Assembly (NCBI GenBank): GCA_020060105.1 | Contig: JAGVAV010000031.1 | Coordinates: 1-55,247, forward strand | Origin: Candidatus Woesebacteria bacterium | Lineage (GTDB): Bacteria > Patescibacteriota > Microgenomatia > Woykebacterales > 2-01-FULL-43-14 | Length of the DNA stretch: 55,247 nucleotides | Direction: 5' to 3' | Part shown: one piece after another, positions 1-55,247 of the stretch | Layout of the letters: each line of letters begins with the position of its first letter | Position numbering within the stretch: position 1 is the stretch's first letter | The notes under the pieces: model-generated | Seen by the model: only the letters and a program-made list of their open reading frames with translations | Databases searched by the model: none | What the model was told of the DNA's origin: nothing | Made by a program: the position numbers and the translations under genes

Positions 1-76
1 GATATACAGTATTAGAATATTTTGGTCTAGAGTAAACAATCTTGTTAAAATCGGACGGCAATTTAACTTAATTGTC

Positions 77-808
77 TCAAATGTGTTTGATCTTTTTCAC
101 GACGCGAGAAATCAACTCCCAATCGTACCCTCGCCGGGCCAGAAACTGGCCTAACTTGGCTCGAAACTCTTTTGACTCTAAATCCTTATACGAGTTTAAT
201 TTCTTTTCCGCCACTTTAAGAGCAGAGTCTTCGTTCGTTTCCAGGCCTTCTTTCGTCATTGATTCTTCCAACGCCTGCTCAATGACTTCCCGATTTACCC
301 CTTTTTGGGCTAATTCCATCTTTATTAATCTCAAACCCCGGGGACTAAATTTCTGTCTCTGCTCGATCCACCACCTAGCGAAAGCTAGGTCGTTAATTTG
401 ATTATATTTTTTAAGCTGGTCAATTACCCTTTCAACAGAATCGGGAAAAATATTCACCGCTTGTAGGAGCGTATTGCAATACGCTCCTACGGTTGACGGA
501 GCTTCAAGGATTTGGAAACGAGATTTCTTCAGAAGAAAATTGCGGATTTCGCGTTCACTCCTTGGCCGAAAGGAAAGAAAACGGAGGGCCTTCTCAACCA
601 ACCGGCTCACTTGGTCTTTTTCAATCAATTCTTTGACTTGGGTTTCTGTTAAGGTTTGATCCACCTTAAGTTTAGCCTCAACCTTTTGCTCTAAGGAAAG
701 GCCAAAGGCAAACTGACCATCTAGGAAAATGTTAACTCTTTTGGGATTTTTCTTTTGGGGCTCAATGGCGGTAATCTCGAACATAAATTTCCAATTCCCA
801 ATGATCAT
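77..808 (-). CDS. recX: RecX-like regulatory protein
   Basis: 243-aa ORF lies immediately downstream of recA on the same strand. It has RecX-like helical repeats (RFLSFRPRSEREIRNFL, ARRGYDWELI). An internal ATG at 784 (MFEITAIEP...) is an alternative start. Confidence 0.72.
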   Translation of the reverse strand: MIIGNWKFMFEITAIEPQKKNPKRVNIFLDGQFAFGLSLEQKVEAKLKVDQTLTETQVKELIEKDQVSRLVEKALRFLSFRPRSEREIRNFLLKKSRFQILEAPSTVGAYCNTLLQAVNIFPDSVERVIDQLKKYNQINDLAFARWWIEQRQKFSPRGLRLIKMELAQKGVNREVIEQALEESMTKEGLETNEDSALKVAEKKLNSYKDLESKEFRAKLGQFLARRGYDWELISRVVKKIKHI

Positions 809-867
809 TTATTGAAAACTGCTACTTGATAATTGATCATTAACACTCTCTAGTGATTTACCATCGC

Positions 868-1911
868 TTACTCTGTCTTCGCTTCTTCTTTCTCTTCCAC
901 TCCCACCGCCACCAGCGTGTTTCCTTCTTTTACTGCTTCCCGAATCTTTTTCTCGACTTCCTCGGCCACCTTTTGATTTTCTTCCAGATAAGCCTTAGCC
1001 CCTTCCCGGCCTTGGGCAATTTTTTCTTCACCGTAGCTAAACCAAGCCCCGCTTTTACCGATAATTCCCATCTCCGTGGCAATATCTAAGACGTTACCCG
1101 TTTTAGAAATTCCTTTATCAAACATGATGTCAAACTCGGCCACCCGGAATGGGGGAGCGACCTTATTTTTCACCACCTTCACTCTGACGCGGCTGCCAGT
1201 AAAATCAGCCCCTTCCTTAACGTTATCCACCTTACGAACGTCCAGTCTCACTGAAGAGTAAAATTTTAAAGCCCTTCCACCGGGGGTAGTCTCTGGATTG
1301 CCAAACATCACCCCCACTTTTTCTCGAAGCTGGTTAATAAAAATCACTAGAGTTTTGGATTTACTGATTGATGAGGCTAACTTTCTGAGGGCCTGAGACA
1401 TCAGCCTCGCTTGAATTCCCACGAAGGCATCACCCATTTCACCCTCCACTTCCGCCCGAGGAACCAAAGCGGCGACTGAGTCCACCACGACTACATCCAC
1501 CGCTCCGGAACGAACCAAAGTTTCGACAATCTCTAAAGCCTGCTCGCCAGTGTCAGGTTGAGAGATCAAAAGATCTTTAATGTTTACCCCTAGCGACTGG
1601 GCTCGGAGTGGATCAAGAGCGTGCTCGGCGTCGACAAAAGCGGCCACGCCGTCTTTCTTCTGAACCTCAGCGATAACGTGAAGCGACAAGGTCGTTTTCC
1701 CGCTGCCTTCCGGACCAAAAATCTCAACAATCCTTCCCCGAGGAAGACCCCCGACACCTAAAGCTAAATCTAGAGCCAAAGCGCCGGTCGGAATCACTTC
1801 CACCGACATTTTTTCTCCCGCCTCACCCAGTCTCATAATCGATCCCTTGCCAAACTGCTTTTCAATCTGGCTAATCGCGACCTGCACCGCTTGCATCTTT
1901 TGCTCGTCCAT
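868..1911 (-). CDS. recA: Recombinase RecA
   Basis: Full-length RecA-like sequence with Walker [25 protein letters not shown] and [22 protein letters not shown]. Confidence 0.97.
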
Positions 1912-2247
1912 GAAACCCCCTTAAGTAAATCAAAGATTAAAAATATATTTTGATTTTTAATAGTCTAATTCAGTCTAGCCGAAACTTAACCAAAATTCAA
2001 CCCCTTCTTTTCCTTGACTTCGCTTTTAATTCTAAGACTTCTGTGTTAAAATATCAAACGGATTCAACGCAAAATCATAGCTGAAGCAGGGGAGTGGTAA
2101 GCATATTTTAGTCTAAACAAAAACTGCGCTTTCGTCATCCTGAACTTGTTTCAAGATCTAGTGTGTAAAATATTGTACGACATAATAGGGGATTTGCTGA
2201 TTTTTAAATAACTTTGATCTTTAATTTTTGAATTTTGATTTGTGTTT

Positions 2248-2323
2248 CGGGGTGTAGCTCAGTTGGCAGAGCACTGGGCTGGGGGTCCAGTGGCCGGAGG
2301 TTCGAGTCCTCTCACCCCGACCA
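2248..2323 (+). tRNA. tRNA-Pro (anticodon GGG), CCA encoded
   Basis: Cloverleaf folded by hand. Acceptor CGGGGTG/CACCCCG; D arm GCTC-AGTTGGCA-GAGC; anticodon arm CTGGG-CTGGGGG-TCCAG (U33, GGG, G37); T arm GGAGG-TTCGAGT-CCTCT; discriminator A plus CCA. Total 76 nt. Confidence 0.85.
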
Positions 2324-2550
2324 GCCTTCGCTTGAAGCTACGGCTGGCAGGCCAATCACTATATCGAAGGTTTTGTGGCAGGAGTCCCACGAAGCTTTAC
2401 GCGAAGTAGTACCAACCTTCGTCCGTCAGCCCCAGTATAATCGGGGACAGCCGACTTAGCAAGCCATACCACGGATAAATTCTCCCCTTCGCTTTCTTGA
2501 TTGCTTTTTTATTTAGTATTTAATATAATCGCCTAGGAGGGTAAAACAAT

Positions 2551-3408
2551 ATGGAAAATCAAGCCTCTGTGGATAACCAGGTTAACCACCAAGCAGAAAG
2601 CAATCCCCCCAATCAACCAGAAAAAGTTTCTGAAAAACCAAGATTAAACCCCTGGATAATCGCCAGCGCCGGACTTTTTGTCGTTCTCATTACCGTCGGT
2701 TTCTACACGCTAGGTTTAAAAAAAGATACGTCTCCATCCAACACGCCAGCCGCAGAAAAAAAGGCCTCTAAGTCAGGCTCGCAAGAAAACGATCTTTCAA
2801 AAACGTACACAAACCCCAAATATCCCGACTTCAAAATTCTTTACAACTCAAGTTGGAGTTTAAACAGCACAGAAAGTCAAGTTGCCTACCCACCTGGAGC
2901 TACAAACTCACTAGTTACGTTAGAAAAGAATGGAACGTCGTTATTTTTTGACATTAAAGTTGCTGGAGCACCGATGGGTTGGGTAACTTCTTGTTTTTCA
3001 AAAAGCGAGAGGCCTTATACTATAGTTTCACAAAATCTGTTGGAACGTGATTTAATTCGATATAAAGACAGTGCTTACGGGAATTTTTATTGGTTTGGCG
3101 CGATTGTAAAGGAAAGAGATGAGAAACAATTTAGTGAAAAGCTAGCGTCTTATGACGGTAGTTGTAAAAAGGATGATAGTTGTGCTTTATGTAATTTTAC
3201 CGTCGCTGAGGAGACAATGACCGTATCAACAACATACCCTTTACCAGATGACGGAATAAATTACGGCCCAAATAAGTATTATGGCGCATTAGTTAATGTT
3301 TATGTGAAACAAAATAATGAAAATCAAACTCTCCTAAAAGAAGCTGATCAGATCGTTCAGGAAAGCATTAAGGAAAGTTTAAGCTCCTCTAGCAAACAAC
3401 TGGATTAA
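2551..3408 (+). CDS. Hypothetical membrane-anchored protein
   Basis: 285-aa ORF preceded by AGGAGG. It has one N-terminal TM helix (PWIIASAGLFVVLITVGFYTLGL) and no domain I can recognise. Confidence 0.55.
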   Translation: MENQASVDNQVNHQAESNPPNQPEKVSEKPRLNPWIIASAGLFVVLITVGFYTLGLKKDTSPSNTPAAEKKASKSGSQENDLSKTYTNPKYPDFKILYNSSWSLNSTESQVAYPPGATNSLVTLEKNGTSLFFDIKVAGAPMGWVTSCFSKSERPYTIVSQNLLERDLIRYKDSAYGNFYWFGAIVKERDEKQFSEKLASYDGSCKKDDSCALCNFTVAEETMTVSTTYPLPDDGINYGPNKYYGALVNVYVKQNNENQTLLKEADQIVQESIKESLSSSSKQLD

Positions 3409-3478
3409 AAGATTAACACTGATTAAACCTTCTTGAGACTTCCTCTCCGGCCAGGGTGTTCTACAGTCAGAAAACTAC

Positions 3479-4084
3479 TTACACCGAAAGTTTAAGTTTG
3501 AATCTTTCTAACGTCTCGGAAAAACCCTCAAAATCCCGATAAACTTCCGCCTGAAAACCAAATTTTCTAGCCGTCCGGACGTTTTCTTCACGGTCGTCAA
3601 AATAAAGCACGTCTTCCTTCCTCAGCCCCGACAGCTCCCCTAATACAGCCTCAAAGAATTCTTGGCTTGATTTATTATGGCCAATACGGCAGGAAGCAAA
3701 AACTTTATCAAAAACCTTATTTAAGCCCATCTCGTTGGAAATATAGCTTAAACGATAATTTTCCTGATTTGTCGCTAGGTAACATTTGATCCCCTTTTGC
3801 CGAAGCTTTTCAATCATCCGAATAATCCGCCCATCCACTTTATGCTCTGTCTTAAACCAGTACCTAAGCAATTCCTCCACCGTCCCCGGCCAACTCCAAT
3901 CTTTGACGTATTTTTTCAATACTTCTTTCAGATCCGCCTGACCAACCGCGCAAAGCGGGTAATCCTTCTCAAACAAGGTTAAAATTTTCCCTAGGGGGAT
4001 ATTATACTCTCGAGATAAACGGTTGCTAAAAAGTTCAGCGTTGATCACCATCCCGTCAGCATCAAAAATCACCGCTTTAATCAT
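3479..4084 (-). CDS. HAD-superfamily hydrolase
   Basis: N-terminal DxD motif (VIFDADGMVIN), a later ATNQ motif and a C-terminal YFDDREENV, which together are typical haloacid-dehalogenase motifs I-IV. Confidence 0.75.
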   Translation of the reverse strand: MIKAVIFDADGMVINAELFSNRLSREYNIPLGKILTLFEKDYPLCAVGQADLKEVLKKYVKDWSWPGTVEELLRYWFKTEHKVDGRIIRMIEKLRQKGIKCYLATNQENYRLSYISNEMGLNKVFDKVFASCRIGHNKSSQEFFEAVLGELSGLRKEDVLYFDDREENVRTARKFGFQAEVYRDFEGFSETLERFKLKLSV

Positions 4085-4188
4085 AAAAATATTTTAACAC
4101 AAACAAATGCCCATCTATCACTTTGGGGTAAAAACTGGCAGACATTTTAACAAATATCGTGCCTAGAAGAGAACCGTCCCATAAACCT

Positions 4189-4236
4189 AAAGAAAAAGCC
4201 AGGGGAAAGAAGGATTTTGGCCAAACTTTTCCCTGG
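4189..4236 (-). terminator. Rho-independent terminator candidate downstream of the 4246-4815 gene
   Basis: On the minus strand an 11-bp stem (4226-4236 pairing with 4199-4209, one A-C mismatch) encloses an inner TTTGGCCAAA palindrome. It is followed by CUUUUUCUUU and starts 10 nt after the stop codon. Confidence 0.5.
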
Positions 4237-4245
4237 CGCAACTAC

Positions 4246-4815
4246 TCACGACTGAACGAAAAACTGCCGAACCGTTTCGATCCGATTAAGAGGGCCGGTC
4301 AAGATTTCCCCAACCAATCTGGGGATATCTACCCTCTCCGGCCGCCCAACTAACCATAGAGGGATAAGACCCTCCCATCGCTTAACATTCCTCGCAGGGT
4401 CAAAGATAAGCCGACCGTAGGTATCATAGGAGTAACGGCTAAATTCCTTTCCCACATGCCCAAACCCAATGACTACTTTGGTTACGACATTTTTCTCATT
4501 TAACTCAAAAAGAACCTCCAGGAGCTCCGGTTCCCAAACTTTGAGAAGAGCTACCTGTTTTTCAGCCCGGTACTGAATCCTCACTCCAACCCAGTTTCCC
4601 CCTTCGTCTCCCGGAATTGGCACGGTCTCACGGCGCAGGTAAGCCCAAATCTTTCCGCTCTCCTTATCATGGGCGATGGATGCGGGGGCCCAACTACGTA
4701 GCTCATCGTTAATAACCGCTCCTGGAATCTGAGCCACCACGTTTAAGGTACCTACTGATAGCCGCTTACTTCCCTTGCCTAAGCTCCGGTTAAGAACCTG
4801 GAAATCAAACTGCAT
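4246..4815 (-). CDS. Hypothetical protein
   Basis: 189-aa ORF with a purine-rich SD (GGGGAGAAGAGG) upstream of the ATG. No recognisable motif. Confidence 0.55.
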   Translation of the reverse strand: MQFDFQVLNRSLGKGSKRLSVGTLNVVAQIPGAVINDELRSWAPASIAHDKESGKIWAYLRRETVPIPGDEGGNWVGVRIQYRAEKQVALLKVWEPELLEVLFELNEKNVVTKVVIGFGHVGKEFSRYSYDTYGRLIFDPARNVKRWEGLIPLWLVGRPERVDIPRLVGEILTGPLNRIETVRQFFVQS

Positions 4816-4857
4816 CCTCTTCTCCCCTTTCTCTTTAGTTTGACCCGATAAAGTAGT

Positions 4858-4898
4858 TAGGGAATCACTCGCCGTTTTTGGCTACTCGTGATTCCCTA
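4858..4898 (-). terminator. Perfect 11-bp hairpin between two orphan genes (terminator or attenuator candidate)
   Basis: TAGGGAATCAC (4858-4868) pairs with GTGATTCCCTA (4888-4898) around a 19-nt loop. It lies between the stop at 4921 and the start at 4815. The following U tract is weak. Confidence 0.35.
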
Positions 4899-4920
4899 AA
4901 CTTCTGCACTTTTAATCCTC

Positions 4921-5517
4921 TTACTTCAGACAATCTTCGAGGTCAACCCCTTCCTTCGAGTCTAAAACTTCTCGAACTAATTTGGGCGGCTCGAAGGTTT
5001 TGCCAATTCTCTTGGAAAACGGCAGTAACTGGGGAACCGGAGTATCGTTAACCGTCACCTCACCCCCAGCCGGACTCATTGTCATCCAAGCCGTAGCCTT
5101 ACGACCAGAAGGGTGGAAGTCTCCTCCCACCGGCCCCACGCCATAGTAAACCCGAATCGTCCCCCCGGCTTTGCTTAAGTAAAAGGCCACTTCAGTGAAC
5201 CTTGAGGGGTTAGCTTTGACGAAGGACACTTTCACGAGGCTGTTTGGGTAAAAAGAGACTTCGGCAAAGACCGCGCTACCAACCTTCTCTTCTCCTACCG
5301 CCTTAACCTGGCCCCGAAGCTGGACCCCAAACGCCGGAACTCCGGAACCGTTTTCGAGTCTCTGGTAAAAAGCAAGGTCTCCTAAGGTTACGCTATTTAA
5401 TTGAAGATCCCTCGTTCCTGGAAGGCTAGTCAGAAGGGTCTTCAAGTCCAGAAGGGTCTTTTCGGTTTTTTCCCTATGCCCAGCTGATCTCCTCAGCTCT
5501 TCTAGTAGGTACTCCAT
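4921..5517 (-). CDS. Hypothetical protein
   Basis: The ORF track starts at a GTG (5562) that sits inside a promoter -10 region. The ATG at 5517 (MEYLLEEL...) is preceded by AAGGGAG. No recognisable domain. Confidence 0.55.
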   Translation of the reverse strand: MEYLLEELRRSAGHREKTEKTLLDLKTLLTSLPGTRDLQLNSVTLGDLAFYQRLENGSGVPAFGVQLRGQVKAVGEEKVGSAVFAEVSFYPNSLVKVSFVKANPSRFTEVAFYLSKAGGTIRVYYGVGPVGGDFHPSGRKATAWMTMSPAGGEVTVNDTPVPQLLPFSKRIGKTFEPPKLVREVLDSKEGVDLEDCLK

Positions 5518-5552
5518 GGCTCTCCCTTTCTGTTTGGATTGATATAGCAGCA

Positions 5553-5582
5553 ATTTTAACACTAAAAGAGAAAGTCTGTCAA
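5553..5582 (-). promoter_or_regulatory. Sigma70-like promoter for the 4921-5517 gene
   Basis: Minus strand reads TTGACA (5577-5582), an 18-nt spacer, then TAAAAT (5553-5558). Confidence 0.5.
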
Positions 5583-5718
5583 ACTATGGGTTAAGTAACC
5601 AATAAACGTTTGTCAGCAACTCCTCTTAAATGGTTCTTCAGTTTTTTCACAAAGATGAGAATGCTAAAGGAATCTTGAGATTTGCTCGAAGTGAAAAATA
5701 TATTGCTTACGCTTTCTT

Positions 5719-6012
5719 TTACATTTTTGGAAGAGAGTAAAGGGAAGGGGTTTTGGTAATGATTTTGTAGGCATTCTCGACAAAGTCCCCGCCAGCGTAA
5801 CCGACAATAAAAGCGAAAACCACATTACCGTCAAAGACTGTCGCGGTCAGAAGACCAACCACCCCAGAGAGAAAAACCATCGAGAGAAAATAAAAGAGGT
5901 TAAAACCAACGTTTTTATAGGAATACTGATGTTTAATAAAACCCACCAACCCTCGAACCATTCCCCCGCCAAAGCCCGCCGCCAAAACTGCCCACAATGT
6001 TGTCTCAAGCAT
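5719..6012 (-). CDS. Small integral membrane protein (about 3 TM helices)
   Basis: Highly hydrophobic ORF. The ATG at 6012 (MLETTLWAVLAAGFGGG...) is preferred over the upstream TTG at 6027. Confidence 0.5.
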   Translation of the reverse strand: MLETTLWAVLAAGFGGGMVRGLVGFIKHQYSYKNVGFNLFYFLSMVFLSGVVGLLTATVFDGNVVFAFIVGYAGGDFVENAYKIITKTPSLYSLPKM

Positions 6013-6142
6013 AAATTCGGCCCTCAAAAGGCTGAAAAGGAAATACTAAAAAAAGATTACTAAATCAAGGATTAATTGTCAATCCTTAGAAAAAAGGGGG
6101 GAGCGGCTGAAATATAGACGCTTCCCCCACTTAGAGCCTAGT

Positions 6143-6577
6143 TCAGGCGTAAGCTCTCTCACAGAATCGGGCAAGTCTAGCTTGCGCCTCGGTCGCTTTG
6201 ATCAAAATTAGATCGAGGCCCGCGGAAATAAGCAGTTCAAAATCTGATTCTGAAATTGGCCAGGGGACCCCAGCCTTGTTGGTAAGAACGCAGGCCAGAA
6301 AATCATCTGGAGTTACGTCTACTCCACCCCCTCTTGCTTTTCTAACGGACGGGTAAGCTGGGCTTAACCGGTCATTCCAAGCTCGGTTCAGAACCGCTTC
6401 AAAATGTTTCGCTAACCGCCGCCCTTGCACTTGCTCAAGGCAACCTTCGTCTCTGTCATCTTCGTCCTCGCAACCTCCTATCCAGCAGTTCACCTGGAAA
6501 GGATCTTTCACCTCAGGATTGTTTGGGTCATTCGGATCGTCACGCCTAAGGGAAACCCTCAGGACAAGGCCTTTCAT
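6143..6577 (-). CDS. Hypothetical protein
   Basis: The ATG at 6577 (MKGLVLRV...) is preceded by AAGGAAGGGGGG. The N-terminal half is acidic and Cys-containing (CWIGGCEDEDDRDEGC). No recognisable family. Confidence 0.5.
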   Translation of the reverse strand: MKGLVLRVSLRRDDPNDPNNPEVKDPFQVNCWIGGCEDEDDRDEGCLEQVQGRRLAKHFEAVLNRAWNDRLSPAYPSVRKARGGGVDVTPDDFLACVLTNKAGVPWPISESDFELLISAGLDLILIKATEAQARLARFCERAYA

Positions 6578-6700
6578 TTTTTCCCCCCTTCCTTTTAGCA
6601 AAAGGCCTAAGTGAAAAGTAACAAACTTGCTCGCCTGCTAAGCAGTATGTCCTATTCTAACTCTCAGACAGTCTATTGTCAAATCGAAACCTCCCGTTTT

Positions 6701-7558
6701 TTAGTTCTTTGCTACTGTTCCATTTACCAAATTTATGGTTATCAGGACCTGCTTGTAATCAGGAACAGTATTGGCTTTAAATGTAATCGTTTTGGCAGTG
6801 GCATCATAATCAATAGAGCTGGTTGTCTCGAACTGCTCTTTTACCTCAACGGACTTGAGGGTTTTCAAGTCAATAACAGCCGTCGTCGCAGAAGTGAAAC
6901 CTTGAGCGAGACGGATAAGGTAAGCGAAGTCATCAGTGTACTGATACTCTATAGTGTAACCACAAGCATCCATACATCTCCCAACTGCCTCTTCTGGTCC
7001 TAAAAGCGTTCGGAATGTCTTGTCACTTACCGAGTATAACCTAACTGTTTTTTCTCCATCGGTAAAGATTAGCCTATCATCATCAAGCCAGTGAAGATTA
7101 TCTCGATAAACGAAGTCTTTATGGTTAGTCAACTGAACTGAATTCGTACCGTCCGTACTAGTGAGCCAAACATTAGTAGAAGTTCTTACGTACCCCACAT
7201 CAACTTTTTCATTTTCCAGCGATTCCTTACTTTTTGATAGATAAGCTATTTTTGTCTTATCAGGCGATAAAACGGGCGACGAATTGTAACCCCAAGAAGT
7301 AATTTTTGACTCTTTATCGTTTTTTACAACTACAATATCCCCGTTTTCCACCTTTACGCTTATGATAGAAAAGGCGGGTTTATTATCTCCCGCTAGTTTT
7401 GATTTAGAAAAGAAAACAAAATATGCCGCTCCGACGGTAAGGGTAGTTAAGATAGCAGCAATGATTCCAAGCGTAAGAAGAGTCTTTGACGCGGGAGGGG
7501 AGGTGGAAAATCCAACGTTTTCCGGCGAATTTATCTCATCCATTGCTTTAATAATCAC
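6701..7558 (-). CDS. Membrane-anchored protein with PD40/TolB-like beta-propeller repeats (tentative)
   Basis: N-terminal TM helix (LLTLGIIAAILTTLTVGAAYFVFF) followed by an SPDKTKIAYLS-type repeat signature. Confidence 0.5.
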   Translation of the reverse strand: MIIKAMDEINSPENVGFSTSPPASKTLLTLGIIAAILTTLTVGAAYFVFFSKSKLAGDNKPAFSIISVKVENGDIVVVKNDKESKITSWGYNSSPVLSPDKTKIAYLSKSKESLENEKVDVGYVRTSTNVWLTSTDGTNSVQLTNHKDFVYRDNLHWLDDDRLIFTDGEKTVRLYSVSDKTFRTLLGPEEAVGRCMDACGYTIEYQYTDDFAYLIRLAQGFTSATTAVIDLKTLKSVEVKEQFETTSSIDYDATAKTITFKANTVPDYKQVLITINLVNGTVAKN

Positions 7559-7609
7559 ATAATCGCCTGCTTGGTGTCAAGATAAAGAGAGGCTTATTTT
7601 AAAAGGTAG

Positions 7610-8644
7610 TTGGCAACCAAAGGCTTAGATGTTAAAATGATTTTAGTGACTATGGCTGCCCAAAGCATTATCGAAAAACTTAAAGCCAGCAATCTTTTAG
7701 GCCGCGGTGGGGCGGCTTATCCGACTTGGCAAAAATGGACCGCCGTCAAAGAAGCCAAAGCGGACAAAAAATATATTATTTGTAACGCTTCAGAAGGAGA
7801 ACCCGGCGTTTACAAAGACGGCTTTATCCTCGAAAACTACCCCGAAGAGCTCATTAATGGCCTAAAAATAGCCTTAGAAACGATTGATCACAGCCGCGCT
7901 TATCTTTATCTTCGCCATGGCTACTATCAAAGGTTCAAGAAGAATCTTGAAAAGTTAACTAGAGGCTTACCCATCACGCTTTTTGAAAAGAGCGGCCACT
8001 ACATCAGCGGGGAGGAAACGACGGTAATTGCCACAATCGAAGGGAAGAGGCAAGAGCCGAGCCTAAAACCCCCCTTTCCCACCCAGGCAGGCCTTTGGGG
8101 ATACCCTACCCTGATAAATAATGTCGAAACCTTCTATTACGTCTCCAAAATTGAAAAAGACAGTTACCATCAAACTCGCCTTTACTCGGTTAATGGGGAA
8201 GTCGAAAACGGCGGAGTTTACGAATTACCCTTAAACTGGCCAATTGAAAAAGTCTTGAAGGAAACGAAAAACTGGCCGGGATTTGACTTTTTCGTCCAGG
8301 CCGGGGGCGGGGCGGCGGGGGAAATCTTGCTGCCGGAAGAACTAGGTCAACCTATCGCCGGCGCGGGAGCAATCATTGTTTACCACCGGCAGAAGACTAA
8401 TCCTTTAACACTTATGAAAAAATGGGCGATCTTCTTCATGGACGGCAACTGTGATAAATGCGTTCCCTGCCGAGAAGGGGTTTTTCGGATCGCGGAAATG
8501 CTGGAAAGCGAGAAGGTTGATCGGAAGATAATTGATGATCTTTGCTTTGTCTTAGAAAAAACCAGCTTTTGCCCGTTAGGCCGAAGCACCGTCATCGCGT
8601 TTCGGAGTTTAACAAATAAACTCCTTTCTTGCCAATATGAATAA
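7610..8644 (+). CDS. NuoF-like NAD(P)H/FMN-binding subunit (HydB-like hydrogenase partner)
   Basis: Contains GRGGAAYPTWQKW (the NuoF GRGGAGFPTG-type motif), CNASEGEPG and C-terminal 4Fe-4S ligands CDKCVPCREG...FCPLG. The start is uncertain: TTG at 7610, or ATG at 7637 or 7652. Confidence 0.82.
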   Translation: MATKGLDVKMILVTMAAQSIIEKLKASNLLGRGGAAYPTWQKWTAVKEAKADKKYIICNASEGEPGVYKDGFILENYPEELINGLKIALETIDHSRAYLYLRHGYYQRFKKNLEKLTRGLPITLFEKSGHYISGEETTVIATIEGKRQEPSLKPPFPTQAGLWGYPTLINNVETFYYVSKIEKDSYHQTRLYSVNGEVENGGVYELPLNWPIEKVLKETKNWPGFDFFVQAGGGAAGEILLPEELGQPIAGAGAIIVYHRQKTNPLTLMKKWAIFFMDGNCDKCVPCREGVFRIAEMLESEKVDRKIIDDLCFVLEKTSFCPLGRSTVIAFRSLTNKLLSCQYE

Positions 8645-10355
8645 AAAGAATCGAATTGAAATCAGCATTGATCAGAAAAAACTTACCGCTTTCGAAGGGC
8701 AAACCATCTTGGAAGTCGCCGACGCTTACGGTATTGAGATTCCCACTCTATGCTCTCATCCGGATTTAACCATTAAGGCCAGTTGTCGCGTCTGTTGCGT
8801 CGAAATATTGGGTAAAGAGGCTTTCGCCCCTGCCTGCTCCACAAAGGTCGAAAACGGAATGGAAATCATCACTCTCTCCCCCGATTTAAGAAGAGCGAGA
8901 GAAATAAACCTTGAACTTATCTTTGCCCAGCACTGCCAAAAATGTCCTGACTGCATTTGGCAATTTAACTGCCAGCTTTTAAACTTGGCCCGGAAATTCG
9001 AAATTCGAATTAACAAGTTCACCGACCGAAAAATCGCTTATCCGACTTATCAGTTTGGCCCGGCAATAACCTTTGACAGTTCAAAATGCATCGACTGCCG
9101 AAACTGTGTGGAGGTTTGTGAAAAACAAAATGTAAAATTTCTGGAAGTTAAAGAAAGAGGCCATCTTTTTCAGGTTGTCCCCTCCCGAAGTGAGGAAAGA
9201 GACTGTATTTATTGCGGACAATGCGTTGTTCACTGCCCTGTTGGAGCTCTAGAAGCGGTTGGGGAATTTGAGGAAGTGGAAAAACCTCTCTGGGAACAAG
9301 GAAAGACAGTCGTTTTTCAATTCGCCCCTTCGGTTCGGTCCAGTATTGGGGAAGAATTTGGCCTACCGTACGGAACAGTCGTAACCGAAAAACTAACTGC
9401 CGCCCTTCGTAAACTAGGCGCCGATCGAGTCTTTGACGTTGGGGTGGGAGCGGATTTCACCACCGTTGAGGAAGCTAAGGAACTCCTCGAACGGTTAGAA
9501 AGCCAAAAAAACCTTCCGATGTTTACCTCTTGTTGTCCCGCCTGGGTAAGGTACGTTGAATTTTTTCACCCTGAACTAATTCCTAATTTAACGACGACCC
9601 GTTCGCCTCACATTATTCTTGGCGGCCTGATCAAAACTTATTGGGCGGAAAAAGAAAGTGTCGACCCGGAAAAAATCGTGGTCGTCTCGATTATGCCTTG
9701 CACCGCCAAGAAGTATGAAATCAAAAGAGAAGAATTAAAAATTAATGGTTTAAGACCAGTTGATCACGTTTTAACCACTCGAGAACTCGCTTATTTATTG
9801 ATTAAACACAAGATAGATTTGAAAACCATTCCTCCAGAGCCACCAGACTATCCGTTAGGTTCATCCTCCGGCGCCGGCTTGATTTACGGCGCCAGCGGAG
9901 GGGTAATGGAATCCGCTTTAAGAACGGCTTTTGAGAAGTTAACTGGCCGGAAACTCCCAAGAATTGAATTTGAAGAAGTCCGAGGTTTACAGGAAGTGAA
10001 AAAGGCAAGCATTAAAATTGGCCAGCACCAACTCTCCCTGGCAGTGGTTAATGGAACAGGCAACGCCGAAACAATCATCAACCAGTTAAAGAGCAATCCT
10101 CGAGAATATGATTACATCGAGGTCATGGCCTGTTTCGGTGGTTGTATTGGCGGAGGAGGCCAACCGGTTCCAACTAACGCCAAGATAAGGCGAGCAAGAG
10201 CGAAAGCCTTATATCAAGCGGATGCGGCCAAAGAAATCCGCCAGGCCCATAAAAATCCTGAAGTCGTCGAAGCTTACCAAAAATACTTAACGACCAAAGA
10301 AAAAATTAGCCAAGTTTGCTTAACAAAGTTTTTCCCTAAAGAAAAAGAAAACTAA
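8637..10355 (+). CDS. hydA: [FeFe]-hydrogenase catalytic subunit
   Basis: All three H-cluster motifs are present: TSCCPAW, MPCTAKKYE and EVMACFGGCIGGGGQP. The N terminus has a 2Fe-2S ferredoxin fold, an HxxxCxxCxxxxxC site and two CxxCxxCxxxCP sites. The ATG overlaps the upstream stop (ATGAATAA). Confidence 0.92.
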   Translation: MNKKNRIEISIDQKKLTAFEGQTILEVADAYGIEIPTLCSHPDLTIKASCRVCCVEILGKEAFAPACSTKVENGMEIITLSPDLRRAREINLELIFAQHCQKCPDCIWQFNCQLLNLARKFEIRINKFTDRKIAYPTYQFGPAITFDSSKCIDCRNCVEVCEKQNVKFLEVKERGHLFQVVPSRSEERDCIYCGQCVVHCPVGALEAVGEFEEVEKPLWEQGKTVVFQFAPSVRSSIGEEFGLPYGTVVTEKLTAALRKLGADRVFDVGVGADFTTVEEAKELLERLESQKNLPMFTSCCPAWVRYVEFFHPELIPNLTTTRSPHIILGGLIKTYWAEKESVDPEKIVVVSIMPCTAKKYEIKREELKINGLRPVDHVLTTRELAYLLIKHKIDLKTIPPEPPDYPLGSSSGAGLIYGASGGVMESALRTAFEKLTGRKLPRIEFEEVRGLQEVKKASIKIGQHQLSLAVVNGTGNAETIINQLKSNPREYDYIEVMACFGGCIGGGGQPVPTNAKIRRARAKALYQADAAKEIRQAHKNPEVVEAYQKYLTTKEKISQVCLTKFFPKEKEN

Positions 10356-10379
10356 TCAATAAAGTCAAAAGGAGGTTAT

Positions 10380-10892
10380 ATGGAACAAGCTCAGACAATC
10401 GCGATTACTAAAGACAGGGTCTTGGCCCTGACCCGCCTCATTGTCCTTATCGGCATTGCCACCTTCGTTCCTTTGTTGGGGCAGCAAGCGGTGGTCGGCC
10501 CAACGGTCAACGCCACTCTTTTTATCGCCACGATTCTCCTCGGACCCCACAACGCGATTTTGGTTGGCCTGACGCCCAGCGTCATTTCTCTCTCCACCGG
10601 CCTTCTCCCCCCAGTCTTGGCCCCGATGGTTCCTTTCATTATGCTTAGCAACACTATTTTGATTTTAATTTTTCACTATTTTTGGAAAAAAAGCTATTGG
10701 TCGGCGGTGGCCTTGGCAAGCGGAGTAAAATTTCTCTTTCTCTTTGGGACCAGCTCCATTGTAATTAACTTACTCTTGAAGAAAGAGGTCGCTTCAAACG
10801 TTAGTTTGATGATGAGTTGGCCGCAACTCGCCACCGCTTTAGCCGGGGGATTTATCGCTTATCTTTTCTTAAGAAGCATAAAGAAAATGTAA
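10380..10892 (+). CDS. Integral membrane protein (5-6 TM helices), function unknown
   Basis: Strong SD (AAGGAGG) 7 nt upstream. The protein is hydrophobic throughout and sits directly downstream of hydA. Confidence 0.6.
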   Translation: MEQAQTIAITKDRVLALTRLIVLIGIATFVPLLGQQAVVGPTVNATLFIATILLGPHNAILVGLTPSVISLSTGLLPPVLAPMVPFIMLSNTILILIFHYFWKKSYWSAVALASGVKFLFLFGTSSIVINLLLKKEVASNVSLMMSWPQLATALAGGFIAYLFLRSIKKM

Positions 10893-10911
10893 GAGGGTAC
10901 TGGCCATTAAT

Positions 10912-11337
10912 CTAGACACCAACACCCTCCTCGTCGCTTCCACTCAACCATCTGGGAAGCACTTCGTCAATAAGAAATAAGGCCCAACGAAGTTTTTCTT
11001 CAAGCCAAAGCTTCCCAAAGGCTTCGAGCATATTTGAAGGTCTCAGACGAAGGACCTGGGTCAAGCGGGTTCGGATTAGCTTCCGATTCCCCCGAGCCCA
11101 TCTCAGAGCCAGCAGGCAAAGTGGTCGATCTTCCGCCTCGTCTTTCAAAGCGTAAACCGCCGCTTCAACGCGACGAAAGTTATAATAAACCTCGGCGGCA
11201 AACTCGTCTGGGTCCTTGATCTCTTTTAGGGATGCTATCCTCACTTCCTTAAGGAGATCTCTCGGATCGACGGAGCCTTGTTCAGCTTCAAAGACCCGTT
11301 TCTGCGTCTGGATGATTAGACCAACCAGCCGGTTCAT
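10912..11337 (-). CDS. Hypothetical protein
   Basis: The ATG at 11337 (MNRLVGLI...) is preceded by GAAGGAGAAGAG. The longer TTG-start form at 11379 is unlikely. No recognisable domain. Confidence 0.45.
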   Translation of the reverse strand: MNRLVGLIIQTQKRVFEAEQGSVDPRDLLKEVRIASLKEIKDPDEFAAEVYYNFRRVEAAVYALKDEAEDRPLCLLALRWARGNRKLIRTRLTQVLRLRPSNMLEAFGKLWLEEKLRWALFLIDEVLPRWLSGSDEEGVGV

Positions 11338-11508
11338 TTCTCTTCTCCTTCTTCTCTTCTTTAATTGGTTAAGTTTCAAATAATTAGGCGATTAATTCAA
11401 CATCCCTCCAGGGGATAAAAAATCTGCTTTAAACCTACTGAGCGGGACCATTGCCAAAGTCATAGGCCTAGTCTAGGAATAAAAATTAAGATACACCTTA
11501 AGAAAATG

Positions 11509-11892
11509 TCAAAAGGAGGTCGCCGAAGCGATTATCCGATTCACCGAAGAGACTAATTCCTTCGGGGTAAGATCTATTTTTATCCAGTACTCCCTAACTC
11601 CAAGCTGAAATGAATCCTTGATTTTTTCCTCGTTTCCTAAATTAGAAAATATGACTACCGGGATATCTTTCGTTTCGTCTTGCAGTCTCAATCTCCTTAA
11701 AACCTCCAAGCCGTGGATCTTGGGCAAAGCCACATCTAAAAGGATAAGATCCGGCTTTTCTCCCACCAGCAGCAAACCTTCCTCTCCGTCAATAGCCACC
11801 ACGACTTCATAGCCCGCTTTAACTAAACTACGGGCGTATAGTTCTCGAATGAATAAATCATCTTCGACGAGTAGGACTTTCCTCTTTTCCAT
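11509..11892 (-). CDS. Response regulator, receiver domain only (CheY-like)
   Basis: Receiver signatures present: KVLLVEDD, DLILLDVALPKIHGLEV and an IPVVIFSN...K pattern. At 127 aa there is no output domain. Confidence 0.85.
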   Translation of the reverse strand: MEKRKVLLVEDDLFIRELYARSLVKAGYEVVVAIDGEEGLLLVGEKPDLILLDVALPKIHGLEVLRRLRLQDETKDIPVVIFSNLGNEEKIKDSFQLGVREYWIKIDLTPKELVSSVNRIIASATSF

Positions 11893-14065
11893 TTTGTTTT
11901 ACGGGTAAGGAAAAACTAAAGGTTGATCCTTTACCCACCTCCGACTCTACCCATATTTTCCCGCGGTGCATTTCTACAATCACCTTGGAAATATAAAGTC
12001 CTAAACCGGTCCCTTTAGATCCTTGTTCAATCTCGCCGGACACTCGATAAAACTTTTTAAACAAGTGGGGGAGAGCCCCCTTCGGAATCCCCTGTCCAGT
12101 ATCTTTTATGTGGGTGACTATTTTCTGACGGTCTGACTCCAGCCAAATCGTTATTTTACCGCCGGGAGCGGTATAATTTATCGAATTGCCAATAAGATTA
12201 GTTAAGACTTCGTTTATCCTTAGCTGATCAGCAAGCACTTTGGGAACTAAACCTTTAGGTTTGATAAATTTTAATCCTAGCTTCTTTTCTTTTGCCCGAC
12301 TAGCCATTTCCTCAACCACCTGCCCAACGTTTTCCACCCAGTCTTCAGCTTTAACATTTAAAGTTAATACCCCTCTTTCAATTCTGGTCACATTTAATAA
12401 GTTATCGATTAGGGATGCTAACTGCTCGGTAGAAAAGTTAATCCGGTCCAGAAACATCTTTTGCTCCGGTTCTAGCTTTTTCTCGTTCTCCTCGAGAAAA
12501 ACGGAAAGATAACCGCGAATAGAAGTCACCGGCGAACGAAGCTCATGAGCGGCCATCGAAACAAAGTCTATTTTCATTTCCTCCAGCTCTTTTTCTTTTG
12601 TCAAATCATGAATAACCACGATCGCCCCTAAACCAGATTCTCGACTGCTTTTAACGGCCGAGCTAGTCAGATTGGCAAAGAGTCTTTTATCAGGAGCGGT
12701 AACGATTTGTAAGTTTTTCTTCTGAGTGACAATATTTTCTTTTCTGGGCTTTCCAGATGGTAATAAATCTTTTGCCAAAATCTTCTTTTTATCCTCAAAG
12801 ACAGTCATGACCTCGTCAAACCGTTTATCGACTACCTCTTCCCTTCTCATTCCCGATATGGCCAAAGCCGCGGAATTAATCATCGTCACTCTCCCCTCCC
12901 AATCTAAAGCCAGAACGCCATCGTTAATCGATTCAACCACCGTCGTTAACTTGTTTCTTTCGGAGGTGACGTCAAAAAGTTCCCGAATCTTTCTGATATC
13001 GTTAGCCAAAAAAACCACGCCGGTCACCTTACCTTCGGTATCTTTCAGAGCCGAAACGGAAAAGCTAACCGGTATTTTTTCTCCGTCAACCGAAATTAAA
13101 TCCGTTTCAACTCCCCCAACTGTTTTCCCTTGCCGGACGGGAATGATAACACGATCCTGAAAAACTGGCCAGTCCTCCCCGAATAGTTTCCGAAGTTCCT
13201 GACCGATCAAATCCTCTTTCTGATAACCCAAAGTCCCGGCAGCTGTGTCGTTGGCAAATTCAACGAAGTAGTTAAGATTTGAAACGATTACGATTTCGTT
13301 CATGTTCTTAACGATACTTGTCGCTAAAACAGCGGGGTTAAGTTCAAACAACCGATGCCTCAAAATACCAAAAGTAATAATTAAACTCATAACCGAACTA
13401 AGTAAAGTGGAGGTGGGAAAAAGGACGATCCCAAAAATCGGCAAGAGGTAATGAGCTATCGGACTGCCGATAATAGGAATTAATATCGCCAAAATAAAAA
13501 TAGCCGCTTGGCGTTTTTTAACTGAGTCTCTTATTCTTAACCTATAGCTAATTAACACTCCTAAGCTGATAAAGCTGCAAACGGCGATTAGGGCCACCGG
13601 CATCCAATACAACGAGCCGGGGGAGCGCAACCAACCATAACTTAACTTCAGATAGCTTTCCGCACGGTGATCGATAATCGTGTTTGTTGTCCAGGTTAAA
13701 AGCCAAAAAATAAACGGGGGAGTAAGTAGAATAAGCCGGGAAAATGGATTTGAGAAAAACTTTTCCCGATTAACGTAAGCTAAGCTAAAACCCAGTAAAA
13801 ATGGGCCAATGAAAAACCAGCCCGGCATCTCTAAAGATTTCCAAAAATCGGCGGTCTGAGGGTAAAGACTAGAAAAAGTAAAGGCTTCAAAGATGCTGGA
13901 AGTGGTAATCCCCAAAACTAGCAGAGCAAACCAACGGCCGGCGGAAGAATACAAACCTTTTGAAAAAAGAAGGTAAAGCAACAGTAAGTTTGCCGAAGCG
14001 GCAAAAGTAGAAACGAGAGCATATTGACTAAAAGCGAGATCAAAAATAAAATTAAAACCGCTCAT
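11858..14065 (-). CDS. Multi-pass membrane sensor histidine kinase with PAS domains
   Basis: About 7 N-terminal TM helices, PAS-like segments, H-box HELRSPVTSIRGY and N/G boxes (NLIGNSINYT, DTGQGI, GTGLGL). It overlaps the response-regulator start by 35 nt. Confidence 0.88.
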   Translation of the reverse strand: MSGFNFIFDLAFSQYALVSTFAASANLLLLYLLFSKGLYSSAGRWFALLVLGITTSSIFEAFTFSSLYPQTADFWKSLEMPGWFFIGPFLLGFSLAYVNREKFFSNPFSRLILLTPPFIFWLLTWTTNTIIDHRAESYLKLSYGWLRSPGSLYWMPVALIAVCSFISLGVLISYRLRIRDSVKKRQAAIFILAILIPIIGSPIAHYLLPIFGIVLFPTSTLLSSVMSLIITFGILRHRLFELNPAVLATSIVKNMNEIVIVSNLNYFVEFANDTAAGTLGYQKEDLIGQELRKLFGEDWPVFQDRVIIPVRQGKTVGGVETDLISVDGEKIPVSFSVSALKDTEGKVTGVVFLANDIRKIRELFDVTSERNKLTTVVESINDGVLALDWEGRVTMINSAALAISGMRREEVVDKRFDEVMTVFEDKKKILAKDLLPSGKPRKENIVTQKKNLQIVTAPDKRLFANLTSSAVKSSRESGLGAIVVIHDLTKEKELEEMKIDFVSMAAHELRSPVTSIRGYLSVFLEENEKKLEPEQKMFLDRINFSTEQLASLIDNLLNVTRIERGVLTLNVKAEDWVENVGQVVEEMASRAKEKKLGLKFIKPKGLVPKVLADQLRINEVLTNLIGNSINYTAPGGKITIWLESDRQKIVTHIKDTGQGIPKGALPHLFKKFYRVSGEIEQGSKGTGLGLYISKVIVEMHRGKIWVESEVGKGSTFSFSLPVKQNGKEESPTRRR

Positions 14066-14086
14066 TAGCTGTTACCAAGATTAATC

Positions 14087-15355
14087 TTAAGAACGGGAAA
14101 ACTTTTTAGAAACCAATCGTGAGGTAAGCCAACTAAAAAGTAGTATCCCTAAGCTCACTAAAAATAGCCCCAAGGTCGGATTAGTTTCTCCGGAGTCAGG
14201 TAAAACCACCGCGTCACCCCCCTCATCTGGAGAAGGAGAACCTAGGCTTAAAACCTCAACCGAAAAACCTCTTGAATCCGATTGTCCGTTTTGGATAACC
14301 GTAACTTGGTGGTTCCCGGGATCTAGGCTTTCCGACGGGGTATAACTCCAGGTTCCATCATCGCCCACTGTTACTTGAGCCGTGATTTTTTGATTGCTCT
14401 CTATTTCAATGGTAATTGTTTCTCCCTTCTTGCCGGTTCCGGAAAAAGTTGGTCGATCTTGGGTAAACTTTTGTCCTTCGGTGGGAAATTGAATCGTTGG
14501 GGCCGAAACCTCTTTGGCCGTCTCGGCCGAAGAGGTGGTTCCCCCCGCGGCGGGGTTTAAATTCCCAAAACTAAAATTGCCCTCAGCCGAGTCGGTACTT
14601 GTCTCTGAAGGAGTCAAGGATGAGGAGGAAAAATCCCCCTCCTGGCCAAGAGTAATTGTCGGAGCGGGAGAGGCTCCCTGAACAGATAGTTTTCCGCTTG
14701 CCGAGCCTTCCGAACCGGCTTTAACCGTCACTGTTATTTGATCGTCTTCTTCAAAGTCGACATAAGTCGAAAGATCGGGCTTTCGGGCGCTACTTAGATT
14801 AACCAACCAATCTCCACTACCTCTAAGGTAGGTCGAAAGCGGCGCTCCTTTATCAAAACTTAAGTAAACCAAACCTTCTTTAGGCGGCTCACTACTTGAG
14901 GCGATAATCTTCCCGTAAGCCGGTTTTGTGTCAGGAACAGACTTGTCGGTGGTTGGCGCCGTTCGGGCTTGATAAGGCGAACCGTTATTATCATAAGTCT
15001 TTCCTTCGGAATCAATTTTAAAGTAGTAAATTTTATCCGGCTCCAAATTTTTCACCGTCACGTGGTGGGTAAACATCTTCTCTTGACCGGCCGAATCTCG
15101 ATCATCAAAAGCGGCTTTGTCCAAAGAAGAAACCGTCCCGTAAGTGACAAAGCCGACCGACGCCTTCTGAGGCGTTAACCAAGAAACGCTAAAGGAGTTA
15201 TCCGTGACGTTGGTTATCTTCAATTCTTGAGGAACGGCTGAAGGAGTGGCTTGGCTGAAAAAATTTGTTTTTTGGCTGATTAAATAAACCCCCGAAACGA
15301 TGCCGGCCAGTAAGATGATTAGTAAAAGAAAAATTAATAATTGTCTTAAACTCAT
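14087..15355 (-). CDS. Cell-surface protein with FN3 and Ig-like modules and an LPDSG sorting signal
   Basis: N-terminal signal/anchor, FN3-like module (ITNVTDNSFSVSWLT...YYFKI) and a C-terminal LPDSG (14189-14203) followed by a hydrophobic helix and a KKFSRS tail. Confidence 0.7.
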   Translation of the reverse strand: MSLRQLLIFLLLIILLAGIVSGVYLISQKTNFFSQATPSAVPQELKITNVTDNSFSVSWLTPQKASVGFVTYGTVSSLDKAAFDDRDSAGQEKMFTHHVTVKNLEPDKIYYFKIDSEGKTYDNNGSPYQARTAPTTDKSVPDTKPAYGKIIASSSEPPKEGLVYLSFDKGAPLSTYLRGSGDWLVNLSSARKPDLSTYVDFEEDDQITVTVKAGSEGSASGKLSVQGASPAPTITLGQEGDFSSSSLTPSETSTDSAEGNFSFGNLNPAAGGTTSSAETAKEVSAPTIQFPTEGQKFTQDRPTFSGTGKKGETITIEIESNQKITAQVTVGDDGTWSYTPSESLDPGNHQVTVIQNGQSDSRGFSVEVLSLGSPSPDEGGDAVVLPDSGETNPTLGLFLVSLGILLFSWLTSRLVSKKFSRS

Positions 15356-15475
15356 GGGCAGCCTTAGTCGTAACCCTAGTAACTTTCTTCCTTAATAATA
15401 AAAGCTGCCAAGCCTCAAGTCAAGACGTCGCCTCTAACCTAAGCTGGCCTAACTAAATCTAGACCCTTTCCTATC

Positions 15476-15505
15476 TTGACAACTGACTAAAAGGTCAGTT
15501 ATGAT
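15476..15505 (+). promoter_or_regulatory. lexA promoter with embedded palindromic operator
   Basis: TTGACA (15476-15481) and TATGAT (15500-15505) are separated by 18 nt. The spacer is filled by the perfect inverted repeat AACTGAC-N6-GTCAGTT (15481-15500). Confidence 0.5.
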
Positions 15506-15511
15506 AAGAGC

Positions 15512-16138
15512 ATGATTGACCGCAAAAAGGAAGAGGGTTTAACCAAAAGGCAAAAACAGACTTTGATGTTTATTTATAAATCTATCCGCTCCTGCGGTTT
15601 TCCTCCCACTTTGGAAAACCTGAGGGAAGAATTGGGGGTATCTTCAAATCAGGCCGTCTTAGATCTTTTAAAAATTCTCGAAAATAAAAAGTATATCAAG
15701 AAAAAGGAGGGAATGGCACGAGGACTGAAAATCACCCAAAAAGGCTATGACGAACTTAAGGTTTCCACCTATGTCCCAATGGTCGGGGTCACTTCTGCCG
15801 GACCTTTCATGGAAACTCTGGAACAGTATGGGGAGTGGAAACGGCTTTCAGGAGAGATAGCCAAACTAACCGACAAAGTAGGACTTTTCAAGGTTAATGG
15901 AGACTCGATGGTTGGAGCAGGAATTAACGATGGGGACATTGTGGTGGTCAAAGAAGATTCTGAATTTAAAAATGGCGATATCGTGTTAGCGAGAAATGAA
16001 GATGGAACCACGATCAAAAGATTTGTCAGCGCCAACGGTAAAACTTACCTGGCTCCAGAAAATCCTAAGTATGATAAAATTCCGATCACCCCGGAAACAA
16101 GGTTAGTGGGTAAGGTTATTTCCAAGTTGGAGATATAA
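15512..16138 (+). CDS. lexA: LexA repressor (S24 peptidase)
   Basis: N-terminal winged helix (LTKRQKQTLMFIYKSI...FPPTLENLREELGVSSNQAV), a catalytic Ser in VNGDSM and a Lys in TIKRF. Confidence 0.88.
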   Translation: MIDRKKEEGLTKRQKQTLMFIYKSIRSCGFPPTLENLREELGVSSNQAVLDLLKILENKKYIKKKEGMARGLKITQKGYDELKVSTYVPMVGVTSAGPFMETLEQYGEWKRLSGEIAKLTDKVGLFKVNGDSMVGAGINDGDIVVVKEDSEFKNGDIVLARNEDGTTIKRFVSANGKTYLAPENPKYDKIPITPETRLVGKVISKLEI

Positions 16139-16187
16139 ATGAGTACAGAAGAAGTTATGGAGCAAAAGTTTAGTCTTTGGGATAAGG

Positions 16188-16742
16188 ATGAAACATAAAA
16201 GAGAAACTGTCTATGCTTTCATAGATAGTCAAAATTTAAATTTAGGGACAAGTAAAAACATTTACCGCAGTAGGGAACTTATTTATAGAGGATGGGGGTT
16301 GGATTTCAAAAAGTTTAGAAAATATCTATCTGATAAGTTTAGAATTAAAAAAGCATTTTTATTTCTAGGTTATATTAAGCAAAATGAAGGAATGTATAGA
16401 TGTATGAAATCTTTTGGTTACGAGTTAATATTTAAGCCCACTGTTAAAGATAATCAGGGTAAACCAAAAGGCAACGTCGATGCAGAATTAGTCCTTCATT
16501 CTGCAAAAATAGAATATGAGAATTACGATAAAGCAGTTATTGTTTCAGGTGATGGGGATTTCTACTGTCTGCATGAATTCTTGAAGAAAAACAATAAATT
16601 ATTGAATATAGTTATTCCTAACCATCATTCAGAATCAAGTTTATTAAGAAAATTTCAAGAACACAAAATCTTTTTGTATCGAGAGAAAGATAATTTGGAA
16701 TTAGAGCATAAAAAGTGGGAGGCGTCGCACATAGACACGTAG
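16188..16742 (+). CDS. NYN (LabA-like, PIN-related) domain protein, putative RNase
   Basis: VYAFIDSQNLNLG at the N terminus, DAELV and VIVSGDGDFYCL together match the NYN acidic-residue pattern. The gene is AT-rich like the adjacent cas genes. Confidence 0.65.
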   Translation: MKHKRETVYAFIDSQNLNLGTSKNIYRSRELIYRGWGLDFKKFRKYLSDKFRIKKAFLFLGYIKQNEGMYRCMKSFGYELIFKPTVKDNQGKPKGNVDAELVLHSAKIEYENYDKAVIVSGDGDFYCLHEFLKKNNKLLNIVIPNHHSESSLLRKFQEHKIFLYREKDNLELEHKKWEASHIDT

Positions 16743-16961
16743 TCTATGGGTCGTATTCTCCCTAGTGATTAATTAAAATTATACTTGATTTTTCGAAGAT
16801 AGTCAAGATATCAAGCGGGCACCCACTCCTGAAACACGTTCTCGATTACAATACTCGCAAATTTTAATCTACGACGTAACGACCTTTTTGGGAATTGTTG
16901 TTTTGAAATGGTTTTTGAACAAGATTAGTTGGCAAAGTTATTTATAAGCTGGAGGTTTAAA

Positions 16962-19900
16962 ATGCAAACAAAAAATTTTATGAGCTTTTCTGATTTCACT
17001 AACCTTTACGCGCTCTCAAAAACTTTGCGGTTTGAATTGAGACCAATTGGACGTACAGAAGAATTTTTTAAGAAAAACAAAGTTTTTGAAAAAGATAAAA
17101 CTATTAATGACAGTTATAATCAGGCTAAACTGTATTTTGATGAAATGCATCGCCGATTGATTAGAGATGCCTTGAATACACAGAACACTTCTGCATTAGA
17201 TTACGAAAAATATGCAAAGCACTGGAAAGAACTCCAAAAAGACAAGGGTAAATATATTCAAAATTGGAAAGACGCGCAAAAGGAATTTAGGGAATGTATT
17301 TCCAATCTTTTGGATCAGCAAGCGGAACAGTGGAAATCGAAGTATGCGTCAGTTGGTTTGAATAAAGCTGACATAAAACAGAAAGGCACTGATTTTCTTA
17401 GCTCTGCAGGTATGGTGAAAATTTTAAAGAAAGAGTTTCCTAAAGAAGCGGAAAATCAACTTGTCAAAGAAGGTTTTCCAAGCTTATTTATTCAAAAGGC
17501 TGAAGCTCCAGAACAAAAGCAGTATATTTTTGATAGTTTTGACAGATTCTCAACATACTTAGCAAAATTTAACCAAACCCGAGATAATCTTTATAAAGAC
17601 GACGGAACTCCTACAGCAATAGCGACAAGGGTAGTCGAAAACTTTGTGGCTTTCTTGCAAAATCAAGCTATTTTTAACAACCACTACATATCGCTAAAAA
17701 GCGAGCTTGATTTCTCACGAGAAGAAATAGATTGTTTTACAGCAAATTACTATGTACGTTGCTTACTGCAGGAAGATATTGATGAGTATAACAAAACTAT
17801 CGGTCAGATAAACGCTCGCATTAAAGAACTTCGTGACCGTAAACAAAAAGAAAGCGATTTTAAAAAATCAGGCTATCCGTTGCTAAAATCTTTGAATAAG
17901 CAAATCCTCGGGAAAATTGAAAAGAAAAGGCAGTTCATTGAAAACAAAGCAGACGTCTTTCCCGCTTTTAGCGAACTTATTGAGCAGGCAAACGCACGAC
18001 TTACTGCATTAAGGCAGTTAATAAACAATCTTTGTGAAGAAGTGTTTGAAGAAGCGTATGGGGGCATTTACATAAAAAATACTGGTATTAATACCATTTC
18101 TCGCCGGTGGTTCGCAAGCTGGTATGATTTTGAAATTGCTTTACCACAAAAAAGTAAAAATGAGGAAGAATCAAAAGTAGTAACATTTGTATCGCTTCAG
18201 GATATTAAAGATACTTTAGAAAATAAGTTAAGTGGAGATATATTTAAGGAAGAGTATTACAAGAAAAAAATAATCAATAAAGAACAAAGCAATTGGAAAC
18301 AAATTTTGGCGATTCTACAAAATGAGTGGAATGAGCTTTTCAGCGAATACCAAAAGGCGCTTGAAAATACCAAGAAGCTTGATCTAAATTCTGTTTTCTC
18401 AAATAGTAAAGAACAAGTAGAAATTATTAAAAGTTTTGCAGATGCTTCTTTACGCGTTTATCAAGTGGTTAAATATTTTGCCCTCGAGCATAAAAAGTCG
18501 GATGAGATTCCCAGTTCTTACAGTACTGATTTTTATGAGGAGTTTGATAAGCAGTATAACAATTTTGAGTTTATTCCTTACTATAATGCATTAAGAAACT
18601 TTCTCACAAAAAAGGTAGTTGGGGAAAATAAAATAAAAATTAATTTTGAAAAAGGTAACTTACTTAACGGTTGGGCAGAAAGTCCTGAGGGTAATGCTCA
18701 ATTTTGTGGCTACATATTAAAAAAAGAAAATAAATATTTTTTAGGTATAACTGATCAACCTACAATACTTGATACTAAAGATAACCCCAGCTTAACCAAC
18801 ATAACAGATAAGGAATATTACGAAAAAATGGCTTACCGTCAACTGAAATCAACAACAATTTATGGTTCTGGCTATGAGGGTTTATATAACAGTAAGTATG
18901 CAAACGACAAAAAGTACATCAGTGAAAGTAAAATTATAGAGCGAGTTAAAAAATTACTGCAGGAAAAATATCTTACGCGTTTTCCGGAACTTAAACAGAT
19001 TATTGAGAAAGAATATAAAGATGCAAATGAACTTGCTAAAAACCTAGGAAACTTTAATTTATATAGTTTAGAATTTATTCCTGTCAATAAGAATTATATT
19101 GAAAAATTAACACATGATAAAAATGGAAGTATTAAATACTTATATATTTTTGAAATTGCGAACAAAGATCTCGGGAAAATAACACCTAGGAAATACAATA
19201 TACATTCTCTTTATTTTAAAAATCTTTTTAGTGAAGATAATTTAGAAAAACCGGTATTTAAATTAAGTGGTGGAGCAGAGATATTTTTTAGACCTAAAAC
19301 AGTGAATTTACCAAAGAAAAAAGATAAAGCAGGCAAAGATATTATAGATCATAAAAGATATGCCCAAGACAAGCTGTTCTTCCATTTACCAATTGTTATC
19401 AACTTTGGAGCTGGGAAGGTAGGAAAGTTTAACCAAGAGCTAAATAAAAAATTATTGGCTGGCAATAAGAATATAAATATAATAGGGATAGACCGCGGTG
19501 AAAAACATCTAGCCTACTATTCTGTCATAAATCAAAAAGGTGAGATTATTGAACAGGATAGTCTAAATGAAATAAATGGTGTCAACTACTATGGTCTGCT
19601 CCAAAAGCGTGAAAAAGAACGTTTGGAAAATCGTAAGTCTTGGCTCCCGCTTCAGCAAATTAAAGATCTCAAAAGAGGCTATATTTCACAGGTTGTTTAT
19701 AAAATTGTTAGGTTAGCAATAGAACATAACGCTATTATTGTATTAGAAGATCTTAATATGCGCTTTAAACAAATCCGCGGAGGTATTGAAAAAAGTATTT
19801 ATCAACAACTGGAGAAAGCATTAATTGATAAACTTGGCTACCTCGTTTTTAAAGATCGCAATGCAAAAGAAGTTGGAGGTGTCCTACAAGGGTATCAACT

Positions 19901-20753
19901 TTCAGCACCTTTCGAGTCATTCCAAAAGATAGGAAAGCAAACCGGCATCATATTCTATACTCAAGCAAGCTATACATCGGTTACAGATCCTTTAACTGGA
20001 TTTAGGAAAAATATTTACGTTAGTAATTCTGCTCCAATCGAAAAAATAAAAGTTGCAATAAATAATTTCGAGGAAATTGGTTGGGATGATGTAGTACAAA
20101 GCTACTTCTTCAACTATGACACGAAAAACTTTTCTAATGGTAATGATATCCAATCAAAAAAATGGAAAATCTATGCCAAAGTCCCGCGTATTAAAAGAGA
20201 AAAAGTTAACGGGTACTGGCAATACAACGATGTTGATCCAAACGATATGCTCGAAAAACTTTTTAGGCTCTATGAATTTAAAAACCTTCGCAGTAATATG
20301 CTGGAACAAATCCATGCAAAAGAAACTAATGGGGAGCTTCGAGGGGAACGTGATTTTGATAACAAGCCGAGAAATTTCTATCAGTCATTAGTTTATATCT
20401 TGAATCTTATTTTACAACTAAGAAATTCTACTTCAAAACAGATAAAACTGAACGAAAAAGAAGATGTTTATGAAACAGGAGAAGATGTTGACTTTATCGC
20501 TTCGCCAGCGTATCCATTTTTCACTACGCTTAGCAGTAAATCAAATAGTAATCTCGCGGGCTTCGAAAACCGCTTTACAGGACTAAATCACGATCAGGAA
20601 CAAAAAAAGTTTAATGGGGATGCAAATGGAGCTTATAACATCGCACGCAAGGGAATAATAATTCTTGAAAGGATTACTAAAAATTCAGATAAACCAAATC
20701 TCTATATAAGCAATGAAGATTGGGATAAATTTGTTTCTCAAAGTTACCCCTAG
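16962..20753 (+). CDS. cas12a: Cas12a (Cpf1), type V-A CRISPR effector nuclease
   Basis: GGAGG lies 7 nt upstream of the ATG at 16962; the track's TTG at 16929 is unlikely. The N terminus FTNLYALSKTLRFELRPIGRT is the hallmark Cas12a start. Split RuvC motifs are IIGIDRGE (D844), IVLEDLN (E929) and GDANGAYNIARKG (D1220). A KRY..DKLFFHLPI segment is present and no HNH insert. Length 1263 aa. Confidence 0.95.
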   Translation: MQTKNFMSFSDFTNLYALSKTLRFELRPIGRTEEFFKKNKVFEKDKTINDSYNQAKLYFDEMHRRLIRDALNTQNTSALDYEKYAKHWKELQKDKGKYIQNWKDAQKEFRECISNLLDQQAEQWKSKYASVGLNKADIKQKGTDFLSSAGMVKILKKEFPKEAENQLVKEGFPSLFIQKAEAPEQKQYIFDSFDRFSTYLAKFNQTRDNLYKDDGTPTAIATRVVENFVAFLQNQAIFNNHYISLKSELDFSREEIDCFTANYYVRCLLQEDIDEYNKTIGQINARIKELRDRKQKESDFKKSGYPLLKSLNKQILGKIEKKRQFIENKADVFPAFSELIEQANARLTALRQLINNLCEEVFEEAYGGIYIKNTGINTISRRWFASWYDFEIALPQKSKNEEESKVVTFVSLQDIKDTLENKLSGDIFKEEYYKKKIINKEQSNWKQILAILQNEWNELFSEYQKALENTKKLDLNSVFSNSKEQVEIIKSFADASLRVYQVVKYFALEHKKSDEIPSSYSTDFYEEFDKQYNNFEFIPYYNALRNFLTKKVVGENKIKINFEKGNLLNGWAESPEGNAQFCGYILKKENKYFLGITDQPTILDTKDNPSLTNITDKEYYEKMAYRQLKSTTIYGSGYEGLYNSKYANDKKYISESKIIERVKKLLQEKYLTRFPELKQIIEKEYKDANELAKNLGNFNLYSLEFIPVNKNYIEKLTHDKNGSIKYLYIFEIANKDLGKITPRKYNIHSLYFKNLFSEDNLEKPVFKLSGGAEIFFRPKTVNLPKKKDKAGKDIIDHKRYAQDKLFFHLPIVINFGAGKVGKFNQELNKKLLAGNKNINIIGIDRGEKHLAYYSVINQKGEIIEQDSLNEINGVNYYGLLQKREKERLENRKSWLPLQQIKDLKRGYISQVVYKIVRLAIEHNAIIVLEDLNMRFKQIRGGIEKSIYQQLEKALIDKLGYLVFKDRNAKEVGGVLQGYQLSAPFESFQKIGKQTGIIFYTQASYTSVTDPLTGFRKNIYVSNSAPIEKIKVAINNFEEIGWDDVVQSYFFNYDTKNFSNGNDIQSKKWKIYAKVPRIKREKVNGYWQYNDVDPNDMLEKLFRLYEFKNLRSNMLEQIHAKETNGELRGERDFDNKPRNFYQSLVYILNLILQLRNSTSKQIKLNEKEDVYETGEDVDFIASPAYPFFTTLSSKSNSNLAGFENRFTGLNHDQEQKKFNGDANGAYNIARKGIIILERITKNSDKPNLYISNEDWDKFVSQSYP

Positions 20754-20756
20754 GAT

Positions 20757-21296
20757 ATGGATTCAGCTATACCAATTTCTGCTATAAATGATTTTCTTTT
20801 CTGCCCGAAATCACTCTATCTGCATAGTGTGTATAGCTCCTTTGCGACTAACACCTATCATGACACACCGCAAATCCAAGGCGGAATCGCTCACGAAAAT
20901 ATTGAAAAAGGACAATACACTACCTCCAAACATGTTTTGCAGGGACTATCTGTTTACAGTGAAAGACTAGGGGTAAAAGGGAAAATAGATATTTACGATA
21001 TGGAAAAGGGGTTTTTAATCGAACGGAAATACAGAGTAAAACAGCTTTACAAAGGCTTTCAATACCAGCTCTATGCCCAGATGTATTGCCTGGAAGAAGC
21101 GGGATTTTCTGTGAAGCGGTTGTTTATTCAATCGCTTTCTGATAACAAACGCTATGAAATTGCCCTTCCGGCCGAAAAAGAAAAACAGGAATTTGAAAAA
21201 GTAATTGCCGAAATGAAAGCGTTTAACGCCATCGCTCTTTCAAATCACTCGTGTAGTCGTTGTCAAAATAACATTTATGGATTGTTAAATTGGTAA
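20757..21296 (+). CDS. cas4: Cas4 (RecB-like nuclease)
   Basis: N-terminal Cys (FLFCPKS), D..ExK nuclease motif (IDIYD...LIERKY), QxxxY (QYQLYAQ) and C-terminal CSRC. Sits 3 nt after cas12a. Confidence 0.85.
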   Translation: MDSAIPISAINDFLFCPKSLYLHSVYSSFATNTYHDTPQIQGGIAHENIEKGQYTTSKHVLQGLSVYSERLGVKGKIDIYDMEKGFLIERKYRVKQLYKGFQYQLYAQMYCLEEAGFSVKRLFIQSLSDNKRYEIALPAEKEKQEFEKVIAEMKAFNAIALSNHSCSRCQNNIYGLLNW

Positions 21297-21300
21297 AACC

Positions 21301-22254
21301 ATGTTGACACTTCCTGATTTCAAAGAAAAAAGAATTTTATCTGTTCAGGCCGATTACGGCCACGATAACTTATTGCAGTTAATCAATGACAACATTCGTT
21401 TCGCCCGCGACGGTGAGGGAGTGAGTCAAATATCAAGCCATTTAGTTTTTGCTGTTTTTATTATTGGGGACATGAGTGTTACCACCACTCTTCTTAAAAA
21501 GCTTACTGAACAAGGTATTTCCATTTTTTTTCTCAATCATAATCTGGCCGTAAAGGCGGTGATGATAGCGGAAGCGGAAGGAAATTACCTCCTTCGTCAA
21601 AAGCAGTACACCACAGCCGATGAGTTGAATATTGCAAGAAGAATTGTCGAAAATAAAATAATTTCTCAAGAGGCAGTTCTGAAAAAATGTCAGAAGGCGT
21701 ACCAGCTAAAAGTATTTGAGCGGGCCAGAGTAATGCTAAAAACTGCTAAAGATAGAGAAAAACTACTTGGGATAGAGGGAAACGTGGGGAAAGAATATTT
21801 CCAATCGTTGTTTGCCGATCTGGGCTGGGTTCGCCGTGCTCCGCAAACAAAAGAAGATATCCCTAACCTATTGCTTGATATTGGCTATACCTACCTCTTT
21901 AACTACTGCGACGCGCTCTTGCGCCTGTTTGGCTTTGATACCTACAAAGGCTACTATCACCAGTTATTTTTTCAGCGAAAATCTTTGGTATGTGATGTTA
22001 TGGAGCCGATGCGTCCGATCATTGACTATCAATTACTCAAAAGCTTCAATCTTAAGCAAGTAAAAGAAAAAGATTTTGTCTTTAAAAACGGCAGATTTGA
22101 CTTTAAAGACGGGTTTAAAACCAGTAAATTGTACAGTCCAATATTTTTGGAGACAATAAATGGGCGCAAAGAAGAAATTTACACTTATGTGCTTAACTTT
22201 TACCGTTATATAATGGACAACAAAAAGTATCAATTCCCGAAATTTATTATCTAG
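21301..22254 (+). CDS. cas1: Cas1 integrase
   Basis: 317 aa with GIEGNVGKEYF and GYYHQLFFQRKSLVCDVMEPMRPIID, which follow the Cas1 E/H/D-E active-site pattern. Sits 4 nt after cas4. Confidence 0.9.
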   Translation: MLTLPDFKEKRILSVQADYGHDNLLQLINDNIRFARDGEGVSQISSHLVFAVFIIGDMSVTTTLLKKLTEQGISIFFLNHNLAVKAVMIAEAEGNYLLRQKQYTTADELNIARRIVENKIISQEAVLKKCQKAYQLKVFERARVMLKTAKDREKLLGIEGNVGKEYFQSLFADLGWVRRAPQTKEDIPNLLLDIGYTYLFNYCDALLRLFGFDTYKGYYHQLFFQRKSLVCDVMEPMRPIIDYQLLKSFNLKQVKEKDFVFKNGRFDFKDGFKTSKLYSPIFLETINGRKEEIYTYVLNFYRYIMDNKKYQFPKFII

Positions 22255-22258
22255 ATCT

Positions 22259-22540
22259 ATGCTTATTGTCTCGTACGATTTTGCCAACGATAAAACCAGA
22301 ACAAGGTTTGCCAAGTTTTTAAAAAAGTATGGCTGGCGGATGCAGTATTCCGTGTTTGTGGTGAAAAACAGCCCCAGGATTTTACGCAACATTTTGACGG
22401 AAATCGATGCCCGCTATCAAAAGTTGATTAAGGACACTGACAGCATCGTGATTTTTCCGGTGTGTCTGAGTTGTAAAGGAAAAATAATCAGGTACGGTTG
22501 CGCAAGACATGAGCTTGACAATGTGGTATACTTTGAGTAA
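22259..22540 (+). CDS. cas2: Cas2
   Basis: 93 aa with an MLIVSYDF...RTRFAKFLKKYGWRMQYSVFVV ferredoxin-like Cas2 signature. Sits 4 nt after cas1. Confidence 0.85.
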   Translation: MLIVSYDFANDKTRTRFAKFLKKYGWRMQYSVFVVKNSPRILRNILTEIDARYQKLIKDTDSIVIFPVCLSCKGKIIRYGCARHELDNVVYFE

Positions 22541-22722
22541 GAACACTAAGTCAAATACGGGTAGCACATTGACAACTAATGACTAAAGTGGAAGTGTTAC
22601 TGTTTATATTTGAAGAAACCTTAGTCTTTATGAGCCTGTTTTTTGTTATTTTGAACTTAAAACCTAAAGTCTTCGCCAGCTGGCGGATTGCATCTTTAGC
22701 TTGTTCTGACAAGAAACAGGCT
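22541..22722 (+). promoter_or_regulatory. CRISPR leader (AT-rich)
   Basis: 182 nt between the cas2 stop and the first repeat. It contains a repeat-like half-site (22551-22570) and the palindrome CGCCAGCTGGCG (22674-22685). The promoter itself was not pinpointed. Confidence 0.5.
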
Positions 22723-23256
22723 CTCAAATACAAATAGTCCATTTCTACTTTTGTAGATAGCCAACTTCTTTTGCATTGCGATCTTCTCAAATACAAATAG
22801 TCCATTTCTACTTTTGTAGATAGATTTCTATTTGGCGGGGCGGCCCAACCTCAAATACAAATAGTCCATTTCTACTTTTGTAGATCACAAATAGTACCCA
22901 TCATCTGTCACTCAAATACAAATAGTCCATTTCTACTTTTGTAGATTCTTCCATTTCGCTTGCCTCTCCCAAACTCAAATACAAATAGTCCATTTCTACT
23001 TTTGTAGATCTGCCGAGAGGATCGGCTCCGGCGACTCAAATACAAATAGTCCATTTCTACTTTTGTAGATTACTGGTAGAAGTGTTGCTTTGTGCCTCAA
23101 ATACAAATAGTCCATTTCTACTTTTGTAGATCTACTAGGGCTCCAAACGGCGGTAGCTCAAATACAAATAGTCCATTTCTACTTTTGTAGATGAGATAGC
23201 ACTCTCTGCAAGTCTTTGCTCTCAAATACAAATAGTCCATTTCTACTTTTGTAGAT
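22723..23256 (+). CRISPR. CRISPR array: 9 identical 36-nt repeats and 8 spacers (25-28 nt)
   Basis: Repeat is CTCAAATACAAATAGTCCATTTCTACTTTTGTAGAT, starting at 22723, 22786, 22850, 22911, 22974, 23035, 23096, 23157 and 23221. Its 3' end folds as TCTAC-TTTT-GTAGA, which is the Cas12a crRNA handle and sets plus-strand orientation. Confidence 0.97.
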
Positions 23257-23277
23257 ACGAAACAACCAAACTAACAC

Positions 23278-23306
23278 TTGACAGGACTTTTTTTCTCTTT
23301 TATGAT
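23278..23306 (+). promoter_or_regulatory. Sigma70-like promoter for the surface-protein gene
   Basis: TTGACA (23278-23283), a 17-nt spacer and TATGAT (23301-23306). GGAGG lies at 23326-23330, upstream of the ATG at 23347. Confidence 0.5.
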
Positions 23307-23346
23307 TAAAATAGAGTTTAGTTTCGGAGGAAGAAAGTAAAACTCA

Positions 23347-23769
23347 ATGAAAATCCTGCCAAACCTCATAAATGAAAAGCTGTGGAAATCCTTATCCTTA
23401 ATCTTCTTTTTGTTTTTGCTTTTGTTTACCTTTTCTCTCTTAAAGCCCGGGGCGGCGGAAGCGGGGCAAATTACGGATATCAGCCTTTCGGTCAATACCG
23501 CCACGAAATCGGCTACCGCCACCTATAGCGCCACGTTTACTGTCGAAAATGAAATCCCCTCTTCAGGCGGCCGGATCAACCTGGAATTCTTTGGCCCAAA
23601 CTGGAATTATCCTAATTTTAATAGCGCCACGGTTGGCAGCGAAACCTCCCCGAATACCATTAGCATTTATTCTCGAAGTTACAATTATATTATTTTCAGC
23701 ACCTCCCAGGCCATCAGCGCCGGGACAGAGGTCACTTTAAAAATTGAAAACTCACCAATCCTTCGGTAG
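23347..23769 (+). CDS. N-terminal fragment (signal peptide plus first module) of a frameshifted LPETG surface protein
   Basis: Signal peptide LWKSLSLIFFLFLLLFTFSLLKPGAAEA. The frame ends at TAG 23767, but the neighbouring frame continues the protein from 23748. Confidence 0.6.
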   Translation: MKILPNLINEKLWKSLSLIFFLFLLLFTFSLLKPGAAEAGQITDISLSVNTATKSATATYSATFTVENEIPSSGGRINLEFFGPNWNYPNFNSATVGSETSPNTISIYSRSYNYIIFSTSQAISAGTEVTLKIENSPILR

Positions 23770-23861
23770 GCGGTTATTATTTCGCCCGTCTCTATACTTC
23801 CCAGTGGAGCACCCCTATTGACGGATCAAGCAACTGGGGCGGAAACTACCAAACTCCTTAT

Positions 23862-26800
23862 GTGGAAATCGGCAGTAACACCAACGTCAAAGGAACGGTG
23901 ACCAAGGCGGATGGAACCACGCCGATTCCTTTTGTTAATGTCTACATCTATAATAGTAACTGGACAAGCTATTACTACACCTACACGGATAAAAACGGAA
24001 ATTATGGTTTTGGTGACATCCCGGCCGGCAGTTATACCTTCTCCGTCTACTCGCCTCCTGCAACCAACGGAGAAAACTACTATCCCCCGGCTAACTCCAC
24101 CATCACCGTGGAAAGCTCTGGGGCAACCACGAAAAACATAAGTTTCTTGGCGGCCACTAAAACCCTCACCGGCCAAATTACCCGAACTTCCACCACCGGG
24201 GCGACAATCGCCGTTACCGACGCCAACGTTTGGGTCTCCAAGATTGGCGGTAATGGCTGGGCGAACGCTAACACCGACTCTTCAGGCAATTACTCCCTGA
24301 CTTTAACGGGAGGTTCCTGGTATATCGGCGTTAACCCCACTACCTGGCCTTCAGATTGGACTTACACTTATTCCAGTGAAACCATTTCTTTCGCGGACGA
24401 CACCACCACGGAAAGTAAAACTAAAAATTACACCGTGGAATCTCTTAACTCTACGGTCAACGGAAGTATTAAAAAGCCTGACGGATCTACCCCGGCTCAG
24501 TATTCCGTTGGTCTGAACTTATCCAACACCAAAAATCAATGGTATTACGCTTCGGTGGACGCTTCGGGCAATTTCACCGTCAAGGTCACCGCCGGAACCT
24601 ACTCCGTCAGTGGTTGGGTCACCGACTCAAATTACTCTTTTCCCAAGGTCGCAACTTTCACGGTTAATGAGAGTGAAACCAAAACTCTCGAGACCATCAC
24701 TTTGGTTGAAAAATCCGACACTATCTCGGGAACGATCTTGGATAATTTCGGCTCGCCGGTGGCCGGAGCTTCGATCAATGGCTGGAAAAGCAACGGCAGC
24801 TGGGACTGGTCAAGTGCCACCACCGATACGAACGGAAATTACACTCTAAAAGTCACTCCCGGCACTTGGCAAGTGAACGCTTGGCCTCAATGGGATTCAG
24901 GTTATGTTTACTCAGGACAGCCAGTCTCCGTCAGCGTCACTTCCGGAGTCACCGCGACTAAAAACTTTACTTTCCAAAAAGCCACCGTCACCGTTAATGG
25001 CACGGTCACTGATCCGGACGGTAACGTGCTCACTACTCTCTATGCCTGGGCCTCAGCCAACGACGGCTCCCAGCAGTGGAGCAATGTTGGGGCTTCGGTT
25101 AACAACGGAAAATTCACCATGAAAATTCCCGCCGGAACTTGGGATATTAGCGTCTACATCTACGCCGCTGAATACGGCAGCCCAGATCCAAAGAGCATCA
25201 CCGTCGTTGATAATGAAACGGTCTCCGTCACTCTTGCCGCGGTTAAGTACGACGCCACGATCAGCGGCACGGTTTACGATGAATCAAACAATCCAGTCAC
25301 TAGCACTTGGATGAGCATCTACGCCACTAAAGGTAAATACGGCGCTTGGCAGTCGGCTAACTTTGATCAAGCCAATGGAACTTATTCAATCAAAGTTTCG
25401 GCCGGAACTTGGAAGTTAGGCTGGTGGGTTGATCCCAACTTGGGCTACAGCTCAGGAACCGGCCAAGACACTGAGGTTACCGTCGCTTCCGGAGAAACTA
25501 AAACTCACAATATTACCCTTAAAAAAGCGGATTCTACCATCAGCGGAACCGCAAAAAATTCAGAAGGCGGGGCGGTGGCTTGGGCTTGGGTTAACGCCGA
25601 TTCGCGAGACCCGAACGAAAAAGTTTCGGCTGACACCTACTATTATAGTAACGGTACTTCCAGCGCGAGCACCGGAGAATACACCCTCAAGGTTCCGGCC
25701 GGAACCTACTGGGTTGGGGCAAACATGTGGCCCGGGTCTGGCTATATCAATCCAAAACGAGAAAAAGTCAGCGTCGACGCCAATAATCCGGCCACGGTTA
25801 ACCTAGTTTTCCGCAAGGCTGACGCCAGCATAACCGGTAAGGTCACCTTAGACGGCACTGGGACAAGCGCTTTTATCAGCGCCTATAGTGAAGACGGCGG
25901 ATACGCCGAAACCAATTCTAGCAACGCTGGTGAGTACACTCTTTCCGTTTCCAGTGAAACCAAGTGGCATCTGAAAGCGATCAAACAAGTCGATAAAGAC
26001 ATTTATAAATCCAGCGAGGCAATCGTCGATCTGACCCAGGCCACTACAGGCAGTCAGGATTTGGTTCTGGCCAAAAAGAGCTATTCCTTACCCGACGCCG
26101 TCACCGTTACCTTTGACGCGACAAAACAACAAACGATCAAGCTTGACGATGAAACGACTATCAACATCCCAGCCAACACCGCCACCTCTTCCGGAAACGT
26201 GACCCTAACCGCTCAACCTGAAGCCAATCTGGCCGAAGAAGCCGACGCCAAACCCGTTTCATACGGCTACGATCTTAACATCGTCGATTCCAACGGGAAG
26301 GAAATTACCGAATTTACCGGTAACGTCACCATCGAGGTTAAATACGAAGACGAATGGATTACCGACAGTGGTTTAATTGACGAGAAAGAGCTAAAAGCCG
26401 CTTACTATGACGAATCAGCTGGAACCTGGATAGAGCTGGGCAGCGTGACGGTCAATGAAACGGAAAAAACAGTCACCTTCCAAACTGACCACTTCACAAA
26501 ATTTGCCGTAGTCGGAGCGGCCGATACCACCCCGCCCGCCGCGCCCACTAACCAAGCCGCGAGTGCCGGGGACAGTAAGGTAAGCTTAAGTTGGACCAAT
26601 CCAACTGACGCGGACCTTAACGGAATCAATATTTATCGCTCAACCACTTCTGGAGTCCTGGGAACGCGAGTTCATAGCAGCGTCACGGGGACTAGTAAAG
26701 ACGATACGGACCTAACTAACGGGACAGCTTACTATTACACCTTAAGAGCGGTGGATAAATCAAACAATGAGTCTACCAACACCACTCAAATCTCCGCCAC

Positions 26801-26966
26801 TCCTTCAGCGGCCGCTTCTACAACAACTACTACCACTACAACTACAAGTACAAGTAGCAGTAATCTTCCCGAAACCGGCCGAGAAACAATTTCGCTAGTA
26901 ACTATTTTAACGCTCCTTATTATCAGTTTCTTATACTTAACCTTTCCCCACCGGCGTTTTTCCTAA
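23862..26966 (+). CDS. Large surface protein with carboxypeptidase-regulatory-like repeats, FN3 and a Thr-rich stalk, ending in an LPETG sorting signal (C-terminal part of the split gene)
   Basis: Many repeats of the form G(T/S)(V/I)xDxxGNPV...V...tdxxGnYtl. Also FN3 (VSLSWTNPTDADLNGINIYR), a poly-Thr stalk, LPETG (26865-26879), a TM helix and an HRRFS tail. This frame is open from 23748. Confidence 0.75.
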   Translation: MEIGSNTNVKGTVTKADGTTPIPFVNVYIYNSNWTSYYYTYTDKNGNYGFGDIPAGSYTFSVYSPPATNGENYYPPANSTITVESSGATTKNISFLAATKTLTGQITRTSTTGATIAVTDANVWVSKIGGNGWANANTDSSGNYSLTLTGGSWYIGVNPTTWPSDWTYTYSSETISFADDTTTESKTKNYTVESLNSTVNGSIKKPDGSTPAQYSVGLNLSNTKNQWYYASVDASGNFTVKVTAGTYSVSGWVTDSNYSFPKVATFTVNESETKTLETITLVEKSDTISGTILDNFGSPVAGASINGWKSNGSWDWSSATTDTNGNYTLKVTPGTWQVNAWPQWDSGYVYSGQPVSVSVTSGVTATKNFTFQKATVTVNGTVTDPDGNVLTTLYAWASANDGSQQWSNVGASVNNGKFTMKIPAGTWDISVYIYAAEYGSPDPKSITVVDNETVSVTLAAVKYDATISGTVYDESNNPVTSTWMSIYATKGKYGAWQSANFDQANGTYSIKVSAGTWKLGWWVDPNLGYSSGTGQDTEVTVASGETKTHNITLKKADSTISGTAKNSEGGAVAWAWVNADSRDPNEKVSADTYYYSNGTSSASTGEYTLKVPAGTYWVGANMWPGSGYINPKREKVSVDANNPATVNLVFRKADASITGKVTLDGTGTSAFISAYSEDGGYAETNSSNAGEYTLSVSSETKWHLKAIKQVDKDIYKSSEAIVDLTQATTGSQDLVLAKKSYSLPDAVTVTFDATKQQTIKLDDETTINIPANTATSSGNVTLTAQPEANLAEEADAKPVSYGYDLNIVDSNGKEITEFTGNVTIEVKYEDEWITDSGLIDEKELKAAYYDESAGTWIELGSVTVNETEKTVTFQTDHFTKFAVVGAADTTPPAAPTNQAASAGDSKVSLSWTNPTDADLNGINIYRSTTSGVLGTRVHSSVTGTSKDDTDLTNGTAYYYTLRAVDKSNNESTNTTQISATPSAAASTTTTTTTTTSTSSSNLPETGRETISLVTILTLLIISFLYLTFPHRRFS

Positions 26967-27017
26967 AATTTGCCAATTTAAGTTAAATGAGAGTATAGTA
27001 TCACTGTGAGGTAAAAT

Positions 27018-27728
27018 ATGCTCTCTCAAGAAAAACTTCCCAAACATCTTGTCTTAATTCCAGACGGCAATCGCCGCTGGGCTAAAGTAAAAGGATTGGC
27101 TCCCTGGGAAGGACACCGCCGAGGAATTCACATATTTTACGGCCTTTCTGCGGCGGCTTTTCGCTTTGGAATCCCTTACGTGACTCTTTGGGCCGCCTCG
27201 GAAGACAATCTGACGAAAAGAGATCCGGTCGAAGTTAAATTTCTGCTTACCTTTATCAAAAACTACCTTAGGGAAGAATTGAAAACCAAAAGATTTATTA
27301 AAGAAGAAATTAGTCTCCAAGTCCTGGGCCGCTGGGGGGAAATTCTTAAGGATCCTGAACTTAATCATCTTATTGATCAATTAGCGGATCAGACAAAATC
27401 TTTTACCAAACACCACCTGACAATTCTTTTGGCCTACGACGGAAAAAGGGAAATGCTGGAGGCGATTAAAAAGATTTGCTCTGAAAAAAGTCCTGACGAG
27501 ATTAATTACCAAACCGTCAAAGAAAGGCTTTGGACTGGTGGCCTCCCAGCCGTGGATTTTGTCGTTCGAACCGGAGGCGAGCCTCATTGGTCAGCCGGAC
27601 TGATGATGTGGTTAACCACTGATAGCCAATTTTACTTTACCCCCACCTTCTGGCCAGACTTTGACCAAAAAGAACTCCAAAGAGCTCTTCTTGATTATTC
27701 TCAAAGAGAACGTCGGCTGGGAAAGTGA
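27018..27728 (+). CDS. uppS: Undecaprenyl-diphosphate synthase (cis-prenyltransferase)
   Basis: LIPDGNRRWAK, the FS/SxEN region (LWAASEDNLTKR) and a VRTGGE motif. Confidence 0.85.
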   Translation: MLSQEKLPKHLVLIPDGNRRWAKVKGLAPWEGHRRGIHIFYGLSAAAFRFGIPYVTLWAASEDNLTKRDPVEVKFLLTFIKNYLREELKTKRFIKEEISLQVLGRWGEILKDPELNHLIDQLADQTKSFTKHHLTILLAYDGKREMLEAIKKICSEKSPDEINYQTVKERLWTGGLPAVDFVVRTGGEPHWSAGLMMWLTTDSQFYFTPTFWPDFDQKELQRALLDYSQRERRLGK

Positions 27729-27765
27729 AACCTCAAACTTAAAATGTTGATAGGAAAAACGAAAA

Positions 27766-28227
27766 TTATCGTTTTGGCGATTGTTTGCGCTTTCTCGCCT
27801 TACCGGCTAAGCCGTACTTGCGGCGTTCCTTCATCCGAGAATCTCGGGTCAACAGCCCGGCTTGGGAAAGTGGAGGCCGGAGAGCCGCATCGTAGTTGAC
27901 TAAAGCATTAGCAATTCCGTGAGCCACCGCTTCTAATTGCGCTTCTGGCCCACCACCGGACACTTTGATTGATCCGCCAAAACGATCTAAACGATCCGCC
28001 ACTCTGAAAGGCTCATCGTAAGCTTTTTTGGCTGTCTGGTTCGGGAAATACTGATTGATCGGCTTTTCGTTAACCGTGATATCTCCCTTGTTTAAATATA
28101 ATCTAACTCGGGCCACTGCCGTTTTTCGACGGCCTGTCCCCTCATACCACTCCTTTTTCTCTGGAGTAGGCTCTTGAGCTTTAACTTTTTCTTCTTCAAC
28201 TACCTTGCTTTCTGTCTTTCTTGGCAT
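27766..28227 (-). CDS. rpsI: 30S ribosomal protein S9 (N-terminal extension)
   Basis: GRRKTAVARVRL and a C-terminal ...KYGLAGKARKRKQSPKR. Confidence 0.93.
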   Translation of the reverse strand: MPRKTESKVVEEEKVKAQEPTPEKKEWYEGTGRRKTAVARVRLYLNKGDITVNEKPINQYFPNQTAKKAYDEPFRVADRLDRFGGSIKVSGGGPEAQLEAVAHGIANALVNYDAALRPPLSQAGLLTRDSRMKERRKYGLAGKARKRKQSPKR

Positions 28228-28237
28228 AACTTTTCCT

Positions 28238-28675
28238 TTAAATTTCCAGCTTTTCCGGTTTCTGGGCCTCGTGAGGATGCTTCTCCCCAGAATAAATATG
28301 TAATTTCTTAATCATCTCACGCCCCAAACGAGTGTGAGGAATCATCCCCCAAACCGCGCGGTAAACTATCTCTTCCGGTTTTTCTTCTCGAAGTTTTTCT
28401 AAATTAACCGATTTTAAACCACTGGGATAACCGCTGTAGTGATAATAAACTTTGTTTTTTTCTTTTCGCCCGGTAACACCTACTTTTGAGGCATTAATCA
28501 CCACCACATAATCGCCACAATCAATGTTCGGGCAATAACTCGCCTTTCCCTTGCCCATCAAAACAGTGGCTAATTTAGAAGCCAGCCTCCCCAAGACTTG
28601 ATCTTTAGCGTCGACTAAAAACCACTGACGCTTCGCTTCCTTTACTTTTTCCATTTTCGTTGTCTTCGTCAACAT
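28238..28675 (-). CDS. rplM: 50S ribosomal protein L13
   Basis: WFLVDAKDQVLGRLASKLATVLMGK is a typical L13 N terminus. Confidence 0.93.
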   Translation of the reverse strand: MLTKTTKMEKVKEAKRQWFLVDAKDQVLGRLASKLATVLMGKGKASYCPNIDCGDYVVVINASKVGVTGRKEKNKVYYHYSGYPSGLKSVNLEKLREEKPEEIVYRAVWGMIPHTRLGREMIKKLHIYSGEKHPHEAQKPEKLEI

Positions 28676-28699
28676 AAATTTTTTCCAACAATTAAAACC

Positions 28700-29158
28700 T
28701 TATTCTCCCTTCGACGGCTTGCTTTTGGTGACTTTTCTCACCGTTATTTTCCCTTTTTTCGGCTTTTCCTCTTTCGCTTTCTCGGGTGACTTTACCTGAG
28801 AAACGTCTTCAACAAACTCCAAGCGAACCATCGGGGCCGCGTCGCCTAAACGGGGTCCTAGCTTAGTGAGTCGGGTGTAACCCCCCGGCCTTTCCTTAAA
28901 CTTTGGCCCGATCAAATCCATCATTTTCCGAACCGCAATCTCTGTCGGAAGGAAAGCCGCAATCTGACGACGAGCGTGTAAAGAGCCTCCTTTGGCTTTG
29001 GTAACTAGTCTTTCAACGGTCCCCCGAACGGCCTTTGCCTTGGCCTCCGTTGTCTCAATTTTTTCGTGGATGACCATTGAATTAGCCAAATTTCTCATTA
29101 AGGCTTTTCGATGTTTAGTATCCCGACTTAACTTTTTACCTCCGACTCGATGTCTCAT
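28700..29158 (-). CDS. rplQ: 50S ribosomal protein L17 (Lys-rich C-terminal extension)
   Basis: MRHRVGGKKLSRDTKHRKALMRNLANSMVIHEKIETT. Confidence 0.93.
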   Translation of the reverse strand: MRHRVGGKKLSRDTKHRKALMRNLANSMVIHEKIETTEAKAKAVRGTVERLVTKAKGGSLHARRQIAAFLPTEIAVRKMMDLIGPKFKERPGGYTRLTKLGPRLGDAAPMVRLEFVEDVSQVKSPEKAKEEKPKKGKITVRKVTKSKPSKGE

Positions 29159-29161
29159 AAC

Positions 29162-30091
29162 TTATCTTCCTTCCGGGCTAATTCCTTTTTCTTCTAATTT
29201 ACTCTCAATATCCGCCAGGGACTTTGCTCCTAAATTTTTTAGTTTCAACAAATCTCCCCGAGGAGTTTTTAGCAAACTCCCAACCGTGTTAATTCCCGCG
29301 GACTTTAAAGAGTTGGTCACTCTGGTCGGCAGTTCCAATTCCTCAATCAAGGCGTTCTTATCCATTTTTGACGGCCTTGCCACTTCCGGAGCTGCCTCTT
29401 CCTCTATCTTCCGCGGCTCCACAAATAAACTGAAGTAATCCATTAAGATTTTTGCCGCTTCTTTCACTGAATCCATCGGGCTGATTGTCCCGTCTGTAGT
29501 TAATTCAAAAGTTAGTTTATCATAATTAGTAATTTGCCCCACCCGAGTTGCTTCAACCTTATAATTTACCCTTCTTACCGGAGAAAAAACGGCATCCAGG
29601 GGGATGACCCCGATTGGCACGGACTTTCTATCCTCAACCGGAACGTAACCTGAACCCCTTTCGGCGGTCATTTCAATCTCTAGCTTTGTCTTCGCGTCTG
29701 CCAAACCGGCTAGAGGAAAATCCGGATTGATAACTTCGACTCCAGCGGGTAATCTAAGATCGCCCGCTTTAACTTCCTTTGGTCCTTTTTCCTCAAGATA
29801 TATTTTGACAGGCTTATCAGAGTCAATCCTCAAGCGGACGTTTTTCAGGTTAAGGAGTATCTGAACCACGTCCTCTTTTACCCCTTTTATGGTGCTAAAT
29901 TCGTGGGGAACACCTCTAAAAAGCACTTGAGTTATCGCCGCCCCTGGTAAAGAGGAAAGTAAAATTCTCCTCAAAGCGTTTCCTAAGGTCAGACCATACC
30001 CTTGGGGAAGCGGCTCAACGGCAATAATTCCGTAACCTCCCTCTTCCTTAACCGGTGTAACTTTAATTTGTTCTAGCATAAAAACCCCCAA
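29162..30091 (-). CDS. rpoA: DNA-directed RNA polymerase alpha subunit
   Basis: LEPLPQGYGLTLGNALRRILLSSLPGAA in the N-terminal domain, a C-terminal domain with LELPTRVTNSLK, and the operon position after rpsD. Confidence 0.93.
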   Translation of the reverse strand: MGVFMLEQIKVTPVKEEGGYGIIAVEPLPQGYGLTLGNALRRILLSSLPGAAITQVLFRGVPHEFSTIKGVKEDVVQILLNLKNVRLRIDSDKPVKIYLEEKGPKEVKAGDLRLPAGVEVINPDFPLAGLADAKTKLEIEMTAERGSGYVPVEDRKSVPIGVIPLDAVFSPVRRVNYKVEATRVGQITNYDKLTFELTTDGTISPMDSVKEAAKILMDYFSLFVEPRKIEEEAAPEVARPSKMDKNALIEELELPTRVTNSLKSAGINTVGSLLKTPRGDLLKLKNLGAKSLADIESKLEEKGISPEGR

Positions 30092-30101
30092 TTTTTAAGT
30101 C

Positions 30102-30728
30102 TTATCGAGAATAAAACTCGACGATAAGCTGCTCATCAATATCAGCGCCAATATCTTCACGCGCCGGCATCTTACTAACCCTTCCAGAGAGACCTTTCCT
30201 CTCCAACCAAGAGGGAATTTGGTCCTCTTTAACCTCTTTCAGGCTTTCTTTTACTAAACCAAATTCACTTGCTTTAGGAGAAAGCGAAACTACATCCCCA
30301 ATCTTCACCTGATAAGAAGGAATATTAACCTTTTTTCCATTAACCAAAACATGTTGGTGGCTAACTAACTGGCGCGCTTGAGATCGGGAAGCGGCCAAGC
30401 CCAAACGATAAACAACGTTATCCAGCCTTGTCTCAAGAATCCGAAGTAAATTTTCTCCGGTGGCGCCTTTCCGCGAGGCTTCCTGAAAGTATCGCCGAAA
30501 CTGCCGCTCTAAAACCCCGTAAATTCTTCTTACTTTCTGCTTTTCTCTCAGCTGCAGCCCGTAGTCAGACACCTTCCTTTTAATTCCTTTTGCCCCGTGC
30601 TGCCCTGGAGGAACGGCTCCTTTTTTGGCGAGAGGATGTTTTGGGCCTAAACTCCTTGTCCCTTTCAAAAATAAGTTGACGCCTTCTCTTCGATCTAATC
30701 TAAATTTTGGACCAATGTATCTTGCCAT
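30102..30728 (-). CDS. rpsD: 30S ribosomal protein S4
   Basis: MARYIGPKFRLDRREGVNL, followed by an S4 RNA-binding domain. Confidence 0.95.
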   Translation of the reverse strand: MARYIGPKFRLDRREGVNLFLKGTRSLGPKHPLAKKGAVPPGQHGAKGIKRKVSDYGLQLREKQKVRRIYGVLERQFRRYFQEASRKGATGENLLRILETRLDNVVYRLGLAASRSQARQLVSHQHVLVNGKKVNIPSYQVKIGDVVSLSPKASEFGLVKESLKEVKEDQIPSWLERKGLSGRVSKMPAREDIGADIDEQLIVEFYSR

Positions 30729-30746
30729 ACTACCTCTTTAAAAATT

Positions 30747-31130
30747 TTAAACCCTTCTCTTTTTTCTTGGCCGGCAACCATTATGGGGTATTGGGGTAAC
30801 ATCGGCAATGGCGCTGATCTCCAAACCAGCGCTTTTTAAAGCCCGAATTGCCGCATCCCGGCCGGCTCCCGGCCCTTTCACGTAAACCTCCACTTGCTTT
30901 AAACCAGCCTCCATAGCTTTTCTAGCCACATCCGTTACCGCCGTCGTTGCCGCATAGGGAGTGGATTTACGAGCTCCTTTAAAGCCGCTACTTCCCGCGC
31001 TTCCCCAGGCCACCGCATTGCCTTCTGGGTCAGTAATCGTTACCAAGGTATTGTTAAAAGTGGCTGTGACATAGACTTTGCCAAATTTTATTTCTCTAAT
31101 AACTTTTTTCTTTTTAGTTTCTAACGCCAT
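30747..31130 (-). CDS. rpsK: 30S ribosomal protein S11
   Basis: [38 protein letters not shown]. Confidence 0.95.
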
Positions 31131-31149
31131 AATAATAATTCCTAAATTT

Positions 31150-31575
31150 TTACTTAGACTTTGCGGCAGTCGCCTTAGTTTTCTCCGCTGCTTGCTGTTT
31201 CATCAAAACCTCTTTCTTCACCGCCCCAACCGTCATTCTTTTTCCTCTCTTAGTTCGAGAATTACTCCTTGTCCTTTGACCTCTGACCGGCAAACCCCGA
31301 CGGTGCCTTAAGCCTCGATAAGTCCCAACCTCTTCCAAACGTTTAATGTTTTGGACCACTAATCGGCGCAAGTCTCCTTCAACAAGCAGTGACTCCACGA
31401 CTTTTTGAAGTCTTCCAACTTCCTCTTCCGTCAAATTTTTAACTCTTTTATCCGGATCAATTTTTGCTTGGACGACAACCTTTTTGGCCAGCGTGTTACC
31501 GACCCCATAAAGGTAGGGTAGAGCAAAAAGGATTTTCTTTTCTTTTGGTAATTCTATTCCAGCGATTCGAGCCAT
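31150..31575 (-). CDS. rpsM: 30S ribosomal protein S13
   Basis: [26 protein letters not shown]...[18 protein letters not shown]. Confidence 0.95.
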
Positions 31576-31598
31576 ATATTAAACAAACCTTTCCACGA

Positions 31599-31712
31599 CT
31601 ATCCTTGGCGCTGCTTATGCCGGGGATTCTCGCAAATCACTCTTAAAACCCCCTCGCGCCTAACGACCTTACACTTTCGACACCTTTTTTTCACAGAAGC
31701 CTGAACTTTCAT
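31599..31712 (-). CDS. rpmJ: 50S ribosomal protein L36
   Basis: Not in the ORF track because it is too short. Manual translation gives [37 protein letters not shown] (37 aa), lying between infA and rpsM as expected. Confidence 0.88.
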
Positions 31713-31733
31713 AATCTTTCTCTAAGTCTTATT

Positions 31734-31952
31734 TTACTTATACCGATAGACAATTCTTCCTTTAGTCAAGTCATACGGGCTCATTTCCACTTTGACCTTA
31801 TCCCCTGGAAGAATTCGGATGTAGTGCATCCGCATCTTTCCGGAAATGTGAGCAAGAATTATCCTTCCTTCTCCAACCTCAACCTTAAAAAGAGCGTTCG
31901 GTAAAGATTCGACGACTTTTCCTTCAGTTTCAATAATTCCTTCTTTGACCAT
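31734..31952 (-). CDS. infA: Translation initiation factor IF-1
   Basis: [26 protein letters not shown]...[33 protein letters not shown]. The ATG at 31952 is preferred over the upstream TTG at 31994. Confidence 0.92.
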
Positions 31953-32015
31953 ATAAACAAACTTTCCAACACTATTTATGGCTTGGTTAGCCAACCCGAA
32001 TATTTTACAAAAAAA

Positions 32016-32765
32016 CTAGGTTGAAGTCAATATCAAAGGACCTACCTTTGTTACCGCCACGCTGTGCTCAAAAAGACCAGAAATCTGCCCATCTGAGGTA
32101 ACAATTGTCCAACCATCAGGTAAAATTTTTACTTGATGGCTTCCTTTATTATAAATCACTTCAATCGCCAAAGTCATTCCCTCTACTAAGGCTAAACCAG
32201 TCTTAGGCTCTCCTCGACCGGGAACTTGAGGGCTCTCATGAAGCCGCCGCCCCACCCCGTGGCCAACCAGCTCTCTAACCACAGAGTAACCTGCCCCTTC
32301 AATAGTTTTTTGGATTGCCCAGGAAATATCTCCGATATGATTACCAAGCTTGGCTTCGGCAATGGCTTTTTCCAAGGCCTCCCGACCCACCGCGAGAAAC
32401 TTCTTTTTTTCTTCAGAAATTTCCCGACCAACTAACAAGCTAACTGCCGTGTCAGCATGGAAACCTTGGTAATAAACCCCTAAGTCAATTCCTAACAAAT
32501 CCCCCTCTTTAAGAGAATATCCGCTCGGCAATCCATGAACCACTTGTTCATTAACCGTTAGGCAAGTGGCGTATCTGTATCCTGGAACCATTTTAAAAGA
32601 CGGCTTCGCTCCAAAACTTCCGATAAGTTTCTCCGCTAGCTGATCCAAAGCCAGCGTTTTCGTTCCCGGAGCAGCACTCTCCACTAACCGCTTCATTACC
32701 AAAGCGGCGATCCTTCCACTTTCTTTCATTTTTTGAATTTCTTCAAGGCTCTTTCGTACCAGCAC
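32016..32765 (-). CDS. map: Methionine aminopeptidase, type I
   Basis: Conserved metal-ligand pattern (VVHGLP, DLGV, GHGVG, LAIE, FEHS) and the operon position after adk. Confidence 0.92.
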   Translation of the reverse strand: MLVRKSLEEIQKMKESGRIAALVMKRLVESAAPGTKTLALDQLAEKLIGSFGAKPSFKMVPGYRYATCLTVNEQVVHGLPSGYSLKEGDLLGIDLGVYYQGFHADTAVSLLVGREISEEKKKFLAVGREALEKAIAEAKLGNHIGDISWAIQKTIEGAGYSVVRELVGHGVGRRLHESPQVPGRGEPKTGLALVEGMTLAIEVIYNKGSHQVKILPDGWTIVTSDGQISGLFEHSVAVTKVGPLILTST

Positions 32766-32774
32766 GGCTCTTCC

Positions 32775-33332
32775 CTACCTTAAGCCTAAATTTCTAATAA
32801 TCTCTTCTTGCACCTTCTCAACTGGAGGTAAATTACTGACTTCCATTAAAATATTGTTTTTCCGGTACTCTTCAATTAGATCTTTTGCCCCTTGGTGGTA
32901 GTTACTCAATCGCTCCCTAATTCTTTCTGGGGTATCGTCCGCACGCCCTCTGGCCATCAGCCTTTGAACCAAGATGTCTTCTGGCAACGTCAAATACACG
33001 ACTGCGTCAATCCTCTGGCCTCTTTTGGCTAGAAAAGACTCCAAAGCTTCTAATTGATTTAAAGTCCTTGGATATCCTTCTAAAACAAAACCCTTCTCAA
33101 CATCTAGCTGAGCTAATCGGGACAAAACAAACTCATTAGTTTCTTGATCCGGAACGTACTTTCCCTCCTTGATCACCCACTGCTCATAAATTAGACCCAC
33201 CCTCGATCCTTTTTGATATTCTTCCCGAAACATTCTCCCGGAAGAAACAAAAGGTAAATTTAATTTCTCCGCCAACATCCTGGCGTGAGTACTTTTCCCT
33301 GATCCCTCGGCTCCATAAAAGATGAGTCTCAT
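32775..33332 (-). CDS. adk: Adenylate kinase (short-lid form)
   Basis: P-loop [26 protein letters not shown] and [15 protein letters not shown]. Sits between secY and map. Confidence 0.85.
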
Positions 33333-34609
33333 TTTAAGAAACCCTCGTAGTTTCTCATAATCAGCATTGATCGTAGTTGTTTCATGGTCTCAAGGACAAC
33401 TGAAATAACGATAAGCATTCCTGTTCCGCCCAAGGCCAAAGTGCTTATTCCGGTAACATCTTTAGCAATAAAAGGTAAGACGGCCACTGAGCCTAGAAAA
33501 ACGGCCCCCGCTAGAGTCGTTCTGTTTAGAATATAACTTAAATAATCGGCCGTCGATCTTCCCGGTCTTATCCCGGGGATAAAGCCTCCGTACTTTTTTA
33601 TCTCGTCGGCAATCTTTTGAGGGTTGAAAGTCACAGCCGTATAAAAGTAAGTGAAAGCGATAACTAAAAGAAAATAAACTAAGCTGTAATAGACGGTATT
33701 ATTAAAAAAGGCTGAGACGGCCTGGGCCGTGCTAGCCACCCAGGGAGTGGTCGCGTTGGCAAAATAGGTCGCAATCATTCCCGGTAATAATATTATCGAA
33801 ACAGCAAAAATAATCGGAATTACTCCAGCTTGATTTACCCTTAAAGGCAGGTAAGTTGATTGTCCCCCATAAACTTTATTTCCTCTTACCCTTCGGGCAT
33901 ATTGAATTAAAATTCTTCGCTGGCCTTCATTGATAAAGACAATCGCCGTTAAAACCGCCAAACCTAAGACTAAGAAAAAAAGGATATTTAACGCGTTATC
34001 GGGATCAAAAACGGCGGCGGTTTGTCCAAAGGAAACCGGTAGACGACCAACGATTCCGGCGAAAATCAAAATGGAGATACCGTTTCCAATGCCCATCTCC
34101 GTTATCAACTCCCCAATCCACATCAAAAAAACTGTCCCGGCCATCATAGTTATCACTAAGGCGGCAAAGTTGAAGGGAGAAACGTCGGTTAACACCTGAA
34201 ACTGGCTCTGTTGAAGAAGGGTAATCATCCCAATAGATTGGACGGCGGCGAGAGGAACAGTCAGATAACGGGTATATTGGTTAATCTTTCTCCTTCCGTA
34301 CTCACCTTCTTTAGAGAGAGCCTCCAACTTAGGAAAAACCATCGTGAGTAGTTGCATAATAATCGAAGCATTAATATAAGGATTTAGCCCCAAAGCCACG
34401 ATGGAAAAGTTAAAAAGAGTTCCCCCGGAGAATAAATCTAACAAGCCTAAAATCTGATTTCCGCTAAAGAGTTTTCGTAGGCTCTCCGCATCTACTCCTG
34501 GAAGCGGAATATGAGCGGCCACTCTGAAAACAACGAGCATGGCCAAGGTAAAAAGGATCTTTTTTCTCAAATCTGGAGTTTTCCAGATATTAATCAAGGT
34601 TTGCCACAT
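33329..34609 (-). CDS. secY: Preprotein translocase subunit SecY
   Basis: 10-TM protein with [15 protein letters not shown] and [10 protein letters not shown] motifs. Confidence 0.95.
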
Positions 34610-34636
34610 TATTCCTTCACTCCAATCCTCTCATCA

Positions 34637-35083
34637 TTAAACAACCGCCTCTTCTATCTGTCCCCCCGCTTTTTCTATTTTCTCTTTGGCAGACTTAGTC
34701 ACCGCTACTTTTACCGTTAACGGAACACTAACTTCTCCACTCCCGAGCACCTTAACTTTGGCCTTAACTTCGTTTGGTTTGATCAAACCGGTCCTTATCA
34801 AACCGGCCTTATCAACCACTTCATTTTCTTTAAATTTTTTACTTAAAGTATCTAGGTTAATCTCTAAGAGTTTCGAAACTTTTGGCGGATTTCCTATTCC
34901 CCGGCGCTGGGGCAGCCTTCTTACCAACTGGCTAATTTTAAAACTGGCCCCAACTTTTTCCCGCGCCTTTTGCCCCTTTATACCTCGACCGGCAGTTTTC
35001 CCTTTACCGCTGGCATGGCCGCGACCGACTCTTTTACTTCTTCTTATGTAACTTTTTAACTTTTTAAAATTATTTAACTGCAT
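34637..35083 (-). CDS. rplO: 50S ribosomal protein L15
   Basis: [24 protein letters not shown]. The start overlaps the rpsE stop by 14 nt. Confidence 0.93.
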
Positions 35084-35687
35084 TTTGAACCTCAGCTTTA
35101 GGTTTCCTGATCTTCTTTTCTTTTTCCTCTTTTTTTATCTTCTCTTTTTTCTCCTCAGCTTTTTCTTCTTTCGACTCAGGCTTTTCTTCTTTCTTTTCTA
35201 GGTGGTCTTTTTCTTTCTGATTTTTCTCTTTTACTTCTCGCGGCCTTAAACTCTTTAACGCCTCCAAAGCCGCGTAAACATTCGAAGCTTGATTAGACGT
35301 TCCCAAAGCTTTTGATAAAATATCGTGAATTCCGGCCGCTTCGACAACCGCTCGAACTGCGCCACCCGCAATTACGCCTGTTCCAGGGGAGGCCGGCTTA
35401 AGAAAAACTCGGGCGGCCCCGCGTTTAATCAAAATTTCATGAGGAATAGTTGTTCCCGTCAGAGGTACGTTAATAAGGTGTTTTTTAGCGTAACTTACCG
35501 CTTTTCTTATTGCTGGCTGAACCTCTGGCGCCTTCCCTAAACCAACCCCCACCCGGCCCTTTCTGTCCCCAACCACCACTAAAACAGAGAAACCAATTTT
35601 ATTTCCACCCTTGGTTTTCTTGGAGACTCGGTTAACTTGAACAACTTTTTCTTCAAATTCCTTAGATTCTTTATCAAACTTGACCAT
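35070..35687 (-). CDS. rpsE: 30S ribosomal protein S5 (about 45-aa Lys/Glu-rich C-terminal tail)
   Basis: [39 protein letters not shown], followed by a [31 protein letters not shown]... tail. Confidence 0.93.
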
Positions 35688-35690
35688 AGA

Positions 35691-36056
35691 CTAAAACTCC
35701 AATCCGCCTGCTCTCGCCCCTTCGGCTAAAGCTTTAACTCGGCCATGATACAGATAGCCCGCGCGATCAAAAACCACGGCTTTTATCTTTTTTTCTACCG
35801 CTTTTTTAGCTAAAAGTTGGCCTACTTCCTTGGCCACCTCCACTTTTGATTTGGGAGCCGCTTTTTCTTTTTCGCTTTCTAGCTGTTTATCGCTCGCCGC
35901 CACTAAAGTATGGCCTTTGAGATCGTCCACTAAAGCGCCGTAGATATGCTTATTGGAACGAAACACGTAAAGTCTTGGCCTTGAGGGCGTTCCAGAAATA
36001 CTGGCCCTAATTTTCGCTCTTCTTCTTATTCTACTTTCCCTTTTACTTTCAATCAT
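35691..36056 (-). CDS. rplR: 50S ribosomal protein L18
   Basis: [20 protein letters not shown]...[26 protein letters not shown]. Confidence 0.94.
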
Positions 36057-36074
36057 TGTACTTCTCCCAACAGA

Positions 36075-36632
36075 TTATTTTCCTCCGGTAGCGCCCGCCT
36101 TGCCCGCTTTTCCAGCCTTTCTTCTCACAACCTCGCCTTGATATTTTATCCCTTTACCTTTATACGGCTCCGGTTTTCTCACTTCCCTAATCTTCGCGGC
36201 CACTTCACCCACCAACTCTTTATTAGTCCCGGAAACAACAATTTTAGTATTGTCTTTAACGTTAAAATCAATTCCTTCTGGAGGATTAATCTCCACGGGA
36301 TGAGAATAACCCACGTTCAAAACTAACTTTCCGCCCGTAACCGACGCTCGAAAACCAACCCCAGACAACTCCAAAATCTTGCTAAATCCTTCCGTCACTC
36401 CTTGGACCATATTTGCCACTAAAGTCCTTGTTAAGCCGAAAGCGCTCTTAGCGTTTCGGGAATCGGACTTAGGCTTGACCACTACCTGGTGATCCTCAAG
36501 AGAAAGGATTACCTCAGAAGGAACCCTTCTTGACAATTCCCCTTTAGGTCCAATAACTTTTACTTTTTCCGCTCCAATTTCTACCTTAACACTTTCTGGA
36601 ACGCTGATTGGTAATCTTCCTATTCTAGACAT
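36075..36632 (-). CDS. rplF: 50S ribosomal protein L6
   Basis: MSRIGRLPISVPESVKV...GYSHPVEI...PEPYKGKGIKY. Confidence 0.94.
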   Translation of the reverse strand: MSRIGRLPISVPESVKVEIGAEKVKVIGPKGELSRRVPSEVILSLEDHQVVVKPKSDSRNAKSAFGLTRTLVANMVQGVTEGFSKILELSGVGFRASVTGGKLVLNVGYSHPVEINPPEGIDFNVKDNTKIVVSGTNKELVGEVAAKIREVRKPEPYKGKGIKYQGEVVRRKAGKAGKAGATGGK

Positions 36633-36733
36633 AATTCCTCATTTAAAGCTAACTCTAACTAAAAAGTCTCCTTCACAAGTTACGCGCGAATGACGTGTGT
36701 AACTTATGTAACTTAAGTTAAACGGAATATATT

Positions 36734-37132
36734 TTACCACACTTTGGCAATCACTTCGCCGCCTAAATTCTTTTTTCGCGCTTCTTTGTCCGTCATTAAT
36801 CCAGCCGAGGTGGAAATAATGGAAACCCCCAGACCCCCTAAAACTTTCGGTAACTGCTTCTTCCCGGCGTAAACCCTTAGACCTGGCCTAGAAACCCCCA
36901 CGAGACCGACCAAAGCCGGTTGATCATTATTATACTTTAATAATATTTCCATTTCTTTACCCGTACCCTGGGTAGCCTGCCGAAGATTAAACTTTTCAAT
37001 AAAGCCTAACTTTTGTAAAAGTTTCGCCAATTCCTCTCTAAATTTCGAATGTGGAACCACCACGATTTTCTTTTTCGCTAAATAAGCATTTCTAAGGCGG
37101 GTTAAGAAATCAGCTACCGGATTATTAACCAT
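36734..37132 (-). CDS. rpsH: 30S ribosomal protein S8
   Basis: PVADFLTRLRNAYLAKKK...GGEVIAKVW. Confidence 0.94.
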   Translation of the reverse strand: MVNNPVADFLTRLRNAYLAKKKIVVVPHSKFREELAKLLQKLGFIEKFNLRQATQGTGKEMEILLKYNNDQPALVGLVGVSRPGLRVYAGKKQLPKVLGGLGVSIISTSAGLMTDKEARKKNLGGEVIAKVW

Positions 37133-37141
37133 ATAAACTCC

Positions 37142-37327
37142 TTACCAAGATGCTTTTGTCACCCCCGGCAATTCACCTTTGTGGGCTAGTTTTCGAAAGC
37201 AAATTCGACAAAGGCCGAATTTTCGAATATAAGCCCGAGGTCGGCCGCAAAGCAAACAACGATTATGAGCCTGCACTTTATATTTTGGTTCTTTTAACGA
37301 TTTTACTATTTTTGATCTTTTAGCCAT
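37142..37327 (-). CDS. rpsN: 30S ribosomal protein S14, zinc-binding type Z
   Basis: 61 aa with [25 protein letters not shown] (CxxC...CxxC). Confidence 0.93.
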
Positions 37328-37397
37328 AATATTCCTAGAAAAACGATGTTTGAAAATATCGTTGTTAGATATTTTCTAGTTACTAACTCGCTTCCTC

Positions 37398-37946
37398 CTA
37401 TCCTTTTCTAAACGGCATTCCTAATAACTCCAGCAACGCTTTTCCTTCTTCATTACTTTTTGCCGTCGTGTTAATGACTATTTCTAAACCTCGAATTTTT
37501 TCTACCTTAGAATAATCAATCTCTGGAAAAACCACTTGTTCTCTTAAACCGAGGGTATAATTTCCGTTTCCGTCAAAACTTTTTTCTGATACTCCCCGGA
37601 AATCCCTAACTTTGGGTAAAACGATTGAAACCAGTTTTTCCATAAAGTCATACATCTTCCTGCCCCGTAGGGTGGCCATAACCCCAATCGGCTGTCCTTT
37701 TCTTATCTTAAATCCGGATATCGCTTTTTTGGCTTTGGTCACAATCGGTTTTTGCCCGGCAATCTCGGCCATCTCCGCACTCACCGTCTCGATTATCTTT
37801 GGATTCGCGACCGCCTCACCTAAACCAATGTTAACGGTTATCCGAACTAATCTAGGTACCGATAACCTATTTGTATATTTGAATTTCTCCATTAAAGCCG
37901 GCGCCACTTCTTTTTCGTATCTTTCTTTAAGGGTTAACATATTCAA
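37398..37946 (-). CDS. rplE: 50S ribosomal protein L5
   Basis: [21 protein letters not shown]...[15 protein letters not shown]. Confidence 0.94.
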
Positions 37947-38256
37947 TCACCTCTGAACACTTTCGGCAAATCCTTTCCTTTTTCTTCTGTTCAACAATTC
38001 TCTTACCAATCCTTGTCGCTTGATGGCACTTTGGGCAAACGAGAGCAACATTGCTCGCCGGAATTGGTTTAACGATATCAATTATTCCCCCCTGGCCAAC
38101 TTTATTATCCTTATTTCGCTTAACAGACCGCTTATAGATATTTATCCCGGCCACGACTAATTTACTCTCTTTTCCAAGTAATTTTTCGACTTTTCCCGTC
38201 TTTCCTTTATCTTTTCCTGCTTTAATTATAACCTGATCGCCAATCCTAATTTTCAT
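37927..38256 (-). CDS. rplX: 50S ribosomal protein L24 (with CxxC...CxxC C-terminal segment)
   Basis: [25 protein letters not shown] motif. The C-terminal part carries CPKC...CRKC. Confidence 0.92.
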
Positions 38257-38627
38257 AAAACCTCCGGAGCCAAAGAAACTATCTTCATAAAACCTCTATC
38301 CCGAATCTCACGAGCCACCGGGCCAAAAATTCTTGTTCCCCTCGGATTACCGGCGTTGTCGATAACCACCGCCGCGTTTTGGTCAAAGCGAACATAAGAC
38401 CCGTCTAGGCGCCTAACCTCTTTTCTGGCGCGGACCAAAACAGCTTTGACGATTTCTCCATCTTTAACCGCTCCGTTGGGATCGGCCCCTTTCACCACGC
38501 AAGTAACAACATCGCCAATTCGAGCAAACCTTTGCCGACTCCGACCCGGTATGCCGATAACCATTAAACTTTTGGCGCCGCTGTTATCCGCTGACGCTAG
38601 AATGCTACGCTGCTGAACCATGCTCAA
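38253..38627 (-). CDS. rplN: 50S ribosomal protein L14
   Basis: [17 protein letters not shown]...GPVAREIR. The true start is probably the ATG at 38621. Confidence 0.95.
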
Positions 38628-38838
38628 TTACCTCAACCACTTTAAAATGCTTCTCCTTCGATAACGGTCGGCTAGGTTCGATTCTCACCTTATCGCCCAT
38701 CTTTGCTCCTAACTCGTTACCTGCTTTATATTTCTTGACTCTTCTGATATTTTTCCCGTAAAAAGGGTGCTTAACCACTCGGCTAATCGCGACAACCGCC
38801 GTCTTTTGCATTTTATCACTAACCACTTTGCCAATCAT
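38605..38838 (-). CDS. rpsQ: 30S ribosomal protein S17
   Basis: [27 protein letters not shown]. Confidence 0.94.
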
Positions 38839-39029
38839 TATTTCGACTCCTTTTGTTTCAGGACAGTTAAAATCTGAGCAATATCTTTTCTTTTCTGGTT
38901 AATAACTTGAAAATTTTTCAGCTTTCGAACCGCCAACTGCCCGCGCAAATTAACCAATTCTTTTTGAGCTTCTCCTAACAGTAATTTTAATTCTTTTGTG
39001 TCTTTATTGGCTAATTCCTTCATTTTCAT
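38838..39029 (-). CDS. rpmC: 50S ribosomal protein L29
   Basis: 63-aa helical protein (ELKLLLGEAQKELVNLRGQLA) located between rplP and rpsQ. Confidence 0.9.
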   Translation of the reverse strand: MKMKELANKDTKELKLLLGEAQKELVNLRGQLAVRKLKNFQVINQKRKDIAQILTVLKQKESK

Positions 39030-39042
39030 CTTTTACGAGCAC

Positions 39043-39456
39043 TTAACGCTCCTCCCGACTAATAAACTTAACTTCAACCGGTAGCTTCATCGCCGCCAAA
39101 CGCATCGCTTCTTTCGCCACTTCTTTATCTACCCCACCCATCTCGAAAAGTATTGTCCCTGGCTTAACCACCGCCACGTAATGATCAACTGCCGCTTTAC
39201 CTGAGCCCATTCTGGTTTCTGGTGGTTTTTTGGACACCGGCTTGTCAGGAAAAATCCTGATCCAAATTCGACCCCCTCGTTTAGTATAATGCGTCATCGC
39301 TCTTCGAGCCGCCTCTATCTGGCGAGAATTAACCCAACCCGCCTCTTGGGATTTAAGAGCGTATTCCCCGAAAGCAATTTCTGCTCCTCGAGTCGCCACG
39401 CCCGCCCAGCTTCCTCTGAATTGTTTTCGATACTTAGCTTTTTTCGGCATTAACAT
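39043..39456 (-). CDS. rplP: 50S ribosomal protein L16
   Basis: [15 protein letters not shown]...[25 protein letters not shown]-type sequence. Confidence 0.95.
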
Positions 39457-39459
39457 AAA

Positions 39460-40092
39460 CTATTCTACCTCGCCTTTGCAAATCCAAACCTTAACCCCAA
39501 CTGTTCCGGCGGTGGCGGTCCGAGCATCTACCGCGGCAAAATCAATCTCCGCCCGTAAAGTATGCAGGGGGATCGTCCCGGCCACTTCCTTTTCCCGCCG
39601 GGCAATTTCTGCCCCGCCAATTCTTCCACTGGCCATAATTTTAACCCCTTTCGCCCCGGCGCTCATTACTTTCTCCACAGTTTGTTTTAAAATCCTTTTG
39701 ACAGACATTCTTTTCTCAATTTGATCAGCCACCGATCTGGCGACAAGATAGGCGTTTAGATCCGGTTTCTTTATTTCTTCCACGTTTAGCTTCACGCTCT
39801 GATTAGCTAAGCTTTCCAAACTTTTTCTAAGCTCCTCAACCCCCGTCCCAGCGCGGCCAATAACCATTCCTGGGCGGGAAACGTAAACGGTTATATTGAT
39901 TTTATTTATCGCTCTTTCTATTTCAACTCGGCCAATTCCCGCACTTCTTAATTTTTTCATTACCGCTTCTCTCAGGCGAACATCTTGATGGAGAAACTCC
40001 TTATATTTCTTGTCCGAAGTCGCAAACCACCGGGAAGCCCAGCTTCTTCTTTGCCCTAATCTAAAAGCAATTGGATTTACCTTTTGACCCAT
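39460..40092 (-). CDS. rpsC: 30S ribosomal protein S3
   Basis: MGQKVNPIAFRLGQRRSWASRWFA, followed by a KH domain. Confidence 0.95.
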   Translation of the reverse strand: MGQKVNPIAFRLGQRRSWASRWFATSDKKYKEFLHQDVRLREAVMKKLRSAGIGRVEIERAINKINITVYVSRPGMVIGRAGTGVEELRKSLESLANQSVKLNVEEIKKPDLNAYLVARSVADQIEKRMSVKRILKQTVEKVMSAGAKGVKIMASGRIGGAEIARREKEVAGTIPLHTLRAEIDFAAVDARTATAGTVGVKVWICKGEVE

Positions 40093-40427
40093 TATTTTTC
40101 CTCCCCCAAGATTACTTTTACATGCGAAGTTCTTTTTAGTATTGGGTGAACCATTCCCCGGCTTCTAGGAATAAATCTTTTTAACCTTGGCCCTTCGTTA
40201 ATCTCAACTCTTTTTATCACCAAATCCTTTTCCAACATCTTATGGTTATTCACCGCGTTAGCCACCGCCGATCGGATAACTTTCGTCAAGTCACTAGCGG
40301 CCGCTTTCGGGGTGAATCGAAGCCGAACCAAGGCCTCAGACGGTGCAAGGCTCTGGACTCTTTCCGCGACCAATCTTAATTTTCTCGGTGAGGTTTTTAA
40401 ATATTTAGCTTCTGAAGTTACTTCCAT
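40092..40427 (-). CDS. rplV: 50S ribosomal protein L22
   Basis: SPRKLRLVAERV...GPRLKRFIPRSRGMVHPILKRTSHVKVIL. Confidence 0.94.
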   Translation of the reverse strand: MEVTSEAKYLKTSPRKLRLVAERVQSLAPSEALVRLRFTPKAAASDLTKVIRSAVANAVNNHKMLEKDLVIKRVEINEGPRLKRFIPRSRGMVHPILKRTSHVKVILGEEK

Positions 40428-40447
40428 AATTTTCTCTTTCCATTACC

Positions 40448-40732
40448 TTAAGTTAAAGAGGTCGTTCGACTAGTCACTCGTCCGTGACCTCTAAAAGTCC
40501 TTGTCGGAGCAAATTCCCCTAACCGATGGCCAACCATTGGTTCGGTGACAAAAACCGGAAGAAAGGTTTTACCGTTATAAACTCCAAAGGTAAAACCGAC
40601 CATCTCCGGACTTATCTGGCTACTCCTTGACCAGGTTTTAATCATTTCCTTCTTTCCCGCCTGATTTAATTTTTCAACTTTTCTAATTAGTTTCGGGTCA
40701 ACGTATGGCCCTTTTTTCAAAGATCGACTCAT
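40448..40732 (-). CDS. rpsS: 30S ribosomal protein S19
   Basis: [15 protein letters not shown]...[16 protein letters not shown]. Confidence 0.95.
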
Positions 40733-40736
40733 AAAA

Positions 40737-41576
40737 CTACCTTCTTGACTTCTTTCTCTTACTTATAACTAACCGATTAGAATACTTCTTCTTTCTTCTA
40801 GTTATTTTTCCGACAGTAGGTTTACCCCAAGGAGACTTCGGCGACGGCATTCCCACACCGCTTTTTCCCTCCCCACCACCGTGAGGATGGTCTCGGGGAG
40901 ACATGGCTACACCTCTCACTGTCGGTTTAACGCCCCGATGTCTCATTCGTCCAGCCTTACCCCAATGAATATTTTTCCAATCCGGGTTACTAATCACCCC
41001 AACAGTGGCCAAAGACTCTTCCGGAACTCTTCTCACCTCACCTGAGGGAAGCCTTAAAATGGCCCAGCCTTCTTCTTTCGCAGTTAGCGTCGCGCTGCTA
41101 CCGGCCGAACGAATAATCTGTCCTCCTTTACCGGGAGTCAACTCGACATTATGGACCGTCGTTCCGATCGGCATATTCTTTAAGGGCATGGCGTTTCCTG
41201 GTTTCACTTCCACCTTTTCCCCAGAAACAACTTTCTCATTAACTTCCAATTCCTGAGGAGCCAAAATATATCTTTTTTCCCCGTCAGCATAATTAAGCTG
41301 AGCAATAAAACTGCTTCGGTTAGGATCGTATTCAACCGCCGCCACTTTAGCGGGAATATCAAATTTATCTCGTTTAAAATCAATTAAACGATAAAACCGC
41401 TTGTGATGGTGGCCTTTGTGACGGACACTAATCCGCCCACTGGTATCCCGACCGGTAGTTTGAGAAAGAGAAACTCTTAACGACTTTAGAGGCCTCTTTT
41501 TAGTTAATTCCTCAAACGTCTGCCCGGTCGCAAATCTTCTTGTTGGTGTCGTCCCTGTTAATTTCTTAATCGCCAT
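40737..41576 (-). CDS. rplB: 50S ribosomal protein L2
   Basis: The ATG at 41576 ([15 protein letters not shown]...) is preferred over the TTG at 41636. [26 protein letters not shown] and [14 protein letters not shown] are present. Confidence 0.95.
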
Positions 41577-41607
41577 TTTCTTATCCTTAAATGTCAATAA
41601 ATCTAAA

Positions 41608-41904
41608 TTACTTTGCTCCCACTTCAAAAAGACCAATCTTTTGATCTTTTTGAACCTCTACTAACGCTTTCTTTCGATCTTTTTCTTTTACCTCTAATCT
41701 CTTTTTGCCAACCCGCCGTTTTCCTCCCTTAAGAGACACGGTTTTGACGCTCATTACTTTAACGTCAAACATTTTTTCCACCGCTTCTTTCACCTCTCCC
41801 TTTGAAGCTTCCTTAGAAACCTCAAAGGTATACTTTCCCCGATTAGCTTCTTCAAGGCTTTTTTCAGTAATAATTGGTTTGATCAAAATATCTAATCTCG
41901 TCAT
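41608..41904 (-). CDS. rplW: 50S ribosomal protein L23
   Basis: [45 protein letters not shown]. Confidence 0.94.
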
Positions 41905-42602
41905 TGCTTGGGTTCCTCTTCTTTGCTTTCCTTTTTAAAGAAAAAATCCTCCATGGCTTTTAAGGCTTGTTTTGGCATCACCAAACTTTGATTATTGATT
42001 ACTTCATATGTATTAATATTTGAAGCTGTTGTCACTTTTACTTTAGCTAAATTATTTACCGCCCTTAAAACTAGCTCATCTCTTTCTGGCAAAACCAGTA
42101 AAACTTTTTCTTGAATTGGTAAATTTTTTAAAACCCGATAAGCATGCTTAGTTTTGGGCTCCTTTAATTCCAGACTATCTAAAACCACTAAGCCTTTATC
42201 GGTGAGTTTGGAAGATAAAGCCGAAATTAAAGCTGATCTTTTCATCTTTTTAGGCATTTGCATAGAATAATCTTTTGGCTGGGGACCAAAAACAATTCCG
42301 CCGCCTCGCCAATGAGGGGCCCGAATCGAGCCTTGCCTGGCTCGTCCTGTTCCTTTTTGCCGCCAAGGCTTCCGACCCCCGCCCCTTACTTGCGCTCGAG
42401 TTTTAGTCGCGGCTGATCCTTGCCGTTGGTTGGCCAAGTAAACTCTGACAGCCTGGGCAATTAACTCTTCGTTCACTTTCGCCCCAAAGATTCGAGGGTC
42501 CAGCTCTGTTTTCCCCACAACTTGTCCTTGGGCGTTATAAACGTCAATCGTAAGTTTACCTTCTTCCTTTTCCAATTTATTTTCAATCTTCTTTCTTGGC
42601 AT
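41901..42602 (-). CDS. rplD: 50S ribosomal protein L4
   Basis: The ATG at 42602 (MPRKKIENKLEKEEGKLTIDVYNAQGQVVG...) has a GAGGAAG SD 5 nt upstream. The track's TTG at 42698 would add a 32-aa poly-basic head that overlaps the rplC tail. GGGRKPWRQKGTGRARQGS is present. Confidence 0.9.
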   Translation of the reverse strand: MPRKKIENKLEKEEGKLTIDVYNAQGQVVGKTELDPRIFGAKVNEELIAQAVRVYLANQRQGSAATKTRAQVRGGGRKPWRQKGTGRARQGSIRAPHWRGGGIVFGPQPKDYSMQMPKKMKRSALISALSSKLTDKGLVVLDSLELKEPKTKHAYRVLKNLPIQEKVLLVLPERDELVLRAVNNLAKVKVTTASNINTYEVINNQSLVMPKQALKAMEDFFFKKESKEEEPKQ

Positions 42603-43365
42603 AATCTTCCTCTTTTTCCTCAACCGCCTTTGGCTCCTCTGTCCCGGCACTTTCCGCTTCAACTTGAGTTTCCTTCTTCTCTTCTTCGCCTCCGCCAACG
42701 TGAGGTGCCGCTGGAATCTCCGGCTCGTGGTAAGATTTCCTCTTTTTCCTCGATCTTCTAACGACTAAAAGACCGTTCGCCGGTCCAGGAACAGCGCCTT
42801 TAACGACAATCAAATTCTCTTCAGGCTTAATATCGACAATTTCTAATCCTTGAACGGTTACCTTCTCCCCGCCCATCCGGCCAGCCATTCGAATCCCTTT
42901 AAAGACTCTTCCGGGGGTAGTCGTCGCGCCAATCGCTCCAGGCGCTCGAAGACGATCCGATTGTCCGTGCGTTCTTGGCCCACCCGCGAAGCCGTGCCTC
43001 TTCACCACTCCGGCAAAACCTTTGCCTTTCGAAGTGCCGACAACATCAACCACGTCACCCCGGCGAAAGAGATCCTTGGCGGTAATCACATCGCCAACTT
43101 TCAAATCGCCGCTAAAGGAAACTTCTCTTAAATAACGCGGCGCTTCTTTAGCTTTGGCGTTCTTAAGATGGGCAACCAAAGTCTTCTTGGGCTTTTTTCT
43201 TAGGCCAAAACCAACTTGAGCACTTACATAACCGTCTTTCTCTTTGTTTTTTACTTGAAAGATGGTTACCGGACCGGCCTTAATGACCGTCGCTGGAACT
43301 AACCTGCCGTGACGATCAAAAATTTGGGTCATATTTAATTTTTTTCCTAGTATCGCCTTTAGCAT
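42583..43365 (-). CDS. rplC: 50S ribosomal protein L3 (about 50-aa acidic C-terminal tail)
   Basis: GKKLNMTQIFDRHGRLVPATVI...FAGVVKRHGFAGGPRTHGQSDRLRAPGAIG. Confidence 0.94.
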   Translation of the reverse strand: MLKAILGKKLNMTQIFDRHGRLVPATVIKAGPVTIFQVKNKEKDGYVSAQVGFGLRKKPKKTLVAHLKNAKAKEAPRYLREVSFSGDLKVGDVITAKDLFRRGDVVDVVGTSKGKGFAGVVKRHGFAGGPRTHGQSDRLRAPGAIGATTTPGRVFKGIRMAGRMGGEKVTVQGLEIVDIKPEENLIVVKGAVPGPANGLLVVRRSRKKRKSYHEPEIPAAPHVGGGEEEKKETQVEAESAGTEEPKAVEEKEEDYAKKED

Positions 43366-43390
43366 AACCTTAATCTGTCCTTACCAACAA

Positions 43391-43423
43391 GAAAAGTAGG
43401 AAGTTATTAGCCTCCCACTTTCC
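43391..43423 (-). promoter_or_regulatory. Strand-specific stem-loop between rpsJ and rplC (attenuator or r-protein binding-site candidate)
   Basis: In the minus-strand RNA, GGAAAGUGGGA-N11-UCCUACUUUUC forms 11 consecutive pairs including 2 G-U pairs. On the plus strand the same two positions would be A-C mismatches. UUGUU follows the stem. Confidence 0.4.
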
Positions 43424-43451
43424 TTTGATTATACCACAAATTGGTCAAAGA

Positions 43452-43760
43452 TTACATCTTTATTTCAATTCCCACTCCCGCCGGCAACTCCAAGTGCATC
43501 AAAGCATCTAGAGTTTTGGGCGTAGGCTCGATAATATCAATTAACCTTTTGTGCGTCTTGATCTCAAAGTGCTCTCGGGCGTCTTTATCCACGTGAGGGG
43601 AAGTCGTTACCGTATAACGCTCTTTTTGGGTTGGTAAAGGAATCGGTCCAACCACTTTCGCTCCCGTTCGAACGGCGGTGTCTAAAATATCTTCCGCCGA
43701 ATCGTCGAGCACTTTGTTATCGTAGCTTTTTAAACGTACTCTAATTCTACCTTTAGCCAT
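43452..43760 (-). CDS. rpsJ: 30S ribosomal protein S10
   Basis: The ATG at 43760 ([14 protein letters not shown]...) has an AAGGGA SD. The TTG at 43778 would overlap tuf. Confidence 0.94.
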
Positions 43761-43770
43761 AGTTCCCTTC

Positions 43771-44961
43771 TTAAGCAATCACCTTTGAGACAACGCCCGC
43801 GCCAACGGTGTGGCCTCCTTCACGAATAGCAAAGCGCAATCCTTCCTCCAAAGCCACCGGACCAATAAGCTTCACTTTCATCTTTGTGCTATCTCCCGGC
43901 ATAACCATTTCCACTCCTTCAGGAAGGGTTACCTCCCCAGTGACGTCTGTAGTTCTCAGGTAAAATTGGGGTCGGTAGCCTTTAAAGAAAGGTGTATGTC
44001 GACCGCCTTCTTCTTTAGTTAAGATATAAACTTCCGCTTCAAATTCGGTGTGAGGCTTTATAGAACCGGGAACAGCCACAACTTGGCCTCGCTCCACGTC
44101 TTCTTTTTCTATTCCTCGGAGCAATAAACCAACGTTGTCTCCCGCCTGACCTTCATCCAAAATCTTGCGGAACATTTCCACCCCGGTAACCACGGTCGAA
44201 GTAGTTTTCGGCCTGATCCCGACAACTTCGACGGTCTCGTTGACCTTGACCTTACCGCGTTCGACTCGGCCAGTCACCACTGTTCCCCGACCTTTAATGG
44301 AGAAAACGTCTTCGACCGGCATTAAGAAAGGCTTATCCAGCTCTCTGGTGGGGGAAGGAATGTACTCATCCACCGCCTTCATCAGTTCTTCAATACTTTT
44401 TACTCCTTCTGAATCGCCTTCAAGCGCCTTTAGAGCGGATCCCCGAATTATTGGAATGTCGTCCCCAGGAAATTCGTACTTAGTCAAAAGTTCTCGAACT
44501 TCCATTTCCACTAAGTCAAGCAATTCGGGATCAGAAACCATGTCGACTTTATTCATAAAAACGACAATTGCCGGCACCCCCACCTGTCGGGCTAGAAGAA
44601 TGTGTTCTCTCGTCTGAGGCATTGGGCCATCCGCCGCCGAAACCACCAAGATAGCTCCGTCCATTTGGGCCGCCCCGGTAATCATGTTTTTTACGTAATC
44701 TGCGTGTCCCGGACAGTCTACGTGAGCGTAGTGTCTCTTTTCTGTTTCATACTCAACATGAGCAATGGCAATTGTAATTCCTCGCTGCCTTTCTTCCGGA
44801 GCGTTATCAATTGAATCAAAAGGTCGAAACTCCGCTCCACCCTTTTGCGACAAAACTTTCGTAATCGCCGCGGTTAAAGTTGTCTTTCCATGGTCAACGT
44901 GACCAATAGTACCCACGTTTAAGTGGGGTTTAGTTCTTTCAAATTTCTTGGCTTCAGCCAT
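43771..44961 (-). CDS. tuf: Elongation factor Tu
   Basis: [27 protein letters not shown] and NKVD. Confidence 0.98.
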
Positions 44962-45059
44962 ATATTCCTCCTTAAGCTTTTAGAGTAAAAGTAAAGAGCA
45001 GAAAGGATAACCCTTTACTTGTACTCCACTTAAACATATAAATTCAAATTGACTTACTT

Positions 45060-47132
45060 TTATTTCTTCGTTATTAATGTTGCGGCAATATTTGTCGGGA
45101 CCTCTTCGTAGTGCGATGGTTCCATGCTGAAGGCCGCCCGACCCTGAGTCATCGATCTTAAAGCCGTCGCGTAACCAAACATTTCGGCTAAAGGCACCAA
45201 AGAATGAATCACCCGCGCGTTTCCTCGACTTTCAGTTCCTTCTATTCTACCACGTTTTGAAGATAAATCACCAATGACATCCCCCATAAAATCTTCCGGG
45301 GTCGTTACTTCCACCTTCATAATCGGTTCCAGCAAAACCGGGTCTGCTTTAGTTGCCCCGTCCCGAAGAGCCATCGCTCCGGCGATTTTAAACGCCGCCT
45401 CCGAGGAGTCCACTTCGTGGAAACTCCCATCATAAACGGCCACCTTCATGTCCACCATCGGATATCCCGCTAAAACCCCATTCTCCATGGCTTCTCTAAC
45501 CCCCTTCTCAATCGGGGCAATAAACTCTTTCGGGATCGCTCCACCCACTATTTCCGAAACAAACTCATAACCTTCGCCCCGACCTCTTGGCTCAAGACGC
45601 AGCAAACAATGTCCGTATTGCCCGCGACCACCCGATTGGCGAATATACTTCCCTTCCGCATTAGCGACTTTCCGAACTGTTTCTCGATACGCCACTTGCG
45701 GCTTCCCAACGTTAGCCTCAACACCAAATTCGCGTTTCATTCTATCAACAATTATGTCCAAATGCAATTCCCCCATCCCGGAAATAATCGCTTGACCAGT
45801 TTCTACGTCGGTTCGCATTTTAAAAGTCGGATCTTCCTCGGCTAATTTTGATAAGGCTAAACCCATTTTCTCTTGGTCCGCTTTAGTTTTTGGCTCGATG
45901 GCTAAAGAAATAACCGGCTCTGGAAATTTAATCGTTTCTAAAACAATTTTAGTGTTTTCATCACACAGCGTGTCACCGGTAAAAGTGTCTTTAAGTCCCA
46001 CCGCCGCGCCGATTTCCCCGGCTGAGAGTTCGGTAACCTCTTCTCGATGGTTAGCATGCATTAAAAGCAATCGGCCAATTCTTTCTTTGGCGTCTTTAGT
46101 GGAATTAAAGGTATAAGAACCGGCGGTAATTCTACCGGAATAAACTCGAAAGTAAGTCAAGCGCCCCACAAACGGATCAGACATCACCTTAAAAGCTAAA
46201 GCGGCAAAGGGGTTGCTTTCGTCGGCAACTCTCTCGACTTCGGTTCCGGTTTTAACTTCAATTCCGGTCACCGCCGGAACCTCTCGTGGAGAGGGTAAGT
46301 ATTCAATAATCGCGTCAAGAAGCGGTTGAATGGCTTTGTTCTTCAAAGCGGAACCGGCGAGAACGGGAATTAGAGAAACTTCCAAGACCGCCTTGCGCAA
46401 ACCTCTTTTTATCTCTTCAATGCTAAGCTCTTCGCCATTTAAGTACTTTTCCAATAAATCATCATTCTTTTCGGCAACCGCCTCAATTAATTTAGCCCGG
46501 TATTCTTCAACTTTGTCTTTCATCTCCGCCGGAATTTCTTGTTCAATCGGATTAGCCCCCAACTCATCCGTATAAACGGTAGCTTTTCGCGTTACTAGAT
46601 CAACTACACCTTTAAAGGAATTCTCAAAACCAATCGGCAGCTGAACCGGATGGGCGTTCGCCCCAAGCCGTTCTCTAATAGAATTCAAACTCATAAAAAA
46701 ATCGCCGCCAATCGCGTCAAGTTTATTAACAAAGCAAATTCTGGGCACGTTATACTTGTCCGCTTGACGCCAAACGGTTTCGGATTGAGGTTCTACCCCC
46801 ATCTTTCCATCAAAAACCACTACTCCGCCGTCTAAAACCCGCAGGGATCTTTCTACCTCCGCCGTAAAGTCAACGTGGCCGGGAGTATCGATAATATTAA
46901 TTCGGTGATCTCGCCAAAAGGTCGTCGTCGCGGCGGAAGTAATCGTAATTCCACGTTCTCTTTCTTGAGCCATCCAGTCCATGACCGCTGTTCCTTCATG
47001 AACTTCGCCGATTTTGTAAGTCCGGCCGGTATAGTAAAGAATACGCTCAGTAACCGTGGTTTTTCCGGCATCAATATGGGCAATAATACCAATATTTCTA
47101 ATTTTTTCTAACGGATACTTCTTCTCAGCCAT
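45060..47132 (-). CDS. fusA: Elongation factor G
   Basis: [24 protein letters not shown] and NKLD. Five-domain length of 690 aa. Confidence 0.98.
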
Positions 47133-47205
47133 AATTCCCCAAAAATAAAAAGTAGTGGTTTTTTCTATTTTCTACTTTCTACTCACTATTTTCTAATTAC
47201 TATCC

Positions 47206-47685
47206 TTACCACCGGAAATGGGCGAAGGCTTTATTGGCTTCGGCCATTCGGTGAGTATCTTCCTTTTTCTTAATCGCCGCCCCAACTCCATTTGAGGCAT
47301 CAATCATCTCCGCGGCTAATTTATCTGCCATCGTTTTATATTGACTCGAGGAGCGCGACTTTGCGGAAAGGATCAGCCAGCGAATCGCTAAGGCCTCCTT
47401 TCGGTCGCCGCGAACCTCCATCGGAACTTGATAGCTTGCCCCACCAACCCGACGAGGGCGAACCTCGAGACGAGGGGAGACATTTCGAAGCGCTGTTTCA
47501 AAAACTAAAATAGGGTTTTTCTCCGTTTGATCTTTAATTTTATCCAAAGCCTGATAAACGACTTTTTGCGCGACCGATTTCTTACCCGACTCCATCACTC
47601 GGTTAATAAACCTCGCTAGCAAACGGTTGCTATACAAAGGATCAGGTTCAACTTCTCTTTTTGAAATTATTCTTCCTCTAGCCAT
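47206..47685 (-). CDS. rpsG: 30S ribosomal protein S7
   Basis: PDPLYSNRLLARFINRVMESGKKSVA...AFAHFRW. Confidence 0.95.
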   Translation of the reverse strand: MARGRIISKREVEPDPLYSNRLLARFINRVMESGKKSVAQKVVYQALDKIKDQTEKNPILVFETALRNVSPRLEVRPRRVGGASYQVPMEVRGDRKEALAIRWLILSAKSRSSSQYKTMADKLAAEMIDASNGVGAAIKKKEDTHRMAEANKAFAHFRW

Positions 47686-47761
47686 AAGTACCAGAAATTA
47701 GAAAGTAGTAGGTAGAAAGTAGAAATTTTTTCGCTATTTTCTATTTTCTAGATTCTATTTT

Positions 47762-48184
47762 CTATTTCCTTGCCTCCTTAACTCTTTTAGTCCCATATCT
47801 TGAACGGCCTTGTTTTCGATTAACGACGCCGGAAGCGTCTAAATGGCCTCGAATAATGTGATACTTTACCCCAGGCAAATCTGGTACTCGACCGCCCCTA
47901 ACGATAACAATCGAATGTTCTTGAAGCTCATGGCCAATTCCAGGAATGTAAGCGATAACTTCTTTTCGGTTGGATAGTCTAACCCTGGCAACTTTCCTCA
48001 AAGCTGAGTTTGGTTTTTTCGGAGTGGTTGTTTTGACGATAGTACAAACCCCTCTTTTTTGAGGCGAAAAGGTCGGCACACTCCTTCTTTCTCGAGCATT
48101 AAAAGAGCTCCGAAGGGCCGTTGCCTTGACCTTTTTAGTCACTTTTTTTCTTCCTTTTCGAACTAACTGTGAAATTGTCGGCAT
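47762..48184 (-). CDS. rpsL: 30S ribosomal protein S12
   Basis: The ATG at 48184 ([14 protein letters not shown]...) is the likely start. [17 protein letters not shown] and [17 protein letters not shown] are present. Confidence 0.96.
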
Positions 48185-48311
48185 AATAAACTTTCCTTCC
48201 AACAAGGAAACCCCGCTTTAATCGGGGCTTGGACGTAAGAAAAACCAATTACTTACTTAAATAGGTAAGATTAAGGTTTCTTAACCCCCTTCCATGTTTT
48301 CAACCGCTCAC

Positions 48312-48340
48312 ATTATATCTAACCTAAAGCTATCTGTCAA
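48312..48340 (-). promoter_or_regulatory. Consensus sigma70 promoter of the str/ribosomal superoperon
   Basis: Minus strand reads TTGACA (48335-48340), a 17-nt spacer, then TATAAT (48312-48317). This predicts a 5' UTR of about 120 nt containing the hairpin CCCCG-ATTAAAG-CGGGG before rpsL. Confidence 0.6.
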
Positions 48341-48365
48341 ATGTTTTTTGGCACGTTAAATTTTC

Positions 48366-50090
48366 TCACAGTTGCCAATCCCTTTTCAAGTAACTAAAAT
48401 CTATTCCGTTAACTCTATTGTCTGAATAAATGTCTGCCGAAGAAGTCGCGGGGTTAAACCAATTGTTAAAAAGAATCGCCGCGTCGGTAGCGTTAACTAA
48501 GTTATCGTTATTTAAATCAGCAGAGCCGGTTATTGGGACTGCTCCATATTGAGCCAGGATTGGATAGATGGTGTTGGTCACAGAGAAGTTTTGAAGTTCT
48601 GGATTGTAAACATCATAAGGATCACCTGGTTCTAAAGTATAATATTTAACCAGATGAGTTCTAAATTCTTCCCTGATTCTCTCTTCCATCGGCCAGGGCC
48701 ACAAGAGTTGTGCAGGAGTGCCGTCTGAACCGTCCTTTAAGACTCCATCAATATATCTATACTGCAATCTGGCTCCTCCTCCTTGATACGAAGTGTCTCC
48801 AATAAAGCTGTCTTCAATACTTGAATAACCCTCAAGACCATAACCATTTACCCCGGCTCCTTCAGCTGGCTCGGGATCACCGATACCGTTATTGACAGCA
48901 GTAACCCGGACCAGTCGGTTATTACTTCCGCCACTGTCACCAGTTATTCCTACTCCCCCATTACCCCAGGCAAACAAATCCTGAATTAAGGTATCAACCA
49001 CTGGATCAATAATACCAGCTCCTTTACGCACGCCATTCCAACCAGAAAGTTGAGTACACTGTCTATTGGCATAAGTTCCCCCATAAGGATAAGGACAAGG
49101 CCAAGTCATGGAAGTTCCATCCCATTTCATCCCCATCCCAATAGCCATAGAACCTAATATTTTATTACCGGAAACGTTAGCCGCTACTCCACTTTGATTC
49201 TGAATGTTGAAACCATTGGTGGCCATTCCATAAACAATGTTGTTTTCAATGGTGTGATTAGCCCCACCATAGAGTTCTATCGTGTCCTGCCACGGCCAAG
49301 CACCAGGATCAAAATTTATTCCTCTCCATTCCAAAGAAGCAGCAAAGCAACGACGGAAAGTGTTATTTGACCCGCCAAAGCTATAAATCATCTTTCGACC
49401 TGAACCAGCCGCCACACAATCTTCAACCAAATTATTACTGTTATTTGTCAAGAGTCCTATGACGGCAGCGTTCTCATCAGTGTGAGCATTATAGGCAGAG
49501 ATCCGGCGTAAGATATTGTTATGTCCCCAAATACTAATCGTACCGTATCTCCCGTTTTTAACCACCAGTCCCTCAACAACAAAGTAATTTCCGACTGGGT
49601 TTTGGCCAGATTCACCCGTCCAGGTATCTCCTAAGTGAAAAGGTACTAAGTCTCCTATCCCATCACCATTTGTATCTCCATCAATAACAGCCTTACCATC
49701 ATTTTTAGCTCTAATGGTAATAGGTTTGCCAGCCTCTCCATTTCTTTTGTTCGGATTTAACCTTTGACGATAAACTCCATCAAGTAAGATGAGAGTATCT
49801 CCAGGATAAAGCAGTTCCCAGGCTTTATTAAAGGTAGCTAAAGGAGTAGTTTCAGAAAGGCCATCATTTTGATCATTACCGGGCGGAGAGGTTGGGGAGA
49901 TGTAGTAAGTCGTTCCACCAGTTTGAGCTTGAGTTTCAGAAGAAAAGTTAAAATTCTTCGGAAAGAAATTAAAGATAAGGTAAGAAAGACTAAAAAAGAG
50001 AGTAAAAAGTAAAATTAATTTTGGAAACTTCACCTTAAATAACTTAGCCTTGACTAGAAGTTGTAAATTGGAAATTCTAAATTTTATCAT
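48366..50090 (-). CDS. Secreted right-handed beta-helix protein with C-terminal dockerin
   Basis: N-terminal signal/anchor and beta-helix-type repeats (NNILRRISAYNAH, NNLVEDCVAAGSG, NNIVYGMATNGFNIQN). The C-terminal duplicated Ca-binding segments are DLNNDNLVNATDAAIL and DIYSDNRVNGIDFSYL. Confidence 0.65.
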   Translation of the reverse strand: MIKFRISNLQLLVKAKLFKVKFPKLILLFTLFFSLSYLIFNFFPKNFNFSSETQAQTGGTTYYISPTSPPGNDQNDGLSETTPLATFNKAWELLYPGDTLILLDGVYRQRLNPNKRNGEAGKPITIRAKNDGKAVIDGDTNGDGIGDLVPFHLGDTWTGESGQNPVGNYFVVEGLVVKNGRYGTISIWGHNNILRRISAYNAHTDENAAVIGLLTNNSNNLVEDCVAAGSGRKMIYSFGGSNNTFRRCFAASLEWRGINFDPGAWPWQDTIELYGGANHTIENNIVYGMATNGFNIQNQSGVAANVSGNKILGSMAIGMGMKWDGTSMTWPCPYPYGGTYANRQCTQLSGWNGVRKGAGIIDPVVDTLIQDLFAWGNGGVGITGDSGGSNNRLVRVTAVNNGIGDPEPAEGAGVNGYGLEGYSSIEDSFIGDTSYQGGGARLQYRYIDGVLKDGSDGTPAQLLWPWPMEERIREEFRTHLVKYYTLEPGDPYDVYNPELQNFSVTNTIYPILAQYGAVPITGSADLNNDNLVNATDAAILFNNWFNPATSSADIYSDNRVNGIDFSYLKRDWQL

Positions 50091-50173
50091 GGCTTAAGCT
50101 AATTATGTCAAAGGAAAGCTTCTTTGTCTAGTTTGAGAATAGATGCCTTATAGCTGGCTCTGATCAAATTCTC

Positions 50174-51148
50174 TCATTTATCCCAGTTGCCTAAAAGGAC
50201 AGTCAAATCAAAGATATTAATTCGCGAGTCTTGGTTTAGATCTGCTTCTCCCATATTTTTGACCCAACCCCACCGACGAAGCAGCTCGGATAAATCAAAA
50301 ATATTAACCTTTCCGTTTCGATCCAAATCGCCTTTTTTCGGTTTCACAAAAGGAAGGTCGATCTTTGGCAGGCTTATCTTGGGCAGTTCGATCAGCGGTA
50401 AACTAATCTGAGGTAAAATAACCAGGCCCGGCTCTTCTTCCTCTTCTGGGGCCGGTTCTGAACTCGGTTCAGGAGAAGCCGGAGTAGAAGGCGTTTCCGA
50501 ATCCTCTTCCTCCTCATTAACAGGATTTTCCTCGTCAGAAGACGGGTTAGAAGGGTTTTCCGAATCCTTTGGAGAAGCAGGCGGGGGAGGAGGGGGCGGC
50601 GGAGGAGGTGAAACTACTTCGTATGAACCGCCAAGGCTTGCCGCCAAATCCAAAGTATCTTTACTATCCGAAGCTCGAGGCGCGGCCGAGCCGGAAGCGA
50701 AACTAACTCCCGCCGAACCAACTGACTTCCCTTTAAAAACAATCTCAAATACCTTAAGTTCGCCGCTTAAACCCTCATAATTTCCTCTAGTCACTTCCAC
50801 TTTTCCTTCGCTTAGTAACTCCTCTACTCCAAGATTGAAAGAGGAGTTATCGGTATTAAGAGAAACTACTTCCAGTAAGTCTGGGGAGTAAGTCAAAACA
50901 ACGGTGATCGCATTAACAACAACCGAATCAGCCTTTAAGAGCACCGAAACGTTAAGTTGATCGCCTTGGTTAATCGACCCGGAGGAAGGAGAAAGGGCAA
51001 GAGTGGAACTATCCGTTGCCTCCGAAACCGCCGTTTCCTCCTGAAACTCGACTCTTAAACCGCTGGTGAAAATAAGAAATAAGGTGGTTATCAGTAACCA
51101 GTGTAAGCGGTGGTGAAACTTTAATTTTTTTAGCATGTCCATGGCCAA
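50174..51148 (-). CDS. Cohesin-like module, Pro/acidic linker and dockerin (adaptor scaffoldin candidate)
   Basis: Signal helix, then a cohesin-like module (LALSPSSGSINQGDQLNVSVLL...VSFASGSAAPRASDSKDTLDL), a P9 linker, and dockerin segments DLDRNGKVNIFDLSELL and DLNQDSRINIFDLTVLL. The start may be the ATG at 51142 or 51136. Confidence 0.6.
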   Translation of the reverse strand: MAMDMLKKLKFHHRLHWLLITTLFLIFTSGLRVEFQEETAVSEATDSSTLALSPSSGSINQGDQLNVSVLLKADSVVVNAITVVLTYSPDLLEVVSLNTDNSSFNLGVEELLSEGKVEVTRGNYEGLSGELKVFEIVFKGKSVGSAGVSFASGSAAPRASDSKDTLDLAASLGGSYEVVSPPPPPPPPPPASPKDSENPSNPSSDEENPVNEEEEDSETPSTPASPEPSSEPAPEEEEEPGLVILPQISLPLIELPKISLPKIDLPFVKPKKGDLDRNGKVNIFDLSELLRRWGWVKNMGEADLNQDSRINIFDLTVLLGNWDK

Positions 51149-51195
51149 CCCTATCTTCCTTGCAGATTAACACTTTTTAAAGGCCCTTTTTCACC

Positions 51196-51231
51196 GATCA
51201 GTCCAGTTCGGCTCGCCGAACTGGACTGATC
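51196..51231 (-). terminator. Perfect 16-bp stem / 4-nt loop hairpin between two cohesin genes
   Basis: GATCAGTCCAGTTCGG-CTCG-CCGAACTGGACTGATC. A T tract (TTTCTT) lies on the plus side only, so terminator function for the minus-strand genes is uncertain. Confidence 0.4.
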
Positions 51232-51254
51232 TTTCTTGGCCTTAAGTTTTATCT

Positions 51255-52463
51255 TCAATACGTGGCGTTGCTATCTTTTTGCTGTCTGTTTTTCCACCAC
51301 TTCCAGGCAAACGGACCGACCGCGACAGCCAAACCTACTAGAAGCAGTATGATTATCCCCAAGTAAAGCGGGTTAATCCCAAACTCTTCGGCTTTCTTAG
51401 CCGGAGCGCTGAAAGCCACTTCAAAGTTCTGAGGAGTATCTGAATCTGTAACATCAATTTCTGAAGTTTCTTTTTTCTCCGCCGTCGCCACAATCACCAC
51501 ATGCTTACCCAAGGTTACATTTTCAAATACCGCTACCCCTTCATCGTTTGTTTTCGCCGTTAACGGCTCGCTGTAGAGGAAAACGTCAGTATTGGCCAGA
51601 GGGGTGCCTTTTTCATCTAAAACTTTAACGTAAACCTGGTAACCGATTAACTGAAGGGGAGTGTTTTCCCCAACCGTTTCATTACCCGCCGCATCCTTTG
51701 ATTTCACTCGAAAATGAATTTTTGCCCCCGGGGTTAAGATCGCGCTTTCCAACTTTAAGCTGTGATCAGTTTCCATATCGTCTTTGGTCACGCTAAGAAA
51801 GTATTTGCCTTGTTCTAGACCGTATTCGACAAAAGAATTGGCTTTTTCATCCGTCTTCCAGGTAACCACGGCGCTGTTTTTAGTAATTGAAGTCACGCTC
51901 AACCCGGAAATCTTGGGGGCGGTGGTGTCTTTTGGCTCTTCTTTCTTTGGTTCAGCTTTAACCACCTCGTAAGAGCCTTTCCCACTCCCGCCTAAGTTTA
52001 AAGAATCGCTGCTATCAGAAGCTCTCGGAGCGGCCGATCCAGCAACAAAAGAAATCGCCGCATTCCCTAAGGCTTTACCTCGAAATCCTATCGTCGCCAC
52101 CGTCACGTTACCGCTAACCGGATTAACGTTGCCTCGAGAAATCTTAACACTTCCCCCTCCATAAGTCTTTTCCGCTTCAATCGCGAAGGCCGACCCGTTA
52201 GTGCTAACCCAAGCAACATCCAATTTATCGGCCGGGTACGAAACAAAAGCCGAAACCGCATTCACCGAATCCCCGCCCGTATTAAGCCGGACTTGAACAG
52301 AGAGAGTTTGTCCTTGCTGAATCTTTCCGCTAGCGGGAGAAAGATAAAGCGTCGAGGCAAAAGCGGACTTAGCTTGAAGAAAAAGAAACACGAAGGTCAA
52401 CAAAACTAAAAATATCAGGACTTTTATCGGTTTAGATAAAAGCATTAACCTTAGATTAACCAT
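51255..52463 (-). CDS. Cohesin-like module, FN3 and Ig-like domain with a C-terminal TM anchor (anchoring scaffoldin candidate)
   Basis: Signal helix, cohesin-like module (LYLSPASGKIQQGQTLSVQVRL...ISFVAGSAAPRASDSSDSLNL), FN3 (ISGLSVTSITKNSAVVTWKTDEKANSFVEYG) and a C-terminal helix LYLGIIILLLVGLAVAVGPFAW followed by KWWKNRQQK. Confidence 0.6.
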   Translation of the reverse strand: MVNLRLMLLSKPIKVLIFLVLLTFVFLFLQAKSAFASTLYLSPASGKIQQGQTLSVQVRLNTGGDSVNAVSAFVSYPADKLDVAWVSTNGSAFAIEAEKTYGGGSVKISRGNVNPVSGNVTVATIGFRGKALGNAAISFVAGSAAPRASDSSDSLNLGGSGKGSYEVVKAEPKKEEPKDTTAPKISGLSVTSITKNSAVVTWKTDEKANSFVEYGLEQGKYFLSVTKDDMETDHSLKLESAILTPGAKIHFRVKSKDAAGNETVGENTPLQLIGYQVYVKVLDEKGTPLANTDVFLYSEPLTAKTNDEGVAVFENVTLGKHVVIVATAEKKETSEIDVTDSDTPQNFEVAFSAPAKKAEEFGINPLYLGIIILLLVGLAVAVGPFAWKWWKNRQQKDSNATY

Positions 52464-52548
52464 ATAGGCAGCCTCCTAAAAAGTACTTTAACTTGTTATC
52501 TCACTTTAGTTATTTTTGAAATCTTGCGCCAATCTTTATCAGCGTTGG

Positions 52549-55095
52549 CTATTTCGTCCAGCCTCTTAAGAGTATCGAGAGGTCAAAGACATTCACTCTT
52601 CCGTCGCTGTTTAGGTCTTCCGCGTCAGCCGACTGGTTCCATCTTCTGAGCATCATCGACAGGTCAAAGATATTGACTTTCCCGTCCCGGTTGATATCCG
52701 GACCCTTTGGCGCGGGTGTAACTGGTGGTTGCGGTTGTTCTGGTTGAGGCGGCTCTGGTGGTTGAGGAGGTTCGGGTTGTTCTGGATCCGGAGCAGCCGT
52801 GCTAAAGGTGTAATTTTCGGTGTAGGAAGTATTTCCGGCCGCGTCCGCGCTAACTATTCGGTAGTTGTAAGTCGTCCCGGCGGTCAAACCAGTCAAAGAT
52901 ATCGAATGCGACTTGGCGTAACCTCCAACTGAGACAGAATCAGAGTAAGTGGTGCTGGTCCCATAGTCCACCACCGTCGTAGCGTCCTCGTCAGTGGTCC
53001 AGGAAACAACCGCACTAGTTTGAGTAATGTTGGCCGCGTTTACCCCACTAATGCTCGGGGGTGTGGTGTCGGGAGCGGCGCTTGTCGTAAAGGTCTGATT
53101 GGCACTTCTCGCTGTATTACCAGCTCCATCAGTACTAATTACCTGATAGTGATAAGTTGTACTAGCAGTCAAACCGCTGATCGCCACAGAATGGCTCGTC
53201 ACTAGGCTTGAATCCAAAGCGGTGAAGTTATCATAGTTTTGGCTAGTTCCATATTCAACTTGGGAGGTTGAGCCCTCATCCGTCGACCAGCTAATAACTA
53301 CTGAGCTGGCGCTGATATTTGAAGAAGATACTCCAGAAATTGCCGGAGCGGTCGTATCCGGAACAGCGGTGGTGGTAAAGGTCTGATCCGTGCCTCGACC
53401 GACATTGCCGGCTGAGTCAACGCTTATTACTCGGTAATGGTAAGCCGTCGAGGCGCTTAAGCCTGTGACGGTGACCGAATGGCTGGTCTTAGGATTCGAA
53501 TCAACGGTTGTTGATAAATCGTAAATCATTGCTGTTCCGTATTCAACCTGGGAAGTCGCGTTTTCATCAGTCGTCCAGCTAATCACAACTGAAGTTGGCG
53601 TAACATCAGAATGAGAAACTTGAGAAATTACCGGAGGAGTGGTGTCCTGCTGAGTGGTGTTTACCGTAAAGTTACTCGAACTAGTCACGCTTAAGTTCCC
53701 ACTCGTGGTAACCGTAATCGGTCCGGTCGCCGCGTTAGCCGGCACAGCAGTACGAATCTCAGTGCTGCCCCAGCTGGTAATACTCGCGCTTACATTGTTA
53801 TAGAATCTGACACTTCCTTGAGTCGAGCCGAAATTAGTTCCAGTAATCGTCACGCTGTCTCCCACCACCCCTGAAGTCGGGCTAAAGCTGGTGATGGTTG
53901 GGTCTAGCTGCGCACCAACGGTGGTGGTGAAGGTATAATCGTTGCTACGAGCCTCGTTATCTGCCGCGTCAACGCTGATCACTTGGTAATGATAAGTCGT
54001 GCTGGCAGTTAGCCCGCTAATATTGACGGAATGACTAGTCACTAAATTAGTCGTTTGAGTCGTGGAGGAACCATACCCTGTCGTTGTGCCATACGCGACC
54101 TGAGAGGTCGCTCCTTCATCAGTGGTCCAAGTAATCGTCACTGAAGAGGCCGTGACATTAGTCGCACTGACCGCAGAGATTGTCGGAGCGGTAGTGTCTA
54201 GCGGAGCGGTTACGGTAAAAGTGGTGGTCGGTGAGCCATTCACGCTGTTAACCGTCACCGCTACGGAGCCTTCGCTTAAGCCCGCCGGGACAACAACCTC
54301 AATTGACGAATCCTGCCAGCTATTGATTGTCGCCGCGGTGCTGCCAAAGTAAACTGTTCCCTGCGAAGTCCCAAAGTATTGTCCCCCGATCGTGACCACT
54401 GTTCCCGCCGAACCTGAAGCTGGAGTAATACTGGTAATTGAGGCGGGAGTATCGGTGGCCACGGCAATTGAGATGGAATTGGTGTTTGTCAAAATATCTG
54501 ACGGGGTCGCTGTGGTCGTGGAAGCGTGCTCTACCACGTTAGAATCCGTGGTCACCCCGGTGGTGTGGTCAAAAGAAATAGTCGTGCTGGAAGTAGCCGC
54601 TAAGGCCGTAAAAGTAATCGTGGCAAAAAGCCCAGCCGAACCGCTTGCGTTGGTATAAGAAGCCGAAGGGGTAGAGTTTGCCTCGTCCCAGGCCAAACCG
54701 CTTAGGTAAATCTTTCGATCCGCCGCCCGAGCCGCATCCAAGCCAGCGCTGCAGGTCGTACCGCAGTATTTGCCAAAAATTTGCCCGGGAGTTACTTGGC
54801 TAACAGATAAAACATTGGGATCATAGTTTAAAACGGTATCTACCGCGTCAATGAAGTTGGTATTCGCGTCAAAGTTAATGACCACGTCAAAAGTTTGCCC
54901 TCTGGTAACGTTACTTTGAGAAGAAACCAAAGACAAGGTCACCGGCGTAACGGCCGCTTTACCTTTGAAACTCGTTTGGGTCTGAACTAAATAAACGGAA
55001 ATAGGCAAGGCAATTGCGAGGAAAAATGTCAATAAAACTAAAAAGAGATTATCCTTTATTAAAATAATTTCACTTCTTTTGGGCATCTTAAACAT
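52549..55095 (-). CDS. Large secreted protein: cohesin-like module, 2 IPT/TIG, 4 FN3, Pro-rich linker and dockerin
   Basis: N-terminal anchor helix and a cohesin-like module. Two ITS(I/F)(T/S)PxSG...V(T/I)I(G/T)G..FG units, four ~95-aa FN3 repeats (DTT(A/P)P.IS.VS...V(T/S).SSV.I.W.TDE..TSQVEYGT...YHY.VIS.D.AGN), a PEPPQP linker, and dockerin segments DINRDGKVNIFDLSMML and DLNSDGRVNVFDLSILL. Confidence 0.65.
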   Translation of the reverse strand: MFKMPKRSEIILIKDNLFLVLLTFFLAIALPISVYLVQTQTSFKGKAAVTPVTLSLVSSQSNVTRGQTFDVVINFDANTNFIDAVDTVLNYDPNVLSVSQVTPGQIFGKYCGTTCSAGLDAARAADRKIYLSGLAWDEANSTPSASYTNASGSAGLFATITFTALAATSSTTISFDHTTGVTTDSNVVEHASTTTATPSDILTNTNSISIAVATDTPASITSITPASGSAGTVVTIGGQYFGTSQGTVYFGSTAATINSWQDSSIEVVVPAGLSEGSVAVTVNSVNGSPTTTFTVTAPLDTTAPTISAVSATNVTASSVTITWTTDEGATSQVAYGTTTGYGSSTTQTTNLVTSHSVNISGLTASTTYHYQVISVDAADNEARSNDYTFTTTVGAQLDPTITSFSPTSGVVGDSVTITGTNFGSTQGSVRFYNNVSASITSWGSTEIRTAVPANAATGPITVTTSGNLSVTSSSNFTVNTTQQDTTPPVISQVSHSDVTPTSVVISWTTDENATSQVEYGTAMIYDLSTTVDSNPKTSHSVTVTGLSASTAYHYRVISVDSAGNVGRGTDQTFTTTAVPDTTAPAISGVSSSNISASSVVISWSTDEGSTSQVEYGTSQNYDNFTALDSSLVTSHSVAISGLTASTTYHYQVISTDGAGNTARSANQTFTTSAAPDTTPPSISGVNAANITQTSAVVSWTTDEDATTVVDYGTSTTYSDSVSVGGYAKSHSISLTGLTAGTTYNYRIVSADAAGNTSYTENYTFSTAAPDPEQPEPPQPPEPPQPEQPQPPVTPAPKGPDINRDGKVNIFDLSMMLRRWNQSADAEDLNSDGRVNVFDLSILLRGWTK

Positions 55096-55247
55096 TATTT
55101 ATTTCCTTAATTAATATTTTGACGAACTTTCAGACACTTGTCAAGACCCTGTCCTGGATCAGTACTTTTGAGACAATCCTCCTTTTAAGTAACACTGATA
55201 AGGTGACTGGTATTTAAGTGATTGGTGCGGTCTAACATTATTGTACC

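Follow-up and report, generated by a model that had tools for sequence, protein, structure and literature searches.

The window, that is, the whole 55,247-nt stretch of DNA that was analysed, contains a genuine and apparently intact type V-A CRISPR-Cas locus with the following features:

16962..20753, + strand: cas12a (cpf1), the single effector, 1263 aa (TIGR04330, Pfam and PDB matches, AlphaFold models)
19290..19358, + strand: WED-III segment of cas12a, R777-R799, PKTVNLPKKKDKAGKDIIDHK (HMMER alignments)
19491-19493, + strand: RuvC-I D844 of cas12a, invariant in a 40-sequence alignment
19746-19748, + strand: RuvC-II E929, invariant in the same alignment
19848..19878, + strand: self-protospacer of spacer 1 inside cas12a (25-nt exact match)
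20421-20423, + strand: Nuc R1154, invariant in the same alignment
20619-20621, + strand: RuvC-III D1220, invariant in the same alignment
20757..21296, + strand: cas4 (type V subtype), 179 aa (TIGR04328)
21301..22254, + strand: cas1, 317 aa (TIGR00287)
22259..22540, + strand: cas2, 93 aa (TIGR01573)
22541..22722, + strand: leader, 182 nt, between cas2 and the first repeat
22723..23256, + strand: CRISPR array of nine repeats and eight spacers (exact repeat copies)
22759..22785, + strand: spacer 1, leader-proximal, AGCCAACTTCTTTTGCATTGCGATCTT, cas12a-derived and reversed

The cas12a open reading frame occupies 16929..20753, with the ATG of the 1263-aa frame at 16962 and a GGAGG Shine-Dalgarno sequence 5' of it at 16951-16955. 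The initial annotation had described one 1263-aa effector with the N-terminal string FTNLYALSKTLRFELRPIGRT, four co-directional genes 3-4 nt apart, a 182-nt leader and a nine-repeat array on the same strand. All of this was recovered: the string is present in the protein, the gaps between cas12a, cas4, cas1 and cas2 are 3, 4 and 4 nt, and the leader and the nine exact repeat copies lie where listed above.

In profile searches, the effector scored 634 bits against TIGR04330 (cutoff 300), and the REC1, RuvC_1 and NUC domains were found with Pfam. Its top sequence matches in PDB are FnCas12a and ReChb (8QWD/8QWE/8QWF), a laboratory reconstruction of a resurrected ancestral Cas12a that gives the best match both in sequence (E 3e-131) and in fold (E 3e-45). 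AlphaFold models of the two protein halves reached pLDDT values of 84.3 and 85.0, and a structure search with both halves matched only Cas12a structures. The earlier assignment to Cas12a from split RuvC motifs is thus borne out by the family profile, by the predicted structure and by the invariance of D844, E929 and D1220 among relatives. The protein is about 20-34% identical over structural alignments to FnCas12a, AsCas12a and LbCas12a (PDB 5MGA/5NG6, 5B43, 5XUS), with which it shares the fold, the RuvC D/E/D residues and the Nuc arginine; the gene order cas12a-cas4-cas1-cas2-array, the 36-nt repeat with a 3' UCUAC-N4-GUAGAU handle and the lack of a tracrRNA are also common to these systems. 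Unlike in characterised Cas12a, the WED lysine that reads the PAM (K613 in Fn, K548 in As) aligns to a proline, P575, so the PAM preference may differ, and position -19 of the handle is C instead of A.

The adaptation module, described as full in the initial annotation, retains its catalytic residues. Cas4 scored 202 bits against TIGR04328 (cutoff 70) and possesses four cysteines (C16, C111, C166 and C169), as well as D78, E89 and K91, each present in at least 90% of 131 homologs. Cas1 passed the generic model TIGR00287 (139 bits, cutoff 71.7) and fell 14 bits short of the subtype model TIGR04329 (286.3 bits, cutoff 300); its E159, H220 and D232 are retained by at least 90% of 119 homologs. 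Finally, Cas2 scored 56.3 bits against TIGR01573 (cutoff 24.5), and its D7 is conserved.

The 36-nt repeat, CTCAAATACAAATAGTCCATTTCTACTTTTGTAGAT, is present in nine identical copies on the plus strand; no copies were found in 100 shuffles, and no minus-strand copy with up to three mismatches occurs anywhere in the window. As previously noted, the repeat ends in the Cas12a handle, UCUAC-UUUU-GUAGA-U; in the fold (-4.8 kcal/mol), UCUAC pairs with GUAGA over 5 bp to form a hairpin, leaving UUUU as the loop. The eight spacers are, in order, 27, 28, 25, 27, 25, 25, 25 and 28 nt long, and no natural protospacers for spacers 2-8 were found in viral contigs, phages or plasmids. The earlier report of nothing complementary to the repeat also held, as no anti-repeat was found between 15500 and 24500, where the longest exact complement, inside cas12a at 18415, spans 10 nt. 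The end of cas2 holds a site (22504-22532) that resembles a promoter with an extended -10 element and reads into the leader; it was called by consensus match only, CPR promoters being uncharacterised.

Judged from its SecY relatives and a missing ribosomal protein gene, the host is a Microgenomates-like member of CPR/Patescibacteria, in agreement with the CPR-like context proposed before. SecY shares 82% identity with a Patescibacteria protein and about 67% with those of Woykebacteria and Woesebacteria, and the S5 gene runs straight into L15, the L30 gene between them being absent. The accompanying remark that the rarity of CRISPR in CPR makes the locus notable was overstated: at least 160 related loci were found, mostly in CPR MAGs. 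The 2015 study of Zetsche is said to include genomes with CPR/Patescibacteria Cas12a systems. The present Cas12a, at most 53% identical to any relative found, is a divergent protein within a CRISPR type already known in CPR, where Cas12a has been documented since 2015 (PMC6509639). The 36-nt repeat design, with the same 3' handle, recurs in nearly all of 98 related arrays. For example, the system of Candidatus Roizmanbacteria GW2011_GWA2_37_7 (Chen et al. 2019, PMC6509639) has the same host radiation, repeat design and adaptation module, whereas its Cas12a is only 38% identical to the one described here, which at 1263 aa also lies below the median length of the clade, about 1320 aa. In contrast to some Roizmanbacteria with a Cas12a/Cas12a' pair, there is one effector gene; it encodes an intact RuvC-II glutamate, in which it differs from 'group 1' of those proteins.

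The WED-III segment, where the pre-crRNA RNase residues of characterised Cas12a reside, is shortened and non-canonical, a feature absent from the initial annotation. Aligned with HMMER to FnCas12a and ReChb, the protein shows gaps opposite the stretches with Fn H843 and K852 and has D796 opposite K869, the loop being about 17 aa shorter than in characterised Cas12a; ReChb, by contrast, keeps the canonical long loop with its histidine. By alignment, this shortened form is a clade-wide trait. Short segments of 15-24 aa were found in 95 of 134 loci parsed, including the Roizmanbacteria locus above (PKTEKDKLESKKDKKGNKVIDHKRY), and the canonical form of 38-39 aa (..H..NKN..IKD[KR]R[FY]) in about ten, among them the non-CPR Sedimentisphaerales and Spirochaetes loci, the others being metagenome contigs. 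Histidine is absent from the segment in 49 of 119 clade members, and H797 is common to 37 of them. H843, K852 and K869 have no aligned counterparts in this protein or in most of its CPR-rich clade, so crRNA processing by Cas12a itself is an assumption here, and its chemistry may differ from that of characterised Cas12a; maturation would proceed via other residues, presumably a Lys-rich loop conserved as KK(D/E)K and, in this protein, H797-K798. The earlier description of a tracrRNA-independent, single-RNA-guided system hence stands in respect of the anti-repeat, whereas its self-processing component is presumed.

The missing canonical histidine and lysines would also fit a locus that is intact in sequence and impaired in function, either decaying or dependent on a host or accessory RNase, and such impairment would account for a tolerated self-spacer as well. 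A predicted RNase, an NYN-domain protein, is encoded directly upstream with a low GC content like that of cas12a, and NYN genes adjoin cas12a in a few other loci, for instance upstream in L142 and downstream in L122. We consider this scenario very unlikely. NYN genes represent only three of 105 upstream neighbours of cas12a (the window included), a rarity that argues against a general solution for the clade, and the short loop occurs in about 70% of related loci; many of these possess large arrays, with as many as 75 repeats, which implies long-term function. Moreover, the other catalytic residues are intact, the nine repeats are identical, and the self-spacer is already accounted for by its orientation.

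Spacer 1, the origin of which was missed by the initial annotation, matches cas12a over 25 of 25 nt at 19852-19876 (chance expectation of a 25-nt self-match about 2e-9), 2.8 kb upstream of the array. The self-protospacer encodes K964-G973 of Cas12a. On the plus strand, a canonical TTTA PAM lies immediately 5' of the match (19848-19851), and the two mismatched nucleotides, 19877-19878, are at the PAM-distal end; this PAM is deduced from a single flipped self-protospacer, and with TTTV at 2.7-3.7% of positions the chance of a coincidental TTTV is about 3-4%. As transcribed, the spacer runs antisense to the coding strand of cas12a, the 5' flank of its target is ACAC, and the mismatches become spacer positions 1-2, in the seed.

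Spacer 1 is most plausibly an accident of acquisition that the cell tolerates, flipped on integration and harmless. Among the chromosomal sites that supply spacers is the CRISPR-Cas region itself, and a flipped spacer begins at a canonical PAM and is inserted in reverse (PMC5059440); orientation is normally enforced by Cas4 binding the PAM end (bioRxiv 10.1101/2022.05.30.494039). Chromosomal spacers are nearly always leader-proximal and PAM-poor, lethal ones being lost (PMC5059440), and a missing PAM is a recognised route to self-spacer tolerance (PMC6509639, PMC6990116). Likewise, the self-spacers of type I-F Pectobacterium (PMC5059440) and of Roizmanbacteria with fragmented CasY (PMC6509639) are chromosome-derived and leader-adjacent, with the PAM complement at the far end of the spacer, and are non-lethal because no PAM is present in the transcribed sense. 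The present case differs in belonging to type V-A, in its intact Cas4 and effector, in having the effector gene as source, and in being a single event rather than multiple self-spacers with a broken nuclease. This reading leaves the two mismatched nucleotides, PAM-distal in the flipped spacer, unaccounted for.

These two mismatches could instead be allelic differences, if spacer 1 came from a near-identical cas12a of a competing strain, plasmid or phage and recorded a conflict between CRISPR-bearing elements; the low GC content of NYN and cas12a (30-33% versus about 44%) shows that the module moves horizontally. Such an origin appears very unlikely, as searches for the 25-mer in viral contigs and in the 160 related loci listed gave no match, the closest cas12a protein among the relatives found is only 53% identical and thus no candidate for a near-identical foreign allele, the bases of the spacer would turn Gly973 of the conserved GGVL motif into cysteine, and a reversed spacer would be useless against that allele too.

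An autoregulatory guide that tunes Cas12a, by antisense pairing with its mRNA or by PAM-independent, non-cleaving binding of its gene, is highly improbable: crRNA-like RNAs do regulate cas genes in other systems, and the lack of a PAM and the seed mismatches would block cleavage yet leave 25 nt of pairing with the sense strand or mRNA, but DNA binding by Cas12a requires a PAM and a matched seed, and Cas12a is not known to act on RNA. Conservation is also lacking, with no match to own cas12a among 1,883 spacers of the 98 related arrays, and no CreR-like degenerate repeat typical of regulatory mini-arrays was found upstream of cas12a. The TTTA on the opposite strand points to ordinary acquisition followed by a flip, and the newest array position is expected of a transient accident (PMC5059440).

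Very probably, then, this is a chromosomal class 2 type V-A system of a CPR host, apparently functional and carrying a flipped self-spacer. Transcription of the array would begin on the cas2/leader side and run in the direction of the cas genes, and the hairpin at each repeat 3' end would be bound by Cas12a with no need for a tracrRNA. By analogy with established Cas12a biology, the mature crRNA would carry a repeat-derived 5' handle and about 25 nt of spacer, a 5' T-rich PAM and the single RuvC site (D844/E929/D1220, with Nuc R1154) would direct cutting of both invader DNA strands, and Cas4-Cas1-Cas2 would insert new spacers at the leader end. Spacer 1 would have been captured from the TTTA-flanked protospacer in cas12a and integrated in reverse; its crRNA would find ACAC where a PAM is required, together with two mismatches in the seed, so that self-cleavage would not occur and the cell survived. 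Among 1,891 spacers in 99 arrays (the window included), it is the only self-cas12a case, the other cross-matches being AT-rich, low-complexity and at chance level. The leader-proximal position of this self-spacer suggests that the adaptation module has been recently active.

The locus consists of four co-directional ORFs separated by gaps of only 3, 4 and 4 nt, in agreement with the spacing described in the initial annotation, followed by a leader of 182 nt and a repeat array placed on the same strand as the cas genes:

16951-16955, + strand: Shine-Dalgarno sequence GGAGG, upstream of the cas12a ATG
16962-20753, + strand: cas12a, 1263 aa counted from the ATG at 16962
20757-21296, + strand: cas4
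21301-22254, + strand: cas1
22259-22540, + strand: cas2
22723-23256, + strand: CRISPR array, 36-nt repeat CTCAAATACAAATAGTCCATTTCTACTTTTGTAGAT in nine exact copies

The product of the first gene, previously read as a single 1263-aa Cas12a protein, matches the TIGR04330 profile with 634.3 bits (cutoff 300, E 4e-190). Pfam recognizes the REC1, RuvC_1 and NUC domains in this protein and no HNH domain, even with E-values up to 5. Sequence comparison with solved structures ranks FnCas12a and the resurrected Cas12a ReChb as the closest relatives. In an alignment of 40 Cas12a sequences, the RuvC-I D844 (IGIDRGEK), RuvC-II E929 (VLEDLN) and RuvC-III D1220 (GDANGAYN) residues are invariant, as is the Nuc arginine R1154 (QLRNS), and D844 is aligned with D917 of FnCas12a (Fn numbering hereafter). 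Structure prediction, which had been proposed as a check, was performed on two separate halves of the protein, and both of them match Cas12a only. For residues 541-1263 (pLDDT 84.3, pTM 0.76), the best 50 matches in PDB are all Cas12a, with E-values down to 3e-45 and query-normalised TM-scores of 0.54-0.64. For residues 1-580 (pLDDT 85.0), 42 out of 42 significant PDB matches are Cas12a, with the best fit to crRNA-bound binary complexes (TM-score up to 0.61). The predicted protein is bilobed, with the REC/NUC fold of solved Cas12a structures.

The full adaptation module claimed initially is also present, since the cas4-cas1-cas2 genes adjoining cas12a combine profile matches with retained catalytic residues. 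Cas4 matches the type V-specific profile TIGR04328 (202 bits, cutoff 70) and Cas2 matches TIGR01573 (56 bits, cutoff 24.5). Cas1 passes the generic profile TIGR00287 (139 bits, cutoff 71.7) and scores 286.3 bits with the subtype profile TIGR04329, 14 bits under its cutoff of 300. As judged against 117-131 homologs from related loci, the conserved residues are kept in all three proteins, namely D78/E89/K91 in Cas4, E159/H220/D232 in Cas1, and D7 in Cas2; Cas4 also has four cysteines. The C-terminal CxxC motif of Cas4 is formed by C166 and C169 (window 21252-21272, Cas4 residues 166-172), and most homologs have their C-terminal cysteines at alignment positions 169 and 172, the latter occupied by N172 in the window protein. 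This offset is probably a three-residue register shift and not a loss of Fe-S ligands.

The nine repeats delimit eight spacers of 25-28 nt each, and no copy of the repeat occurred in 100 shuffles of the sequence. The Cas12a-type handle noted at the repeat end does fold: at the 3' end of the repeat RNA, UCUAC pairs with GUAGA in a 5-bp hairpin that is closed by a UUUU loop (-4.8 kcal/mol). Homology searches retrieved at least 160 related cas12a loci, mostly from Patescibacteria MAGs, of which 98 have arrays; nearly all of these arrays among the matches listed have the same 36-nt repeat, with the 3' end ATTTCTAC-NNNN-GTAGAT. Inspection by eye had detected nothing complementary to the repeat, and our search bears this out, as exact complementarity to the repeat extends over no more than 10 nt anywhere within 15500-24500 and no copy with up to three mismatches is present on the opposite strand of the whole window. 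Among Rfam families, the window contains a single tRNA and neither CRISPR-DR nor tracrRNA. As is characteristic of type V-A systems, the locus thus appears to be free of a tracrRNA or anti-repeat. Taken together, the profiles, invariant catalytic residues, fold, adaptation genes, repeat hairpin and absence of an anti-repeat support the classification of the locus as type V-A (Cas12a/Cpf1).

By analogy with characterised members of the family, the array would be transcribed from the leader side, where a promoter-like site is found at 22504-22532, and the transcript would be matured by Cas12a to crRNAs of about 44 nt with the 5' end at or near CAUUUCUACUUUUGUAGAU. These crRNAs would direct RuvC cutting of double-strand DNA dependent on a T-rich PAM, and new spacers would be added at the leader end. 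The best sigma-70-like site of the region (23278-23306, + strand, TTGACA and TATGAT separated by 17 nt, 11 out of 12 positions) is located 22 nt past the last repeat and is probably the promoter of the following gene (23347-23769) instead of the array.

The leader-proximal spacer 1 (22759-22785), the newest one given its position next to the leader, corresponds to 25 consecutive nucleotides of cas12a itself (19852-19876, encoding K964-G972), with a chance expectation of about 2e-9 for such a match. As transcribed, the spacer 1 crRNA would be complementary to the cas12a sense strand; in this sense, the target has ACAC in the PAM position and mismatches to positions 1-2 of the spacer, and cleavage of cas12a by this crRNA is not expected. 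On the opposite strand, TTTA, a canonical Cas12a PAM, directly precedes the 25-nt match (TTTV background, 2.7-3.7% of positions), and the two mismatches lie at the PAM-distal end of the flipped protospacer. The simplest reading is that spacer 1 derives from a PAM-flanked chromosomal protospacer, 2.8 kb from the array, that was taken by Cas4-Cas1-Cas2 and inserted backwards.

Flipped spacers are known to start at the canonical PAM and to carry the complement of the PAM at their far end (PMC5059440). Chromosomal spacers, for which the CRISPR-Cas region itself is an acquisition site, are almost always leader-proximal and are depleted in canonical PAMs because lethal ones are lost (PMC5059440). 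Since binding of the PAM end by Cas4 normally enforces spacer orientation (bioRxiv 10.1101/2022.05.30.494039), the backward insertion of spacer 1 would be a rare error, and a missing PAM is a recognised route to self-spacer tolerance (PMC6509639, PMC6990116). The flipped spacer is a clear footprint left in nature, indicating that a CPR Cas4-Cas1-Cas2 module has been recently active and samples DNA beside its own array, that orientation errors occur despite Cas4, and that errors of this kind are the ones that persist among spacers taken from the host chromosome. It is a neat natural case of a mistake in adaptation.

Two oddities were observed at the self-target (window 19877-19891, flank on the - strand). 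Where spacer 1 has the mismatched bases AG, the genome has their reverse complement, CT, on that strand; this resembles a 2-nt inversion and may be a coincidence. A TTGTAGGA motif located 8 nt from the self-target is similar to the repeat 3' end TTGTAGAT; it was rejected as a sign of recombination, as it consists of conserved Leu-Gln codons and the similarity is probably due to chance.

It is unlikely that the reversed self-spacer serves as an antisense regulator of cas12a. Autoregulators of cas genes that resemble crRNAs are conserved across related loci and usually adjoin a degenerate repeat and pair partially with a cas promoter. The target of spacer 1 is in the cas12a coding region and not in a promoter, and its flanking repeats are perfect. 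A comparable match to the own cas12a gene was found for none of 1,883 spacers from the 98 related arrays among the matches listed, and no CreR-like degenerate repeat was identified upstream of cas12a, the best handle-like matches being located elsewhere with 4-5 mismatches. Spacer 1 therefore does not have the attributes of a regulatory self-targeting guide. Cross-matches between spacers and cas12a genes among the relatives were likewise rejected: spacer 16 of locus L106, considered as conserved targeting of cas12a in loci L128 and L051, and the spacers of loci L084 and L055 matching just upstream of cas12a are AT-rich low-complexity strings, and all other matches of this kind are AT-rich, of low complexity and at chance level.

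A foreign origin of spacer 1 is without support, as its 25-mer is absent from the viral contigs and from the at least 160 related loci; a match in a marine Paraglaciecola virus (25 out of 27 positions, E 0.5) was judged coincidental. For spacers 2-8, exact-match scans of viral contigs gave chance-level matches only, as did a BLAST search of phage and plasmid records with the complete array. The sole protospacer found for the array is the self-derived one, with its TTTA on the strand opposite the transcribed sense.

Characterised Cas12a enzymes cut their own pre-crRNA via three WED-III residues, which are H843, K852 and K869 in FnCas12a (PMC11127173). The corresponding segment of the window protein, between R777 and R799, both invariant, contains 21 aa, PKTVNLPKKKDKAGKDIIDHK, whereas canonical enzymes have 38-39 aa there. 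The Fn H843 and K852 stretches are aligned with gaps, and K869 stands opposite D796. This short WED-III form is present in 95 of the 134 parsed related loci among the matches listed (a clade of about 70% of these loci, window included), and one of them is L038 from Roizmanbacteria, a genome on record since 2015. The canonical ..H..NKN..IKD[KR]R[FY] form occurs in about ten loci among the matches listed, where the named genomes are non-CPR (L064 from Sedimentisphaerales and L075 from Spirochaetes) and the others are metagenome contigs. Within the clade, a histidine is absent from the WED-III segment in 49 out of 119 proteins, H797 is common to 37 out of 119, and there is moderate conservation of a KK(D/E)K motif. 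The many large arrays of its members, with up to 75 repeats among the matches listed, clearly indicate a functional clade.

For the window Cas12a, self-processing and PAM reading are predicted by family analogy, not residue by residue; a pre-crRNA self-processing site is a property of characterised members and not a criterion for the type V-A classification. In the CPR-dominated short-loop clade, a short Lys-rich loop stands in place of the canonical His/Lys/Lys RNase site. That this clade matures its crRNAs by a different chemistry or with another RNase, such as the NYN protein encoded next to cas12a, appears rather improbable; if true, self-processing by H843/K852/K869 would not be valid for much of the natural diversity of Cas12a. 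The clade-wide non-canonical RNase loop is the one lead of wider significance, bearing on crRNA maturation outside a few model enzymes. The PAM-reading WED lysine of characterised Cas12a enzymes (Fn K613; K548 in AsCas12a; motif GWDxNK) stands opposite P575 of the window protein (residues 572-580, WAESPEGNAQ, nt 18684-18695). The clade consensus at this site is GWxxSxExNxQ, and no alignment was obtained for the PI-domain lysine (Fn K671; PI domain, about residues 590-700). The details of PAM preference in this clade may deviate from TTTV. When translated with table 11, cas12a contains in-frame TGA codons in L063 and L069, the Vampirococcus and Peribacteria loci, and in the metagenome contig L149, which is consistent with an alternative code, UGA being translated as Gly in some of these lineages.

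Two genes precede cas12a on the same strand:

15512-16138, + strand: LexA repressor (TIGR00498, 141 bits), second gene upstream of cas12a
16188-16742, + strand: NYN-domain gene (predicted RNase), 219 nt upstream of cas12a

The NYN gene (30.5% GC, GC3 28.6%) and cas12a (33.0% GC, GC3 28.7%) form a low-GC island, with the flanks and the chromosome at about 44% GC and cas4, cas1 and cas2 intermediate. This composition suggests horizontal acquisition of the island and a joint transfer of the two genes. The NYN protein is an obvious candidate helper for crRNA maturation, and its homologs adjoin cas12a in locus L142 (200 nt upstream, 44% identity) and locus L122 (just downstream, 38% identity). As an upstream neighbour of cas12a, NYN was found in only 3 of 105 loci among the matches listed, window included; we therefore rejected it as a conserved partner, and such rare adjacency indicates that it is not a general RNase solution for the clade. 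LexA was rejected as well, with no homolog linked in any of the at least 160 related loci.

The window is chromosomal: besides LexA and the NYN-domain protein, it encodes EF-G, EF-Tu, a histidine kinase and a group A6 [FeFe] hydrogenase, and it includes a ribosomal protein operon. The CPR-like host context perceived initially is upheld by two lines of evidence. SecY has 82% identity to a protein of a 'Patescibacteria group bacterium' and about 67% to those of Woykebacteria and Woesebacteria. Among the contiguous genes L6, L18, S5, L15, SecY and Adk (window 34637-35687, - strand), S5 (35070-35687) and L15 (34637-35083) overlap, so that an L30 gene has no space between them, and a missing L30 gene is a recognised CPR trait. 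The host is thus a member of the CPR/Patescibacteria, probably of the Microgenomates group. The rarity of CRISPR in CPR turned out to be a weak reason for calling the locus remarkable, since systems of this kind are well known: Cas12a was described from Dojkabacteria, Parcubacteria and Roizmanbacteria in 2015, with a further report in 2019 (PMC6509639), and the related loci retrieved here are mostly from Patescibacteria. The nearest protein to the window Cas12a among 5.8 billion has 53% identity, which makes it a divergent ortholog, and no identical protein is on record; one more divergent and compact (1263 aa) Cas12a in a family already sampled well among CPR bacteria has some value for ortholog mining and is not conceptually new.

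Elsewhere in the window, the following features were identified:

7610-10355, + strand: NuoF-like flavoprotein, then group A6 NADH-dependent [FeFe] hydrogenase
14087-15355, - strand: large repetitive protein, probably secreted or surface
23862-26966, + strand: large repetitive protein, probably secreted or surface
48366-50090, - strand: large repetitive protein, probably secreted or surface
52549-55095, - strand: large repetitive protein, probably secreted or surface

The first of these suggests a module for fermentative hydrogen metabolism, the hydrogenase scoring 681 bits, just under the equivalog cutoff of 765 bits. The large repetitive proteins display Ig-like or adhesin-like repeats, a beta-helix with a dockerin, and a Thr-rich C-terminal anchor, and their genes have a GC content of 49-50%, above the rest of the window.

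Follow-up and report, generated by a model that had tools for sequence, protein, structure and literature searches.

An intact Cas12a from a candidate-phyla-radiation bacterium that lacks the canonical crRNA-processing histidine and both PAM-reading lysines

The window considered here, the whole 55,247-nucleotide stretch of DNA that was analysed, comes from an uncultured, Microgenomates-like bacterium of the candidate phyla radiation (CPR), and it carries cas12a, cas4, cas1, cas2 and the array as a complete operon, located in a low-GC island of probably horizontal origin. Residues were mapped by aligning the Cas12a protein with the full-length Fn and As sequences (FnCas12a and AsCas12a), with the reference segments verified against PDB chains. 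Clade counts throughout were drawn from the 120 nearest homologues and locus counts from 80 related GTDB loci. The features of the locus are as follows.

16188-16742, + strand: NYN-domain protein (PF01936, predicted RNase; Pfam), directly upstream of cas12a
16951-16955, + strand: cas12a ribosome-binding site GGAGG
16962-20753, + strand: cas12a coding sequence, 1263 aa plus stop (ORF translation, TIGR04330, PADLOC, Foldseek)
18669-18686, + strand: WED-II motif GWAESP, aa 570-575, with P575 at the Fn K613 / As K548 position
18843-19061, + strand: PI-domain region, about aa 628-700 (MAFFT deletion; AF2 helices)
19269-19394, + strand: WED-III segment, aa 770-811, site of the RNase pocket in characterised Cas12a
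19293-19352, + strand: shortened basic loop/hairpin PKTVNLPKKKDKAGKDIIDH, aa 778-797 (alignments, AF2 model)
19353-19361, + strand: K798-R799-Y800, aligned with Fn K871-R872-F873 and SuCas12a2 K784-R785-Y786
19479-19502, + strand: RuvC-I motif IIGIDRGE, aa 840-847, catalytic D844 at 19491-19493 (alignment; D in 120/120 homologues)
19641-19643, + strand: bridge-helix tryptophan W894, equivalent to Fn W971 / As W958 (alignment)
19737-19757, + strand: RuvC-II motif IVLEDLN, aa 926-932, catalytic E929 at 19746-19748 (alignment; E in 120/120 homologues)
19852-19878, - strand: protospacer-like match to spacer 1 in cas12a codons 964-973 (25/27 positions)
19986-20507, + strand: Nuc domain (PF18510), aa 1009-1182 (Pfam, alignment)
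20421-20423, + strand: Nuc arginine R1154, equivalent to Fn R1218 / As R1226 (alignment)
20616-20654, + strand: RuvC-III motif GDANGAYNIARKG, aa 1219-1231, catalytic D1220 at 20619-20621 (D in 118/120 homologues, gaps in the other two)
20757-21296, + strand: cas4, type V (TIGR04328, 202 bits)
21301-22254, + strand: cas1 (Pfam Cas_Cas1, 2.5e-49)
22259-22540, + strand: cas2 (profile matches)
22541-22722, + strand: presumed array leader, inferred from its position downstream of cas2 and ahead of the first repeat
22723-23256, + strand: CRISPR array of nine identical 36-nt repeats CTCAAATACAAATAGTCCATTTCTACTTTTGTAGAT and eight spacers of 25-28 nt

Translation of cas12a could alternatively begin at a TTG at 16929, upstream of the ATG at 16962, but the ATG is favoured because the GGAGG Shine-Dalgarno sequence lies 6 nt upstream of it. 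Downstream, Cas1 scores 286 bits against TIGR04329, slightly under the cut-off of 300, and the eight spacers of the array are all distinct. The 3' handle of the repeat, CAUUUCUACUUUUGUAGAU, is a canonical V-A stem-loop (UCUAC-N3-5-GUAGAU) whose hairpin has a folding energy of -4.8 kcal/mol. A search of the 55-kb window returned no anti-repeat of at least 14 nt; cas4-cas1-cas2 accompany an array with a V-A handle and no tracrRNA. The cas4-cas1-cas2-array operon and the handle AUUUCUAC-N4-GUAGAU are common to this locus and those of FnCas12a, AsCas12a and LbCas12a. Repeat position -19 is C, where Fn and As have A.

Assignment of the ORF at 16962-20753 to Cas12a is far beyond chance. The 1263-aa protein matches the Pfam RuvC_1 (E=1.4e-82), REC1 (4.5e-22) and NUC (9.8e-15) profiles, it scores 634 bits against NCBIfam TIGR04330 cas_Cpf1 (cut-off 300), and the PADLOC Cas12a model matches at 981 bits over residues 8-1260. 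An AF2 model of aa 540-1263 only (pLDDT 86, pTM 0.84) was compared with the PDB by Foldseek, and Cas12a accounted for 50 of the 50 matches listed (TMq 0.58-0.72, E down to 3e-48). Among these, Fn, As and LbCas12a (e.g., 5NG6, 5B43, 5XUS), whose domain order is identical, match the fold at TMq 0.6-0.72, while the top match listed is ReChb, a resurrected ancestral Cas12a (8QWD-8QWF) that is also the top PDB sequence match (E=3.1e-131). Full-length identity to As and Fn is only 30-33%. The original prediction had placed the catalytic residues at D844, E929 and D1220 and had proposed a single RuvC domain with no HNH. All three positions are confirmed in the translation and align without substitution with Fn D917/E1006/D1255 and As D908/E993/D1263, and the domain search found no HNH or other nuclease family in the protein even at E<=10. 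The Nuc arginine and bridge-helix tryptophan are likewise shared with Fn, As and Lb. The protein had also been called compact. Relative to its clade this is true, since only 8 of the 120 nearest homologues fall below its length and their median is 1322 aa; across the whole family it is not, solved chains spanning 1206 to 1365 aa. Its lineage is indeed unusual, the host being a CPR bacterium and the nearest homologue 53-57% identical; many Patescibacteria MAG proteins of CPR type are annotated 'Cas12a/Cpf1'. The protein is a bona fide, intact type V-A effector (Cas12a) and adds another member to a family already known. From its conserved RuvC, Nuc and bridge-helix residues, staggered PAM-distal cuts and collateral ssDNase activity are reasonable inferences.

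The segment earlier assigned to the WED region was assigned correctly: GGAEIFFRPK occupies aa 770-779 and IIDHKRYAQDKLFFHLPI aa 794-811, within WED-III, which holds the RNase site of the characterised enzymes. The accompanying proposal of self-processing through the WED His/Lys residues fares worse, two of the three residues being lost. Opposite the catalytic histidine (Fn H843, As H800) the alignments place either L783 or a gap; Fn K869 / As K860 is replaced by D796, which H797 adjoins; K785 is a probable match to Fn K852 where the alignment is ambiguous. There is no histidine between residues 749 and 796 of the protein. The loop is 17 aa shorter than that of Fn, and AF2 places a predicted beta-hairpin in it (785-787/793-795, pLDDT 77-86). 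WED-III does keep R777, K798, R799 and Y800, together with a lysine-rich hairpin (K785-K792); R777 and Y800 are equivalents of As R790 and F864, also common to Fn, As and Lb. The full complement of RNase residues (Fn H843/K852/K869; As H800/K809/K860, R790, F864) is not present. These residues define an activity and not family membership, since the loop histidine is absent from 95 of the 120 clade members that annotation or scoring places in Cas12a. Across the clade the loop is about 30% Lys/Arg, with conservation limited to R799 (120/120), Y/F800 (120/120) and K/R798 (94/120), a pattern compatible with RNA binding and catalysis alike. ReChb, by comparison, has a long canonical His-bearing loop (IVHKANEPIKNKN...DIIKDRRY) that falls in an insertion not present in the window protein, whereas Rb1Cas12a and KaCas12a (from the set of Dmytrenko et al., 2023) have the same short loop ending in [DN]HKRY and share the C-terminal GDANGAYNIARKG...WD, the identity to Rb1 being about 40%.

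The determinants of PAM recognition are similarly altered. P575 stands at the Fn K613 / As K548 position, a column occupied by K in 81 and by P in 21 of the 120 homologues. The PI region is without the LPGxNKMLPKVFF loop that bears Fn K671 / As K607, the KMLPK loop being deleted in the MAFFT alignment; in phmmer searches the PI stretch at about aa 628-700 aligned to no PDB Cas12a, and AF2 predicts helices there (pLDDT 83-94). The As T167 equivalent, T198, is retained. The T-rich 5' PAM that had been expected is undermined accordingly: it is unsafe to predict because both PAM-reading lysines are missing, and the PAM may not be TTTV. The short His-less WED-III loop is common to the CPR-type Cas12a clade, but loss of the PAM lysines is confined to a subclade: Rb1, Ka and most of the CPR clade retain GWDKNK and the KMFPK loop, whereas the window protein and its subclade (21/120 homologues, 13/80 GTDB loci) combine GWxxSP with the absence of a KMLPK-type loop.

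How such an enzyme would obtain its guides is the central question. AsCas12a H800A shows no processing at any dose or time, and K809A, K860A, F864A and R790A are merely leaky; by the canonical mechanism, therefore, the window protein should be RNase-dead. In Fn and As, moreover, substitution at repeat position -19 weakens cleavage, which counts against self-processing here. Against this stands SuCas12a2, an RNA-triggered Abi nuclease of the same repeat family as the window locus, which has at its pocket only YR-TPIEGYPVQ-K784-R785-Y786 and no histidine, yet processes pre-crRNA, with a cleavage site displaced 1 nt downstream from that of Cas12a. Mutation of its K784/R785 abolishes processing, and Cas12a3 also processes without the H/K/K triad. 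Self-processing by the window Cas12a is plausible but would be non-canonical, because K784/R785 of the His-less SuCas12a2 correspond to K798/R799. In the literature searched, no processing assay on any short-loop clade member was found. Canonical repeats number 2 to 75 in the arrays that the same clade retains, and crRNAs there must consequently be matured somehow.

On balance, the explanation that we favour, and hold to be reasonably probable, is an intact and probably active V-A effector whose self-processing is independent of His-843 and whose PAM is maybe not TTTV. Such a protein would bind the repeat handle and form an R-loop on double-stranded DNA, and its one RuvC site would cut both strands to leave staggered PAM-distal ends and unleash collateral ssDNase activity. 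Our best guess is that its own pre-crRNA would still be matured by a Lys/Arg-based, Cas12a2-like route, possibly assisted by H797 and perhaps slower or shifted by one nucleotide.

The strongest competitor to this view is a Cas12a that still works as an ordinary RNA-guided DNase but can no longer process pre-crRNA, and though on the unlikely side it deserves to be taken seriously. Host RNases would then cleave each repeat within its AU-rich, single-stranded 5' portion, and exonucleases would trim the product to the protected handle. The absence of the histidine essential in AsCas12a and the Asp at the Fn K869 position both speak for such a loss, and the NYN protein, encoded directly upstream on the same strand and a weak PADLOC match to 'LabA-like NYN nuclease', could conceivably supply the endonuclease; in another locus, L073, an NYN homologue precedes cas12a at a distance of about 650 bp. 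However, just 1 of the 80 related loci has an NYN gene upstream of cas12a, which makes it no conserved partner. Cas12a2 and Cas12a3 cleave without the histidine on the same WED scaffold, conservation of R777, K798, R799 and Y800 is strict or nearly so, and the whole clade retains long arrays in genomes that, in the CPR, are small.

Alternatively, canonical acid-base RNase chemistry may persist with H797 standing in for the histidine on the Fn H843 strand. The nearest homologues (P0003, 5, 6, 7, 8, 10, 16, 23, 27, 33, 44, 55) all keep H797, as do 38 of the 120 overall, it is part of the [DN]HKRY motif of Rb1Cas12a and KaCas12a, and K/R796 (n=42) and H797 (n=38) are nearly exclusive, occurring together in two sequences. 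That anticorrelation is nonetheless confounded by shared ancestry, 42 of the 120 homologues have neither residue, so that H797 is no clade-wide requirement, and strand alternation, judged from sequence only, suggests that H797 should face away from K798/Y800. We consider a relocated histidine doubtful.

The array itself raises the matter of self-targeting. Spacer 1, the leader-proximal and newest one, differs from its match in cas12a only at spacer positions 1-2, and the 5' flank of the match on the - strand is GGACAC. No protospacers were found for the eight array spacers, nor for 156 spacers of the subclade. Tolerance of a spacer directed at the effector's own gene, on a low-GC island of probable horizontal origin, could be read as a sign that the system is decaying or silenced. 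Yet none of the four cas ORFs is disrupted or lacks its catalytic residues, the repeat is the same in all nine copies and no two of the eight spacers are alike; and since Cas12a cleavage depends on seed and PAM, two PAM-proximal mismatches and the lack of a T-rich flank would by themselves prevent cleavage, leaving decay or silencing very improbable. The crRNA of spacer 1 would also be complementary to cas12a mRNA, which, with the His-less short WED-III loop and the fact that Cas12a2/Cas12a3 share Cas12a repeats and do without H/K/K, might recall an RNA-triggered abortive-infection effector rather than a DNA-targeting Cas12a; this identity is effectively refuted by domain content, as in SuCas12a2 a zinc ribbon and an insertion domain take the place of Nuc and bridge helix and the target is RNA, and Cas12a2/Cas12a3 are reported to be 10-20% identical to Cas12a, whereas the window protein has a Cas12a C-terminal half with PF18510 Nuc and the bridge-helix Trp, its As/Fn identity given above, full-length equivalog and PADLOC scores and exclusively Cas12a fold matches among those listed.

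Cas12a is prized because the protein that cuts DNA beside a T-rich PAM is also the one that matures its guide RNAs from the array. For purposes of annotation, the locus described here is an ordinary Cas12a locus. The two textbook predictions of self-processing and a T-rich PAM, however, cannot be assumed from this protein's sequence, because the catalytic histidine and both PAM lysines are absent. It represents a large, almost uncharacterised CPR clade without the histidine indispensable for AsCas12a processing, and a subclade without the PAM lysines as well. We also entertain, as a rather speculative and improbable extension, that these proteins form a functionally distinct V-A sublineage, marked by GWxxSP, absence of the KMLPK loop and Leu in place of the catalytic His, which would combine a PAM that is not T-rich with either His-843-independent crRNA maturation or dependence on host RNases. 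Were this true, the targeting range of the window protein would be orthogonal to that of canonical Cas12a, and it might escape inhibitors that dock at the processing site, such as AcrVA4; the antisense spacer 1, through its GGACAC flank, could report the true PAM, or could alternatively serve as a non-cleaving autoregulatory guide. If the window protein is still able to process arrays, Cas12a2-style Lys/Arg-only chemistry would extend to true DNA-targeting Cas12a, and if the PAM differs, the range of targetable sites would be broadened. If neither proves to be the case, the protein would stand as a caution against assigning family properties to divergent orthologs from RuvC motifs alone.

The 1263-aa protein encoded on the contig is a genuine Cas12a, a new ortholog whose clade within the candidate phyla radiation (CPR) is already catalogued. 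It possesses the catalytic RuvC, Nuc and bridge-helix residues; it has neither the His and Lys of the canonical RNase site nor the PAM lysines. Its gene is translated without interruption from an ATG with a Shine-Dalgarno sequence (GGAGG) 6 nt upstream, and each motif listed in the original prediction was recovered at the residue number assigned there:

16962-20753, plus strand: cas12a, 1263 aa
IIGIDRGE: RuvC-I motif with catalytic D844 (translated ORF)
IVLEDLN: RuvC-II motif with catalytic E929 (translated ORF)
GDANGAYNIARKG: motif with catalytic D1220 (translated ORF)
GGAEIFFRPK: aa 770-779, WED segment
IIDHKRYAQDKLFFHLPI: aa 794-811, WED segment

Three Cas12a-specific Pfam families (REC1, RuvC_1 and NUC) are detected in the protein, which scores 634 bits against the NCBIfam Cas12a equivalog model (cut-off 300) and 981 bits against the PADLOC Cas12a model over residues 8-1260. 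An AlphaFold2 (AF2) model of residues 540-1263 (pLDDT 86, pTM 0.84) matched Cas12a structures in all 50 of the Foldseek matches listed. Residue assignments were made by alignment to the full-length FnCas12a (Fn) and AsCas12a (As) sequences from supplementary file 5 of PMC9811890, and the As and LbCas12a reference segments were identical to their PDB chains. In this alignment the RuvC triad is intact, with D844 corresponding to Fn D917/As D908, E929 to Fn E1006/As E993 and D1220 to Fn D1255/As D1263; R1154 likewise corresponds to Fn R1218/As R1226 and W894 to Fn W971/As W958. The triad is kept in 118-120 of the best 120 homologues. Pfam finds no HNH-like domain even at E<=10, and the description of the protein as having a single RuvC domain without HNH stands. 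By analogy with the family, the protein would bind crRNA through the pseudoknot handle and form an R-loop, its single RuvC site would cut the non-target and then the target strand to leave staggered ends, and collateral ssDNase activity would be anticipated.

The downstream genes and repeat handle are those of a V-A locus; the neighbouring genes are listed here:

15512-16138: lexA, upstream of cas12a
16188-16742, same strand as cas12a: NYN-domain gene (predicted RNase, PF01936), directly upstream
20757-21296: cas4, downstream of cas12a
21301-22254: cas1, downstream of cas12a
22259-22540: cas2, downstream of cas12a

A presumed 182-nt leader precedes the array, in which nine 36-nt repeats of identical sequence (CTCAAATACAAATAGTCCATTTCTACTTTTGTAGAT) alternate with eight different spacers of 25-28 nt, and the 3' end of the repeat forms the canonical V-A stem-loop UCUAC-UUUU-GUAGA-U. 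No anti-repeat of at least 14 nt occurs in the 55-kb window, and promoter and terminator scans returned counts no higher than chance. Among the best 80 GTDB loci, cas4, cas1 and cas2 are each detected in 62-68, mostly just downstream of cas12a, and canonical V-A repeats are also present in 56.

The first departure from the canonical enzyme concerns crRNA maturation. The WED segment singled out in the original prediction is the correct region for the RNase site, and the His/Lys residues through which self-processing had been proposed are missing from it. From the invariant R777 (As R790) to the invariant R799-Y800 (Fn R872-F873/As R863-F864) the protein has 21 residues, vs. 38 in Fn and 72 in As. 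Fn H843 is aligned to L783 by phmmer (TVNLP against KITHP) and to a gap by MAFFT, and no His lies between residues 749 and 796. Fn K869/As K860 falls, in a gap-free alignment, on D796, which is followed by H797. The counterpart of Fn K852 (in KNKDN) is plausibly K785, within KKKDK. A short beta-hairpin (785-787/793-795) is predicted here in the AF2 model with pLDDT 77-86. Across the best 120 homologues the loop has a median length of 19 residues; 95 have no His in it, and just 34 have Lys where Fn has K869. R799 never varies, residue 800 is Y or F throughout, and 94 have K or R as residue 798. The short His-less WED-III loop is a property of the clade, and canonical H...K...K loops occur only in three non-CPR loci low in the list of 80 (L068, L070 and L072). 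K/R at position 796 covaries with H797 (Fisher p ~1e-6), a signal on which we do not rely because the sequences share phylogeny.

H843, K852 and K869 are the acid-base catalysis residues of FnCas12a (PMC11127173). In AsCas12a, H800A is processing-inactive at any dose or time, while K809A, K860A, F864A and R790A are merely leaky (bioRxiv 10.1101/049122). By the canonical mechanism, therefore, the window protein would be expected to be RNase-dead; the loss of WED His/Lys residues is the very outcome that the original prediction gave as refuting it, and self-processing through His/Lys finds no support in the sequence. The main rival to self-processing is that host RNases mature the crRNA. The adjacent NYN gene, with its predicted RNase domain, was considered as a conserved processing partner and rejected; a homologue precedes cas12a in only one other locus of the 80 (L073, 6923-7357), and so the pairing is probably coincidental. 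SuCas12a2, for its part, has a loop shorter still than that of the window protein and devoid of His and Lys (YR774-TPIEGYPVQ-K784-R785-Y786), and nevertheless processes pre-crRNA, at a position displaced 1 nt downstream from that used by Cas12a; the activity is lost when K784 and R785 are mutated. Cas12a3 behaves similarly (PMC13594972). The K784-R785-Y786 motif of SuCas12a2 is the same K-R-Y motif as K798-R799-Y800 of the window protein. Since SuCas12a2 and Cas12a3 process without the His, and given the shared K-R-Y, we consider it somewhat more likely that self-processing has been retained in a non-canonical form than that it has been lost. On the Cas12a2 precedent, pre-crRNA would be cut in a pocket composed of R777, the Lys-rich hairpin and K798/R799/Y800. 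The literature searched contained no pre-crRNA processing tests on any CPR-type Cas12a.

The second departure lies in the PAM apparatus. Fn K613/As K548, of the GWDKNK motif, corresponds to P575 in GWAESP (18669-18686), and the LPGxNKMLPKVFF loop that carries Fn K671/As K607 is deleted (~18843-19061); Fn K677 aligns with G637, and As T167 is kept as T198. The PI region is still a helical domain, confidently predicted in the AF2 model. This double lysine loss is confined to a subclade of CPR-type relatives typified by GWxxSP (21 of 120 homologues; 13 of 80 GTDB loci), and Roizmanbacteria-type Rb1Cas12a and most CPR Cas12a proteins, unlike the window protein, keep both PAM lysines. With both PAM-reading lysines gone (one replaced by P575, the other lost with the KMLPK loop), the T-rich PAM put forward in the original prediction finds no support in the sequence and is therefore unsafe as a prediction for this protein.

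Spacer 1, the leader-adjacent spacer (22759-22785), matches the minus strand of cas12a itself at 19852-19878 (codons 964-973) and is thus antisense to the coding sequence. The match comprises 25 contiguous bases of 27, both mismatches falling at PAM-proximal positions 1-2, against a chance expectation of ~1.6e-7; its 5' flank on the minus strand is GGACAC, which is not T-rich. Cleavage by Cas12a is seed- and PAM-dependent. Because the flank is not T-rich and two seed positions are mismatched, the self-match should not be cleaved. In all-against-all spacer BLAST across related loci this self-match was the sole strong match. Neither spacers 2-8 (first 22 nt) nor the 25-nt core of spacer 1 had an exact match in IMG/VR, the spacer-1 core matched nothing in JGI metagenomes, and 156 concatenated spacers of the GWxxSP subclade found nothing in GenBank phages.

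The window protein is 33% identical to FnCas12a, 30% to AsCas12a and 40% to Rb1Cas12a. Its nearest relative, from a 5.8-billion-protein set, shares 53% identity by BLASTP and 57% over the MAFFT alignment; the best match in an alignment-based scan of GTDB representative genomes shares 52%, JGI metagenomes gave a single match at 28%, and no relative above ~57% was found in these three collections. Nearly all of the best 120 homologues and best 80 GTDB loci are from Patescibacteria. In one homologue contig (L242, 8001-13791), a cas12a-cas4-cas1-cas2 cassette lies within a ribosomal-protein/secY-adk-map-infA cluster of a CPR genome, with no array evident directly after cas2. For Cas1, Cas2 and the repeat of the window, which has C at position -19, the closest loci are L079, L027 and L056 (Cas1 67-81% identical), whose Cas12a proteins are just 31-35% identical to that of the window; the repeats of the effector's own nearest relatives differ. 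Shuffling has thus taken place between effector and adaptation modules.

The cas region (16500-22500) is a low-GC island (30-39%, cas12a CDS 33%, vs. 43-47% in the flanks), which suggests horizontal acquisition. The remainder of the window is chromosomal, encoding EF-Tu, EF-G, SecY, FeFe hydrogenase and a histidine kinase; no rRNA is present. EF-Tu, which matches proteins from many phyla at 72-78% identity, is uninformative on the host. SecY shares 62-65% identity with Chisholmbacteria and Daviesbacteria MAGs, with CPR organisms dominating the matches listed, and the host is thus a Microgenomates-like CPR member. The FeFe-hydrogenase large subunit gene (8637-10355) provides a host metabolic marker on the same contig. 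Large predicted surface or secreted proteins with CarboxypepD_reg, fn3, TIG, cohesin and dockerin domains are encoded at 23347-26966 and 48366-55095 of this apparent CPR genome, and the ORFs 23347-23769 and 23862-26966 may be one gene broken by TAG.

The deviations in this ortholog strike exactly the two properties that underlie the usefulness of Cas12a, self-processing and a T-rich PAM. The same deviations are common to many database sequences, and a published mechanistic precedent exists.

Follow-up and report, generated by a model that had tools for sequence, protein, structure and literature searches.

A predicted non-cellulosomal cohesin-dockerin surface-display cluster in a Microgenomates bacterium

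Described cohesin-dockerin systems and the cluster

In the cellulosome of Clostridium (Acetivibrio) thermocellum, the type II cohesins of SdbA and OlpB hold the type II dockerin of CipA, and the type I cohesins of CipA hold the type I dockerins of the enzymes. Four successive minus-strand open reading frames, here called A to D, resemble this hierarchy; they lie at the end of a 55,247-nucleotide contig, all of which was analyzed as the window (Table 1). Their genes are clustered and encode two cohesin and two dockerin classes, a predicted cell-bound cohesin anchor, a protein that combines cohesin and dockerin as an adaptor would, and an enzyme-like putative cargo that ends in a duplicated Ca-loop dockerin. 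Unlike the C. thermocellum system, the predicted anchor ends in a transmembrane (TM) helix rather than SLH domains, each cohesin protein carries one cohesin rather than nine, no CBM3 was detected and no X-module beside the anchoring dockerin, cellulases are missing from the cluster, both dockerin classes match Pfam Dockerin_1, and the host is a small-genome CPR bacterium. In the ScaE-ScaB-ScaA-ScaC system of Ruminococcus flavefaciens, small adaptors that pair one cohesin with one dockerin alter or enlarge the repertoire, as C and A might, and the anchor ScaE also has a single cohesin. However, ScaE is sortase-anchored, the type III cohesins and dockerins are sequence-divergent, and that system is dedicated to plant fiber.

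Single cohesins and dockerins also occur on proteins unconnected with cellulose, and some of these chains bear both modules, as do C and A (Peer et al. 2009, FEMS Microbiol Lett 291:1). A to D differ from these in that the predicted anchor belongs to a dedicated family of TM-anchored cohesins and forms, with its partner, a syntenic pair conserved across a CPR lineage. Non-cellulosomal systems are recognized by modules on non-cellulolytic proteins or proteins of unknown function outside the cellulolytic clostridia, and this is what was found here: the Pfam partner domains in A to D were TIG, FN3, transthyretin-like and beta-helix. In CPR bacteria, surface dockerin-like or "cellulosome anchoring" proteins have been recorded (Kantor et al. 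2013, PMC3812714; Wang et al. 2023, PMC10633639), and one dockerin-domain protein, SEML1_0315, is essential in Saccharibacteria (Wang et al. 2023, PMC10633639). Those records, however, are one sentence long and say nothing of a cohesin partner, of specificity classes, of an anchor family or of synteny, and no description of a conserved syntenic CPR anchor-partner pair with a TM-anchored cohesin family was found in the searchable literature.

The host is an ultra-small, uncultivated bacterium of the Microgenomates group of the CPR/Patescibacteria; orthologs of B occur in Daviesbacteria and Levybacteria, and the absence of an L30 gene between S5 and L15 was also counted toward a CPR origin. Since the cluster lies at the contig end, additional components may be missing. 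A sigma-70-like promoter match lies 5' of A, and the number of such matches across the region equaled the shuffle expectation.

Table 1. Coordinates of genes and modules in the window
Feature	Position	Strand	Evidence or remark
Gene A, 848 aa, proposed adaptor	52549..55095	(-)	ORF call
Gene B, 402 aa, predicted membrane anchor	51255..52463	(-)	ORF call
Gene C, 324 aa, proposed extender, competitor or self-associating unit	50174..51148	(-)	ORF call
Gene D, 574 aa, proposed cargo	48366..50090	(-)	ORF call
A-type cohesin module of A, residues 48-205	54481..54954	(-)	Pfam Cohesin, residues 62-195
Alpha-type dockerin of A, DINRDGKVNIFDLSMMLRRW ... DLNSDGRVNVFDLSILLRGW	52552..52698	(-)	Pfam, half-site regex
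B-type cohesin module of B, residues 33-172, conserved loop GSAAPRASDSSDSLNLGGS	51948..52367	(-)	AF2, Foldseek, alignment
C-terminal TM helix of B, residues 366-387	51303..51368	(-)	Kyte-Doolittle scan
Predicted cytoplasmic basic tail of B, KWWKNRQQKDSNATY	51258-51302	(-)	Adjoins TM helix
Alpha-type dockerin of C, residues 274-324	50177-50329	(-)	Dockerin_1, 28.2 bits
Beta-type dockerin of D, residues 525-574	48369-48518	(-)	Dockerin_1, 31.0 bits
Sigma-70-like promoter match, 10/12 positions, 5' of A	55116..55144	(-)	Weak evidence

Modules of the four proteins

The sequence-only reading had proposed a four-gene cluster with duplicated Ca-binding dockerins at the C termini of A, C and D, and both points held, down to the exact gene coordinates. 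All three proteins passed the cut-off of 22.9 bits for Dockerin_1, the type I dockerin profile PF00404 (A at 32.7 bits; C and D in Table 1). A six-frame regular-expression search of the whole window for the Ca-loop half-site returned six matches, two each in A, C and D, all at the extreme C terminus. They agree with the type I dockerin pattern of two tandem segments of ~22 residues, each an EF-hand-like loop (D1, D/N3, D/N5, D/N9, D12) followed by a helix; the one departure is the second repeat of D, with Tyr at position 3 (DIYSDN...). A and C share a dockerin class, alpha, with a duplicated D-x-N-x-D-G-K-V-N-I-F-D-L-S-x-x-L-R-x-W, and the dockerin of D is of a different class, beta.

B consists of a signal peptide, a B-type cohesin, FN3 and CarboxypepD_reg/transthyretin-like stalk domains (both found by Pfam), a C-terminal TM helix and a basic tail. 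Cohesins are nine-stranded jelly-roll beta-sandwiches; their Pfam profile, PF00963, gave no match in B at E<=1. Nevertheless, the AF2 model of its N-terminal module, the part whose fold the sequence-only reading had made its own test, was all-beta (pLDDT 94.6, pTM 0.88), and Foldseek ranks 1 to 22 against the PDB were cohesins without exception (TM 0.65-0.78, E down to 2.7e-9). The best match was 6kgf_C (E 2.7e-9, TM 0.78), followed by the Archaeoglobus fulgidus cohesin 2xdh (TM 0.73); 1g1k, 4ums, the cohesins of R. flavefaciens ScaB and ScaE, and the cohesin-like modules of Clostridium perfringens glycosidases (2jh2, 2vo8, 2w1n) were also matched. As judged from the model, the module is a cohesin fold. 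Signal-peptide cleavage is predicted after SAFA36, and the canonical AFA|ST signal-peptidase site is kept in orthologs. As had been noted for the one cohesin protein that has no dockerin, B ends as a membrane anchor might: in a Kyte-Doolittle scan it alone among A to D had a second hydrophobic segment, which is followed by KWWKNRQQK. Sequence searches returned 168 orthologs (42-58% identity, ~400 aa) in Daviesbacteria, Levybacteria and Patescibacteria; in the first two groups length and architecture are constant, and the strand-8/loop motif of the cohesin is extremely conserved in the ortholog alignment. By this comparison, B is a conserved Microgenomates protein.

C is built of an N-terminal helix, a B-type cohesin (residues ~48-179), a poly-Pro/acidic linker and the alpha dockerin. 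Its cohesin reached 22.8 bits in Pfam, slightly under the cut-off of 24.1, scored 171.8 bits with the B-type HMM and was 41% identical to the B module (E 4e-39). In A, an N-terminal hydrophobic helix (residues 16-37) and the A-type cohesin are followed by a TIG-FN3-TIG-FN3-FN3-FN3 spacer, a P/Q/E linker and the alpha dockerin. Pfam recovered the A cohesin (34.5 bits, same cut-off), two TIG domains and four fn3/Pur_ac_phosph_N domains; in a PDB sequence search A matched CipA and SdbA cohesins and the CelS dockerin, its residues 48-205 matching 3kcp_A (E 2.4e-4). Cohesin-like modules in A, B and C were thus confirmed as claimed, through Pfam for A, the modeled fold for B and similarity to B for C. 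The SF(A/V)xGSAAPRASDSxDxLxL...GSYEVV ending attributed to all three belongs to B and C only; the A cohesin lacks it, is ~21% identical to the other two, and could be aligned with the B-type profile by hhalign only in its initial ~58 residues (E 9e-5). On sequence comparison it is a distant subfamily relative to the B type.

D comprises a signal peptide (predicted cleavage ETQA|QTGG), a right-handed beta-helix domain (residues ~60-515) and the beta dockerin. The beta-helix assignment of the earlier reading was upheld by Pfam (Beta_helix; Chondroitinas_B at 30.7 bits, restricted to the N-terminal ~50 residues), by the AF2 model (pLDDT 85.6) and by Foldseek, whose matches were PL9, PL6, GH136 and GH120 beta-helices, all at TM 0.3-0.5, a generic beta-helix likeness. 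On these models D is a secreted, CAZyme-like right-handed beta-helix of the polysaccharide-lyase/glycosidase fold class and a putative enzyme. Its orthologs P0140 and P0141 are 56% and 49% identical overall, with the beta dockerin nearly unchanged, and the signal peptides of beta-dockerin proteins are all of the xAQA|QT type.

Anchor and dockerin genes in related loci

Of the 31 loci that could be assessed, 26 have a same-strand gene for an alpha-dockerin protein immediately upstream of the B ortholog, separated from it by -12 to 143 nt. This dockerin is near-invariant (DLNxDGKVNIFDLSILLRNW, twice), whereas the B cohesins are 47-75% identical across loci. The proteins that carry it are otherwise unrelated, range from 122 to >1870 aa, and include GH5+M23 and LamG proteins and A-type cohesin adaptors. 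A relative with nine cohesins, P0261, also has an alpha dockerin at its end. The remaining five anchors have no upstream dockerin gene; at three of these (L006, L011 and L019) a Thr/Pro-rich protein of 564-574 aa is encoded upstream. Most alpha-dockerin loci show no A-type cohesin, so the alpha dockerins need another receptor, and the B cohesin, the sole adjacent cohesin seen there, is the candidate. Beta dockerins were found, among the loci examined, in the window and in L009 only; in both of these, an adaptor with an A-type cohesin is encoded upstream of the anchor. The full arrangement recurs in L009, with an A-like adaptor, the anchor and then proteins with D-type dockerins. Together with the adjacency of alpha dockerin and anchor, this argues for the anchor, adaptor and cargo arrangement put forward earlier.

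Proposed assembly and alternatives

We consider it fairly probable that A to D form a non-cellulosomal, two-tier surface-display system, in which B anchors A (and C) and the A cohesin holds D. After signal-peptide cleavage, B would be a type I membrane protein whose single cohesin tops the FN3 and transthyretin-like stalk, fixed in the membrane by the C-terminal helix and basic tail. Gene neighborhood suggests that the B cohesin would receive the alpha dockerins of A and C and, in two loci, that the A cohesin would bind the beta dockerin. A would act as an adaptor, plugged into B, with its six Ig-like domains (two TIG, four FN3) forming a rod that spaces out its own divergent cohesin. C could plug into B and offer an extra B-type socket for extension or branching; alternatively, its copies might join head to tail, or it might compete with A. 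The net result would be that a polymer-degrading enzyme and long Ig-like arms are tethered to the surface in a Ca-dependent, exchangeable manner, probably so that the cell can attack or attach to glycans on a substrate or host cell. Against this scheme, A and the large alpha-dockerin enzymes have long N-terminal helices (~20-22 residues). If these are signal anchors that stay uncleaved, as they may be, the proteins would have their own membrane tether and B would be unnecessary for their retention.

Cellulosomal systems are known to include cohesin-dockerin pairs that cross-react or bind in dual mode, and the pairing proposed here is read entirely from gene order, so the modules might be genuine and wired otherwise, with B binding the beta dockerin of D and A the alpha dockerins, or with promiscuous binding and no hierarchy. 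We regard such wiring as unlikely: the neighbor of the anchor is an alpha and not a beta dockerin in those 26 loci, and most of them offer the B cohesin as the only candidate alpha receptor in sight. It is quite unlikely that the modules are look-alikes with no mutual pairing and that A to D are independent surface proteins, the beta-sandwiches being generic Ig-like or glycan-binding tips and the EF-hand pairs Ca-dependent cell-wall or glycan-binding tags or adhesins. The failure of Pfam Cohesin to match B would fit such a reading, as would the essential Saccharibacterium dockerin-domain protein with no described cohesin partner (PMC10633639) and the adhesin role proposed for non-cellulosomal dockerins in a passage of PMC10066038 that cites Peer 2009. 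However, a direct functional link seems needed to account for the recurrent, tight adjacency of anchor cohesin and alpha dockerin and for the extreme conservation of the dockerin and of the cohesin strand-8/loop motif, and the nearest matching structures are of cohesins bound to dockerins.

The label "cellulosome-like" stands for the architecture and fails for the function. A true cellulosome, a multi-enzyme complex degrading plant cell walls, would find some encouragement in L003, where a GH5 cellulase carries an alpha dockerin, in relatives outside the cluster with 3-9 tandem cohesins, and in the "cellulosome-related" label given to similar CPR genes by Kantor et al. 2013 (PMC3812714). B-type relatives that have several modules pass Pfam Cohesin; P0261, for example, scored 275 bits. 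Nevertheless, we judge this reading highly improbable. A cellulosome in the strict sense was rejected on the multi-cohesin scaffoldin, as none of A, B and C has more than one cohesin; Pfam found no CBM, GH family or SLH match in A to D, and the B C terminus has no LPXTG sortase signal. Beta-helix protein D, unassigned to a family, is the sole enzyme-like cargo in the cluster, and the cargo of related loci includes M23 and M12 peptidases, LamG proteins and PQQ beta-propellers in place of a set of cellulases.

A wider form of the surface-display proposal, possible but doubtful, is that B and its alpha-dockerin partners are a lineage-wide, exchangeable docking platform of the Microgenomates/CPR with its own specificity pair. 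Such a platform would mount cell-wall- or glycan-degrading enzymes (GH5, M23, M12, beta-helix lyase-like) and long Ig-like arms for host-cell attachment or feeding, and would be a core part of an episymbiotic apparatus instead of a fiber-degrading machine. C-like proteins, with a cohesin and its cognate dockerin in one chain, could then polymerize into extendable chains. No close ortholog of C was found apart from one relative, P0324, which shares its architecture with 35% identity in the cohesin and 46% in the dockerin.

Module composition of the cluster

A run of four minus-strand open reading frames fills 48366-55095; they are called here A to D in order of transcription and are separated by gaps of 83 to 106 nt. 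The sequence-only reading proposed that they encode a candidate membrane anchor (B), adaptors, and a candidate cargo protein (D) held together by cohesins and dockerins. The dockerins were recovered as described. Pfam Dockerin_1 matched A, C, and D with 32.7, 28.2, and 31.0 bits, respectively, against a gathering score of 22.9, and a regular expression for the EF-hand-like half-site, run over all six frames of the whole window, gave 6 matches, all in these three proteins and present in each as a C-terminal pair. The dockerin of A and C (alpha) has the nearly symmetrical form D-[LI]-[DN]-x-x-G-[KR]-V-N-[IV]-F-D-L-S-x-x-L-R-x-W, twice; that of D (beta) reads DLNNDNLVNATDAAILFNNW / DIYSDNRVNGIDFSYLKRDW. 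An NCBIfam search of A to D returned nothing useful.

Detection of the cohesins claimed for A, B, and C was less even. With Pfam Cohesin (cutoff, 24.1), A scored above the threshold (34.5), but C fell narrowly below it (22.8) and B was not matched. At 41% identity (E value, 4e-39), B and C are clearly paralogous, and structure prediction of the B module, with a 34-sequence alignment as input, yielded an all-beta cohesin fold (pLDDT, 94.6; pTM, 0.88). The best 22 Foldseek PDB matches of this model were all cohesins; matches included C. acetobutylicum CohA2 in complex with dockerin (6kgf; E value, 2.7e-9; TM, 0.78), a non-cellulosomal Archaeoglobus fulgidus cohesin (2xdh; TM, 0.73), 1g1k of C. 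cellulolyticum, and R. flavefaciens ScaB and ScaE. The ending SFxxGSAAPRASDSxDxLxL...GSYEVV, previously ascribed to all three cohesins, turned out to be common to B and C only. The cohesin of A is ~21% identical to that of B, lacks the GSAAPRASDS...GSYEVV motif, and aligns with the B-type profile over only the first ~58 residues of its module; it belongs to a different cohesin subfamily. Two flavors are accordingly distinguished, B-type (in B and C) and A-type (in A). Apart from this one over-generalized motif, the original observation is real.

B also has the features of the proposed anchor: it is the sole protein of the four with a second hydrophobic segment, followed by the tail KWWKNRQQKDSNATY, and its signal peptide has a canonical AFA|ST site that is kept in orthologues. 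In A and in the large alpha-dockerin enzymes, the N-terminal helix is long and may be an uncleaved anchor. Two additional surface-type proteins in the window consist of stalk domains of the kinds found in A and B but contain neither cohesin nor dockerin; one has FN3 and Big_13, and the other has CarboxypepD_reg repeats and lies in a GC-rich stretch (0.51).

Coordinates of features in the window and in fetched loci with B-type cohesins (L-numbers)
Feature	Record	Positions	Strand	Length	Details
A	window	52549-55095	-	848 aa	N-terminal helix 16-37; cohesin ~48-205; TIG, FN3, TIG, FN3, FN3, FN3; P/Q/E linker 769-799; dockerin 800-848
B	window	51255-52463	-	402 aa	signal peptide; cohesin 37-168; FN3 184-264; CarboxypepD_reg (transthyretin-like) 277-345; TM 366-387; basic tail
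B module, modeled	window	51948-52367
B-C gap hairpin	window	51196-51231			GATCAGTCCAGTTCGG-CGAG-CCGAACTGGACTGATC
C	window	50174-51148	-	324 aa	N-terminal helix 17-31; cohesin ~48-179; poly-Pro/acidic linker; dockerin 274-324
D	window	48366-50090	-	574 aa	helix 25-43, predicted cleavage ETQA|QTGG; beta-helix ~60-515; dockerin 525-574
rpsL	window	47762-48205
S5	window	35070-35687
L15	window	34637-35083
S5/L15 region	window	34637-35687
CarboxypepD_reg protein	window	23862-26966	+	1034 aa
Low-GC island	window	16929-23257
CRISPR array	window	~22720-23257			roughly 9 repeats ending ...TCTACTTTTGTAGAT
Cas1	window	21301-22254
Cas4	window	20757-21296
Cas12a/Cpf1	window	16929-20753		1274 aa	RuvC_1 277 bits, REC1, NUC
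FN3+Big_13 protein	window	14087-15355	-
NuoF-like/hydrogenase pair	window	7610-10355
Giant alpha-dockerin protein	L003	5055-9977
Giant alpha-dockerin protein	L024	2304-7916
Giant alpha-dockerin protein	L038	119-5002
Thr/Pro-rich protein	L006	8241-9935
Thr/Pro-rich protein	L011	8238-9941
Thr/Pro-rich protein	L019	6145-7869
Short cohesin protein	L013	5740-6303
Short cohesin protein	L016	9929-10495
Short cohesin protein	L017	9920-10450

The anchor family and its alpha-dockerin neighbors

A B-type cohesin profile matched 6470 clusters (50% identity) at an E value of <=1e-3, 1591 at <=1e-10, and 104 at <=1e-30. Among the best 150 matches listed, 136 new representatives were classified: 53 are of the anchor type, with a TM segment at the C terminus, 14 have a dockerin in addition to one or more cohesins, 16 are "free" cohesins of short length, and 53 lie outside these classes. 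Some relatives carry 3 to 9 tandem cohesins. P0261 (2276 aa; 14.8-kb JGI metagenome contig) has nine Pfam Cohesin stretches, Big_7, FN3, and a clean terminal alpha dockerin, so that multi-cohesin scaffoldins exist among the relatives, without one in the window; judging from its dockerin, such a scaffoldin would plug into the same anchor. Between 4 and 9 tandem cohesins per protein were seen in P0261, P0273, P0344, and P0287.

The orthologous family of B itself is tight (168 matches, 42 to 58% identity, nearly all 385 to 435 aa, with the same architecture), and its members are named Candidatus Daviesbacteria, Levybacteria, or "Patescibacteria group." The orthologues in L010, L012, L014, and L016 come from species-representative records labeled "uncultured Gammaproteobacteria" (TPA_asm); their cohesin modules are 47 to 65% identical to the CPR module of the window, and these labels are probably wrong. 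Groundwater samples from Hainich H51 (0.1-µm fractions) also contain orthologues.

To compare gene neighborhoods, 45 loci with B-type cohesins were fetched from species-representative genomes, metagenomes, and encoding contigs, and the neighbors were inspected. Upstream sequence of 200 nt or more was available for 31 anchor-type orthologues. In 26 of these, an alpha dockerin, most often two copies of DLNxDGKVNIFDLSILLRNW, forms the C terminus of the protein encoded immediately upstream of the anchor on the same strand (gap, -12 to 143 nt). These upstream proteins are otherwise variable (122 to over 1870 aa) and differ in content: a GH5 cellulase plus M23 peptidase (L003), a LamG protein (L012, in which an M12 metallopeptidase with an alpha dockerin also lies downstream of the anchor), FN3-only proteins (L010 and L014), or adaptors with A-type cohesins (the window, L009, L001, and L021). 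Conservation of the dockerin is far above that of every other part of these proteins. The B cohesin, for its part, has a nearly invariant GGSAAPRASDSSDSLNLGGS between its final two strands, and several of its predicted strands also contain conserved positions. Together, this synteny and this conservation are what a conserved receptor-ligand pair would be expected to show, and they are the main ground on which alpha dockerins were assigned to B-type cohesins.

No upstream alpha dockerin was found at the other 5 anchors (L006, L011, L019, L015, and L040). In L006, L011, and L019, the gene upstream of the anchor encodes a 564- to 574-aa protein with a Thr/Pro/Ser-rich C terminus and no dockerin; it overlaps the anchor gene by 4 nt in L006 and L011, where a giant protein of 1985 to 3059 aa follows the anchor, and lies 48 nt away in L019. 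These Daviesbacteria-like loci, of which L011 comes from the 1.1-Mb contig JAQTZF010000001.1, may represent an alternative partner system. The alpha-dockerin proteins adjoining the anchors of L003, L024, and L038 are likewise giant (1627 to 1870 aa), and all three have an N-terminal cytoplasmic stretch of ~35 aa and a TM helix; that of L003 joins an M23 peptidoglycan peptidase-like domain to a GH5 glycosidase. They are candidate host-cell-wall-attacking enzymes. Finally, L013, L016, and L017 encode proteins of 176 to 188 aa with a signal peptide and a B-type cohesin only, with no stalk, TM segment, or adjacent dockerin gene; these might act on alpha-dockerin proteins as soluble decoys or by cross-linking them.

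Proposed adaptor, cargo, and assembly

When the A cohesin was searched against the fetched loci with phmmer, only A itself matched; a small profile of A-type modules detects relatives in L009, L001, L021, and L005. Among the fetched loci, beta dockerins (second-repeat consensus, ...VNG[IV]DF..L.K[RD]DW) occur in two only, the window (D) and L009. The latter begins with an A orthologue (Cohesin, 2 TIG, FN3, and alpha dockerin) and has three beta-dockerin proteins, including a PQQ beta-propeller, after its anchor orthologue. All beta-dockerin proteins have AQ(A)|QT-type signal peptides. Because an A-type cohesin is present in 2 of 2 beta loci, the beta dockerin was assigned to this type, on a thinner basis than that which links alpha dockerins to B-type cohesins.

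Protein D, the dockerin-only protein, is a beta-helix, as had been suggested, and a right-handed one, according to Pfam, an AF2 model (pLDDT, 85.6), and Foldseek, in which PL9 rhamnogalacturonan and pectate lyases, PL6 alginate lyase and chondroitinase B, GH136 lacto-N-biosidase, and GH120 xylosidase were matched at a TM of only 0.3 to 0.5. The Pfam Chondroitinas_B match is limited to the N-terminal ~50 residues. Orthologues of D have cleavage sites AQA|QTGG and ASA|QTGG, and their beta dockerin is almost identical at overall identities of 56% and 49%. Many charged residues of D are invariant, e.g., D131, E173, R196, E223/D224, and R232/K233. Homologues are widespread outside CPR (those named are from Acidobacteria, Anaerolineales, and Caldilineaceae) and there have CBM6- or CBM35-type modules in place of a dockerin. 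D is best described as a putative beta-helix carbohydrate-active enzyme with, in this lineage, a dockerin where its non-CPR homologues have CBMs.

In protein C, a single chain holds both an alpha dockerin and a cohesin of the B type. A search of 5.8 billion proteins gave no close orthologue of C; P0324 (308 aa) has its N-terminal signature, a cohesin (35% identity), and an alpha-like dockerin. If alpha dockerins bind B-type cohesins, C could lengthen the anchor, form head-to-tail chains, or compete with A.

In the assembly that we propose, B would be inserted as a type I membrane protein whose two-domain stalk holds the cohesin outward, the alpha dockerin of A would dock on B and leave the A cohesin displayed beyond a spacer rod made up of six Ig-like domains, and secreted D would dock on A via its beta dockerin, with C modulating or extending the assembly; the target would presumably be a host or a substrate. 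Pairing would, as in the family at large, be Ca dependent. The analysis supports this anchor/adaptor/cargo reading, and comparative genomics strengthens it; the proposed scheme has the same logic as the anchoring-scaffoldin/CipA/enzyme hierarchy of C. thermocellum and the adaptor system of R. flavefaciens.

Despite that shared logic, a true cellulosome was rejected, as A, B, and C have one cohesin each and no CBM, SLH/sortase anchor, or cellulase was found in A to D. The cluster falls within the wider group of cohesin-dockerin modules outside cellulosomes, reportedly set out as such by Peer et al. in 2009 (cited in PMC10066038). We also considered a functional tie to the str/S10/spc ribosomal-protein block, which lies directly downstream of A to D and starts with rpsL, rpsG, fusA, and tuf. 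This was rejected as well, since B orthologues elsewhere occur in unrelated contexts and rpsL is served by a perfect sigma-70 consensus promoter of its own (TTGACA-17-TATAAT).

Little is known of how CPR/Patescibacteria organize their surface and make contact with hosts or substrates, and their surface proteins are mostly "hypothetical." Such genes receive only passing mention in CPR, e.g., by Kantor et al. 2013 (PMC3812714), who called similar genes "cellulosome-related," and by Wang et al. 2023 (PMC10633639), who report an essential dockerin-domain protein in a Saccharibacterium. Our searches of the literature gave no account of a cohesin family anchored by a TM helix, of an alpha-dockerin partner in synteny with it, or of the two specificity classes. 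The system is unsurprising in principle, yet it gives the surface biology of CPR a concrete starting point that can be tested; the cluster and the conserved anchor/alpha-dockerin gene pair offer a protein-protein code. With a near-invariant dockerin marking the clients of one TM-anchored cohesin family, a "docked surfaceome" would be predictable from sequence, and GH5+M23, M12, and beta-helix proteins are indicated as candidate host-attack enzymes. A compact orthogonal cohesin-dockerin pair would enlarge the synthetic-biology toolbox, and the practice of annotating such genes as evidence of cellulose degradation is corrected.

Genomic setting and other features of the window

Since the window is the entire 55,247-bp contig, the cluster sits at a contig end and its upstream side may be incomplete. 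Terminator and promoter scans of the cluster region gave match numbers not above those of shuffled sequence. The 106-nt B-C gap contains a hairpin with a perfect 16-bp stem and no U-run on the coding (minus) strand, which could be an RNA-stability or attenuation element setting the B:C expression ratio. In the spc operon, S5 overlaps L15, so that an L30 gene does not fit between them; lack of L30 is an established trait of CPR (PMC9297842), and the arrangement is the CPR-typical loss of uL30. On this ground and from the names of the B orthologues, the contig was taken to be that of a Microgenomates-group CPR bacterium. A type V-A CRISPR-Cas locus lies in a low-GC island (GC, 0.31 to 0.37 versus ~0.44 elsewhere); CRISPR-Cas is uncommon among CPR genomes (PMC4742961). 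A NuoF-like flavoprotein lies beside an [FeFe]-hydrogenase large subunit (Fe_hyd_lg_C, 304 bits), a pair consistent with fermentative, H2-evolving metabolism.
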